Shown one piece after another: positions 1-64,000 of a stretch of 64,000 nt of DNA. This DNA is from Octopus sinensis (lineage: Eukaryota). The position numbers were made by a program, and so were the translations under genes. The DNA is taken from positions 8,990,001 through 9,054,000 of the forward strand of contig NC_043007.1 of NCBI RefSeq assembly GCF_006345805.1, in the 5' to 3' direction. The notes beneath the pieces are model-generated. The model worked only from the letters and a program-made list of their open reading frames with translations, searched no databases and was not told where the DNA came from. How positions within the stretch are numbered: position 1 is the first letter of the stretch; each line of letters opens with the position of its first letter.

Positions 1-424
1 GCGATCGTCCATTCGACTTAAATAAAGGCACAGAACGGAAACAAGGAGGAAAGAGGAAACGTAATTTCCTTTCATCAGATGAGTAGAGAAACAAAATTTT
101 ACTCTGGATGCACGATATCTACCTATGTATTATAAAACGGGAAATTAGAAATATAACGTTAGGAATTTCTCTAAAACCTAATCTCTATAAATTATGTTTA
201 CTAAAACAAACTACTCTTTCGTTCTTCTCTACAACATTTTACTTCCATTTCAAACTATATACATACATACATTGGCCTGCTCGCTTAGCCAGTGGGGGTG
301 GCGTCATCTGAAGGCTAAAACAATGCGAAGCGCGTTGTGACCAGCGATGTGTAGCAACATCTGATAGCCTGGTCGGTCACGTGGTGGTGGTGGTCACATA
401 CATACATACTACATACATACATAA

Positions 425-495
<71 letters not shown>

Positions 496-500
496 TATAT

Positions 501-653
501 TAATTTAGAGATAGTAGGCCCCTACATCTCACCATATAAAAAGCAATTTTATTTTTATTTTAAATACCTACTGTTTTATTACTTGTCAATAAATAAAATA
601 AAAATAAAAATTCTTTTTTATGGTGAGATGTAGGGGACTACTTTCTCTGAATT
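501..653. repeat. Foldback element (about 50-bp inverted arms, MITE-like)
   Basis: Left arm taatttagagatagtaggcccctacatctcaccata (from 501) matches the reverse complement of the right arm tatggtgagatgtaggggactactttctctgaatta (619-653) with 3 mismatches; AT-rich spacer. Confidence 0.75.
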
Positions 654-738
654 AAAATATATTCCGTCATTGAGAATAATCTGACCCTCTGTTATGCCGG
701 AATTTTTATTCTCTAAAAAATATTTTATATTTATATAA

Positions 739-868
<130 letters not shown>

Positions 869-1703
869 AATGTGAGGATAAAATTCTTTTCAAAAAATAT
901 TTTCTCGAAAAAATTTATCAATGGCCAGCATATTAAAAAATACCTTTAACGGTTAAATTTATAAACAATTCATAAATGAGGGCAAAGGATAACAATTCTA
1001 ATGCCAAATATGCCGAAAAATTGGACATATTGTCCATTAACCATATAATTTTTTCACAATACACACGCTACTCGAAAAAAGGTCGACAGAAATTTCTAAA
1101 AAATTCCATTATTACCATATCGGACCGATTTTAGAGTTAGCTACTAAGAGCCCTCTCTTCGTCAGTGATACATGTGGCAAAAGAAATAAATGAGATACTT
1201 ACTCTATTTATATATTTATTCTTCAAAAATGTTGTACCCCAGCATGGCTACAGCCTATGGACTAGTACACATAAAATAAGTAGTGACCTCTTTTCTACAA
1301 TGTTTACGTCATTTTTATACAATCTTTGGTGCCCATCTGCCCAATGAACTTCTTTTCCTATAACCATTACTATATTTCGTTTGTGTATAACATTTGTGCA
1401 TCATTATATATGTTTCTAAATTTGTTGGTGAGGAAGAATGCATTGAATTCTAACACAGATACAGGGCAGCAAATTTGCAATTAGGTTGCAGTTGATTAAA
1501 CCTACAATAATACTTAATTGATGTATCATTTTAAGAACTGCTCAAATACAAAAGTTTAAAAAGAACTGCATTCAAGTCAGGCATCAGAGTTTACGGTAGT
1601 AAATTAAACAGAAAATATCCCTCACCAAATCCTATGAAACTCCGCCATCATAGTGATTGACATAACATCACTCTGTGAAATTTTCTAGCTTTTGGTCATT
1701 GTA

Positions 1704-2267
1704 TTGGGCTGTCCGGAAAGTTCGTGTCGATTTTTAAAGGATAGAAAAAGGCCAATAAATACTTGCCATTACATCTTTAATCAACCAAATATGAAACATT
1801 TTGCTGCGCAATGCGTCTCCATCTTTCCTTCAACTTGAAAATACCCTCTTCACAGAATTGATTTGTTTTCATTGCAAAGAATACATCAAGGCATCTTTTT
1901 AAGTCATCCAAGGAATTGAAATTTTTACCATTAACACTATTCTGCAGAGCCCTGAATAAATGGAAATCCGAAGGAGCAATATCTGGTGAATATGGAGGGT
2001 GGAGTAATACATCCCAGCCGAGCTGCAGCAATTTTTTGTCTCGTCCCCAAATCATCAAGTGCCAAAAATGAACTTTCTTATCTTCCATTTCAAAGGGTTA
2101 CCAAATTAACACAGGTTATAGGAAGATAAACCTTCTTCCACGAAAAGATAGCTTAAACTGTGTTCTAAATTGAGGTGTTGTCAAATCTTATTTTATGGAC
2201 TCAACCATGTTCTAAAATTCGAAAGGTAAGCTACTATAAATTGGCACGAACTTTCCGGACAACCCAA
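1704..2267 (-). mobile_element. Internally deleted mariner element with both TIRs
   Basis: TIRs ttgggctgtccggaaagttcgtgtcgattt and aaattggcacgaactttccggacaacccaa, flanked by TA on both sides (1702-3, 2268-9). Confidence 0.93.
1777..2088 (-). pseudogene. Mariner transposase C-terminal fragment
   Basis: ORF contains the mariner motif LLHPPYSPDIAPSDFHLFRALQN and the typical C-terminal GIFKLKERWRRI. Confidence 0.92.
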
Positions 2268-2485
2268 TATAATACTGTCACCACTCCTGCCTATCAAATG
2301 TTGTTAGGGCTGTCTCTTCGTTTTGAGCTCCTTGATATTGTGTAAATTTCTCAACCATTCATTTCTCTCACTCTTATTGTGTTCTGTTTCCCAGAAGCAA
2401 CCCTTGCATTCGCAGGTTCATTCTGACGATGCCGAGTCCTTCAACGCTTCTGTTTACACGATCTTCCGCATATTACGGCACGGCA

Positions 2486-2522
<37 letters not shown>

Positions 2523-2524
<2 letters not shown>

Positions 2525-2933
2525 CTCTTTACTCTTTTAGATGTTTCAGTTATTCGACTGCGGCCATGCTGGAGCACCGCCTTTAGTCGAGCAACTCGAC
2601 CCCAGGACTTATTCTTTGTAAGCCCAGTACTTATTCTGTCGTTCTCTTTTGCCGAACCGCTAAGTGTCGGGGACGTAAGCACACCAGCATCGGTTGTCAA
2701 GCAATGCTAGGGGTACAAACACAGACACACAAACACATACATACATATACATATATATAAACACATATATACGACAGGCTTCTTTCAGTTTCCGTCTACC
2801 AAATCCACTCACAAGGCATTGGTCGGCCCGGGGCTATAGCAGAAGACACTTGCCCAAGATGCCACGCAGTGAGACTGAACCCGGAACCATGTGGTTGGTT
2901 AGCAAGCTACTTACCACACAGCCACTCCTGCGC
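2523..2933 (-). mobile_element. tRNA-derived SINE, family A (full length)
   Basis: Minus-strand head gcgcaggagtggctgtgtggtaag...gggttcagtc (A/B-box like), core ttgggcaagtgtc, internal (CA)/(TA) tract, tail cagcatggccgcagtc...aaaagagtaaa. Homologous copies at 29929 and 61433. Confidence 0.88.
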
Positions 2934-3059
2934 ATGCATGTGCATGGAATGATCAGACGTCAGCACAAATTAAAATAGATTACATTTTCAAAGTTAAATA
3001 GAAAGTCCAGATAAAATTTCTTTTTTGAAACACCTGTTTCCAAATAAATCATTGTTCTC

Positions 3060-3700
3060 GTCTAAACTACAGTGATAACTCGAGGCAACGGATCGCAAGC
3101 AACAAGAGATATATCGTTCGGAATTTGGGAAATGCTCGTTCAATGGCGGCTCTCAATTCGTCAAAGGATTCTGCTTTTCTAACGTAAGCTTAGCTTTGTC
3201 CCCATTAGGCTACCTTGTGGTGTTTAAGCAAGTAATTTAATTTAAATATAGCAATATCACTCCAAACTGGTTTTTTTTTTAGAAAGAGTGTATGTTCTAT
3301 ACACTTTACTAAGTACTGCTCATAAAATTCCACTCTTCCGGCCGAGTCATCTTCTTTGGAAGTATTGACTATTCTTGGAATGTAGTTTTAACAATAACGC
3401 TGCTTCAATTGACAATTGATTTTGAACTTCCCATCTGACGTAGAATTATTCTTAATTTCGGGCAATACGTTTCTGGTACTCTTTGTTGCTTTGTGGGACA
3501 CATCGGTGTCCTTAGGCTTCCTGAAAGTTTACTTCAGAATGGGTTGCAGATCCGCGTGAAACACCTCATAAATTGCTTTTGGACTTTCAGGCATCGAGTG
3601 GCACTTTCGGATAAATTTCCTTTGTTCAAAACTTAGTCATTTCTTCGTTATTTCTAATGTTTTAAACCTAAAATCAAATGAAAATTAAGTGGTTATAATG
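3060..3700 (-). mobile_element. Degenerate Tc1/IS630-like transposase remnant
   Basis: Minus-strand translation gives ESFDELRAAIERAF, resembling a Tc1 C-terminus; many stops and frameshifts. Confidence 0.3.
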
Positions 3701-3799
3701 GTTATAAGGCGTTAAGTGTATGGATATTTTGGGAGAAGTCCTATACATAAATACATACATACGTAAGTACATACATGCCAACACATAAATTCAGATATA

Positions 3800-3867
<68 letters not shown>

Positions 3868-4576
3868 AGTATGTATATGCATATATACTTACATATACAT
3901 ATGCGAATACATATGAATACTACATATATGTGTGCGTGTGTGTGTAAATACATACATAGGTATAATCATAGTATTTATACGTACGTTAATAAATATACTC
4001 GAATATATTGTGACATTTACAATGTATTACTTAACGCAGATTGCACTCTAAATACACCCCCTACATACACACATATATAAATACTCTCACTCTCTATTTC
4101 TCTCTCTGTCTCTTTTTCCCTTACAAGTGTAAAACCTTTCACAAATATACGTTGGCATAGACAAATGGACAGATACATACACACAGACACGCACATACAT
4201 ATATATTTATATAGTTAGCTATGTGACAAAAAATCCCTTACACAGGAATGCATCCTGTACATGTATACGGAGACGGGGCCATAGACACTATGTACAAGCA
4301 TTGTTACTTACGCACATACATACACATTACAAAGTTTCTTATAGACGCAATACTCTCTAAACACACAAACATACATATACATCCGGCTCCTTCCTGCACT
4401 GACACACACACACACACACATACACACACACACACACGCATACAATTTAAAACAAATACTTCAACACATTAGTACATGCACTGAGACAACTGGTTCTTTA
4501 GGCGTAGCTTCCTTGCCTCACCATCTCCCTCTGCGAGAAGTACACCCCACCCGAAGACCCTCTTCCTCATATATAT

Positions 4577-4625
<49 letters not shown>

Positions 4626-4984
4626 GAAATAGAGAGGGAGAGAGAGAAAGAGAGAAAGTGAGAGAGAAAGAAAGAAAAAAAGAGAGAAAGAGAGGCATGA
4701 CTATCTTTCATTTGAGTAAAGATTATTTGCCAACATAACGTGGCAGTCCTGATTTAGAACGAATTTCGCTGTAATTTAGCCCCAGGAGACATCGCCTCCA
4801 GCTGGCTATACAATACAGCTCAGTACCTCCCGCTCAGCTCAAAACATTGGTCCTAAACCAAGGCTGCCAATGTAGTGTTTTCAAATAATCTTTACTCTAG
4901 AGTTTTGCTGCTGAATGTCTCTCGCTGTGTGATTTACAAATAGTAATTTTCTATCTTTCCCTTGCTTCAGTCATTGTTTGTTTC

Positions 4985-5273
4985 TTCTCAAGCCATGCCT
5001 TGCTCATCAAAGTTTCCCGGTTTCCTTGGCGTATAGGTTCTCCACCTGGACGGGACGCCGGTCCGTCGCAGGTGAGCTGCAAGATGCAGGAGAAAAGAGT
5101 GAGAGAAAGTTGAAGCGAAAGAGTCAGCAGAAGTTCGCCATTACCTTCTGCCGGAGCTGCGTGGAGCTTAAGTGTTTCGCTCATAAACACACACATCAGC
5201 CGGTCTAAGATTCGAACCTGCGATCCCTTGACCGCGAGTCCGCTGATTTAACCACTAGGCGATGTGCCTCCAC
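4985..5273 (-). mobile_element. tRNA-derived SINE, family B1
   Basis: Minus-strand head gtggaggcacatcgcctagtggttaaatcagcggactcgcggtcaagggatcgcaggttcgaatc has A and B boxes; second copy at 36790-37102. The head is tRNA-Arg-like, as described for octopus OR SINEs (assignment tentative). Confidence 0.82.
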
Positions 5274-5794
5274 TGTTTCAGTCATTAGCCTCTCACAATA
5301 CTAAGTCATCCTCTTGAAAATTTCAGTGGAAAGAAACGATTCCCGTTCTTACTTTTAAAATCTTGTCACTCTCTATCGCTTTCTTTGACAAACCGCAAAG
5401 TTACGAGACTTTGAACACATCATATACGTATATATATCTTATCAGGACAATTACCCCATAGGCCTCCCCCCGCCGACGACAACTAGCCTCAAGGAAAATT
5501 ACCCCACTTTGTGAGTTACCCTCTCTCCAATATTATTAAGAAGTCTTTTGCCCCCAGGAGTAATTGCCTTTGGTGGTTATTGTCCATAGAGAGGGGGGGG
5601 CTTAGATATCCTAGTCTCATATATATATATATATATTATATATATATATATATATTATATATATATATATAATATTACATACATATATATAAATATATAT
5701 ATATATATGTATATGTATGTATGGATGTATGTATGGATGAATGTATGTATGTATGTATGTATGTGTTTGAGTGTCTTCTCGTCTGTGTTTGTCT

Positions 5795-5960
5795 CTACCA
5801 CTGCTTGACAACCAACTTTGGTGTGTTTACGTCCCCGTAGCGCAACTTGGCGTAAGAGGCCGATAGAATAAGTACCAGTCTTAAAAGATAACAAGTACCC
5901 TGGGCAAGTTATTTGTAATGCGTTGCCCCAGCATGGCCGCAGTCCAATGATTGAAAGAGG
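5795..5960 (+). mobile_element. SINE 3' half with family-A-type tail
   Basis: tgcttgacaacc...gccgatagaataagtacc...ccagcatggccgcagtccaatgattgaaa matches the family A body and tail. Confidence 0.65.
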
Positions 5961-6383
5961 CAACAGATATAAAGATATATACATGTATATATATATATAT
6001 ATGTATATATATATGTATATATGCAAGCCATACAGGGAGAGAGAGGAAGTAGGAGAGAAAAAGGGGGAGAGAGACTGACAGACAGAGAGAAATTTTATAC
6101 GCATTCATTTTCCTCTTTCTCTCACGCACAGACACACGCACATTTCTTCATTGATTTATGCAACTAACACAAACGTTCACACATATTTGTACATAGACTT
6201 ATACAATATGTCCGTGTGTCCGTCTGTCTGTGTATATGTCTAGCTGCTTGCCTCACTCTTTCTTCCTCTCCTCTTCCTTTCACATTGGCTCTTTCAAGCT
6301 CTCCTTCTTTCTTCCTCTCGTAGTTGCCCGCACACATGTGTGCGGGTAAACACACGCATACACACACACACACACACACCACA

Positions 6384-6424
<41 letters not shown>

Positions 6425-6485
6425 AATTGAAAACTATGAGGTATACGAGGAGGGGATACGGCGTAACTGTGATTGTATTGAGAAT

Positions 6486-6521
<36 letters not shown>

Positions 6522-6570
6522 GATAGAGACAGGCAGACAGAATGAGAAAGAATGAGTGATAACATGTATG

Positions 6571-6612
<42 letters not shown>

Positions 6613-7540
6613 TATACATACATGTATATATACGTATATATATACGTATATACACACTTATATGTACATATATATTTATCTGTATATGTACATACATGCA
6701 AAGATATATGTATATGAATATATATTATATATATATATATGCACACACACACATACTCACTCACAGGCACACACATACAAACACTCACACACGCTCACAC
6801 ACACATACAAATACACACACACACGTACACACAATTATAACTGGTGTAAGTAGACGCTATTAATAAAAGTGAACTGTCATAAAGATTTACCATTCTTTAT
6901 ATCACGTTATTCCAACCGTTTTAAAAGGCCGTCTCTGCTTTTATCATTCGATATTTGCACTGGTCGGTTGGTTCGTGGCTGTGGTTTATACACTTCTTCC
7001 TGGTGGTGCTGGTAGTGGTGGTGTTGCTGCTGCTGTTGTTGTTGTTGTTGTTGTGATTGTTGTTGTTGCTAGTAGGGTAATAATGTATGTGTGAGACGGA
7101 GGTGATTTTTAAATGTTTGCGTTGGTGGTTACTGTATAGAGTGTGATAGTAAGTAGGAAGGTTTGTGGTAACTGTGGTGACGGCAGTGTTAGTTGAAATG
7201 GAAGTCAAGATTGTTCTTCTTATATTTGTTGTTGGCTGCGCCATACATTGACTCTCTTGTCGTTGCTGATACTGATGATAATGTGTTTGTTCATAAATTG
7301 TTATTGTTGTTGATGCGATTCTTCTTGTTCTGTGTAACTGTTACTTTTCGTAATGGCTTTAATGTGATTGATCTAGCTGATGTTTTTGCCGTCGTTGTCG
7401 TCGTCGTCATGGTCAGTGTCGTCGTCATCATCAACGTCGACTTAGTTGCTGTTGACTCAGATTTTTCTTTCCCCGTTTCGATCATTGGACTGTGGCCTTG
7501 CTGTGACGACCTCTTGAACGGTTTAGTCGAATGACTCTCA

Positions 7541-7839
7541 CCTGGGGTCCATATGGCCCCTAAGAGTCCATATGACCCCTGAGAGTCCATATGGCCCCTG
7601 AGAGTCCATATAGCCCCTGAGAGTCCAAATGGCCGCTGAGAGTCCATATGGCCCCTGAGAGTCCATATAGCCCCTGAGAGTCCATATGGCCCCTGAGAGT
7701 CCATATAGCCCCTGAGAGTCCAAATGGCCGCTGAGAGTCCATATGACCCCTGAGAATCCATATGGCACCTAAGAGTCCATATGGCCGCTGAGAGTCCATA
7801 TGACCCCTGAGAATCCATATGGCACCTAAGAGTCCATAT
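7541..7839. repeat. 19-bp minisatellite, about 15.7 copies
   Basis: Unit gagagtccatatggcccct with variants. It abuts a truncated SINE tail at about 7460-7535 and explains the 19-aa periodic ORFs in all three minus frames. Confidence 0.95.
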
Positions 7840-8567
7840 TAGATTTTGAGGGCTCCGTGCAAGAAAATGGAAATCTAGACATCTACAAGAGTGTTTAAAT
7901 TTTGCTTTAGATGTATATATTGGCATGTATCCAAAAAAAACAGGGTTCTTTCCATAACATTTTACATAGTACAGCCGACACGAATTAATATGTGAAAAAG
8001 AAAAGAGGAATTTTGGAAGAAGTTGCAATAAAACTAGTTTTTATATATTGAATGTCGATGGGGGTCCACCAGAATAAATTAGAAATCAAGGTGGCCCATA
8101 GACAGAAAATGGGTGAAGTCCCTGCTTTAGTCAAACAAATCGACCATGGGATTATTTTGAAGTCTTGTACTTATATTCTCTACACTTTGTCCGAATTACT
8201 AAGCCACGGTGATATAAATAAAAACAAATCCATTAACATACGTACTCCACCAAGCGCCATTGAATAGTATATATCCAAAAACCAGTACTTCCGAATTCAA
8301 ACAGACGAATGAGATCTCGCATTCTTTCTCAATCACCCACGTGTGTCACGAGTAATTCCGCAGAAAATGTATCTTTTTATATATCAGGCCATACAATAAG
8401 TTCTGTACGATTTTACCTTTTTTTAAATTGAATGAAATTTAATAGTATTTTATAATGTCTAATGGAATTTTAAATTATTTTTATGCATTTGTGTACATTT
8501 AAACTAATTAAATATTATTTTGCAGAATAATAGAATTAAAATTTCTCTGATTAAAACCCTTTCTAAC

Positions 8568-9050
8568 ATGGAAGTATAAGGCACATAATTCTTTATGAGT
8601 ACCAAAAAAGGAAACTCTGCAGCCGAAGCGACTCGAAACATACACTCAGTTTATGGGAAAGAATGCTTGAATGAAAGAATTTGCAGAAGATTGTTTGCAA
8701 AATTTAGAAGTGAAATTTCAGCCCTGAAGATGAAGATCAAACAGGACGCCCAGTTGAGCTTGATGATAAGCTCTTTAAGTCATTACTTGAAGAAAATCCT
8801 GCATTATCCGTTGAAGAATTGGCATTAAAGCGTAGTTCAAACCATACAACGGTTCGTCGTCATTTTCAATAACTTGGAATGGTTCCTAAACTTGGAAAAT
8901 GAGTGCCTCATGAATTGCCCGAAACTCATTTCACTCTTTTTGGATAGACTTGTGACTGGTAACGAAAAATGAATCTTCTATTGAAATATTAAACGTCGTA
9001 AATAGTGACTTGGTAAAAGGGGAAAAAGCTCAACCACAACCAAGAAGGGA
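8568..9050 (+). pseudogene. Mariner transposase N-terminal half (second family), truncated
   Basis: Translates to YEYQKGNSAAEATRNIHSVYG...RRLFAKFRS (HTH), LGK*VPHEL (WVPHEL motif) and DRLVTGNEK (first catalytic D region); stops and frameshifts present. Confidence 0.85.
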
Positions 9051-9061
9051 CATGGCATTGC

Positions 9062-9610
9062 AATTTGGTTGTTGGATTTTTATAATCAAAATGTCCAAAA
9101 ATGGGAGCTGTTCCTTGCTAAATTCCACTGTAAATTGAATGCTGGAGTTTATATTTTTCAATGTAGATTTGAAATCCAGAAGTTTATTATAGGTTTCATA
9201 ACAGATGATAAAACAATCGTCTAGGTACCTTTTCCAGTTTCCTCTTATATACTGGTGGAATGGGGGTGCAAACTTTTGGGGCAAAAGTTCACATAGGGTA
9301 GATTCAAAGAAACCCATTATCACGTTCGCAAGGACAGACGCTGCATTCGTTCCCATCTCAATACGGCATCATTGGTGATAGTATGTTTCATAGAATAGGA
9401 AGTAATTTTGAAGGATGAACTTCAGAGATTCAATGACAAAAGTCATGTTTATGCGGTCCGGGAGAACTTCGGGGCATATTATAACCAGAATTTTATTGCC
9501 TCTATTGTGTAGCCATATGGAATGTTGGTGTAGAGGTTGATGACATCGAAGGAGACAAATAGTGCTTCTTCGTTGGTGGTTTTTGGTAGATGCTCGAGCA
9601 TATTCAGACC
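9062..9610 (-). mobile_element. Penelope-like element (PLE) reverse transcriptase fragment
   Basis: Minus strand gives [28 protein letters not shown] and IQFTVEFSKEQLPFLDILI, all PLE RT motifs. It interrupts the mariner copy. Confidence 0.85.
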
Positions 9611-9930
9611 GTCTCTACATACATACATACATACATACATACATACATACATACATACATACACACATACATACATACATACATACATACATACATACAT
9701 ACATACATACATGTATATAGATATATATATATATATATAAATATATATATATATAGTATATATATATATATGTATACGTATATATATATATATATATACA
9801 TATATATATACATATATATACATATATATATATATATACATAATATATATATAAATAATATCACACACATATTTATACACTCACACAGATAGTCACAGAC
9901 ACACACATATATAATATTTATGTCAATATG

Positions 9931-9978
<48 letters not shown>

Positions 9979-10479
9979 GGTGCGTAAGATGTTTGAGAAC
10001 AGGTTTATGTTCATAAAAAACGGATATATAATAACAAATAATAACTGTTATCAAAAAATGCTACGAGGATATAAAATAAAACTTCCTTTGATGAGAAATC
10101 ACTCCAATATTCCACAACGTTTGAACCTTTTGAACTTCTCTAAACTTTTTTGTACTTTCTGCTTTTTCCTATTGTTTCTCTCAATCCTCATTTGTTACAT
10201 TGCCTCTGTCTCCTCACCTTTCTTTTTCCTCTTTCTCTTCTCTTCTCCCTTTCTTCCCCTTCCTCTTTGTTTCTTCCTTCTTCCTACTTCTTTCTCTCCT
10301 TGTTTTCACTTATTTTCTCCTCCAGCCTCTCGTATTTTTCTCCTCACCCCCTTTGCATTTTTTCTCCACACACCTTTTGAATGTTTCCTCCTCACATATT
10401 TATTTGCCTTTCTCTCTCTCACCTTTTTCTTTATTCTCCTTTCTTTCGCTTTTCCTCTCGTTTCTACTTTATTATCTCC

Positions 10480-10700
10480 CCTTCTTCCTATCGCTCCTGT
10501 GTGGCCCATCTATCCGGCATTCGCCATGATAGATTGCTTTCCACTAAACCTTTTTATATATTTTCTCTCCCTATTTATTTTTGTGTTCCTTTCTGTCGAA
10601 GAGCTTAGGCTCGAAACGTAAAAGACTTTCTCAGTTTCCGAGCGTTAAACTAATATATCTGATTGTTGTTTACACACCCATCTTCGTTTTTTATTTTTCA
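10480..10700 (+). mobile_element. PLE pseudo-LTR-like repeat carrying a hammerhead-like motif
   Basis: Homologous to the inverted copy at 13225-13420 (cgccatgatagat / gttcctttctgt.gaagagc.taggctcgaaa / tcttcgt). Confidence 0.55.
10589..10624 (+). ncRNA. Minimal type I hammerhead-like motif with variant core
   Basis: CUUU-CUGUCGA-A-GAGC(UUAG)GCUC-GAAA-CG-UA-AAAG: stem I 4 bp, stem II 4 bp, palindromic ACGU stem III; conserved A6 is U. Confidence 0.45.
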
Positions 10701-10879
10701 AATTTCACTATATATTATATTGTGTGTGTGTGTGCATGTATATATACACACTCACACATAATGTATATATATGTATATGTACACGTATATGTGTATGTAT
10801 GTATATATTATATATATATATATATATTATATATATATATATATATATATTATATGTGTGTGTGGTGTGTGTGTCTATG

Positions 10880-11100
10880 TTCGCCACTTCCCCAACGCTT
10901 GGCCGTCGGTGTCGGTTTGTTTATATCCTCGAACCGTAAATCAGTGGTTGACAAGAGAGACGTATTGAATAAATATCAAAGTACGAACCTTAAAAGAAAA
11001 GGAAAAAAAAACATATAATGTGTTCGATTTGTTCGAATGAACAATAGATGGCTCTGCCTCAGCATGGCCGCATACCAATGTCTGAAACAATGAAATATAA
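10880..11100 (+). mobile_element. Degenerate SINE 3' half with family-A-type tail
   Basis: Ends cagcatggccgcataccaatgtctgaaacaa. Confidence 0.5.
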
Positions 11101-12027
11101 TCTTGCTGTAAGGAGAAATAAAGAAATAAAGAAAAATAGAAATGGAGAGAAAGGAGAGAGGGAGAACAAAATATACAAGAGCAAGAGAGAGAGGGAGAGA
11201 GCGTAAGTGAGAAAGAGAGCTAATTGGAAATAGAATTATTAATATAAGATAGAGAGTAAAAGAATTTCAGTGCCACAAAGAGATAAAGAGAAGAGAACAC
11301 ACACACACATACACACACAGATAAAGAGGAGAGGACACACACACGCACACGCACACACAAAGAAAGAGATTTGAAATGAGTGAAGAGGGAGAGTAGAATT
11401 TATAATCTTCCTTTACGTCTCGATATGAACACTTTCCTTCTTTTCTATCGAATTAAAACATCGAGAGATTTAAGTTCCATAACAGCTAACATGTTTCTTT
11501 CAATCTGAGCATTCTCAATATATTTAAGGGTTAATAATGCTTTAAGCATATTAGATATTAGTTGTCTTATATAGCAGAGAGATTAAGAATTGAATGAGAA
11601 ATTGTAATCCGTTCCATCTGTTATTGAAACGCAATATATATTCTGATTTAACTAGAATTTATACGAATGAACTATAAATAACAATACTACTTTCGTGGAT
11701 AATTAATCAGTATCGATATAAACATCATAAATATACAAACACAGAGGAAAATAGTGTGGAAAAGAAATAATATAAGAATGCAAAACGAATTAATGAATTC
11801 CTAGACACATTTTAGCGTGAATCTCGAAATGTAAGTTTTGATTAATACACTACAATAGAAATAATAACTCGTCTGTTTGTCCAAGATGTCTTCTTCGTTA
11901 GATTCTTTCTATCGTATTTTTCGTATTTACATTCAATGTTGAGATAATTACACTTCGCCACTATCTTTATCTAAATACAAGTTATCAATTTTCATCATCG
12001 TTCTTATTAATGCTGTAGGCATCTCAC

Positions 12028-12118
12028 CAAGTCTGTGTGACTATTAATTAGCTTTCTGTTGAAGGGACAGAACTCGTAGTCTGACAGTCTCATACGCTGC
12101 AATCTTTCTTCTGTAGTC
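12028..12118 (-). CDS. Candidate isolated internal coding exon (91 nt), product unknown
   Basis: Minus-strand acceptor ctctgattttcttctctttgcag, donor TTG|gtgaga; one open frame [30 protein letters not shown] in non-repetitive sequence. No homology recognised. Confidence 0.3.
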
Positions 12119-12194
12119 CTGCAAAGAGAAGAAAATCAGAGATAGCCTCTCTCTCAAGATATGCAAGGGTCTTCTTTTCCGTTTAAACTATTCG

Positions 12195-12470
<276 letters not shown>

Positions 12471-12693
12471 GTAACAGCAGGTAAGCAAATATACATATGT
12501 GTGTGTGTGCATGCGTGTGTAGTGCGTTTTGTGTGTGTGCGTGTGTGTGTGCGTGCATATCCTTATATCTCAGCACTATTTAGGGTAGCCTTAGGCGTTC
12601 AAAACACCACCGCCAAGTTACATTGAATGTGCAAGTTAATATTCAATACAAAGAATGCTGTGTGGGGGGGGGGGTCTGTGTGTGTGTGTGTAT

Positions 12694-12749
<56 letters not shown>

Positions 12750-13033
12750 CTTGCATATAAATTGGAGGAGATGATGGACTGAGATTTGGTCCCCGCTGCT
12801 GACTGACCAACGGGAGGGGTTAGAGTTCATGGTCGAAAAACCCGGTATTCATTGGATACTGTCTCACACCAACTCTTTATGGCTAAAGATTCTCTTCACT
12901 TTGGTGAGTGGAAACGAAGCATCTTCTACATGTTAACAAACACACACATACACACAGTGTATGCGCATAAGGACACACAACACACACACATATAATATTT
13001 ATATATAGATACATCCATATACATAAAGACGTA

Positions 13034-13064
<31 letters not shown>

Positions 13065-13224
13065 TACACATACATACATACGCACACTTATATTTATATA
13101 TGAACACACATACACACAGATACACACAGACAGACACACATATATACTGTATATATGAATATTTGTATACATACCTGTATGTATGCTCATATGTATCTAT
13201 AGATATGTGTGTAGTTGTACGTTT

Positions 13225-13420
13225 GTATATGGGTAGAATTCACAAAAAACAAAACAAAAGACGAAGACAGGTGTAGTAGAAAACAAAATGTAGTAGTATA
13301 ACGCTTAGGAAATGAAAAAAGTCTTTAACATTTCGAGCCTACGCTCTTCCACAGAAAGGAACACAGAAAGAAACAAAGGGAGAAAAAATGTGCGTAGTGG
13401 CTAGCGATCTATCAAGGCGA
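13225..13420 (-). mobile_element. Second copy of the PLE pLTR-like repeat
   Basis: Reverse complement is homologous to 10480-10700. Confidence 0.55.
13323..13358 (-). ncRNA. Minimal hammerhead-like motif with variant core (second copy)
   Basis: CUUU-CUGUGGA-A-GAGC(GUAG)GCUC-GAAA-UG-UU-AAAG; same architecture as 10589-10624. Confidence 0.42.
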
Positions 13421-14148
13421 AATATCTGATTAGTAGTTTTCAGTCCTTTTGACTGGATGGCAGAGAGTGGAACTAGTGAAAACATTCTCAAAAATAAAAC
13501 AGGAGGAATTTGCTTGAAAATTTAAACCAACAACTTTTATGAATTTCAAAAACTTTCTAACAGATTATAGAAAACTGCAGAATATTCGTGGTTTGCGCTT
13601 AAAATATTTATTCTGTCTTCGGTTTACCTGATTCTTGTCACTGTATTTTGGGAAGTTGATTAGTCCAAGAAACACAGGCACTGGTGTCATTTCACTTTTT
13701 TAAAAGTTTAGATTAATCAATTAGCTAATCTATAATTTCATTCATTATTCGGTCAATCAATCAAACAGTTAGGTTAGAGTGAGTCCTATCGCAGTCATTC
13801 TCGATCTCACGAAAGTCATTAACTCTCTATTCCTGATCTGTCTGTATCTTAGATTTTAGATTCTATATTTATAATTAGAATGATGTAAGAGTGCGGGGAG
13901 AGGTGAGTGGGTCTGTGTACGTGCGCCCGCATGTCCGCCTGCATGTCCGCCCGCATGTCTGCCCGCATGTGTTCCTGCTTGTGTGCCTTCATGTGCACCT
14001 GTGCGCTCAAAGTTCGGAATTTGTAAGTATGAACGGGTATGTGTATGTGTGCACGCGCCTGTGCGTAAGTATATAATGGTTTATGTAAAAGGCATGATTT
14101 AAAATGTTTATCTATTTATGTATTTATTTATTTGTTTATTCATCTATA

Positions 14149-14517
14149 TTTACCTCCACCTTCGCTAAGTATTCTTTTCAGTCGTGTTTGTTTGTTTGTT
14201 TGTCCGTGGAGAAAATATCTCATGAACTACTGGATGGATTCAGATGAAACTTTCAGGGATGTTTGGCCTTGTGACTGACACGAACTGATTAGATTTTGGG
14301 GTCGATTCGGTACCGGACAAGGATTCTGGATTATTTTTCCTCTTTTTTATTTTACTTAATTTTTCAGAGCGGTCGGGTTCATTGTTTGTAATCTCGTTTG
14401 TGAGAGCAGTCGAGTTTATATCAGATATTCACATTTTAAAACTCATCTCTGGCTAATCGTTGAGAGGACGTTGGTGTTGCCTTGGCGGAGCTTTGCGCTC
14501 TCTGAGTGCTCTTGTTT
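14149..14517 (+). mobile_element. Helentron-associated (HINE/DINE-1-like) non-autonomous element
   Basis: T-rich 5' end with degenerate subterminal IR tacctccacc, (GTTT)n near the 5' end, 3' subTIR ccttggcggag, then stem-loop gcgctc-tct-gagtgc and a T-rich end. Confidence 0.6.
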
Positions 14518-14916
14518 ATTCTATGGTTAGTGTTTGTCTTTGTGAACAGATTGCATTTGTTTTGAGATATGTCAGTGCGAGTGCATGTATATACTGCACA
14601 TTCAAGTGCAGTCCCTATACAAAGCATATAAACACGTGCATACACACAGACGTACACACCCATTACAAACCTAAAATCTATAATTTTTCCTGTAGGGTTC
14701 GAAGCTGGGAGTCTAATATACCACACTATCTCATTGACATTGTATTTATCGGCCAATTTAATATCGAAATGATGTCATGCCTCGACAAGACATGGGTAGG
14801 CACGTACATATCGGTTCCTATATGATCTTATGTAGATTATAGATTAACTCTTCATCTTGTGAGTAGCGATAATGGGGTGGAAATTACATTTTACCTGTAT
14901 TGTTTAATTCGTCTAT

Positions 14917-15045
14917 TTTACTTGTTTCTCTCATTATACTGCGGCCTTGCTGGGACAGTGCCTTGAAAGATTTTTAATCGTATGAATTCACTCCAGTTCT
15001 TATATTCTTTTAAACGCACCAAGATCGGTTGGCGGGGAACAAATA
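14917..15045 (-). mobile_element. SINE tail fragment (family-A-type tail, different body)
   Basis: ttacttgtttctctcattatactgcggccttgctggg is the reverse complement of a family-A-type tail. Confidence 0.5.
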
Positions 15046-15158
15046 GATATAAAGATACACACATACACACATGCATACATAGATACATACATACACACAC
15101 GCGTACATACTTACATACATGCATATACATACACTTATACATACATAAATACATGCAA

Positions 15159-15189
<31 letters not shown>

Positions 15190-15591
15190 CATATATTTAT
15201 TTAAATTATAACAATAATTAAGGGTTCAGCAACTAGTTGTTTGACCACATACCGAAAATTTTATAAATAGCAACCAAAAGACTGCTATTTCTGTTTTCTA
15301 CAAAAATATGTCTCCACAGATTACAATATTTGTAACTCACACAGGCAAAAGAAGAAAAATAATGAAATCAAACAGTCTTCGTTAATTATGGAGGCGTTTC
15401 TGGATCAGAATTATAAAAATTCATTTCCGTTATCAACATAATATTTCGAAACTTATAAATCTGAAAATGCTAGGAAAATTTACCCCTTATAATTCTGACC
15501 AAGCGCCATCAGAACATATAAAAGCTAATCAGCATATCCACATTTATATAGACTAGTGAATTCGTATCTCCCTCCAATTTCACCATGTGCT

Positions 15592-15775
15592 TCACAAGAT
15601 AGTACTGCAGAAAAAGATTCGCAGTTTTGTTATCGGGGAATGAAATAATCATTACAGATATAGGGTAAAACATTATTAATTTATTCTAATAAAATTAAAT
15701 AAAATTTTACCAAGTAGTTTTCGGTATAGAAACGAAACAAAACTGCGAAACTTTTTCTGCAGTACTATCTTGTGA
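15592..15775. repeat. Foldback element with 40-bp arms
   Basis: tcacaagatagtactgcagaaaaagattcgcagttttgtt (15592-15631) matches the reverse complement of 15736-15775 at 39/40. The centre is also self-complementary (ggtaaaa...aattttattctaataaaatt...ttttacc). Confidence 0.9.
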
Positions 15776-15822
15776 CGGATATTTACATTTGACAGTTATT
15801 TGTCCTCATTTTGTTTGTTATT

Positions 15823-15868
15823 AATACATCGTTTCGGCTGATAAACTCTCCAGCCTTCATCAGGTGTC
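15823..15868 (-). ncRNA. Minimal type I hammerhead ribozyme motif (PLE-associated), probably inactive copy
   Basis: GACAC-CUGAUGA-A-GGCUG(GAGAGUUUAU)CAGCC-GAAA-CG-AU-GUAUU. Core and 5-bp stem II are perfect; U16.1 reads A and stem I has one mismatch. Confidence 0.7.
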
Positions 15869-15884
15869 TAACGGTACTTGGATG

Positions 15885-16093
15885 TGTGAACTCAATAAAG
15901 TCATCCATATAGATCCTGTGAATTCAATAAAGCCATCCGTATAGTTCACAATGGAAAAGGAAAAAGACAATTACCTAGTATTCCTGGACGTATGAATAAA
16001 AAGCACCAAGTATGGATCCAGAGCATCCGTATACCACAAGCCAGCCTTCACTGAACGATACCTCAACTTCAGTTCCCACCATCCGTATAAGTG
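15885..16093 (+). mobile_element. PLE RT C-terminal (thumb) fragment
   Basis: VNSIKPSV*FTMEKEKDNYLVFLDV*IK...SVYHKPAFTERYLNFSSHHP matches the PLE FTxExE..LPFLD / YRKPT..YL.F.S.HP pattern. A 32-bp-period duplication sits at its 5' junction. Confidence 0.8.
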
Positions 16094-17670
16094 AAAGGGC
16101 CACTCTCTCAAAAATTCGCAATTCTAACCAAAACCTAAAAATAATTGGTAAAATCCGCCTTGCACTTAAGGATATAATTTCAGCTAATTATTCTCATATT
16201 ACAGATCTCAACCATCCACGAAAAGCTGAACGATTGTATGTGGTGAAAAAATTAGAACACGACAACCTTCCCTCAAGAAACCTAATTGGCAAGAGCGTAT
16301 TCGACACCAAACACTTATGTCTGACATAGAATGTCTAAAAAAACCTTAAGTTTGACAAGACTACCAAACCAACAAAAACCCGAAAATTAAAGAGAAAATA
16401 TAATATAAAAACCATATTTGATATCGATACCACCATAGAAACCATCAAGCAAAAATATGTACTAAAGCTGCCCGCCTAGCAAGGTATGGAAAGCGCGTTG
16501 GATTCTTCAAGGGCAACAACATATTAAAAAATAACACCAAATGCGTTTTAGAGAACGATAGGGAAAATACCAGTTGCAGTAAAGTGTACCCCCATCAAAA
16601 GAAGTGCAGGAATTTTGGAATAAAAAAAACAAAAAAAAAACACGCACAATGAAAAGTCTCCTTGGTTTGATAGAATATCTACAGACTTAGAAGAGCAAAA
16701 GTGGGAGGGTATCAAGTTAGAGGATGTAAGATTTGCTCTCAGGAAGTCAAACAAATGGAAGTCTCCAGGAAAGGATAAAATTCCTAACTTCCGGTTGAAT
16801 GCTTTCTCAGAGAGACTTGAACTGCTAACAAAACTTTACAACAATGTTTTGCAACAAGCTAGTATAATTCTCTCTTGGCTAGCTAATGGTGTAATACTCC
16901 AAAAATCGAAGAAATAACTGAACCCAAAAATTATAGAGCCATAACATGCTTAACAACAATGTATAAAACGCTAACATCTGTCTTGACTGAATATACCTAC
17001 AGTCTTTTTTTTTGTAGAAAGCGGCATATTCCCTAATGAGCAAAACTGATGTAAACGTGGGTCCTATGGCTGTAATGTTCAGCTACTCATCAATAAGATG
17101 ATCCTGGAAGATTGTCACAAAATATAAAAACTTGTCGATAGCCCGGGTAGACTATAAAAAATTCTTTTGATAGTCTACCACATAACTGGATTAAGAAATG
17201 CCTGGAAATGTATAAAATATCACATACCCTGCGAAACTTGTCTTTCAGTATGAGAACCACACTGATTTTGAACAGTGACAATGAACCTCTTAATGCTGGA
17301 GATGCAAAAATTTCCCGTGGCATTTTCCTGGGTGACTCATTATCACCACTCTTCTTTTGTCTAGCCTTAATACCTCTCTCGAAATTGCTCAATGAAGTAC
17401 AATACGGTTATAAAATGTTTGATATAAATATAAATCATCTCATTTATATGAGATGATTATAAAGCTCTTTGCAAAAAATGACCAACAATTACAGGGTTTA
17501 CTAGCAATTGTTAAGCAATTCAGTGATGACATCAGAATGTAATTTGATCTCGATAAATGTGAAAAAGCTACCTTAATTCAAAGGGAAAATGATAGAAACC
17601 CAACGTTAATCTTGATCAACAGAATGTTCTAAATATGTTAGAACCAGCGGAGAGCTACAAATACGTAGCC
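16094..17670 (+). mobile_element. R4/Dong-like (restriction-like endonuclease class) non-LTR retrotransposon, decayed RT region
   Basis: Frameshifted translation gives KWKSPGKDKIPN, PKNYRAITCLTTMYK, RGIFLGDSLSPLFFCLAL, INHLIYM..LFAKN, FSDDIRM*FDLDKC and ESYKY. Confidence 0.75.
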
Positions 17671-18584
17671 CGCCTTGCACCGGTGGTCTACGTGGAACCA
17701 TATAAGGACCATTGAGTACTTTATGAAAATCTTTATGTATTTATGTATTCATGTATGTAAGTATATATGTACGTATGGATATGGAGATCTGAGGATGAGC
17801 CTAGTGGATTGACGATATTTGACCGAAATTATATATAGAGATTTTTATGCGAAGTTTAATTTGAAGCAGGCAGCAGTTGGAGCCTTTCCCTGAAATGAGT
17901 GCTTAAGGACACATCATGGCTGTGATTGACATCAAAAAGGATTTTGAAAATTGGTCATGATATTTTCAGGAATGCATCAGATGGGTTGGTAACAGTGTTG
18001 GTATTGGGATTGATATATAGTCCCAACTTGAAATGTATATCTCACTTTGTTTGCAATGGTATTACAGAGGAAATATGTGTATTTGAAAGTGGGGTTGCGT
18101 ATGTAAAACCGTGCTGTTATTAGAGGTTGTTAATTATTTTTGTCTTAGCGCTTCTGGCAAAGCAAAAAAAAAAAAAAAAAAGATTGCGCGTATGTACTAA
18201 GAAGACATATAAATGCGAAATTGAATAACACATGCAGACATTCAGAAAAAGAAAAAAAAAAGAAAGAAATCTAATTCAAAGTAACAACAACAGACCTTGA
18301 GAACAGTTTGAAACCAAACATATTCCAATTTATTGTTGGAATGAGCTTGTGATAATTCTTGCATTTATTAGGGAAACAATAAGCATTTATATGTCTTGGC
18401 TGCTAGAATAAATTTTAAACACATGTTGACATACGAACAAATGTTTGCATGCCTTTCGTATGATGGGAATTATCTCTAGGTTATGTAATTACAGACGCAC
18501 AACACACAAAAATAGATATATCTGTGTAAACATATATATAATATATATGTGTGTATACATACATACATACATACATACATGTAT

Positions 18585-18669
<85 letters not shown>

Positions 18670-19963
18670 ATATATATATATATTATATTTATATATATAT
18701 ATATACATATGTCTTTGTACACATATATACATATATCTATGTATATATAATATATATATATATATATATGTATGTATATAGGTATATATCTACATATAAA
18801 TAGGTAGGTATATATACATGTACATATATATATATATATATATATATACGAACAAATATAATGTAATATACATACCCGTTTGTGTATGTATAATATATTT
18901 GTGTGAGTACGTAAGTATGTATGTGCAAATTCGTGTAGTTGTTCATGAGCGTATGTGGGTGTTCATCTCTCTGTGTTAGGTAGACATTTGATGACATAAG
19001 CAGCAACTTGTAATTTGTAAGATAGTTCAATTTCATATAGATGTTTGCAGGTATTAATGCCCCTAGATATGCATACACTCAAAAGTATACACGCGAATGC
19101 GTTGTGTGAGGGCGTGCGCACAAGCGTGTGAGTGTGTGCAAGTACGTGCACCTGTGTGTGAGTGTATGTGTGTGTGTGTCTGTGAGTGTGTGTATGTAAA
19201 TGTATGTGTGTGTGCATGCATGTATCGGTGCATGTGTGGGTGAACGAATTCACAGCAGAAAGTTCACTTCATAATGTGGTATTTTCTTTCTTTCACCTAC
19301 TCTCCCAATTACCCGCTTTTACAGTGTCCAGTAAAACAAACAACCACACACACACACAGAAACACTCAGACACAGACACAGACACACATACACATATTTG
19401 TCAGTGTCAGCGCGAAGCAGTGATTAATCATTCACGAATTTTACGATCGTTAAAATATGTTTGTTACCTTTCAAATTTCACGAGCAAAATTCACTACAGT
19501 TACTGTGAAGAAAAAGTTCTCGTTTCTCGTAAAAGGTGTAAAAATACCGTTTCTACCCAGTGTTCTCTTCTACGTGATTCCCAGATGCAGCGTGTGTAGC
19601 TCTTCAGCCTTCGTCAATGGGAAATACCGAAGGGAGGTAATTCTAAGCAGAGTTAAAGTCGTAGATTTTACGTAAAACAGTCAACAGTGTATACATATGT
19701 GTGTGTGTTTGTGTATAAACATACACATATATACACACAAAGGAAAATAATTTCATTCTTATAGAAAAATGAATATTTGAAACGTGTGATGCTGCGATAG
19801 TTTTAGCATATTTCCTTATAATCCGTTTAGAATTTTGATGTTCTTTTTTCTGCAATCTCATGCAGTTGTTTGTAATGGCATTTATATTTTTCTATTTAGC
19901 CCTTTGTTAAAGCTTGCTGAGCTGAGTTATGATGCAATATATTCTTTATATAATCATAATTAA

Positions 19964-20210
19964 GTGGTACTTCAAACTGTTATGACGACGATCTTTCTAG
20001 TTGTCCCGATCAACGTTATTCTTAGGGAAGCTCAGCGTGACACAGAATATGAGAAGGCTAACCATTTGAATTACAAGTGCAACTCATTTGTGTCAGTTCA
20101 ATGGATTGGAGCAACGCGCAAATATATGTCTTACTCAAGGATGCAAGAATCAAACGGACGGCCTTACAATCGTGACCCCCGTACACTAACCATTAAGCTA
20201 CGCGCCTTCA
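19964..20210 (-). mobile_element. Degenerate tRNA-derived SINE
   Basis: Minus-strand head ggcgcgtagcttaatggttag, core ccttgagtaagac, tail gttgatcgggacaact...tcgtcgtcataac resembling family B2. Confidence 0.5.
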
Positions 20211-20395
20211 AATATGATCGTACTGATTTGATATATAACCATTTTAACGTAATTGAGCATGGCGTGGAAGATTTGCCTTCTTAAAAGGGTAGAATATTTA
20301 GCGTAGGGCAAATAGATTGTCAAATGAGATCTTAAACAGCAATGGGGATTGTAAGAAATATCAACGTAGTGGTTGTCATTATTCCTTTCATCACA

Positions 20396-20612
20396 AAGGC
20401 GCCGAGTTGGCAGAATCGTTAGCGCGCTGGACGAAATGCTTAGTGGTACTTCTTCTGCCTCTACGTTCTGAGTTCAAATTCCGCCGTGGTCGACTTTGTC
20501 TTTCATCATTTCGGGGTCGATAAATTAAGTAACCGTGAAACTCTGGGGGTCGATGTAATCGATTAGTCCCCTCCCCCAAGATTTTAGGCCTTGTGCCTAT
20601 ATTAGAAAGAAT
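20396..20612 (+). mobile_element. tRNA-derived SINE, family C (monomer)
   Basis: aaggcgccgagttggcagaatcgttagc...gagttcaaattccgccg (B box) followed by ctttcatcatttcggggtcgataaattaagt, a Deu/Nin-like core (assignment tentative). Many homologues in the window. Confidence 0.82.
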
Positions 20613-21552
20613 TATTCCTTTCGTCACAGACTAGCTCTGTTTCCGAGGATGTTACTATTCAGATAATTTCCGACGGAAAATTTGTTTTCGAGGTAGATCC
20701 GACCAGGCTGCATGTTGTGTTGTTGAGGAAGGCACTTTATTTCACGTTGCTCCAGTTCACACAGCTGTATAAATTAGTTGCAACGTCACTGGTACCAAGC
20801 TGTATCGGCCTTTGCTTTTCTATTGGATAACATCAGTGGCGTGGAGAGAGGAAGCTGGTCTTCCATAAAAATAACTTTAGGCTGTGCGTTCGCCAGTGAT
20901 GCGACTTCTTCCCAGACTTGTATTCCGGACAGGAACCTTTTAGGTGGACCCATAGTTATTCCTGATCAACTGAGTTAAGTTTTATGTATGTAGGCATGTA
21001 TGTAAGCACGTACATATGTATATATGTATGTATGTATGTATGTATGTAGTATGTATGTATGTATGTATGTATGTATGTATGTATGTATGTCTGTCTGTAT
21101 GTATGTATGTATGTTGCACACTGTTGTATGTGGATGAAGGTTAATAACATAGGCGAGGAAATCAAATTACAAATGCCTTACCAACAAACTGCCTTCAAAT
21201 AATTGTTGTCGAACGAGGTACATTTACAAATCTTTAACATGGGTGCCATTTAAACAGATGTGAAACCATCATTATTATTGTTGGCGAAGAGGCAATATGT
21301 CACTATCGTTAGCGTGTTGGATGAAATGCTTAGCAACATTATTTTCTTTCAGCTTATAACGTTTTGATTTCAAAACTCGCCGAGGCCAACTTCGTTTTCC
21401 TTCTTTCGGGGACCGATTGAAATAAATGCTAGTTTAGCATTAAAATTTCCCTTAAAATTCTAGACCCTGTGCCTAAAGAAGAAAGTATTGTTGTTGTTGT
21501 TGTTGTTGTTGTTGTTATTATTATTATTATAATTATTATAATTATTATTATA

Positions 21553-21628
<76 letters not shown>

Positions 21629-21643
21629 TTATTATTATTATTG

Positions 21644-22030
21644 AATGAGTGAGCAGTGCATCAAAGTGACACTGGGGTAGAATATACGACGCTCAGTACA
21701 CCCATCATGACTACCCGTCTGATAAGGGTATACCAGGCACATTCATCACAACCATATGTGCGCAACATGGTGATCTCATATTACGATAAACAGCGCATGA
21801 CCTTGCAGGTGGGGGCCCAGTTAGAATTTTCTTCTGATCGAGTAGAGTAGCCCATCCCGCTCAAAATATCCCTGAATAAGGATTGTTTAAGGATGTTGAA
21901 CGAACCACCCATGTTTCCAAAGGGGAATTATCCAAACCCCAAAGAATTCCTCTCAACACACGGCTATGATGCTCACCCCACTACTTCTACTTATGATCAA
22001 AGATGCACGTATCATCAGCTACTAAGGGAC
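21644..22030 (-). mobile_element. Probable retroposon 3' end with (TAA)n tail
   Basis: Higher-complexity sequence directly abutting a long (ATT)n tract (about 21516-21643); no coding motif recognised. Confidence 0.3.
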
Positions 22031-22189
22031 ATGCAGCATTTATTCAAGCTCTTTACGGTCTGCGTTTAAGTCCCATCGTGGCTATCTTTGCTTTTCCTCA
22101 TTTCAGGATCAATAGTATATATAACCAATAAAATACTAGGAGTCCGTATAATCGAGCTCGGCCCTTACCTCATTTGCAGCCCTTACGTC

Positions 22190-22990
22190 AATTATTATTA
22201 TTATATTATATTATTATTATTATTATTTATTATGGATATTATTATTATGATATTATTATTATTATTATTATATGGATATTATTATATTATTATTATAGAT
22301 ATTATTATTATTTATTATGGATATTATTATTATTATATTATTATTATATTATTATGGATATTATTATTATTATAGATATTATTATTATTATTATTATGGA
22401 TATTATTATTATTTTATGGATATTATTATTATTATTATGGATATTTTATTATTATTATGGATATATATTATTATGGATATTATTATTATTATTATTATAG
22501 ATTATTATTATTATTATGGATATTATATTATTATTATGGATATTATTTATTATTATTATAGTATTATATATTATTATGGATATATTATTATTATTAGGAT
22601 ATTATTATATTATTATTATGGATATTATTATTATTATATATAGAATTATTATTATTATTATTATGATATTATATTATTATAGATATATTATTATTATTAT
22701 TATGGATATTATTATATATTATGGATATTATTATTATTATTATGGATATTATTATTATTATTATTATAGATATTATTATTATTATTATTATGGATATTAT
22801 TATTATTATTATGGATATTATTATTATTATTATTATAGATATTATTATTATTATTATTATGGATATTATTATTATTATTATGGATATTATTATTATTATT
22901 ATTATGGATATTATTATTATTATAGATATTATTATTATTATTATTATGGATATTATTATTATTATTATGGATATTATTATTACCAATATT
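22190..22990. repeat. (ATT)n-derived minisatellite with periodic ATGG/ATAG interruptions
   Basis: Units such as gatattattattattattatg of about 18-24 bp; source of the poly-Ile/Tyr/Asn ORFs. Confidence 0.92.
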
Positions 22991-23759
22991 ATCACTAATA
23001 TTAAAGTATTTTAACTTACCACGATGACACGACACGAGTTCAAAGTATCTTTAGGCTAGTATATATACATTTGAGGTTCACACAATTGGGAAAAGTATTG
23101 GACACATCACTACACGTTAATAACATAACAAAATAACGAAGAAATAAGTAAGGAATATAATATTGAAAGAAGGGGGGGGGATATATATGGAAGCTAATAT
23201 AAAAATTGATATGACGATAAAGTAGGATAAGAAAGAAATGGTAAAACTTGATTAATTGAATGAAAAAAGAAAATGTTAACAAAACATGTCTGATTATGCA
23301 TCCATACATAGGTATATTCACACGAACACGAGATGTACGTTTATGCATACACATACAAACAGATATATCTATATATCTCTCTCTCTATATATATATATAT
23401 ATAAATATATATACACACACGTTCATATATTTCTATATTCATACACACATGTGTTGACCATATATAGATTATAAATATATACATCATCTATATGAATCCA
23501 GACGTGTACATGGTGTGTGTATATACATATATATATATAAATATATACTATATATATATATACGTATACATAGATGTATGTGCATATATATACAAAGACG
23601 TATGTGCATATATATATAGAGAGGAAATCATTTTAAACATACACTTTCAACATGCATACATACATAAACAACAGAAGGAAATACAGAAATTTGAATATGC
23701 ATATGTACATACACGCTAATACACACATACTATATAGGAATATATATTCTGCATATATG

Positions 23760-23807
<48 letters not shown>

Positions 23808-23877
23808 TATATATATATATATATACATACGTGTGTGTGTATATATATGTATATATATATCATGTGTATTGTGTATA

Positions 23878-23928
<51 letters not shown>

Positions 23929-24020
23929 CTACATACATGCGTCTATATCTATATATATACAATTATACATAAATGCACACAAAAATATGCGTTTGTAGTA
24001 GCATGAATCTATACGACTAC

Positions 24021-24064
<44 letters not shown>

Positions 24065-25169
24065 CATGTATGTATGTATATATGATTGAGTATACATTGA
24101 AAGAAAAACAATTTGTTGCCGCACAATTGTGAGCTTCTGTGTGGTCGGCGCGGTGTGCTGTGTTGGAGGGCTTGCTTAAACTCTAGGGAAATTACGACTC
24201 GTTAACAGATAAGATGCTGTATTGCAAATCTAAAGAAACTAACCGTTACTGCATCTCTATACTTGTCTACTTTGGCCTGCTACCGGTTCTATACAGGTAA
24301 AAACTCTACTTCTGATTGGTTAATGCCTTTGTACATATTTGTTAGTGTTTGTTATTCTGTTTTTTTCTTATATTCTTTTATTTATTAGTGTTATTGCAGG
24401 ATTTTTTTCTCAGTTTTGCATTAGCTCTTTCTAAATAATATCATATCTCTAATTTCATTGCTTACATTATTGCGTTTGCATAAACGTAAGTATACATACA
24501 TATACATATATATGTATATACACATACACACACATATACACAAACATACATACATACATATATATATACATATATTTACATATTTATATGGATATGTATA
24601 TATATATATATACATATAAATATGATTAGACACACAAGCATCTATATATATATATATATATATAAAGAGAGAGAGAGAGAGAGAGAGAAGAGAGAGACTG
24701 ACAGATAGATACATACACGTACATATATACATATATTCATAGTTATAACAATTTCCCCATAAATATATTTATATACATGCATATACATGTATTCATTTGC
24801 ATACGTATGTGAGATGTTTGCATATAGGTATGTATGCGTGTATGTATGTATGTATGTATGTATGCTTCAGTACTTATTATTTAATCGCATACAAAATACG
24901 CAGAAGTAGCCTGAGAAAACAGCAAATTATTGTTGCCCAATGAACCAAATATAATATGCATATATTTGTGTATCTTGCCCGACCCTGAGGTATTTTCTTT
25001 TAATAATGCATTAGATTGCTCTGCGGATTCTTATTTTAAATATAACTATATTCCTTTTAGTTTCGTAAAATCTTTTTATTTATTTATTATTTTTTTTTAG
25101 TATTGCTGTAGCTATATCGGTTTTACAATGGGAAAAAATCTGGGAAGTTGGCCAAGAGCAGTGGATTAA

Positions 25170-25560
25170 AATATAGTTTCAAGCAAACATCATTTTATTC
25201 TCCGAATAAATGAGGGGCAAAATGTAAAGTAGTATTTGTTCAGTTCTTGAGTTCCATACGGCTTTCATTGACGTTCATTTTTATTGCCATTTTGCTCATC
25301 AAATCCTCGATATCAGATGTCATCAAGAGTAACTTTTCTCAAATGTAAACCATCTTTGAACACATGATCACTTTTGGGGCTGCGTGCTACAGCAGTATCA
25401 CATCAGCAGAATCGTTTGGGGTACGAAAATAACGATTTCCTTCATTCCATATTCAGAGGTTTTGAATTTTGTTCTTTTTCAGCTGCGCCCAAAATAAATT
25501 CTGAATTAGTTCATGCTGCAATCGATAAATAAAATTCCAGTCCAGGAAATTTCGAGGTTT
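25170..25560 (-). mobile_element. Highly decayed Tc1/mariner (maT/rosa-like) fragment
   Basis: Minus strand gives IWNEGNR...HAAPKVIMC, resembling the N.RIW...H.PKV.VW region. Confidence 0.3.
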
Positions 25561-26078
25561 TTTAATTCCTTTTTTTTTTCCCCAGTTCTTCTCAAGGTCA
25601 GCTCTGAATTAGTTTATGTTGCAATCCATAAATATAAGACCAGTCCAGGAAATTTCGTAATACCGTATAATACGGACACCAATTTGATGCATCCTGCTCA
25701 CAAGTTCTACCTAAGGATAAAAATTCAATCAAGAGCCTGATTTAAGCGATCACAGAACTGTAGATGATCGATTTCACATTTCTCTTCGGACTGTTGAATG
25801 AATCAAGAAGATAGTCGTTGTTGCTGTTGTTGTTGATGTGAAATTCCATTTCCCTGGTGATTGACCAGGCCTTGCATAACAGCTTGCTAACCAGTATTTG
25901 TTTTTAAGGCCAGAATCTCTGTCTAGTCAGCAGAACTGGGATTAATCCTTTGTGAAGACAGTATGCTTAGTTTTGAGTTATATCTGACTGTTACTTCAGG
26001 CAGATGAAGTATCTACGTGGAGCCTTCCTCAATGGACTTCTTTATCGTGTGATAGTGGACTATGTACAATGACGGAGT

Positions 26079-26477
26079 GTGGAGGCGCAATGGCCTAGTG
26101 GTTAGGGCAGCGGACTCGCGGTCATAGGATCGCGATTACGATTCCCAGATCAGGCGTTGTGAGTGTTTGTTGAGCGAAAACATCTAAAGGTCCGGGAGGC
26201 TCCAGCAAGGGGTGGTGGTGAACTCTGCTGTATTCTTTTACCACAAATTTCTTATACTCTTTCTTCCTGTTTCTGCCGTACCTGTATTTCAAAGGGCTAG
26301 TCTTGTAACACTCTGTGTCTCGTTGAATCTCCCAGAGAACTACGTTAAGGGTACATGTGTCTGTGAAGTGCTCAGCCACTTGATCGTTAATTACACGAGC
26401 AGCACGAGCAGGCTGTTCCCTTGATCGGATCAACTGAAACCCTCGTCGTCGTTATCGACGGAGTGCCACAGGTATAG
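26079..26477 (+). mobile_element. tRNA-derived SINE, family B2, full length with 9-bp TSD
   Basis: Head gtggaggcgcaatggcctagtggttagggcagcggactcgcggtc; TSD tgacggagt at 26070-26078 and 26478-26486; second copy at 57768-58113. Confidence 0.88.
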
Positions 26478-26937
26478 TGACGGAGTACAGCTCTAAAGAT
26501 TTGTCACGTCATGCAGGAAACGATACAAATTATTTCAACAATGGTTGTTGTGGTATTATTTGTATTGATATGACCACAGCTTTCGCAGAATAAAAGATAC
26601 TACGATATTCGTGCACATACACACGTATACACACAAACGGGTTCGTATATGTATACACACACAAACTCACACAAAACAAACATACGTACATACATACAAA
26701 CAAACACAATCATATGTGTGTGTATGTGTATGTGTGTATCATATGCTATAATATAGTATCAAAAGCGTTATATTACTCTATGTGTATGTGAGTGTGTGTG
26801 CATATCGGTTCACATACGCAGACATGTATACATAGATATATAGTGAATTATCGGCATCTGTCGTCTTGGAAACCTAACGTTATAACTATATAATCTTACA
26901 CATAAGCCTTCGATTGATATACACTCTTATTATCATG

Positions 26938-27164
<227 letters not shown>

Positions 27165-29147
27165 CCATTCATTCTTTCATTCATTTTGTTTTTATTTTTG
27201 CTTTTTCCTCTTCCTATTTTTTCTTCTATTAAATTGCACGCGTTAGTGTATCGTCTGTTCTGGGATTTTCCAGGAAAACCGTTCTCTTTTTCGAAAATTG
27301 ATCTTTTTATTGAGAGTTTCTATCAACAATCTCTGATAGCTTCTTCGTGGCCGACGTATAATTATTTTATCTACCACTTTCCAATTCTTCATCCTTATCT
27401 TACTTCTAGTTTCGTTTCTTAGTTCGCTGCTATTACGGATCTTAATATCAAGCGAGGAGAATCCTTTATTAAGCAAATCTAGTCGAAGCAGAAATCGATA
27501 GACGTAAAATCTATTTCATTTCCTCGACATCGGATTAAATCAGACCCAGGAATCAATTAATTAGCCTAGAGGTCAAGTGGGATTAAGAGAGGCCATATGT
27601 GTGTGTGTGAGTGAATTATAACTATATACCGCGGTAACGTGAGCGGTGAATTTAGGAAGATGGATCAATGCCACACTCCATCATATTTTGACGTAAATCT
27701 TTCTTATCTAAGTCAATTTCTAAATGTTATATGTAGCCTAATACCAGGGCTCAATATACAACACATTACGGATTTAACGATTTTCCAATCTTTGAAACAT
27801 TCTATATTTGTTTTCGCTAATTGCTGTCGCAATGACATTCCTTATCTTATGATATCAATATTTTATATCCGATGCTCACTAAATTATCTTGTCTTTGACT
27901 TTCTTGATTGTCATAGGACGTCGGGTCGATCTGTTGGCGATGGCGATTCATCTACCAAACAAAGATTTCAGTGTCTAATTTTCCATACAAGCACTTTTCA
28001 GGTGTTCCTAGATACAGTAGTACCTGCGTACCTCAGGATGCTAGCTGTATATACGTACAGCGAACACAAAACTGGCCTGTGTATAATTTGTATATCTATG
28101 CTATACTGAAATAGTTATACCGTAATTATATCGAAATAAACGTCATGAATATATGACAGGTTTTATCGTTCCCAGATATAATTAGAACTCCAACCATGAA
28201 AATAGTTATTGAACAGTATTCAATGTAGAAATTCTTAGAACTAAAACATAAATGAAAACACGTGGTGTACTCTGGTAGTCATTTTCTGAAAGGGAGATAA
28301 TCATTTCTAGATCAATTATAGCGATATTAGTGCTTTGAATTCTAAATCGAAGTGCAAGGAAGAAGATCCATAGATTATACATAGCATAAATACACATTTA
28401 ATTCTATTTTTCTTATGCGTTACAGAGACCTTAGAATTTCCAACCGTGGGTCATCATGTATATTGGATGTAGTCTACAGAAATGCAAAACATGCGAAGGG
28501 TCTGCGTTTTAGAGGTCCGTAACTGAGGTAAACAATTTCCAAGTCAGACACACGCGAAAAAGATGAATACTGCAGGGACAGCGTCATACATGTGGACACT
28601 CTACGTTGCATAAAAGATTATGATAGTTATAAATACAAACTTGTTGCCACTTCAAATATGCTTGAGCCGTATTGGAACCCATAAGAAAACCATTCACTGT
28701 ATTTTGTCATGGAGAAAATATCTCGCTGTTGACAAATAAGTGTAAATCAGAGACGTGCCGCCTGGTATGCAAGACAGGCAACGCTTACGTTGAATAAAAT
28801 AGATTGATAGCAACATTTTCCTTTTATGACAAAATATGTACCTAATTCAATAAAATTATGAAGGTTACTCTGATTACTAAGCATAAAATACAAAATATTT
28901 TATTTCTTTTTGTAGATTAGGTAGGCATAATTCACTCCTGCTTTTCAATCCCAATATTTAAGCTACGCATAGTAGTGCTATAGTACTGGTGCTGCGTACA
29001 TCCTCCAACACTGTTTTCTTTACGTGCTATAAATCCAGAAGTAAAAGTCACCCAGTTGGACAATTATATATAGCGACCGTGATGGCTTCTCATTCTGACA
29101 TCCGAAGAGTTTATATATAAATGTCTTTTATGATGCTGTTATGATAG

Positions 29148-29680
29148 TGTAAAGTATAGAAGCCATCTTATCATGGCTAACCACATTGGGGAGGGGGTTG
29201 TTACTGTAGCTTTATAGCCCCAAGAGATCTTCGTCTCTAGCTGGCTCTAAACACAATATCTGTGTCTTTGGAGTATTTGCAAAGGGAGGCCATCCCTTCC
29301 TCGCAAGTTTCGGAATGGTTGTCCCATCGAGCGATTACTGTTTCAATCTCATTCTGAGATTTAATTATGCTTACTGTTCGTTTTTCGACATCAGTGGCAG
29401 ACGCCATTAGAAAAACTTATATCTATTTGCAAAGGAGCCTTCACTTTCATCGCTACCTGGTGGTTACCGCCCGTTGACGAGGGACAACCATCCCGAAACT
29501 AGTTCGAACGTATCACTCAGGCTTGCGAGGAAGGGATGGCCTCCTTTGCAAATACTCCATAGACACATATATTGTGTTTAGAGCCAGCTAGAGACGAAGA
29601 TCTCTTAGGGCTATAAAGCTACAGTAACAACCCCCTCCCCAATGTGGTTAGCCATGATAAGATGGCTTCTATACTTTACA
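29148..29680. repeat. Large imperfect palindrome built from Helitron-family sequence
   Basis: Arms 29148-29325 and 29481-29680 are near-perfect reverse complements, with a ~22-bp insert in the right arm. The outer arm is similar to 60647-60713. Confidence 0.88.
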
Positions 29681-29928
29681 TTATCGAGCGATTACTGTTT
29701 CAATCTCATTCTGAGATTTAGTTATGATAGTGTATTGCCATTATGCTGTTCACTATGCAGTGAGATTCAATGTGAGTTTGTTTGTCGCTGTCGCCAATGT
29801 TGTTGCTTTTATCAAAATAGTAAGGAAACCCTGAATGGACAGACATATGACCAACAGCTCTCCCCTCATATCAATAACATTTCGTATTTTCATACATAGG
29901 GTATCCAGGCCCATATTTTCCAATGTAT

Positions 29929-30150
29929 ACTCTCTTTTACTCTTTTACTTGTTTCAGTCATTTGACTGGGGCCATGCTGGAGCACCGCCTTTAATCGAGA
30001 AAATCGACCCCGGCACTTATTCTTTTGTAAGCCCAGTACTTATTCTATCGGTCTCTTTTGCCGAACCGCTAAGTGACGGGGACATAAACTCACCAGCATC
30101 GGTTGTCAAGCAATGCTTGGGGGACAAACACAGACACACAAACACACACA

Positions 30151-30195
<45 letters not shown>

Positions 30196-30366
30196 CATAT
30201 ATACGACGGGCTTCTTTTCAGTTTCCGTCTACCAAATCCACTCACAAGGCTTTGGTCGGCCCGAGGCTATAGTAGAAGACACTTGCCCAAGGTGCAGCGC
30301 AGTGGAACTGAACCCGGAACCATGTGGTTGGTAAACAAGCTACTTACCACACAGCCACTCCTGCGC
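29929..30366 (-). mobile_element. SINE family A, full length
   Basis: Collinear with 2523-2933 and 61433-61842. Confidence 0.9.
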
Positions 30367-30491
30367 CTCACTTTTATTTTAAATAATAATTTCTAATGCG
30401 TTCTAATGTGAATCCAGTGGGGTTTAGCTGCTATTTCTACAGCATAAATTGCGACATCGTGTACACGTTACTAATATTATTTAGTAGAGTA

Positions 30492-31150
30492 AGGTGGTGA
30501 ACAGGCAGGATCGTTAGCACACCGGACGAAATGCTTACCGGTGTTTCGTCTACCGCTACGTTCTGAGTTCAAATTCCGCCGAGGTCGACTTTGCCTTTCA
30601 ACCTTTCGGGGTCGATAAATTAAGTACCAGCTACGCACTTCGGTCGATGTAATCGACTTAACCCGTATGTCTATCCTTGTTTGTCCCCTCTGCGTTTAGC
30701 CCCTTGTAGGCAGTAAAGAAATAGGTATTTCATCTGAGTTCAAATTCTACCGAGGTCGACATTGCCTGTCATTCTTTCGGGGTCGATAAATTAAGTACCA
30801 ATGAAACACTAGGGTCGATGTGATCGACTAGTTCCCTACCCCCAAATTTCAGGTCTTGTGCCTGTAGTAGAAAGGATAGTTATCATGCCGGGTAAATTGT
30901 TTGGCGGCATTTCGTCGGTCCATCCTTACGTTCTGAGTTCAAATTCCGCCGAGATCGATTCTGCCTTTTATCCTTTCGGGGTCGATAAAATAAGTAACAG
31001 CTGGCTACTGGGGTCGACTCTCCCCGAAAATTACACGCCTTGTATCAAAATTTGTAGCCCATTTTATTTCCACCAGTATTTTATAATCATTGCAAAAATG
31101 AAGGCAGCTTGGTGGCATTTTTCTAAGCTTTACTTTCTGAGTCGATAGAC
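30492..31150 (+). mobile_element. SINE family C composite (tandem/nested modules)
   Basis: The module gagttcaaattc..cgaggtcgac...cggggtcgataaa occurs three times in full (about 30565, 30737, 30935); the first carries the ttagccccttgt..gtaaagaaatag tail. Confidence 0.82.
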
Positions 31151-31683
31151 TTGATTCAACTCCCCGCTGATGTTGAGCTAGATATTAGAACTATTAATAT
31201 TAAAGAATATACTATAATATTTAAGCTGGAATCAATGTAAAGCTTCTGCATTTCTTGTACGATTTGCCCTCAGAAGTACATCTAGTACGTTAGACAAATA
31301 ACACTTACAACACTCAAATCCTTATAATCAATTTAACTGAAGATACTTACAACATCTATTGGCGCGGGGTTCACATCTTAAAAAGCACGGAGCTTGAAGA
31401 CAATTGCAGGGAAACCAGATTTAATTGCGATTGTTATAAGTTGTCAACTTGTGACACACATAATTAAAGATTAAATACTCAATTATAGTCAGAGAAATTA
31501 TATGTGACTTTATATACGTTCCCAATCAAGATGAAGGTTGTGTTGAAATATTGTCGTTAAATGTACATTTCAGATTGAAATAGGAAACAGGAAAGCCTTT
31601 AAGTTCATATAATTAATGTCATAGAAACGGAATATTTGCAGGTCATCTTCAATTTCTGAGGGGGGAAAAAGAAAGTATATTTA

Positions 31684-31716
<33 letters not shown>

Positions 31717-31727
31717 GCGTACGCATG

Positions 31728-31767
<40 letters not shown>

Positions 31768-31947
31768 GGTGTTTGATCGGATACATACAAATAAACAATA
31801 TAAACAATTTAAATATCTGACAAAATCTGGACATTAAGACAATTTGAATGGAATTATTCTCTCATCGATTTTCTGATATATACATATATATATATATATA
31901 TATACATATATATATGCGTGTATATATATATACATATACATACATAC

Positions 31948-31998
<51 letters not shown>

Positions 31999-32051
31999 CA
32001 TATTGCCATTACTATTCTAGAGTATTTGTACACACCGAATATGTGTCTTTG

Positions 32052-32082
<31 letters not shown>

Positions 32083-32569
32083 TTGTGTGCGTGTGTGTGC
32101 GTGCGTTCTATTCGTTTCCATATAAAAAAAAACCCAACGAACACATATATGTATATATTTTTCTTTAGTCGCCACTTTTTTTTTTTTACCTCCCTTTTTT
32201 CTTGCTCCCAGAAATTTAATCTTATTTTTCATTTTCTTCTCTGCCAATCTCTTCTCCTTCTTTATTTTTTCTCATTTCCTGAACAACGAGAAATCTTTGA
32301 CAGTAATGTCACTAGCAACAATAACGACACCGTGAAAATATTACAATAAAGAAGACGGATACATTAGGAAAATATCTTGTGAAATAAATAGGGAAAGAGA
32401 AATTCTCATTTCCCTTCGCGTTCATATTTCGATCGATTTTGGTTTGTCTTACCCCGCTTCTTCGCCATCCTTTCTTTCTTTCTTCGATTCTAATCACAAT
32501 TTCTCTTGTCCTATTCTCTTTCCTCTCTCCTTCTCTCTATCTCTCTTTCTATATATATATATAATATAT

Positions 32570-32617
<48 letters not shown>

Positions 32618-32664
32618 ATATATATATATACATACATATATGTATATATATACATATATATATA

Positions 32665-32695
<31 letters not shown>

Positions 32696-32816
32696 ACATA
32701 TATATATATATATAATATATATATATATTATATATATATATATATATATACATACTATATATATATATTATATATATTATTATGAAATACATAAACTATT
32801 TATATATGTATATATG

Positions 32817-32870
<54 letters not shown>

Positions 32871-33544
32871 ATATTATATATATAACATACATATATATAT
32901 ATATACATATATATATACACACACATATATATAATGAAATACATACACTCCATATATATATATATATATGATTCCCTAAAAACAATATTCTTTGAAACAG
33001 TTACGATTATTCTTATTTCTAATTTATTTTGTATTTTCGAGTGTTTTCTTCGGCACAAGTTCTCCATTCGTTAAACCTATGCACTGCTCACATTCACCAC
33101 GCAGTTTATTTTTTCCCCCCTTTTTTCCACTTTTCTCTACTCTCTATTTTTTCTCTAAACATTTCCCCCTGTCATCTTTTTCTACATCATTCTCTATCCA
33201 TTTTATCTTTCGCCAGCTCTGCATACTGCTGCTCATTTCTGGTCTTCTTCGAATTGTTTAATTTATAATTTCTCGCCTTACTCTTGATTACTTTGCATTC
33301 TTTCTTCCGTTATTGTTATTTCCTTTGTGCTGTCTTCTTCCTATTTGTGCCGTTTGTACGTTCTTTCATTTCGTGATGCATTCCTTTCTTTATTTCTCTT
33401 TTCCTTCTTTCTGTAATAAACCTTTAAATTCGATTAATTTTCTCTACATTTGGAAAAAATTATTCTCATACTCGGGTATTTCGTATCTTTCAATTTTAGC
33501 CTCTCTTTGAGCCTTCATGTTTGTTTATTAAAAGCTACGATAAA

Positions 33545-34138
33545 GTATTGGATACAAATTTCGGCACATGACCAAACATTTTGAAGTAGGGGTGTGGTTG
33601 ATTACATCAATCTCTGTGTCCAAATGGCACTTTTTTTATTGACTCCGAGAAGATGAAAGCCAAAGTCGACCTCGGTGTAATTTGAACTCAACGTATAGAC
33701 GGACAAATGCCACTAAGCATTATGCCTGGCGTACTTGAAATTCTGCTAAGCCCGTCGCCTTCAGAAACATTAAAGTATTTTTTTCTACTCTAGGCACAGT
33801 GCCAGAAATTTTGGGGTAGGGGACCACTACGCAACTGGTTTTTAATTTATCGACTTCGAATGGATTAAAGGCAAAGTCAACCTCGGCAGAATTTGAACTC
33901 AGCACGTAAAAACAGATGAAATACCTATTTCTTTACTACTCACAAGGGGCTAAACACAGACAAACAGATTAAGTCGATTATATCGACCCCAGTGCGTAAC
34001 AGGTACTTATTTAATCGACGCCGAAAGAATGAAAGGCAAAGTCGACTTCGGCGGAATTTGAACTCAGAAAGTAACGACAGATGAAATACCGCTAAGCATT
34101 TCACGCGGGTGCTAACGATTCTGTCAGCTCGGTGCCTT
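33545..34138 (-). mobile_element. SINE family C copies (monomer plus composite)
   Basis: aaagtcgacctcgg...aatttgaactca modules and head gctaacgattctgtcagctcgg. Confidence 0.8.
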
Positions 34139-35384
34139 AGAAACGTTAAAACAGTTTCCCGTTATTTTGTCCGGGTATTTCCAATCTGGATGTCATCTAC
34201 TTTGCTTTTCTTCCTTCTGGGATCAGTAAAATAGAGTTGATTAGCAAGAACTAGGTCAGTTAAATAAACTAAATCAGTGATTCTCACCCTTTTTACTATC
34301 CAGACCAGATTCAAAATCTGGATTGTTTTATGGAAACGCAGCCCAAACAAGTTAAATAGGAGACAATCAAAGAAAACTTTATTACATCTTAAGAAGAAAT
34401 ACTGGCGAGGATACCAGAAGGATACTCGAAAGCCGCATTCGGGCTCGTGAGCCGCCGTTGAGGACAGCTTGCAGAAGTATTCCTTTGAAGCCCTTGGCCT
34501 TATGGCATTGTCGTAAACGAGTTATCGTTTTTAACCACCTTATATGACAGTATCTTTTTTTGCTATTATTCATTGGGTAATTTATTCATTTCTTTATCAG
34601 CATTACTCTTTCTTCTTCATTGTGTCTTTATATGTATTATACATTTTCCACTTTTTTCACATTCTGGGTCTTTTCACTTTTTATTTCTTTTGCTTCAGTT
34701 TTAAATCTATTCATTTTTCTCTCCCTAGTAACATGCTCACTGAATCGTTTTTCTTCAGTTCTTTAAAAATTTATACGAGACAATCATTCTCAGCTCTTTA
34801 TAAATCTTCTTACTGTTTGTATTATATTTCAGTTATTTATAACATTTCTAATATCGTATCGATTGCAACGTAGTAAAAACACATACTAGCGAATTCATAA
34901 ACACACAAACATTTCAAACTGCACTTAGATATTTTATTATTTCGAGTGAAAAAAATTTTCCTCGCTCTATTTGCCATCTGGTCTCTACTTCATCGTGATG
35001 CATCGATGTGACGAAACACTCGACACCAAACAATAACTGTTTAACTGAAGGTAAGGGTCTTTGTGGGTAGGTTCTTCAATGGCTAATATGTTTTCCTTGC
35101 TGTAATTGTTTTAGTTCCAAAATATGGTCTCCGATCAAATCACATGCCAGTCAATTACATCTCCGAAATACCATTATTTCTTTCACTCATTTTGCATTTT
35201 AGTCCTGCATTCTCCCTCATCTCCCATCGTATAAACTTTATTATCTTATATTTCTTCCCTTCTAAGATCCCTTAAACATATTTTTCTTTCATCTTCGAAT
35301 ATTTCCAATGAGTTTCTTTCGTATTATCTCCAGCAGTGTGGCTTATCTCCTATATTTTATATTCATCCTTTACTCGTTCCGGGC

Positions 35385-35638
35385 ATTAGACTGCGCCCAT
35401 GCTGGTGCATTGTCTTTAAGAATTTTTGGTCGAATTAATCGCCCCCAGTACTTATTTTTTAAAGCCTGGTACTTATTCTAACGATATCAATTGCCGAAAT
35501 GCTGGGCTACAGGGACGTAGTCGCGCCAATACCGGTTGCTAAGCGGTTGTGGGGGATAAGCATAGACACAATGACACACAAACATAGATATACATACATC
35601 CAAACACACAAACATACACACACACACAAATACATATA
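35385..35638 (-). mobile_element. SINE family A variant, cut by a mariner insertion
   Basis: Family-A-type tail and body up to the (CA)/(TA) tract, where the mariner TIR begins at a TA. Confidence 0.6.
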
Positions 35639-36700
35639 CGAGGGACAGTACAAAATTATACGCACTCTTGTTTTTCCAATGTATTTACTGAAAAACAAGG
35701 GTTAAACAGGTACCTTATTTTTCAGGTATTGTCTGCTTCCTTTTCAATTCACTTGGTCCAGTGCTCCACAAACTTGCTTATTCCCTCCAAGACGAAGGAA
35801 TTTAGTTGGTCGTGCAACCGTTCATGCACGGCTTCTTTCACATCATCAACTGTAGGAAATCGACAACTTCGTAAACCATCTTTGTGTGATCCAAGGATAT
35901 GACAGTGCGAAGGAGCGAGAGATGGGTGTAGGCTGGGCGTTCTAGCAGCTCAAAACCCAATTGGCTAATGATTTCAACTGTCTGGGTTGTCGTGTGTGGG
36001 TTTGCATTGTCATGCAACATCAAATTTTTCTTCGACAATAGGCCTCGGGTTTTGGTGCGAATTGCTGGCTTCACATTGTTGGCCAGCAAAGCATTGTATC
36101 TTGCACTATTGAACGTACACCTTTTCTCCATGTAGTCTTCCAGTATATGCTCCTTTGATACCCCAAATAGGGTTAGCATCACCTTTATAGCGGAAGACTG
36201 AGTCTTGAATTTCTTCATCACCACGATGTTTCCAATTTATACTCTATCTTTTGGATTCTGCCTCTTAATGATGGATCCACGTTTCATCTCCTCTGATTAC
36301 TCTGGTCAAAAATTGCTCGCCCTCGTTGATGTAGCGGTCGATTAAACGTTGGCAGACCTCAAGACATTTGCGCTTGTGCTCTGTAGTAAGTTCTCTTCGC
36401 TCTCATCTTGCACTGACTTTATGGAAGCCGAGCTCATCCTGGATGATTTCATAGGCAGAACCATGACTAATCTGCAGAGAAGGAACTACCTCAACAATGA
36501 TAACACACCTGTTTACCATTACAATCTCTCGAGCATGCTGAATCTTCTCGCCGGTGGAGACCCTTGACAGGTGTTCCACTATTGTGCTACAAACCTCCGA
36601 AGAATTTCAGCACCTGGCAAACCTTCCGACTACAGATATCGGATCGCTGCTCTTTGATCGTGATTGGCGCACATTGTTAGTGAAGTGGCCAAACTTATAC
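35639..36700 (-). mobile_element. Mariner element (third family), decayed transposase
   Basis: TIR ta|cgagggacagtacaaaattatacgcac. Minus strand gives GDETWIHH, KVMLTLFG, KPAIRTKTRGLLSKKNLMLHDNANPHT and LGFELLERPAY. Confidence 0.88.
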
Positions 36701-36789
36701 TGTAAAGCCAGAAATTAAAATGGAGCGTTGAGGCTTAAACTTTGATTCCCGTGGTCTGAAAATAACCCCGAGCCAGTCGTTGAAGGATT

Positions 36790-37102
36790 TTCCAATCCAC
36801 ATTGACAGAACGAGCCAGTTTGTTTGTTCCTTCTCGAGCTATGACTCGCTCATAAGGGCCGGCTTCCCGTTTTCCTTGGCGTATAGGTTCCAACTGGACG
36901 GTGAGCTGCAAGATACAGGAAGAAAGAGTGAGAGAAAGTTGTTGCGAAAGAGTCAACAGAAATTTCGCCATTACCTTCTGCCGGAGCTGCGTGGAGCTTA
37001 GATGTTTCGCTCATAAGCACACACATCACCCGGTCTGAGATTCGAACCTGCGATCCCTCGACCGCGAGTCCGCTGCTGTAACCACTAGACCATGTGCCTC
37101 CA
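36790..37102 (-). mobile_element. SINE family B1 copy
   Basis: Collinear with 4985-5273. Confidence 0.85.
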
Positions 37103-37107
37103 GAACG

Positions 37108-37435
37108 AGCCAGGATGATCGCCCAGGCATAATTATTAAAGAGAGGGAAGAAAATATTTGCAGACTAATATATGTAATTGTTCTCACTAATAAAAGTGTA
37201 TCGGTAAAAGAATTTGACAAATTAAGTAAATGTAAGGACCTGGATTTTAAAATACAAGAGTTGTACCATCTTAAAGTGAGAGCTGTTCCTGGTATTGTAG
37301 GTGCCTTAGGTACGATAAAAAAAGAGATGTCAGAAACATCTAGATAAGATCCCTGGAGAACCTTGTCTCGGAGAAATCCGAACGATTGTGCTTGACAAGA
37401 ACTGCCCACATCCTTAGAAAATCCCTATCCATTTG
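37108..37435 (+). mobile_element. R4/Dong-like LINE 3' end (restriction-like endonuclease domain)
   Basis: DDRPGIIIK..ICRLI....KEFDKLSKCKDL....VPGIVGALGTIKK...TAHILRKSLSI* follows the PD..D..KE..K..KY.DL..V.GALG pattern. Confidence 0.75.
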
Positions 37436-37699
37436 AAAGTCTGTGCTGTGTTACATGAAGATATTTCTCTTCTGTGCCTGCCACTTTCTCACCTCAAGCT
37501 TTCAATTAAGCTGTAACATCCCATATCCTTCACTCGCCCCAGGATGTTTGGTGTGTCTTCGCGAGTGATTGTAACAAACATGCAGATTAAATGTTTAAAA
37601 AAATAATGTTTGGAGGAGGAGCAAATGGAAGATGGTGGTGGTGATCCAGAGCGAGCCTATAGGTTTGCTTACAAAGTTCTACATGCATGAATAAATTCT

Positions 37700-37840
37700 T
37701 CTTCTTCTTCTACTTCTCCCCTCCTCCTTCTTCTACATCTTTGTCTTCTTCTCATCCTCCTCCTCCTCTTCTTCTTCTTCTTCTTCTTCTTCTTCTTCTT
37801 CTTCTTCTTCTTCTTCTTCTTCTTCTTCTTCTTCATCATC

Positions 37841-37873
<33 letters not shown>

Positions 37874-37915
37874 CATCATCATCATCATCATCACCACCAC
37901 CACCATCATCATCAT
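37700..37915. repeat. (TTC)n/(ATC)n compound microsatellite
   Basis: Directly visible. Confidence 0.9.
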
Positions 37916-39358
37916 TTAACATCCATCTTCTATGCATGCATGGGTCAGACCCAAATGGCTTAGCTGATTGAAACTTCGAAGTCATATTCAACAACATTCT
38001 TGTTATGAATAATATATATGTATATCTATATATCCATATAGGTTCATGTTCTAGAGGTTAGATTTTTCATCTTAGGAGCGAAATGTGGTTTCAATTTCAA
38101 TCAGGATGCGAGTTTTGTCCTTGAGCATGTTAATTCATTTCACACAACTACATTATCCTGCCGTGTGCTGGTGCAGGAATCTTCCCTTCAACAGACAAAT
38201 CCTGGACAACTCCTTGCATCCAAGTCTGGGAAATTTGAGAAGGTAGTTACGAGTTCTTGGAGTTATATTGTCACACATAACAAATGGCGAACTATGGTAT
38301 ATGTTACCATGCTATGTATGCATGTATGTATGTATGTATGTATGTATGTATGTATGTATGTAGTATGTATGTATGTCTCTTCAAATTTTTAATTATTATA
38401 AATCTTCCACGGAGGAGGAAGCCGGTTTTCAAAAAAGATACAAGGTTCCATCTTTGGGATGTAGTTAACAAAGGCAAATACACATTTGGAACTTGAGAAA
38501 AGTCTTGCATATTTTTACTGTTCCACTCACAGATTGCACTTGTAATGTATGAATTAGGCTGTCGACTTCGATTTCTGAAGATCTCAGTTTATCCAGATTC
38601 TCCCTTAAGCATTTAATAACAAAACCTAATTTCTGAAAATCACAATTCGTACCATAGTCTGGAAATAGAATCTGGAGGATATCTTGTCTATAGATATCCT
38701 CTTTTACTTTGATTTTCAAAGAGATCTATACATCTCCAGGGCAGCTGACTTTTATGATGGTACATACCTTAGCTCATCTGTCTTAAACAATAACATCCGG
38801 CGTATTAATTTTGCATTTCACAGAGGTTTGCTAGGAATATTTCACCAGTATTCCTTGAGTTGGTGTTTATGAAACTATTCCATAACGGAGAGATTTCCTA
38901 AGTATATTTCAGGGCAATCTTTTTGTATGCATGTTGTGTGTCTGTATGTTTCATTATGCATATTTTTGTTTATGTGCTTTTGTCCGATATTTCGTAATAT
39001 TTTGTGTAATATGCACATATTCAGCAAAAAAAAAAACAGTTTAAGGAATTATTGAAGTAATGTCACTTCCATAGTGTGTTATATAATTATGGCAAACAAA
39101 CAGAAGCAACCGATCTTACTTTTAGGAACATTTATTTAACTGCGTTTCTCCATGGATAGATAACATTCAAAATAGAAAGAATTTTACATTATTTTACCTT
39201 ATAAAAAGATTTCTATTAAATCTATTATCTTATATAACAGCGCTTGAAGCAAGAATCGACACCATTCTACACACACATACATACATACATACATACATAC
39301 ATGCATGTGGGCATAAGGAAATAAATACATATGTATGTGTATATATATATACATACAT

Positions 39359-39401
<43 letters not shown>

Positions 39402-39891
39402 TATATATATACATATATATATACCTACACCTACATACCTACATGTATATATTCCTATATACATATATAATATATATATATATATATATATACACCCCAT
39501 ATATATGTAATTATGCAGAGATAATTTTCCTAATATGAATATATAATGGAAATATGTGATGATGAAAAATAATATGCGGCCACATATTATTATATATGGT
39601 AGGAACATTAAATTCATATTAAATAAGAATTTGGAATAATGGGATTAACATGAGCAAAATGAATACAATAATATGTTTATAGAACATAAAATATTATTTG
39701 ATACCTTATTGGACAAATGATATACAGAGTATGCATAATATAAGGAAACATATGCATACATGATAACTGAATACATGATGTGCAATATAAAAAAATGCTA
39801 CAATTATTATAATGGAGCGTGTGTGTTTGGTTGTGTGTGTGTGTATAAACGCTTTGTTATATATGTGTGTGTAAACTTACATGCACACACT

Positions 39892-39933
<42 letters not shown>

Positions 39934-40130
39934 ATTGATATCACATACTTGGTGTATGTGTTTAGATTAAGTTTGTGGAATTTCATCCAGGAAAATTCAC
40001 GTTAAGAGGTAAATGGCATAACTCAAATGTAAGCGAAAGCAGCACTGTGGATATCGATATTTCGCCGTTATACATCTCCTCGTTAGCTTATATTAGAGTT
40101 ATCCACGAAACGAATCGCTGATCTTATATA

Positions 40131-40520
40131 CAGGTTGTCTCAAAAATTTTGACATGGTTTCGTAGTCTAATAACATTGCCAATTCTTGCGCAAATGATCT
40201 CAAATTTTAACAAAATGTTTAAGAACTAAGTTTGGATCTCGTGTGCTAGTAATGATATCAATGTGCTTTTGAAATGGCCACCGCGTTCACTTGAATTAAC
40301 ACCTTGTGATCTTTTTTTCTATGGGGCTACGCGAAAGGAATGGTCTATATCGCCCTCTTCCTATAAGCCTAGAGGAACTGAAGATGAGAATCAGTGAGGT
40401 GCTGGAGAATGTTGCAAACGATACTCTACATGGTGTTTAGCAGGAAGTGGACCACTGACGTGACGTGTGCCGTGTCACAGGTGTTGACATTTGTGATGGT
40501 TTGTGAAATTCGTTATAAAC
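40131..40520 (+). mobile_element. Deleted Tc1/mariner-superfamily element (maT/rosa-like)
   Basis: ta|caggttgtctcaaaaa TIR-like start, then WPPRSLELTPCDL.FLWGYAKGMVY...LEELKMRI (WPPRSPDLTPCDFFLWG motif). No right TIR seen. Confidence 0.7.
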
Positions 40521-41389
40521 TCTACATCCTTCTGAATCAGTTGTTCGAATTTTGATAAATAAAGCCTCCACATATGTCCATGCATTCTTTTTATATAATG
40601 TTTTTTTTTTTTTAAATGTCCTAAATCCATTCGCTCCTTTTTATTTTCCTACCTTTCTGAAGTTTCCAAAAACATTTGCCGTCAACTGATGGTGAAATTT
40701 TAATGGACTAATGGACAGAGAAAACCATTGTTCCAATATATGCGTAAAATTCTGGCCAATATATAGGAACATTGTTTCATGCACATATTCGAAACTCACT
40801 TTCTGAAAAGAATGCTAAGTGGCAAGAGATGGTGAATAAGTAAAATGCACGGAAACTTCCGGATGTAAATTATTAATTGAAAAAGCGGACGGAGAAAGTA
40901 AAGCTGGAACATGTGACTTGGCAAACCTATCAGAAAACGAAAGGAAGCGTAAATAAGGAAAAAGTAAAAATGAAAACACTTTGAGAAATGCGTGTTACGT
41001 GTGAGGGAGGAGTTTGATAAGATAACAAAGTTAGAATTGGATCTGTAATTATGTGTTGATGTGTTTGTATGGAGGCCCACGTGTGTGCTAAAGGTGACCG
41101 GTAAGGCGTAGTATACTATAGTTAAGGAAAGTATAAGTGTTACATGTGCAAGCAAAGGGTGTGTGGGGCAGCGTAGGAGGAAGGTGTTTGAATGAGAAAC
41201 AAAACGTGTGAGCGCGAGTGTAGGTCCGATGGTGGGTGAACGTGCACACTTATACAGATACGTGTTTATATTTGTCTAAGTAGAATGTTAGCAGCTGCAA
41301 TATATGTGTTAAAGAGGCACAAAAATTCGAGACTGTCGGTATGTATATATTTGTGTGTGTATTTGTAGTTATAGGTAGGTGGTGCGTAT

Positions 41390-43951
41390 CTGTGTGGCCA
41401 TCTCCTCCCTGGAATGACATCACTTGAACAGAGACAGACAGAGTCCTTGTTGGCTCTCACACGCAAGTTTTTCATGGAACAAGCAGTGCTTCGGCCAACA
41501 AGAGGTGAGAATGTCTTGGACCTCTGTTTCACAAGCAACCCGATGCTCATCCACAACTTAATGGTAACACCAACAATTCTGTCAGATCACAACTTAGTAG
41601 AGGTAATGATATATGGTATGAGAGAGTTAGTTGAGACGCAGCCATTAGAAAATACCACAGGCCTATCCAGTCTAAACTTCCATAAGGCAAACTGGAAGAA
41701 GATCAACGAAGAGATCCGAAAACATGACTGGAGTGACTTCATCACCACACAAGACGCCAACACACATTTCCAACATTTCATGACAACAATACAGAACATA
41801 TGCCATAAGTTTGTCCCGGAGAAAAAAGCCAGCGGGCATAGGAACGTTATTCCCAGAGACAGGAAAATACTTATGAGGCGAAGAGCTAAGCTCTCGAAGC
41901 AACTGAATGCACGGCAGAGAAACAATGAGGGACTCCACCTGAAACTTTTTGAAACGGAAACTGCACTCAAACTTTCCTATGAGAAGGAGAGGGCAGAGAG
42001 AGAAGCCAGGGCCATAGAGAGTATTAAAACAAACCCTAAAGCTTTCTTTAAATTTGCGAAAGAAACCACCTCGGTACACTGCAAGATTGGCCCACTCTTT
42101 GATAAAAAGGGCTCTCTAACTGAGGACCCCCAAGGGATAAGTGAAATACTAAAGGAACAGTATAAAAGTGTGTTCACATCCCCTCTGGGGCACATGCAAA
42201 TCACAAACCCAGAGGTTTCTTTGATGCCACAACACTCCAAAACCAAAAACAAACAATCGACCACATAGACATAACAGAGAGGGATGTAATATCTGCCATA
42301 GAAGAAATGAGATAAACTCAGCTGCTGGACCAGATGGATTCCCAGCAGTCCTCCTAAAAACATGCAGGCATGCCCTAGCGGGACCACTGAAGAGCTCTTC
42401 AGTGGTTCCTTGGCTAACGTTAAAACTGCCCAGGGCGCTAAAAGAAGGCACCATATGCCCTATCCACAAAGGAGGGAGTAGAGCAGAGGCCAAAAACTAC
42501 AGGCCAGTCTCCCTGACGTCACACATAAGTAAGGTCATGGAACGAATCATCAGAAAAAAACTGATCACGTTCCTCGAAGAAACTAACCGTCTCACTGACA
42601 CACAGCATGGCTTTCGCCCAGGAAAAACTGCCTTACGCAGCTGTTACAACACTACGACTGGGTACTGAAACAACTACTGGATCGCTCACAGGTGGATGTG
42701 GTATATCTCGACTTTGCGAAGGCTTTGACAAAGTCGACACGGAGTGATATGTCACAAATTACTCAGACTTGGCATAACAGGAAAAGTAGGTGAGTGGATA
42801 CATGACTTCCTTGAAGGACAGAAGCCAGATGGTTGCAGCCAAGGAGCCTCTCGGGAAAGACACCAATAGCAAGCGGGGTGCCACAGGGCACAGTCTTGGG
42901 ACCCTTGCTGTTTTTGGTGGCGCTCTCTGACATGCCCTTGGTAGCACAAACAACATCCCTCACTAGCTATACTGATGACACAAAGGTAGCACAGGCAATC
43001 AAAAACCCAGCTGATGCTGACCTTTTACAACAAGATCTGGATGCCATATACAAATGGGCTGAAGACAACAAAATGCAATTTAATGCTGGTAAATTTCAAG
43101 CCTTACAATATCAGCTGTAAACACATATACATTACAACAGAACTATACTGGTCAGGAGGGATCGAAATCCCAGTATCGAAATCAATACGGGACCTGGGGA
43201 TAGACATGAGTGACGATGCATCTTTTCTTCACACATCGCGAAGTGGCGACAATGTGCAGACGACTCACTGGCTGGATCCTGAGGACATTCCGGACAAGAG
43301 ACTGCGAGACCATGTTGACACTATGGAGGACATTTGTCCTAAGCCGCCTGGACTACTGCTCCCAACTGTGGGTCACCGCATAGTGTCAAACTAACCACAG
43401 AGCTTGAGACAATCCAAAGACATTTCACCAAGAGGATTTCCACCATGAAAGAAAAGAACTATTGGGAGAGGCTTAGGGAACTCAATTTGTACTCCTTGGA
43501 ACGAAGACGAGAGAGATATGCAGTGATATACATATGGAAAATCCTGGAGGGACTAGCACCAAATTTTGGAATTGAGAGCTGTTCCAATCCCCGTACAGGA
43601 CGTCACTGTGTGGTGCCAAAGGTCCCGTCTTCCACATCCAGGGTAAGGAGCAGATACTGTAATAGCCTGGGGTTCAGGGGCCCTCAGCTGTTCAAACAAA
43701 CTGCCAAGAAAACTAAGAGATCTACATGATGCGGATGTGGACGTTTTCAAAAACATCTAGACAAGCTGCTTTCCGGGATCCCAGATGAACCCACTGCAAG
43801 GTACGAAGGTAACCTAAGGGCAGTAGCTACAAACTCTCTCTTAGATCAGTGGCCAGCCACGGCAAACTGGACTTAGAGAGGGTAGCAACAAGGGCGGTGG
43901 CACCAGCATGGCCTCAGCCGGATGGCTGAAACAAGTAAAAGGGTAAAAGGG
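41390..43951 (+). mobile_element. CR1/L2-group LINE, 5'-truncated ORF2 (APE end plus RT) with intact 3' tail
   Basis: RGENVLDL...LSDHNLV (APE), PIHKGGSRAEAKNYRPVSLTSHISKVMERII, QHGFRPG, YLDFAK, SGVPQGTVLGPLLF, YTDDTKV, ERLRELNLYSLERRRERY; tail (GTAAAAGG)2. Several frameshifts. Confidence 0.95.
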
Positions 43952-43983
<32 letters not shown>

Positions 43984-43984
43984 T

Positions 43985-44054
<70 letters not shown>

Positions 44055-44056
44055 CA

Positions 44057-44248
44057 TATATGAATAAATGAAAGAATGGAGTCGAACGAGATCTTAACAA
44101 AATTCCTTTACTCTCGACACATGTTTCGAGAACAGCATATTTTCATTCCGAAGGAATAAAGAGTGCATTATGCAATCTTACCCTTGTCGAGAGTAAAGGA
44201 ATTTTGTTAAAATCTTCCTTCGACTCCATTCTTTCATTTATTCATATA
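44057..44248 (-). repeat. Foldback (about 63-bp arms) enclosing a partial hammerhead-like motif
   Basis: Arms 44057-44119 and 44185-44248 are near-perfect inverted repeats. The minus strand has CUC-GAAAC-AUGU-GUC-GAGAGUAAAGG but no CUGANGA. Confidence 0.8.
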
Positions 44249-44711
44249 CAACACACAAATTTCTGTACATGAACCCGGAGTTTCTACCCTTGACAGGTCG
44301 CTTCAACCGTGTTTTCTGACGTGAATTTGCTACCCAGGTTTCGGTTAAACGAATTTTCCATGCTGACGATAAACATAGCATAATTCATTCACCTACTTAT
44401 ATATACATATATGTATACAGAAACGAGGATATATACAAATAAATATATAAAATCTATAACATGACTATGTTCATAGAACGTGAAGTAAAATAACAAGGCT
44501 GGTCGCGTAATCCGTTTTCAGTGAAACAGACGGAAAGAAAATTTTGGAACTAGGAATACCAATGGGAATGCTAAATAAAACAAACAATTTTGTGAAATCT
44601 CGTTTGATAATGATTGTCACGAATGAAATAATATATATAAATATATATATATATGTGTGTGTGTATATATATACAAGATACATGTATATATATATATGGT
44701 AATATATAATA

Positions 44712-44757
<46 letters not shown>

Positions 44758-44793
44758 ATATATACATGTATGTATACATTGATACATAGATAC

Positions 44794-44832
<39 letters not shown>

Positions 44833-45011
44833 TATATATAATAGGTATATATATATATATACCTATATATGTATATATACCTATATACATATACTTATAT
44901 ATATACGCACGCACACAAACACACCATATACACACACATAGACTCACACACGCACGCACACACACACACATATATAAAATACAGTCATATATATATATAT
45001 TCATATGTATA

Positions 45012-45043
<32 letters not shown>

Positions 45044-45134
45044 AATACACTAATATTTATTTACACACACGCACACACAAACACACACACATATATATAC
45101 TTACACATACACACACGAACACACACACATTGCC

Positions 45135-45189
45135 TCAAATAAGGAACGAATTTCGGATGGCTTCATGTTTGTTATTATTATTATTATTA

Positions 45190-45254
<65 letters not shown>

Positions 45255-45847
45255 CATCATCATCATTATTATTATTACTATTATTGTTTTTGTTGTTGTT
45301 ATTATTATTACTATCATTATTATTGTTATTTACTATGTTGTTGTTTTTTTGTTGTTGCAATCACAGTAGGAAGGATAATAAGATGAGCTACGATACATTC
45401 CTAGTTCTGAGATTTATTTATACACAACATATCTATACTTATATATCATTCAGGACTGTTTTATTGGTTATTAAGTTTATCATTTTTCTGTTCATTTGTG
45501 GGGTTTTATTTATTTATGTTTTTTTTTGGCTTTGTTACATTTTCAGCTATTTAAAAAAATATCTTTGTTCTTTCATCTTAGTTCTATAATATTGTTATTA
45601 TGTTGATTTCTTTTGTCTTAAATGATTAATATTCTTTCAAGGTTCTTTGAGTACAACGAGTCAGCCAGGTTTTTTTTACTCACCTTTACTGACACACGCT
45701 CCCCACCCCTATGTTCAATACGCTATTTTATGCTGCTGCATTTCTTCTTCTTCTTCTTCTTCTTCTTCTTCTTCTTCTTCTTCTTCTTCTTCTTCTTCTT
45801 CTTCTACTACTACTACTACTACAACTACTACTACTACTACTACTACT

Positions 45848-45884
<37 letters not shown>

Positions 45885-45988
45885 ACCTAATTCTTCTATT
45901 TCTTTTTCTTCTTCTTCTTCTTCTTCTTCTTCTACTACAACCACTACTACTACTACTACTACTACTACGGCTGCTGCTGCTGCTGCAA

Positions 45989-46019
<31 letters not shown>

Positions 46020-46039
46020 AACAACTACTACTACTACTG

Positions 46040-46075
<36 letters not shown>

Positions 46076-46428
46076 TTCTTTTCCCTTCTTCTTTCCGTCG
46101 TCGTCGTCATACTTAGATCTGGCTTCTTCATACCCGCTCTCCCTCTTCGCCGCCGCCACTGCTGCCGCCAACGCCACCGAAGCCTACCGCCCCCACCGAA
46201 GCCCACCGAAGCCCACCGCCATCACAACCACCACCACCAGCGTCACAGTTGCCATCATCCGCATCATTCTTATCATTATCGTAATCAACATCATCATTAT
46301 TATCATCACAATTATCACCATCGTCCTAGTGAATATTACTATTATCATTATTATTATTATCATTATTATTATTATCATTATTTTTACTATTATTATTATT
46401 ATTATTATTATCATTATTATTATTATTA

Positions 46429-46473
<45 letters not shown>

Positions 46474-46700
46474 TTATCATTATTATTATTATTATAACTA
46501 TTATTATTATTATTATTATTATTATTTTTACTATTATTATTTTATATTATTATTATTATTATTATTACAATTATTATTATCATTATTATTATTATTATCA
46601 TTATTATTATTATTATCATCATTGTTGTTGTTGTTGTTGTTGTTTGTGGTGGTGGTGGTGGTGGTGGTGGTGGTGTGTTTATTATTACTATTATTATTTT
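45135..46700. repeat. Trinucleotide microsatellite mosaic (ATT, TTC, CTA, CTG, GTT, GGT)
   Basis: Directly visible; source of the 368-aa low-complexity ORF. Confidence 0.9.
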
Positions 46701-47404
46701 CATTATTATATATGACTCATTTTTTTTTACCGAAATTCTTTCTCTTTTTCTAATTCTTATATTAGCTTCTTAAGCAAACATTGTACAGTTTAAGATTCTA
46801 TTTACTGGAATTCAAATAAAATAAAATAAAATAAAAGTAAAAACATATATAAATAAGAAGAATCAAAAAAGAAAAAAAAGAAGGAAAAATTACTTAGTTT
46901 TGTGTGAAACAATGATTGATCATTATTTATATATAAAAAAAAATAACAAAAGAAAATGGCTTAAACAATTGAAATTGGATAGAAAAATCGAAATGGTGTC
47001 TCTAATAATAGATTTTATCAGACATAAAACTTTTATTTTATGGAGTTGGTTGCGATTTATTAACACAGGTATTCCAACGATCAGTAAGAATTATTATACC
47101 TTATGTAAAATCGAATATAACATACCATATATATGGTGAGATAAACGCTGTAATTATTTAATTAGTTAATAGTCGTTAGTTATTTCAGTTTTCATTCTCT
47201 GTAATGAGGTTGTTGTTGAGGATAGAAGTAATCAAAATTTTTTTCCATCTGCTATGATCTTGCCATTCATTCAGAAAGGATGAGACTTTTTGGCGCAGCA
47301 ATTTCGGCACAGTCAGTTTGGCATCGTTGATTCGATGCTTGCTCATTTGACATCAGATGTTTTAATGTCTCCTTTACCCCCATTTCTCTCACTCCACCTA
47401 CCTA

Positions 47405-47476
47405 CCTACCTATGTATGTATGTATGTATGTATGTATGTATGTATGTATGTATGTATGTATCTATCTATCTATCTA

Positions 47477-47510
<34 letters not shown>

Positions 47511-47511
47511 G

Positions 47512-47583
<72 letters not shown>

Positions 47584-47598
47584 CTATCTATCTATCTA

Positions 47599-47630
<32 letters not shown>

Positions 47631-47824
47631 TCTTTCTATCTATCTATCTCAATCTGTCTGTGTCTGTCTGTCTATCTATCTGTCTGTCTGTCTGTCTGTC
47701 TGTCTGTATGTCTGTCTATCGATCTATCTATCTATCTATATATCTATATATCTATCTATCTATCTATCCATCTATCTATCCATCTGTCTGTCTGTCTGTC
47801 TATCTCTATCTATCTATCTATCTC

Positions 47825-47871
<47 letters not shown>

Positions 47872-47920
47872 CAATCTGTATGTGTCTGTCTGTCTATCTA
47901 TCTATCTATCTATCTATAAA
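47405..47920. repeat. (ATGT)n-(ATCT)n-(GTCT)n tetranucleotide array
   Basis: Directly visible. Confidence 0.95.
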
Positions 47921-49384
47921 CTGTCTATCTGTCTGCCTCTGTCACTCTGTACTTATATATATATTGAGAGAGAGAGAAAGAGAGTGTGAGAAAAAGAGAT
48001 AAAGAGTAAGAGAAAGAGATAGATGGAAAGAGAGAGTTAATATGTGTGAATGTGTAAGTGCACTTGCGACGTATATGTGTGCTTGTGCGCGCTTTTGTCT
48101 CCTGTACGAAACCGAGTGGAATACTGACAGGATTGATACTTGTGTTTATTTAGTTATAAATTGTGAGTATCTAGATGCGTGGCCTTAAATATACACTCTA
48201 AAATGACTCAATTTAAACATGCTGAACATAAAAAAAAATACAGTACGCGACACACATTCACTCCATATTTCCCACCTGTTCCATTAATATCAGTGGCTCG
48301 TGACGTGTGCAGTCGCTATGGATGGATAAAAAAAAATGCCTCGGAGACGAGACATAGCGATTCGTCAGGATACTAACAGCAGGTTAATGATCTTTGACGT
48401 AACGGTCAAGATAGTGACTTAAGGCCCATATCCGTCTATATACTAAAGAGGGCAAGGGATTGGGGCATGCATATACTGTACAGCTTTTCAATTTTACTTT
48501 TTCTATCGACGTTCGATTTATTTCACCTGCAATACAAATAAAATTGCACATATAATTTGCTTTTGTACTGTAACTGGTATAATAGAAGAAACAGTTTCAT
48601 CAACTGTTGCTTTCTGTAAATTACATAATAACTTCATCACTAGACCCGTCTTTCTTTATTGCATTTTGTAAGATATTTTCGTAAGGAGCATCGATACTAC
48701 GGAGTTCAAATCAAATTTCCCGTTTTTGTTTTCAGCCTAGAGTTTTTTCAATCATTGTTGCTTTCACCTTAGCTATTTCCGCTCCATTACGGATAGCATG
48801 ATATTATCTCTGTTACATTTTCTTTCCTATACTTGAACTTCCATTTTGATTTTGCATTTTGATTTTATTTTATTTTTTTTCCATTGTCTTTTATATCCTC
48901 GTCTAATATTCTGCCATCTTTTGACGCATAATTGTTTTCTTATACCTAGAGAATTTTTTTTTTTTTAGTTTATCTGTTCCCACATTCCGCTAATCAGTTT
49001 CCCTTGTCTTCCCTCTAAATATTTTTCTAACCCCAGTGTTACTTTTAATTATTATGTTACCAACATATTTTTCCCAGTAGGTTGGTAGATATTTTCTATT
49101 TTTATCTGTTTTAAGATGGTGGATTCGTCATTCAGGCCATAGCTTTATAGTCAATACACTTAACTTTAAATTTACACTGCTGAAAATGACGTATAAATCT
49201 GAAAGGTTTAATGTGTTTAAGCCTATAAATTATACTTTTATGAATCAGTTATTTAATATTTATTTTCATTCGATATTTTCTTGATTCACCTTGACTCATC
49301 TGCAACATCTGTTCTAAGTTAAGGTCTCAGATATGATTAAATATGAATATGATTAAATCCTTTCTTATTTTGGCATCGAGCCAG

Positions 49385-49900
49385 CAATGTTAGGGGAAAA
49401 CAATTACAGCGAGTCCAGTGTTAAACTGTATGCCAAATTATGTTGGCATACGTGCTGCAAACTTATAGTGTAGATGAAGTCGACTACATCAAACCCAGTA
49501 CTTGACTGGTACTTTATTTCTTTTCTACTATAGGCATAAGGCCTAGAATTTTGGGGGAGCGGGCAGTCGATTAGAACGACTCCAGTACGCAACTAGTACG
49601 TGATTTCTCGACTCCCGAAAGATATGAAAGGCAAAGTAAATCTCGGCGGAATTTGAACTCAAAGAGTAAAGACAGACGAAATACCTCTAAATGTTCGTCC
49701 GGCGAGCTAACCTTTCTTATTTCTTTCTTGCTAACGTTTCTGCCAGCTTACCGCCTTGCTTGTTCTTTATTTATATCAAAACGATGAAATGCAAAGTTGA
49801 CCTCGGTGTAATATGAACTTAGAACGTAAGAAGCAGCAAGAAATGCGACTAAGCATATTGGCTGACAGGTTACCGATTCTGCCAGTACGCTCATCTTGTG
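49385..49900 (-). mobile_element. SINE family C copies
   Basis: Modules aaaggcaaagt...tcggcggaatttgaactca; heads at about 49760 and 49890. Confidence 0.78.
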
Positions 49901-50581
49901 TCTGCGTATAAAGTAATGTCCACAACGCCTTGATATCTAAATGTGATATAAGATCCTTAATTTTAATTAATTTCGCAGCATCTAGACACACCTTTAGTGG
50001 TTTTATATAACTCAATATTCACATTGATATCCCGTTATTTCGATGAGAATATTCTCGAGAACAATGACCGCCATAAAAGCTGAAATTCAAGGTCAATCGG
50101 TTTACAGCATTTAGTTATAAACTTTTATATTTGAAAATAATATGGTGGAGTGTTATTTCCGATTCAATTTTCCCAGAGTCGAAAAGAAATTAACACTGAC
50201 AATATATTGTAGCAGAAAACAATTTCAGAAAATTGTTTTCTATATTATATAAAGAAAATAAAGAGAACATAGAAAAAAAACATATATGTTAGTAATTTTT
50301 TGTATCTAATATCAGTTCTTTAATAGTTGATTTATATTCATGGCTGGCCTTAAAACAAATTTTTACGTCATTATTTTCTTTAATAACATCTCTGTATGCC
50401 TTTATTTCTTCTTGGTTTTTATTATCATACCATCTATAATTACGCACACACACATACACACACAGATGCACAAACACACACACACACATACGCTCACACA
50501 CACACTCACACACACATTCACAAACACATGCATACAAAGTTCACAAAACAGCGACATACATTTCGATTTCTTTGTCTTCAT

Positions 50582-50644
<63 letters not shown>

Positions 50645-50763
50645 GGTGTGTGTGTATTGTGTGTGGGGTGTATATATATATAATATATATATATATATTT
50701 ATCTATATATACGTATGTGGGTATATATATATATACATACATCAACATATATTACATATCGTA

Positions 50764-50796
<33 letters not shown>

Positions 50797-50827
50797 CATA
50801 CATAAACATATATATACAATACATATT

Positions 50828-50863
<36 letters not shown>

Positions 50864-51087
50864 TATATATATATACCATAACATATACATGCATATATAT
50901 ATATATATATATATATATAAACAAATCAAATTGCGATAAAATAAAAAAAATTATAATCGCTGGTATTACTAACACAAGCCATATATTTTTCATATATCAG
51001 TACATTAAGGCGAAATATGTGCTAGGAATACAGAAGCTTGATAAATTAAGTGAAATGAAGATAAAAACATTTACTAAACCGGAAAAT

Positions 51088-51164
51088 TCTCAGACTGCAG
51101 TTTCTTTCTATTTAGCAAACAAGATAATTTATTTGCCCAGGGAGAATTCATCAGTGAGACCCTG
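51088..51164 (-). ncRNA. Type I hammerhead ribozyme, first of 16 copies
   Basis: CAGGG-UCUCA-CUGAUGA-[stem II]-GAAA-C-UGCA-GUC^UGAGA; all invariant core nucleotides are present. Confidence 0.85.
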
Positions 51165-53860
51165 TTTCTCTGGGATCCTAACTCACTAGAAGCATGTGCG
51201 TCTAATGAGTTACTCTTCCTAACTAATCATATCCGCGCAGACTCCGAACGTCCCGACAACACTAGGGATTCTGGTATATCGCCTGGCGCTCATAATTTAT
51301 CGAGAATATGTAAACAAATCAAATTGCGATAAATAAAAAAATAATTATAATCGCTGGTATTACTAACACAAGCCATATATTTTTCATATATCAGTACATT
51401 AAGGCGAAATATGTGCTAGGAATACAGAAGCTTGATAAATTAAGTGAAATGAAGATAAAAACATTTACTAAACAAACCGAAAATTCTCAGACTGCAGTTT
51501 CTTTCTATTTAGCAAACAAGATAATTTATTTGCCCAGGGAGAATTCATCAGTGAGACCCTGTTTCTCTGGGATCCTAACTCACTAGAAGCATGTTGTCTA
51601 ATGAGTTACTCTTCCTAACTAATCATATCACTGCGCAGACTCCGAACGTCCCGACAACACTAGGGAATTCTGGTATATCGCCTGGCTCATAATTTATCGA
51701 GAATATGTAAACAAATCAAATTGCGATAAAATAAAAAAATAATTATAATCGCTGGTATTACTAACACAAGCCATATATTTTTCATATATCAGTACATTAA
51801 GGCGAAATATGTGCTAGGAATACAGAAGCTTGATAAATTAAGTGAAATGAAGATAAAAACATTTACTAACTAAACCGAAAATTCTCAGACTGCAGTTTCT
51901 TTCTATTTAGCAAACAAGATAATTTTTTTGCCCAGGGAGAATTCATCAGTGAGACCCTGTTTCTCTGGGATCCTAACTCACTAGAAGCATGTGCGTCTAA
52001 TGAGTTACTCTTCCTAACTAATCATATCACTGCGCAGACTCCGAACGTCCCGACAACACTAGGGAATTCTGGTATATCGCCTGGCGCTCATAATTTATCG
52101 AGAATATGTAAACAAATCAAATTGCGATAAAATAAAAAAATAATTATAATCGCTGGTATTACTAACACAGCCATATATTTTTCATATATCAGTACATTAA
52201 GGCGAAATATGTGCTAGGAATACAGAAGCTTGATAATTAAGTGAAATGAAGATAAAAACATTTACTAAACCGGAAAATTCTCAGACTGCAGTTTCTTTCT
52301 ATTTAGCAAACAAGATAATTTATTTGCCCAGGGAGAATTCATCAGTGAGACCCTTTTCTCTGGGATCCTAACTCACTAGAAGCATGTGCGTCTAATGAGT
52401 TACTCTTCCTAACTAATCATATCACTGCGCAGACTCCGAACGTCCCGACAACACTAGGGAATTCTGGTATATCGCCTGGCGCTCATAATTTATCGAGAAA
52501 TATGTAAACAAATCAAATTGCGATAAAATAAAAAATAATTATAATCGCTGGTATTACTAACACAAGCCATATATTTTTCATATATCAGTACATTAAGCGA
52601 AATATGTGCTAGGAATACAGAAGCTTGATAAATTAAGTGAAATGAAGATAAAAACATTTACTAAACCGGAAATTCTCAGACTGCAGTTTCTTTCTATTTA
52701 GCAAACAAGATAATTTATTTGCCCAGGAGAATTCATCAGTGAGACCCTGTTTCTCTGGATCCTAACTCACTAGAAGCATGTGCGTCTAATGAGTTACTCT
52801 TCCTAACTAATCATATCACTGCGCAGACTCCGAACGTCCCGACAACACTAGGGAATTCTGGTATATCGCCTGGCGCTCATAATTTATCGAGAAATATGTA
52901 AACAAATCAAATTGCGATAAAATAAAAAAATAATTATAATCGCTGGTATTACTAACACAAGCCATATATTTTTCATATATCAGTACATTAAGGCGAAATA
53001 TGTGCTAGGAATACAGAAGCTTGATAAATTAAGTGAAATGAAGATAAAAACATTTACTAAACCGGAAAATTCTCAGACTGCAGTTCTTTTCTATTTAGCA
53101 AACAAGATAATTATTTGCCCAGGGAGAATTCATCAGTGAGACCCTGTTTTCTGGGATCCTAACTCACTAGAAGCATGTGCGTCTAATGAGTTACTCTTCC
53201 TAACTAATCATATCACTGCGCAGACTCCGAACGTCCCGACAACACTAGGGAATTCTGGTATCGCCTGGCGCTCATAATTTATCGAGAAATATGTAAACAA
53301 ATCAAATTGCGATAAAATAAAAAAAATATTATAATCGCTGGTATTACTAACACAAGCCATATATTTTTCATATATCAGTACATTAAGGCGAAATATGTGC
53401 TAGGAATACAGAAGCTTGATAAATAAGTGAAATGAAGATAAAAACATTTACTAACCGGAAAATTCTCAGACTGCAGTTTCTTTCTATTTAGCAAACAAGA
53501 TAATTTATTTGCCCAGGGAGAATTCATCAGTGAGACCCTGTTTCTCTGGGATCCTAACTCACTAGAAGCATGTGCGTCTAATGAGTTACTCTTCTAACTA
53601 ATCATATCACTGCGCAGACTCCGAACGTCCCGACAACACTAGGGAATTCTGGTATATCGCCTGGCGCTCATAATTTATCGAGAAATATGTAAACAAATCA
53701 AATTGCGATAAAATAAAAAATAATTATAATCGCTGGTATTACTAACACAAGCCATATATTTTTCATATATCAGTACATTAAGGCGAAATATGTGCTAGGA
53801 ATACAGAAGCTTGATAAATTAAGTGAAATGAAGATAAAAACATTTACTAAACCGGAAAAT

Positions 53861-53937
53861 TCTCAGACTGCAGTTTCTTTCTATTTAGCAAACAAGATAA
53901 TTTATTTGCCCAGGGAGAATTCATCAGTGAGACCCTG
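53861..53937 (-). ncRNA. Type I hammerhead ribozyme, consensus copy (cleavage predicted between 53866 and 53865)
   Basis: 5'-CAGGG UCUCA CUGAUGA AUUCU CCCUG GGCAAAUAA AUUAUC UUGUUUGCU AAAU AGAAA GAAA C UGCA GUC UGAGA-3'. Confidence 0.87.
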
Positions 53938-56900
53938 TTTCTCTGGGATCCTAACTCACTAGAAGCATGTGCGTCTAATGAGTTACTCTTCCTAACTAAT
54001 CATATCACTGCGCAGACTCCGAACGTCCCGACAACACTAGGGAATTCTGGTATATCGCCTGGCGCTCATAATTTATCGAGATATGTAAACAAATCAAATT
54101 GCGATAAAATAAAAAAATAATTATAATCGCTGGTATTACTAACACAAGCCATATATTTTTCATATATCAGTACATTAAGGCGAAATATGTGCTAGGAATA
54201 CAGAAGCTTGATAAATTAAGTGAAATGAAGATAAAAACATTTACTAAACCGGAAAATTCTCAGACTGCAGTTTCTTTCTATTTAGCAAACAAGATAATTT
54301 ATTTGCCCAGGGAGAATTCATCAGTGAGACCCTGTTTCTCTGGGATCCTAACTCACTAGAAGCATGTGCGTCTAATGAGTTACTCTTCCTAACTAATCAT
54401 ATCACTGCGCAGACTCCGAACGTCCCGACAACACTAGGGAATTCTGGTATATCGCCTGGCGCTCATAATTTATCGAGAAATATGTAAACAAATCAAATTG
54501 CGATAAAATAAAAAATAATTATAATCGCTGGTATTACTAACACAAGCCATATATTTTTCATATATCAGTACATTAAGGCGAAATATGTGCTAGGAATACA
54601 GAAGCTTGATAAATTAAGTGAAATGAAGATAAAAACATTTACTAAACCGGAAAATTCTCAGACTGCAGTTTCTTTCTATTTAGCAAACAAGATAATTTAT
54701 TTGCCCAGGGAGAATTCATCAGTGAGACCCTGTTTTCTCTGGGATCCTAACTCACTAGAAGCATGTGCGTCTAATGAGTTACTCTTCCTAACTAATCATA
54801 TCACTGCGCAGACTCCGAACGTCCCGACAACACTAGGGAATTCTGGTATATCGCCTGGCGCTCATAATTTATCGAGAAATATGTAAACAAATCAAATTGC
54901 GATAAAATAAAAAAATAATTATAATCGCTGGTATTACTAACACAAGCCATATATTTTTCATATATCAGTACATTAAGGCGAAATATGTGCTAGGAATACA
55001 GAAGCTTGATAAATTAAGTGAAATGAAGATAAAAACATTTACTAAACCGGAAAATTCTCAGACTGCAGTTTCTTTCTATTTAGCAAACAAGATAATTATT
55101 TGCCCAGGGAGAATTCATCAGTGAGACCCTGTTTCTCTGGGATCCTAACTCACTAGAAGCATGTGCGTCTAATGAGTTACTCTTCCTAACTAATCATATC
55201 ACTGCGCAGACTCCGAACGTCCCGACAACACTAGGGAATTCTGGTATATCGCCTGGCGCTCATAATTTATCGAGAAATATGTAAACAAATCAAATTGCGA
55301 TAAAATAAAAAAATAATTATAATCGCTGGTATTACTAACACAAGCCATATATTTTTCATATATCAGTACATTAAGGCGAAATATGTGCTAGGAATACAGA
55401 AGCTTGATAAATTAAGTGAAATGAAGATAAAAACATTTACTAAACCGGAAAATTCTCAGACTGCAGTTTCTTTCTATTTAGCAAACAAGATAATTTATTT
55501 GCCCAGGGAGAATTCATCAGTGAGACCCTGTTTCTCTGGGATCCTAACTCACTAGAAGCATGTGCGTCTAATGAGTTACTCTTCCTAACTAATCATATCA
55601 CTGCGCAGACTCCGAACGTCCCGACAACACTAGGGAATTCTGGTATATCGCCTGGCGCTCATAATTTATCGAGAAATATGTAAACAAATCAAATTGCGAT
55701 AAAATAAAAAATAATTATAATCGCTGGTATTACTAACACAAGCCATATATTTTTCATATATCAGTACATTAAGGCGAAATATGTGCTAGGAATACAGAAG
55801 CTTGATAAATTAAGTGAAATGAAGATAAAAACATTTACTAAACCGGAAATTCTCAGACTGCAGTTTCTTTCTATTTAGCAAACAAGATAATTTATTTGCC
55901 CAGGGAGAATTCATCAGTGAGACCCTGTTTTCTCTGGGATCCTAACTCACTAGAAGCATGTGCGTCTAATGAGTTACTCTTCCTAACTAATCATATCACT
56001 GCGCAGACTCCGAACGTCCCGACAACACTAGGGAATTCTGGTATATCGCCTGGCGCTCATAATTTATCGAGAAATATGTAAACAAATCAAATTGCGATAA
56101 AATAAAAAATAATTATAATCGCTGGTATTACTAACACAAGCCATATATTTTTCATATATCAGTACATTAAGGCGAAATATGTGCTAGGAATACAGAAGCT
56201 TGATAAATTAAGTGAAATGAAGATAAAAACATTTACTAACCGGAAATTCTCAGACTGCAGTTTCTTTCTATTTAGCAAACAAGATAATTTATTTGCCCAG
56301 GGAGAATTCATCAGTGAGACCCTGTTTCTCTGGGATCCTAACTCACTAGAAGCATGTGCGTCTAATGAGTTACTCTTCCTAACTAATCATATCACTGCGC
56401 AGACTCCGAACGTCCCGACAACACTAGGAATTCTGGTATATCGCCTGGCGCTCATAATTTATCGAGAAATATGTAAACAAATCAAATTGCGATAAAAAAA
56501 AAATAATTATAATCGCTGGTATTACTAACACAAGCCATATATTTTTCATATATCAGTACATTAAGGCGAAATATGTGCTAGGAATACAGAAGCTTGATAA
56601 ATTAAGTGAAATGAAGATAAAAACATTTACTAAACCGGAAAATTCTCAGACTGCAGTTTCTTTCTATTAGCAAACAAGATAATTTATTTGCCCAGGGAGA
56701 ATTCATCAGTGAGACCCTGTTTCTTCTGGGATCCTAACTCACTAGAAGCATGTGCGTCTAATGAGTTACTCTTCCTAACTAATCATATCACTGCGCAGAC
56801 TCCGAACGTCCCGACAACACTAGGGAATTCTGGTATATCGCCTGGCGCTCATAATTTATCGAGAAATATGTAAACAAATCAAATTGCGATAAAATAAAAA

Positions 56901-57042
56901 AATAATTATAATCGCTGGTATTACTAACACAAGCCATATATTTTTCATATATCAGTACATTAAGGCGAAATATGTGCTAGGAATACAGAAGCTTGATAAA
57001 TTAAGTGAAATGAAGATAAAAACATTTACTAAACCGGAAAAT

Positions 57043-57119
57043 TCTCAGACTGCAGTTTCTTTCTATTTAGCAAACAAGATAATTTATTTGCCCAGGGAGA
57101 ATTCATCAGTGAGACCCTG
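57043..57119 (-). ncRNA. Type I hammerhead ribozyme, last complete copy
   Basis: Identical to the consensus motif. Confidence 0.85.
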
Positions 57120-57767
57120 TTTCTCTGGGATCCTAACTCACTAGAAGCATGTGCGTCTAATGAGTTACTCTTCCTAACTAATCATATCACTGCGCAGACT
57201 CCGAACGTCCCGACAACACTAGGGAATTCTGGTATATCGCCTGGCGCTCATAATTTATCGAGAAATATGTAAACAAATCAAATTGCGATAAAATAAAAAA
57301 ATAATTATAATCGCTGGTATTACTAACACAAGCCATATATTTTTCATATATCAGTACATTAAGGCGAAATATGTGCTAGGAATACAGAAGCTTGATAAAT
57401 TAAGTGAAATGAAGATAAAAACATTTACTAAACCGGAAAATTCTCAGATAAATTCATATATATATATATATACACATATCTGTTAATATATTTTTACAGT
57501 AGGTTATATTCCATAGCATCTGCTAGACGCCCGTCCTCTAGAAAGGGCTGTGTACTTTACAAAGTATACATTTTGAATACACAAATGACTGAAACCAGGG
57601 TCCAAAATGAAAGTTCCATAAAAATGCAAATGCAACGCAACAACACATATGCACACCACAAAACCCACTCACGTGAGCACCCATTCCTACGCACACAAAG
57701 ACACACAGATACACACACACATACACACAAGTATAGGTGCATATATACACACTTGCATATGTATGTA

Positions 57768-58113
57768 CAGCGGACTCGCGGTCATAGGATCGCGGTTTCG
57801 ATTCCCAGACCGGGCGTTGTGAGTGTTTATTGAGCGAAAACACCTAAAAGCTCCACGAGTCTCCGGCAGGGGATGGTGGTGATCCCTGCTGTACTCTTTC
57901 ACCACAACTTTCTCTTACTTCCTGTTTCTGTTGTACCTGTACTTCAAAGGGCCGGCCTTGTCACTCTCTGTGTCACGCTGAATATCCCCGAGAACTACGT
58001 TAAGGGTACACGTGTCTGTGGAGTGCTCAGCCACTTACACGTTAATTTCATGAGCAGGCTGTTCCGTTGATTCGGATCAACCGGAACCCTCATCGTCGTA
58101 ACCGACGGAGTGC
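57768..58113 (+). mobile_element. SINE family B2, 5'-truncated
   Basis: Collinear with 26079-26477. Confidence 0.85.
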
Positions 58114-59100
58114 TTCCATCATGTATGTACATATAAAAAACCTAGTAAACGCAACTTTGGAAAAAAAAAATCTAAGCGAGGCTTTAATGAGTATTATTCT
58201 ATATCTTATACTTGGAAGATAAGAATGAGCCTACAGAAAAATCCCATCACTTGAAGCAGTTTATTTCATGCATCGCCTACAGATAAAGATAGAGAAACGT
58301 TTTGGGCGATTTTGCTGTGTCCTATTTTCAGTTACATGCTTAGTATCATCATTCGCCAAGGTTATTTCATATTTAATGTAGACTGCGATAGTAAGAGAGT
58401 CTAGCAAAATGGTGTTTGATGCTTATTTACATGCAGCTTATTGTGTGAGTTACCCGTGTTTCACGGCTCAACTTTTTAACTGAAATATTTATGAGGGAAG
58501 ACCGGGACAGCTGTGCAAGCTCTTAGCGAACTTTACGGTCATGATTTGTTAAAGAAGATTCTATTACGTAGGAGGATGGCACGAAATTATACTGAAATTT
58601 GATAGTTGGTCTGATACATGCAACAGGGTGAACACTGCTAAAGTTGATAAAGGTATCCAAGCGCGCTGCTGATGGTGTTAAACGGTTCGATAGTTTACAT
58701 ATGCCATCTAAGTTGGTCATAGTACAAGGCATCTAAATTGAGTTCTTAGTCTCGCAAATACACCATATGGTAATGGTACGTTAATTATATGTTACAAAGG
58801 ATGAAAGAGAAAGACGACCACGGCAAAATTTGAGCTCAAAGCGCTAATAGTCGGAACAAATATCGTAAGGTGTAGTTTTTCCGTCTTTTTCTTATTTGCA
58901 ATCCATATCCTTGGATTGATACTATTCTTATTTTGGAAGGATGCAAAGCTGAGTAGACATAGAATATTTTATATCTAAAATATCTATATCAACTACATAT
59001 GTTGCGTTAACTATATAGCATTATTCTCTATTTCAAAACAATAAAGTTTCCAATAGGTTTTGTGAAAAGATGGATTAATTTCCTCTTCTGTAGTAATATT

Positions 59101-59507
59101 CTTTTCTACTCTAGACACAAGGCCCGACATTTTGGGGGAGAGGGCCCGACGATTAGATCGATCCCGGTACGCAACTGGTACGAAAGGCGTAGTCGACCTC
59201 GGCTGAATTTGAATACCGAACATAAAGCCAGTCGAAATACAGCTAAGCACTTCACCCGGCGTGCTAACATTTCTTATTTCTTTACTTCCCACAAGGGGGT
59301 ACACACAGAGCGGACAAACAAGGACAGACAAACGGATCAAGTCGATTATATCGACCCCAGTGCGTAACTGGTACTTAAGTTATCGACCCCGAAAAAGATG
59401 AAAGGCATAGTCGACTTCGGCGGAATTTGAACTCAGGACGTAAAGACATACGAAATACCGCTAAGCATTTCGCCCGGCATGCTAACATTTCTGCCAGCAC
59501 ACCACCT
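59101..59507 (-). mobile_element. SINE family C nested composite with 17-bp TSD
   Basis: TSD tcttctgtagtaatatt at 59084-59100 and 59508-59524; internal 12-bp duplication tgctaacatttc at 59262 and 59480. Confidence 0.88.
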
Positions 59508-60261
59508 TCTTCTGTAGTAATATTACGAGATATGTTGAATTATTTAACGTAAAATATTTCTTCCAGCTACAGAAACAGGCTGAGTAAACCTGATGCATAT
59601 TGCCTAGGTAGCTATACCTATTGCTTTACATTTTCCTAGTAATCAATCATTTAATAAATAAATGTATGAATTTTAAAAAAGTAAATGGCAGAGATGATGT
59701 AGTTAAGTTAAAGTAAAGAAGAATCGTGGTTAACATAATATTTGCAAAAAATTCTTGTAAAAATTCCTTTCGGATAAGAATAAAATATCGCTTTCTTTGG
59801 ATTAGGCGCCATATTCTAAGTTGTGTATGTTTTGAGAACAGGATTTCTTTAAAGGTATAAAGTTCCTTGTAACATAGTTTTTAATGTACATGAATATTTT
59901 TTAAAGGTGAATGTTCTGTTTGAAATAAGTGTGTTTTAAAATATATAGGATTTTAAATGGCATACGGGATTTTAGAAACATAGATGCTTTTAAAGTTTAA
60001 CGTTTTTAGTTGGTATATGTTTTATTAATTATGTATGTTTTTAGAATACATTCTTTTTATATATCGTTTTTTATATTTTTATATGCATTTTAAATAATAT
60101 ATATATTTCAAAAATGCATATTTGTTTTTCTTTTTTTCATATATACGTTGCTAGAGAATTGCAGTTAAATCGTTTCAATTTTTCAACTAAACAGTTACAT
60201 GAACAAAAAATCAAAAGGTTAAAATATATAAGCTGGTTATATATTGTTTTATATATATATA

Positions 60262-60385
60262 TTGCTTAGTGGTTTGAGCGTTGGGCTCACAACTCTCAGT
60301 TAGTGTGTTCGATTCCCAGACCGGGCTGTGTGTTGTGTTCTTGAGCAAACACTTTTTGCATAGTTGTAGAAATTAGGTGCGACGT
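60262..60385 (+). mobile_element. SINE head fragment
   Basis: gcttagtggtttgagcg...gttcgattcccagaccggg...cttgagcaa (A/B boxes plus core). Confidence 0.55.
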
Positions 60386-60387
60386 AA

Positions 60388-60778
60388 TCTTTATATATAA
60401 AAGTGAGGTTGTGTGCTGTCTGTCTCCTACGATTTAGATTCCTAACTACTCCCACATTTTGCGGTGCAGTTTAACCAAAACCGGGTATCTTATAGTCGTG
60501 ATTCATATCGAGCCCTTCTGGGTATTAGCGCGCGTCTATGATGAGTCTACGATTTAAAAAAAAATTACCATCAATTTTTCCCATTTTTAATGCATTTTTG
60601 GCATATATAAGGGAACATTATAAAATTACATTAAATCTCAGAACGTAAAAAGCCACAGTAACACCTCCCTCCCTTTGTGGTTAGCCATATTGAGATGGCT
60701 ATTATACTTTACATCTCTAAAAATGCTTATATAGTTATTTCCCTTACAAACCCAAGCAACGCTGGGCGATACTGCTAG
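60388..60778 (+). mobile_element. Complete non-autonomous Helitron (391 bp)
   Basis: A|TC 5' end (tctttatatataaaag), subterminal hairpin cccaagc-aac-gctggg, CTAG|T 3' end; no TSD. Confidence 0.85.
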
Positions 60779-61432
60779 TAATTTCTAAGAAATAAAGCAA
60801 AACTCATGTAGAACAGGCAGCATTTCACCGTTTGATGACCATGCAAATACTTCATGTTGACTCCAATACTTATCATTTTGTACTGTCTTGTCAACGGAAT
60901 ACGGCTTCGTTGCGCTCAAGTACATTTTACCCGAAATATTTTTGTCTACTTTTCTCAAACGTATTGTACCTAAGACATTTATATAATATTTACTTTCTTC
61001 AGTAACACTGTACGCTTTGATTTAAATGATGCAAATATTGGTACGCTTTTACTCTTTTACTCTTTTACTCGTTTCAGTCATTTGACTGTGGCCATGCTGT
61101 AGCACCGCCTTTAATGCTCACTACAAATTTTTAACCATATGAACCATTTTTCATTTATCACTGTTTCATTTAACACGGTACGCATTCTGGAACCAAACAC
61201 CCATGATAAACGCGGTTACATATTCTTTTATTCACATTTCTTTTAGATATTTCCTGTCACTTAAGGTGTAAATTTCTTGCATTATTGTATGGCTCCTACA
61301 GCCTTGCTGGCCCTAAACGAAGCTCTTTTAAAAGCGACCTTTGAATATTGTTCATACATACATACATACATACACACATACATACATACATACATACATA
61401 CACATATATATATATATATATATATGCACATC

Positions 61433-61842
61433 TACTCTTTTACACTTTACTCTTTTACTTGTTTCAGTCATTTGACAGCGGCCATGCTGGAGCACCGCCT
61501 TTAGTCGAGCGAATAGACTCCAGAACTAATTCTTTGTAAGCCCAATACTTATTCTATCGGTCTCTTTTGCCGAACCGCTACGTGACGGCGACGTAAACAC
61601 ACCAGCATCGGTTGTCAAGCAATGCTAGAGGGACACAGACACACAAACATGCACACACACATATATATATGCATATATACGACGGGCTTCTTTCGGTTTC
61701 CGTCTACCAAATCCACTCACAAGGCTTTAGTCGGCCCGAGACTATAGTAGAAGACACTTACCCAAGATACCACGCAGTGGTACTGAACCCGGAACCATGT
61801 GGTTGGTAAGCAAGCTACTTACCACACAGCCACTCCTGCGCC
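61433..61842 (-). mobile_element. SINE family A, full length (an extra tail-only copy lies at about 61045-61112)
   Basis: Collinear with 2523-2933. Confidence 0.9.
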
Positions 61843-61845
61843 TAT

Positions 61846-61883
61846 ATAGATACTTGCATATATATATATATGCAAGTATCTAT
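61846..61883. repeat. Perfect 38-bp palindrome
   Basis: atagatacttgc-(at)7-gcaagtatctat. Confidence 0.9.
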
Positions 61884-63380
61884 GTATATAGCACAATGCG
61901 ACTACTAAACATTTAGACAACTAAAGGAAGGATGTTCAAATTTTAGCCAACGATTTATCCCCCAACATTTTAACCTGAAACTCATAGACGTGTTCTCTCT
62001 TCCAGTCGCTTCTTCCATCACTAGCACTATATTTGAAATAAGCCTGATCGAGATATCTTAAAAGGCACACTCATTCCTAGAAAAACTCTTGTATCCCATA
62101 TTGGGCCTCCCTTGCAAGATATTAGATTAAGCTATCCTTTTCCCCACATCTCTCATGTGTTATTTTTCACTGCACTGTTTTCCAGAAGTCATACATTAAT
62201 TTTTGAAATTAGTCATGTTCTAGAACATAGATTAATAACCCTGGTTGCAGACACTGTTTTTTGTTTTATTTAAAAAGAAAAAAAAAACAGACATTAATAG
62301 AACCACACAGGCAACTGCTGCCTCAAAAAATTCAGATGGCGTGTTTACAAATCCTAAACCCTAAATATCACGAACACACATACGCATACACAGGCGTATA
62401 CAGACGCGCAAAGACGCGAATCTATATACACATACATACACATATACTCCGGAGCTTTAGCTGAATAAAAAAAACTTGCCTAAGGTTTACCACAGAGGAA
62501 CTAAACCCAAAACCACAGGATTGAAAAGTGAGCATTTTCAACAGGCGTCAATATCTGAATCTATATAAGCGCGCGCGTGTGTGTTTGTGTGTATGTGTGT
62601 GTGTGTGTGTCTGATAATGCAAACAAACGTGTATTTGTATATATGTATATAAACACACGCACACACATATATATATATATAGATATATATATATATGTAT
62701 ATATACACATATATATACGCACATATACGTACATATATAGAGATGTATATATATATATACATATGTGTGTGTATATATATATATATTTATGTATGGGTAT
62801 GTATACACGTGTATGTATAAGTAATTGCGTATATTGCGTGTGAGTACGTGTGTCTGTAAGTATTTTTCAGTGTACTTATAAGTGCAACAATGAATGTATT
62901 TTCGGACGAAATATTTATATTGAAATTTCAGAACGCTGTTCTTTTAAGTTAAGAACAAATTATATTCTATTACAGAATAGGAACACTTAACAACGTCGCA
63001 TTTATTCTACCGTTTCGCCTGAGGGTATCAGTAGGTCATGAGTAAACGTCAACAATTGGATTACAAACCTAATTCAGACTCATCCATTATTGGTCTTGTT
63101 TCTCTTGACGCTCTTCTCGGTATTTTCCTCTCCTCTAGATAAAACCTGATTTCACGGGCTTGCGATAATACTGTACTTTAGCCATAAGACTCATGCATAC
63201 AAAGATACATACATACATGCATACAAAGATACAAAGATACATACATATATATATATGCATAACATATTTATAAACATACATATATGTAAATATACATATA
63301 TACAGACATGTGTATATATGCATATATAAGCTTATCTTCTTTCATCTATCTATCTAAATCTCTTGCTCTCTATCAATCTC

Positions 63381-63421
<41 letters not shown>

Positions 63422-63472
63422 GTGTGTGTATGTGTGCGTGCGTGTGTGCATATATGTGTGTGTATATATATG

Positions 63473-63533
<61 letters not shown>

Positions 63534-64000
63534 TATATAGATAGATAGATAGATAGAAAGATGTGTGTGTATGTATAGGTATGTATGTATGTATGTGTGT
63601 ATGTATGTAAGTACGTATATATATATATATAATATATATATATATTGTATATCAAAGAAAAATTCTCTCTAATGCGACCTTCAGTTATTAAGAGGGCAGG
63701 GCCTATGATAAAAGACTTTTGTTGACTATTGTCTACTGGAAGTACGACTACGTAGTGTTTACCTTCTGTTGTTGATACTGGTGATGATTATGCTGAAGTG
63801 ATTGTATTTAAACTAGGTATATCTAACTGGTGTAATTCACGTAAAATCTGATATTCACACTGCCTCTTTTTCTGAATAGAAATCTTAAACTGGCATTGCT
63901 TACGTATTTACATTGATTTCAAATTTGAGCACAAGGGTTTCAAGTTCAGAAGAGGGATGAGTCGATTACTTCGACCCCAATGCTCAACTCGTATCTGTTT

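What the first reader, a model, noticed from the sequence alone, without database searches (positions are those of the whole stretch)
50919..57448. A 6.5-kb 'satellite' is a tandem array of hammerhead ribozymes (candidate cephalopod retrozyme / circRNA system)
Seen: each ~398-bp unit reads on the minus strand UCUCA-CUGAUGA-[structured stem II]-GAAAC-UGCA-GUC-UGAGA. This supplies every invariant hammerhead core base, a 5-bp stem I and a GUC cleavage triplet in type I order, 16 times over. Established: tandem type I hammerhead repeats with monomers of a few hundred nt are known (newt satellite 2, Schistosoma Sm-alpha, Dolichopoda pDo500, metazoan non-LTR retrozymes); their transcripts self-cleave to monomers that can circularise. 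Inference: minus-strand transcription would release ~398-nt monomers or circRNAs. I cannot tell whether this family has already been described.
Basis: partly seen in the sequence, partly recalled or inferred. Interest (0 to 1): 0.95.

Follow-up and report, generated by a model that had tools for sequence, protein, structure and literature searches.

The report
Octopus hammerhead-ribozyme tandem repeat (retrozyme)
A 6.5-kb block of 399-bp repeats in an octopus-like genome carries a self-cleaving hammerhead ribozyme motif in each repeat, which makes it a good but untested new example of the already known animal "retrozyme" elements that produce small circular RNAs.

Summary
Window 50913-57448 is a tandem array of a 399-bp unit, with 16 full units plus about 0.45 of a unit at 98% identity. 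Read on the minus strand, every unit contains a type I hammerhead motif. Fifteen of the 16 motifs have an intact catalytic core.

The motif is unlikely to be chance. A strict descriptor hit 4 of 200,000 shuffles of the unit and nothing else in the window. Rfam Hammerhead_1 aligns end to end at 24.3 bits, which is below its gathering score of 34.

Several features fit the non-LTR retrozymes described in 2020:
- The unit is AT-rich and non-coding.
- (TA)n tracts flank both ends of the array.
- The array's 5' edge lies within 2 nt of the predicted cleavage site.
- A Penelope-like RT relic lies in the same window.
- A second hammerhead with the same palindromic helix III occurs in Octopus sinensis.

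Helix III has only 2 bp, and folding predicts cleavage as a double hammerhead in multimeric transcripts.

Self-cleavage, transcription and circles remain untested, and no second copy of this unit could be fetched.

The parts
50913..57448 (-). Tandem array of a 399-bp unit. It holds 16 complete units (57446 down to 51093) plus a 3'-truncated 17th unit (51092 down to about 50913-50920) that lacks the ribozyme.
   Evidence: TRF; unit extraction and consensus; no copy elsewhere in the window.
53860..53933 (-). Representative type I hammerhead motif (74 nt). It has stem I UCUCA/UGAGA, core CUGAUGA...GAAA, helix II of 43 nt and helix III AC-UGCA-GU. Cleavage is predicted after C17, between 53866 and 53865.
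   Evidence: Rfam Hammerhead_1 at 24.3 bits, model positions 1-45; descriptor; folding.
57042..57115 (-). Hammerhead motif, identical to the consensus.
56643..56715 (-). Hammerhead motif with a 1-nt deletion in the 3' part of helix II. The core is intact.
56247..56320 (-). Hammerhead motif, identical to the consensus.
55850..55923 (-). Hammerhead motif, identical to the consensus.
55453..55526 (-). Hammerhead motif, identical to the consensus.
55055..55127 (-). Hammerhead motif with a 1-nt deletion in the distal helix II hairpin. The core is intact.
54655..54728 (-). Hammerhead motif, identical to the consensus.
54257..54330 (-). Hammerhead motif, identical to the consensus.
53463..53536 (-). 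Hammerhead motif, identical to the consensus.
53070..53142 (-). Hammerhead motif with a broken core (GAAAGAAAC changed to GAAAAGAAC, which hits G12/A13) and a 1-nt deletion in helix II. It is predicted to be inactive if the bases are real rather than assembly error.
52673..52745 (-). Hammerhead motif with a 1-nt deletion (CCC to CC) in the helix II internal loop. The core is intact.
52278..52351 (-). Hammerhead motif, identical to the consensus.
51882..51955 (-). Hammerhead motif with one substitution (U to A) in the distal helix II hairpin. The core is intact.
51484..51557 (-). Hammerhead motif, identical to the consensus.
51087..51160 (-). Hammerhead motif, identical to the consensus. It is the last one on the minus strand.
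57446..57448 (-). 5' edge of the array on the minus strand. Homology to the unit begins at 57448 (TC) or 57446 (U1.1), which is 0-2 nt from the predicted cleavage site (57447|57446).
   Evidence: Read directly from the sequence. A random edge would fall within +/-2 nt of the site with probability of about 5/399.
57447..57455 (-). Junction filler GAATTTATC between the upstream (TA)n and the first unit. Its last 8 nt (AATTTATC) also occur once in the unit, at positions 46-53.
57456..57472 (.). Short (TA)n tract immediately upstream of the array, in the minus-strand sense.
50586..50919 (.). Long (TA)n microsatellite into which the truncated last unit runs (...UUUGUUUA|UAUAUA). It is the candidate target sequence.
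   Evidence: TRF; sequence

Best explanation
The array is a non-LTR retrozyme: a non-coding, non-autonomous retroelement made of head-to-tail 399-bp units, each encoding a type I hammerhead ribozyme on the minus strand.

Proposed mechanism, with the status of each step:
1. Read-through or local transcription of the minus strand gives multimeric RNA. This is inferred.
2. Single hammerheads are poorly stable because helix III has only 2 bp and helix II opens with an A.A mismatch. The helix III segment ACUGCAGU is a perfect palindrome. Two ribozymes, from neighbouring units or from two transcripts, can therefore pair into an 8-bp helix III and form a double hammerhead. The palindrome is shown by the sequence. 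The double hammerhead is predicted by folding, and its activity is inferred.
3. [quoted passage not shown] A host RtcB-type tRNA ligase circularises them. This step is by analogy with PMC7229834.
4. In the monomer or circle, the segment GAGAAUUU just downstream of the cleavage site re-pairs with GAAUUCUC (A9 plus the 5' strand of helix II). This sequesters the core and protects the circle. It is a folding prediction.
5. New genomic copies are made by a Penelope-like element reverse transcriptase priming at (TA)n targets. This locus has (TA)n on both sides, and its 5' edge lies at the ribozyme cleavage site. That is what is expected if the cDNA ran off an RNA whose 5' end had been made by self-cleavage. 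This step is inferred from a single locus.

The near identity of the units points to recent amplification or homogenisation.
For: - Array and unit.
- Complete type I hammerhead in 15 of 16 units, none elsewhere in the window, and 4 of 200,000 shuffles.
- Full-length alignment to Rfam Hammerhead_1, with every core position matched.
- No other ribozyme family on either strand of the unit at E<=10.
- No coding capacity. The longest stop-free stretch is 83 codons, and the stop-free stretches have no relative among 5.8 billion proteins. No tRNA-like part.
- G+C is 35%.
- Dimer prediction. The 74-nt motif alone prefers a non-hammerhead fold (-18.1 against -10.6 kcal/mol when the hammerhead is enforced). 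Two motifs cofold into the complete double hammerhead (-40.3). A 526-nt transcript holding two ribozymes forms the 8-bp helix III in its minimum-energy fold, and forcing one of the two helix III segments to stay unpaired costs 6.3 kcal/mol.
- Circle. The sense-strand MFE is -90.3, z=-1.98, with 63% of bases paired and the core sequestered. Enforcing the hammerhead costs 8.9 kcal/mol.
- Edges. The 5' edge is 0-2 nt from the cleavage site, and (TA)n lies on both sides.
- (TA)n is a documented preferred target of several Penelope-like clades: PMC8557442.
- An RT relic with Penelope-type motifs lies at window 9033-9620(-). Its relatives are in O. sinensis, Argonauta and Mytilus.
- Independent octopus locus. 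O. sinensis L013 10702-10763 has CUACG-CUGAUGA-AGCUA[21 nt]UAGCU-GAAAC-UGCA-GUA|CGUAG. It shares the helix III palindrome, also has an extended helix II, and sits in a roughly 415-bp segment between two (TA)n tracts, 3.8 kb downstream of a Penelope-like RT ORF. About 0.004 strict hits were expected in the 76 kb of O. sinensis DNA searched when it was found, or about 0.01 over all 209 kb.
- Literature. Metazoan type I hammerheads typically have a 1-2 bp helix III with a palindromic loop and act as dimers in tandem repeats (PMC4209133). Axolotl HHR_Amex2 has a 2-bp helix III plus tetraloop and a mismatch at the base of helix II, and it cleaves well only as a dimer. Mussel retrozymes are 350-390 bp (PMC7229834).
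Against: - The Rfam score of 24.3 bits is below the gathering score of 34. Rescaled to the whole window and all families, that E-value would be only about 0.2.
- A10.1.A11.1 replaces the usual G-C pair next to the core. Helix II is unusually long (43 nt) and interrupted. Either feature could lower or abolish activity.
- In the 526-nt dimer fold, stems I and II are outcompeted by the alternative pairing.
- The units are almost identical, and most differences look like 1-nt assembly errors. The array therefore carries no covariation signal.
- No second copy of this unit was found in 209 kb of cephalopod DNA, in metagenomes or in viral contigs.
- The O. sinensis hammerhead was found with a descriptor that demands pairing, so its compensatory stems are not independent evidence. 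Its flanks and its helix II insert are not significantly similar to this unit. Rfam does not report it even at E<=10.
- The 5'-edge argument rests on one locus, and the O. sinensis element does not start at its cleavage site.
- The circle's structure z-score is modest.
- There are no RNA data of any kind.
Confidence: 0.75

Rival explanations
1. The array is a relic. The hammerhead is genuine by descent, but this family no longer self-cleaves or moves through RNA. The array grew by unequal crossing-over as ordinary satellite DNA, and the motif survives only because the array is young.
For: - There is an A.A mismatch at the base of helix II, and helix II is long and interrupted.
- The single-motif hammerhead fold is 7.5 kcal/mol above the minimum-energy fold.
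- In a long dimeric transcript, stems I and II lose to an alternative pairing.
- The units are near identical, which fits DNA-level amplification.
- No other copies were found.
Against: - The array's 5' edge sits at the cleavage site. DNA-level amplification does not predict this, but it does not exclude it for the founding insertion either.
- The two-motif complex folds into a complete double hammerhead.
- Comparable imperfect motifs, such as axolotl HHR_Amex2 with a U.U mismatch, are active as dimers (PMC7229834).
Confidence: 0.17
2. The array is ordinary satellite DNA in which a hammerhead-like string arose by chance.
For: - The Rfam score is below the gathering threshold.
- A 24-bit hit is expected roughly once per few gigabases for this single model. 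This extrapolates the E-value.
Against: - The strict descriptor hits 4 of 200,000 shuffles of the unit.
- The coincidence with a roughly 400-bp AT-rich tandem unit, a palindromic helix III, an array edge at the cleavage site and (TA)n flanks is jointly very improbable.
- The same helix III palindrome occurs in an independent O. sinensis hammerhead.
Confidence: 0.03
3. The repeats are the pseudo-LTR or tandem part of an autonomous Penelope-like element, not a separate non-autonomous element.
For: - Penelope-like elements carry type I hammerheads in tandem pseudo-LTRs and prefer (TA)n targets.
- An RT relic lies in the window.
Against: - There is no RT or endonuclease ORF within or next to the array. 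The RT relic is 41 kb away.
- Sixteen uniform 399-bp units are not a pseudo-LTR layout.
- Penelope hammerheads are minimal forms without a helix III. That type is present separately in this genome, as a decayed copy at 15780-15869 with an intact copy in O. sinensis L014.
Confidence: 0.04

Closest known systems
Non-LTR retrozymes of the mussel Mytilus galloprovincialis (Cervera & de la Pena 2020, PMC7229834)
   Same: - Both are mollusc elements.
- Both are tandem units of similar size (350-390 bp in the mussel, 399 bp here).
- Both are AT-rich and non-coding, with one type I hammerhead per unit.
- Both hammerheads lack the archetypal loop 1/loop 2 contacts.
- Both genomes also contain Penelope-like elements.
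   Different: - The mussel hammerhead cleaves as a single motif (about 0.1 per min), and its circles are shown by northern blot.
- Here helix III has only 2 bp with a palindromic loop, and helix II is 43 nt with an A.A mismatch at its base. Dimer dependence is therefore predicted.
- Nothing has been shown experimentally for this element.
- Sequence relatedness to the mussel units was not tested, because no mussel sequence was at hand.
Newt satellite 2 and axolotl retrozymes (HHR_Amex1 and HHR_Amex2, Rtz_331 and Rtz_353)
   Same: - They are tandem units of 330-350 bp.
- Helix III is weak, with 1-2 bp and a palindromic tetraloop.
- HHR_Amex2 also has a mismatch at the base of helix II.
- Cleavage is efficient only as a double hammerhead.
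- Monomers, multimers and circles are found in vivo.
   Different: - They are vertebrate elements.
- They have a short canonical helix II with conserved loop contacts (Amex1).
- They reach up to about 120,000 copies. The copy number here is unknown.
Minimal hammerheads of Penelope-like elements (PMC4209133; Lunse et al. 2017)
   Same: - They are type I and act as dimers.
- They have an unpaired base at the 5' end of a longer-than-usual helix II.
- Stem I is short (4-5 bp).
- They are linked to (TA)n-targeting retroelements.
   Different: - They have no helix III.
- They lie in the pseudo-LTRs of RT-encoding elements rather than in uniform non-coding arrays.
- This type exists separately in octopus (L014; a decayed copy at window 15780-15869).
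Hammerhead in Octopus sinensis contig VCDQ01011892.1 (L013 10702-10763), found here
   Same: - The core CUGAUGA...GAAAC is the same, and the helix III palindrome ACUGCAGU is identical.
- Stem I has 5 bp.
- Helix II is extended by a distal hairpin.
- (TA)n lies on both sides.
- Two motifs cofold into a double hammerhead.
   Different: - It is a single segment of about 415 bp, not an array.
- H17 is A, and 10.1-11.1 is a proper A-U pair.
- Stems I and II have different sequences.
- The flanks and the helix II insert are not significantly similar.
- The element does not begin at its cleavage site.
Schistosoma Sm-alpha and Dolichopoda pDo500 hammerhead repeats (Rfam RF00163 seed type)
   Same: - They share type I topology.
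- They share the core and the AAAUAG 3' half of loop 2, which aligns to the Rfam consensus.
- They have a repeat context.
   Different: - They have a canonical 4-bp helix II with a 6-nt loop.
- Here a 29-nt insertion sits in that loop, which is why the Rfam score falls below threshold.

Membership tests
Type I hammerhead ribozyme (structural definition) | Conserved core: C3 U4 G5 A6 N7 G8 A9, G12 A13 A14, the A15.1-U16.1 pair, and H17 (not G). | tested here: met
   CUGAUGA...GAAA, A15.1/U16.1 and C17 are present in 15 of 16 units. One unit has G12/A13 altered.
Type I hammerhead ribozyme (structural definition) | Three helices around the core, with helix I open (the 5' and 3' ends lie in helix I). 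| tested here: met
   - Stem I is UCUCA/UGAGA (5 bp).
- Helix II is UUCU/AGAA, then an internal loop, then a 9-bp hairpin.
- Helix III is AC/GU with a UGCA loop.
- Caveat: there is an A.A mismatch at 10.1/11.1.
Type I hammerhead ribozyme (structural definition) | Site-specific self-cleavage 3' of H17. | not testable with these tools
   This needs in vitro transcription of monomer and dimer constructs.
Type I hammerhead ribozyme (structural definition) | Conservation and covariation of the stems among homologues. | tested here: inconclusive
   - The units in the array are near identical.
- The only other octopus hammerhead keeps all stems with different bases, but it was found with a pairing descriptor and is not demonstrably homologous outside the core and helix III.
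Rfam RF00163 Hammerhead_1 (operational threshold) | Bit score at or above the curated gathering score (34). | tested here: not met
   The score is 24.3 bits over the full model. It is lowered by a 29-nt insertion in loop 2 and two non-canonical pairs.
Metazoan non-LTR retrozyme (Cervera & de la Pena 2020) | Head-to-tail repeats of about 150-450 bp, each with one type I hammerhead. | tested here: met
   399 bp x 16.45 copies.
Metazoan non-LTR retrozyme (Cervera & de la Pena 2020) | No LTRs, PBS/PPT or coding capacity, and G+C below 50%. | tested here: met
   - The unit is uniform and has no ORF. The longest stop-free stretch is 83 codons, with no protein relatives.
- G+C is 35%.
- PBS and PPT motifs were not searched for explicitly.
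Metazoan non-LTR retrozyme (Cervera & de la Pena 2020) | Target-site duplications flank the insertion when they are recognisable. | tested here: inconclusive
   Both flanks are (TA)n, so any duplication is hidden. The same difficulty is reported for (TA)n-targeting Penelope-like elements.
Metazoan non-LTR retrozyme (Cervera & de la Pena 2020) | Expressed as unit-length linear and circular RNAs. | not testable with these tools
   No transcriptome data were reachable. The protein-index route to assemblies found nothing.
Metazoan non-LTR retrozyme (Cervera & de la Pena 2020) | The circular RNA is predicted to be stable and highly self-paired. | tested here: inconclusive
   The circular MFE is -90.3 kcal/mol with 63% of bases paired and z=-1.98 against dinucleotide shuffles (5 of 100 shuffles reach it). 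The antisense strand gives z=-1.43.
Metazoan non-LTR retrozyme (Cervera & de la Pena 2020) | Coexists with Penelope-like elements in the same genome. | tested here: met
   - An RT relic at 9033-9620(-) has relatives in O. sinensis, Argonauta and Mytilus.
- A Penelope-type minimal hammerhead family is present.
- Assigning the RT to Penelope-like elements rests on motif recall (FDVxxLYTNIP, RYLDD, LPFLD) and on the HTH_animal and RVT_1 labels of its relatives. It was not tested by phylogeny.
- Cephalopod Penelope-like elements are documented.
Metazoan non-LTR retrozyme (Cervera & de la Pena 2020) | Dispersed in multiple genomic copies (monomers, dimers and multimers). | not testable with these tools
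   The source genome is not searchable here. There are no copies in 209 kb of O. sinensis, O. bimaculoides and Argonauta loci.

The most novel reading that the evidence does not exclude
Octopus genomes may hold a lineage-specific clade of dimer-dependent type I hammerheads. Its marks are the palindromic helix III ACUGCAGU and a helix II extended by a distal hairpin. Standard Rfam annotation would miss the clade.

This locus may also preserve a direct genomic footprint of how such elements are copied. Three features would point to target-primed reverse transcription by a Penelope-like RT at (TA)n, using ribozyme-processed RNA with template jumping or rolling-circle copying:
- the 5' edge lies at the in vivo self-cleavage site;
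- the 3' end lies about 160-180 nt downstream of that site, as in the O. sinensis element;
- (TA)n lies on both sides.
Probability: 0.3. Interest if true: 0.45.

Novelty: new member of a known kind. Interest (0 to 1): 0.3.

Why it matters
If the RNA is made and processed, octopus tissues would contain an abundant 399-nt circular RNA produced by a ribozyme rather than by back-splicing. That would extend experimentally tractable retrozymes to cephalopods.

The motif also shows that hammerheads with large helix II insertions fall below the Rfam gathering score. Genome papers that count Hammerhead_1 hits, such as the 235 reported for the giant squid (PMC6962438), would not count motifs of this type.

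The array edge at the cleavage site and the (TA)n flanks give a cheap, genome-wide testable prediction about which retrotransposon machinery copies retrozymes. The current proposal is Penelope-like elements (bioRxiv 10.64898/2026.07.22.740005).

None of this would change how the field thinks. It would add a mollusc class and some mechanistic detail.

Tried and rejected
1. An Rfam scan of the whole window at gathering thresholds found nothing. The evalue-mode scan of 1-50900 returned only microsatellite noise resembling miRNA families.
2. Exact-pattern scans of metagenome and viral contigs for the ribozyme found nothing. A looser pattern gave 11 hits, about the number expected by chance, and none had a stem I.
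3. To reach eukaryotic assemblies through the protein index, I searched the unit's four longest stop-free translations as a chimeric query. There were no hits.
4. An exact-protein look-up of a window ORF found no record.
5. I tested whether the O. sinensis element (L013) is a homologue of this unit outside the ribozyme. Local alignment scores of the flanks were reached by 98 and 406 of 500 shuffles. The score for the helix II insert was reached by 1811 of 5000 shuffles. Homology is therefore not shown.
6. A SINE-like or tRNA-derived origin is not supported. ARAGORN finds nothing.
7. I considered a second ribozyme on the plus strand. No family reaches E<=10 there.
8. The second CTGATGA...GAAAC match, at 15831-15863(-), is not part of this element. 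It belongs to a different family, the Penelope-type minimal hammerhead. Here it is decayed, with U16.1 changed to A and one stem I mismatch.
9. I checked for a Penelope-like ORF next to the array. No credible ORF lies within 6.5 kb on the high-coordinate side. On the low-coordinate side the only ORFs of 110 aa or more are low-complexity microsatellite translations.
10. Literature searches for octopus or cephalopod retrozymes or hammerhead satellites found no description.


Full report
**1. What is in the sequence**

Tandem Repeats Finder reports one long-period array in the window: 50913-57448, period 398, 16.5 copies, 98% matches. I cut the minus strand at every GCAGUC. This gives 16 complete units of 393-400 nt, running from 57446 down to 51093, plus a 3'-truncated 17th unit (51092 down to about 50913-50920) that lacks the ribozyme.

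The consensus unit is 399 nt with 35% G+C. Of the differences between units, 51 are single-base indels, mostly in homopolymers. About 20 are substitutions, and several of these are alignment artefacts of small insertions. This pattern looks like long-read consensus error, so the true units may be even closer to identical. No other copy of the unit lies in the window.

**2. The hammerhead motif**

On the minus strand each unit reads GUCUCA-CUGAUGA-AUUCU...[insert]...AGAAA-GAAAC-UGCA-GUC|UGAGAA. This is type I order:
- 5' strand of stem I, then C3-A9, helix II and G12-A14;
- a helix III hairpin (A15.1 C15.2 / G16.2 U16.1 with loop UGCA);
- C17, then the 3' strand of stem I.

Eleven of the 16 motifs are identical and four carry one change in helix II. 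One (53070-53142) has GAAAGAAAC changed to GAAAAGAAC, which removes G12/A13. The stated cleavage position, 53866|53865, is right.

**3. Is it more than chance?**

- Rfam at gathering thresholds reports nothing.
- With E-value thresholds on 901 nt, RF00163 Hammerhead_1 aligns over its whole model (positions 1-45) at 24.3 bits, E=0.0026. The gathering score is 34. The score is lowered by a 29-nt insertion in loop 2 and by two non-canonical pairs: A.A at 10.1/11.1 and the outermost stem I pair.
- That E-value is for all 4227 families over 901 nt. Rescaled to the whole window it would be about 0.2. For the one family named in advance it stays very small.
- I wrote a strict type I descriptor (core, stem I of at least 5 bp, helix II of at least 4 bp with one mismatch allowed at its base, helix III of at least 2 bp, loop of 3-8 nt, H17). 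It hits 15 units and nothing else in the window on either strand, even when relaxed. It hits 4 of 200,000 composition-matched shuffles of the unit, scanned on both strands.
- No other ribozyme family appears on either strand of the unit.

**4. Predicted folding and likely mode of action**

Helix II folds as 4 bp (UUCU/AGAA), an internal loop and a 9-bp hairpin. The 3' half of the internal loop, AAAUAG, is the part that aligns to the loop 2 consensus of the Rfam model.

The 74-nt motif alone prefers a non-hammerhead fold: -18.1 kcal/mol against -10.6 with the hammerhead enforced. The helix III segment ACUGCAGU (the PstI site) is a perfect palindrome. Two motifs cofold, as the minimum-energy structure, into a complete double hammerhead with an 8-bp helix III (-40.3 against 2 x -18.1).

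In a 526-nt transcript that spans two neighbouring ribozymes, the 8-bp helix III is part of the minimum-energy fold. Forcing one of the two helix III segments to stay unpaired costs 6.3 kcal/mol. In that fold, however, stems I and II lose to an alternative pairing.

The same alternative dominates the circular monomer. GAGAAUUU (positions 2-9, just after the cleavage site) pairs with GAAUUCUC (A9 plus the 5' strand of helix II), and CGGU pairs with ACUG of the core. Enforcing the hammerhead in the circle costs 8.9 kcal/mol. The circular sense RNA is modestly more stable than shuffles (z=-1.98, 63% paired; antisense z=-1.43).

This is the behaviour the literature describes for metazoan type I hammerheads. 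A 1-2 bp helix III with a palindromic loop gives poor cleavage as a monomer and good cleavage as a dimer in tandem transcripts, and it protects the circle (PMC4209133; PMC7229834). The closest described ribozyme is axolotl HHR_Amex2. It has a 2-bp helix III plus tetraloop and a U.U mismatch at the base of helix II. It shows 22% cleavage in 1 h as a monomer and efficient cleavage as a dimer.

**5. Edges and surroundings**

On the minus strand the array begins ...(TA)n-GAAUUUAUC|UGAGAAUUUUCC. Homology to the unit starts at U1.1 (57446), or two bases earlier (the UC at 57448-57447). The 5' edge therefore lies 0-2 nt from the predicted cleavage site. A random edge would do this with probability of about 5/399.

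The 3' edge is in mid-unit (...UUUGUUUA), 173-180 nt after a cleavage site. It runs straight into a 330-bp (TA)n microsatellite. Both flanks are thus (TA)n, and any target-site duplication is hidden. (TA)n is a reported preferred target of several Penelope-like element clades (PMC8557442).

A 5' end at the self-cleavage site is what a cDNA copied to the end of a ribozyme-processed RNA would leave. It is the only hint in the DNA that cleavage happens in vivo, and it rests on one locus.

There is no ORF within the array. On its high-coordinate side no credible ORF lies within 6.5 kb, and on its low-coordinate side the only long ORFs are microsatellite translations. ARAGORN finds no tRNA-like part.

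**6. Organism and partners**

- A LINE-type ORF in the window (41414-42268) has its best relatives in Octopus sinensis and O. bimaculoides, at 51-53% identity.
- Dispersed repeats in the window are 93-95% identical to copies in O. sinensis loci. They are at most 90% identical to O. bimaculoides copies, and no hit of 200 bp or more was found in the Argonauta loci. The source is an Octopus or a close relative.
- At 9033-9620(-) lies a reverse-transcriptase relic with a frameshift and an in-frame stop. Its motifs ([23 protein letters not shown]) are ones I recognise as Penelope-like. Its relatives are RT fragments of O. sinensis, Argonauta hians and Mytilus coruscus. Pfam gives only weak RVT_1.

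**7. A second octopus hammerhead**

I fetched 209 kb of cephalopod DNA around relatives of the window's transposon proteins. The descriptor found one further hammerhead, in O. sinensis VCDQ01011892.1 (L013 10702-10763): CUACG-CUGAUGA-AGCUA[21 nt]UAGCU-GAAAC-UGCA-GUA|CGUAG.

Its features:
- It has the same ACUGCAGU helix III.
- Its helix II is also extended by a distal hairpin.
- Stem I has 5 bp, and 10.1-11.1 is a proper A-U pair.
- It lies in a roughly 415-bp segment between two (TA)n tracts, 3.8 kb downstream and on the same strand as a Penelope-like RT ORF.
- Two copies of it again cofold into a double hammerhead.

From the shuffle rate, about 0.004 strict hits would be expected by chance in the 76 kb searched when it was found, or about 0.01 over the full 209 kb.

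Caveats:
- The descriptor demands pairing, so the "compensatory" stems are not independent evidence.
- The flanks and the helix II insert are not significantly similar to this unit.
- Rfam does not report it even at E<=10.
- The element does not start at its cleavage site.

It shows that hammerheads of this build exist in Octopus. It does not show that they belong to the same family as this unit.

**8. What led nowhere**

Pattern scans of metagenome and viral contigs found nothing beyond chance hits. A protein-index search with the unit's stop-free translations and an exact-protein look-up also found nothing. I could not reach the source genome or any RNA data.

**9. Comparison with what is known**

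[quoted passage not shown] In 2020 they were defined as non-LTR retrozymes, expressed as 170-400-nt linear and circular RNAs in a coral, a mussel and the axolotl, with circularisation by an RtcB-type ligase (PMC7229834).

A 2026 preprint argues that they are non-autonomous derivatives of Penelope-like elements. The giant squid genome paper lists 235 Rfam Hammerhead_1 hits without further study. I found no paper describing retrozymes or hammerhead repeats in octopus.

This locus meets every sequence-level criterion of a non-LTR retrozyme that I could test. It fails only the Rfam operational threshold. Its expression, cleavage, circularity and genomic copy number are untested.

**10. Verdict**

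It is a new member of a known kind. Its local peculiarities are a long interrupted helix II, an A.A mismatch at the base of that helix, an obligate-dimer design, and an array edge at the cleavage site within (TA)n.

- Retrozyme explanation: 0.75.
- Inactive relic: about 0.17.
- Chance motif: about 0.03.
- Part of an autonomous element: about 0.04.

Interest: 0.3.

Noticed in passing
window 15780-15869 (-), core at 15831-15863: A second hammerhead-like string: GACAC-CUGAUGA-A-GGCUG...CAGCC-GAAACGAUGUAUU. It is a decayed copy of a Penelope-type minimal hammerhead, with U16.1 changed to A and one stem I mismatch. It is 91% identical over 90 bp to O. sinensis L014 7389-7478. There the motif is intact (GACAC/GUGUU stem I, palindromic ACGU in place of helix III), and a second, inverted copy lies about 350 bp away. 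A 30-bp match also occurs in O. bimaculoides L015.
   Followed up: partly
window 9033-9620 (-): A reverse-transcriptase relic with Penelope-like motifs ([26 protein letters not shown]). It is broken by a frameshift near 9479 and an in-frame stop at 9369-9371. Its relatives are in O. sinensis, Argonauta hians and Mytilus coruscus. No endonuclease part was seen.
   Followed up: partly
window 8589-8869 (+) and 35838-36224 (-): Mariner/Mos1-type transposase fragments. The first matches HTH_48 at E=1e-11 and the second weakly matches Transposase_1. The first lies directly next to the RT relic and may have truncated it.
   Followed up: no
window 41414-42268 (+) and 43014-43394 (+): A LINE-type fragment holding the end of an Exo_endo_phos_2 endonuclease domain and a possible RT tail. 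It is 51-53% identical to O. sinensis and O. bimaculoides proteins.
   Followed up: partly
window 2501-2946, 29926-30368, 60379-60802, 61359-61890: A dispersed repeat of about 420-450 bp, possibly SINE-like, present at four or more sites in the window. It is 80-93% identical to many copies in the O. sinensis loci L012-L014.
   Followed up: no
window 57768-58120 and 26079-26468: Another dispersed repeat, starting about 320 bp from the high-coordinate edge of the array. It is 95% identical to O. sinensis L012 50128-50483 and 90% identical to O. bimaculoides L015 50665-51012.
   Followed up: no
window 57447-57455 (-): The 9-nt filler GAAUUUAUC lies between the upstream (TA)n and the first unit. 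It ends in AAUUUAUC, which occurs once in the unit (positions 46-53). It may be a trace of template switching, or it may be chance in AT-rich sequence.
   Followed up: no
window 50913-57448: Fifty-one of about 71 differences between units are single-base indels, mostly in homopolymers. This is the signature of uncorrected long-read assembly error. Copy number and the one broken core should be checked against reads.
   Followed up: partly
window 7547-7839: A 19-bp minisatellite (GTCCATATGGCCCCTGAGA, 15.4 copies, 87% matches) lies inside a 245-codon ORF that is probably spurious.
   Followed up: no
L013 10333-10500 (O. sinensis): A nearly perfect 168-bp palindrome, resembling a MITE hairpin, is inserted between a (TA)n tract and the hammerhead-bearing segment. 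It scores as several plant and animal miRNA families in Rfam well below their thresholds.
   Followed up: no
whole window: The window is extremely rich in microsatellites ((TA)n, (CA)n, (TATC)n, (ATT)n and others; 124 TRF rows), with 34.8% G+C. These tracts produce hundreds of sub-threshold Rfam miRNA hits (mir-297, mir-3149, mir-466) that are noise.
   Followed up: no
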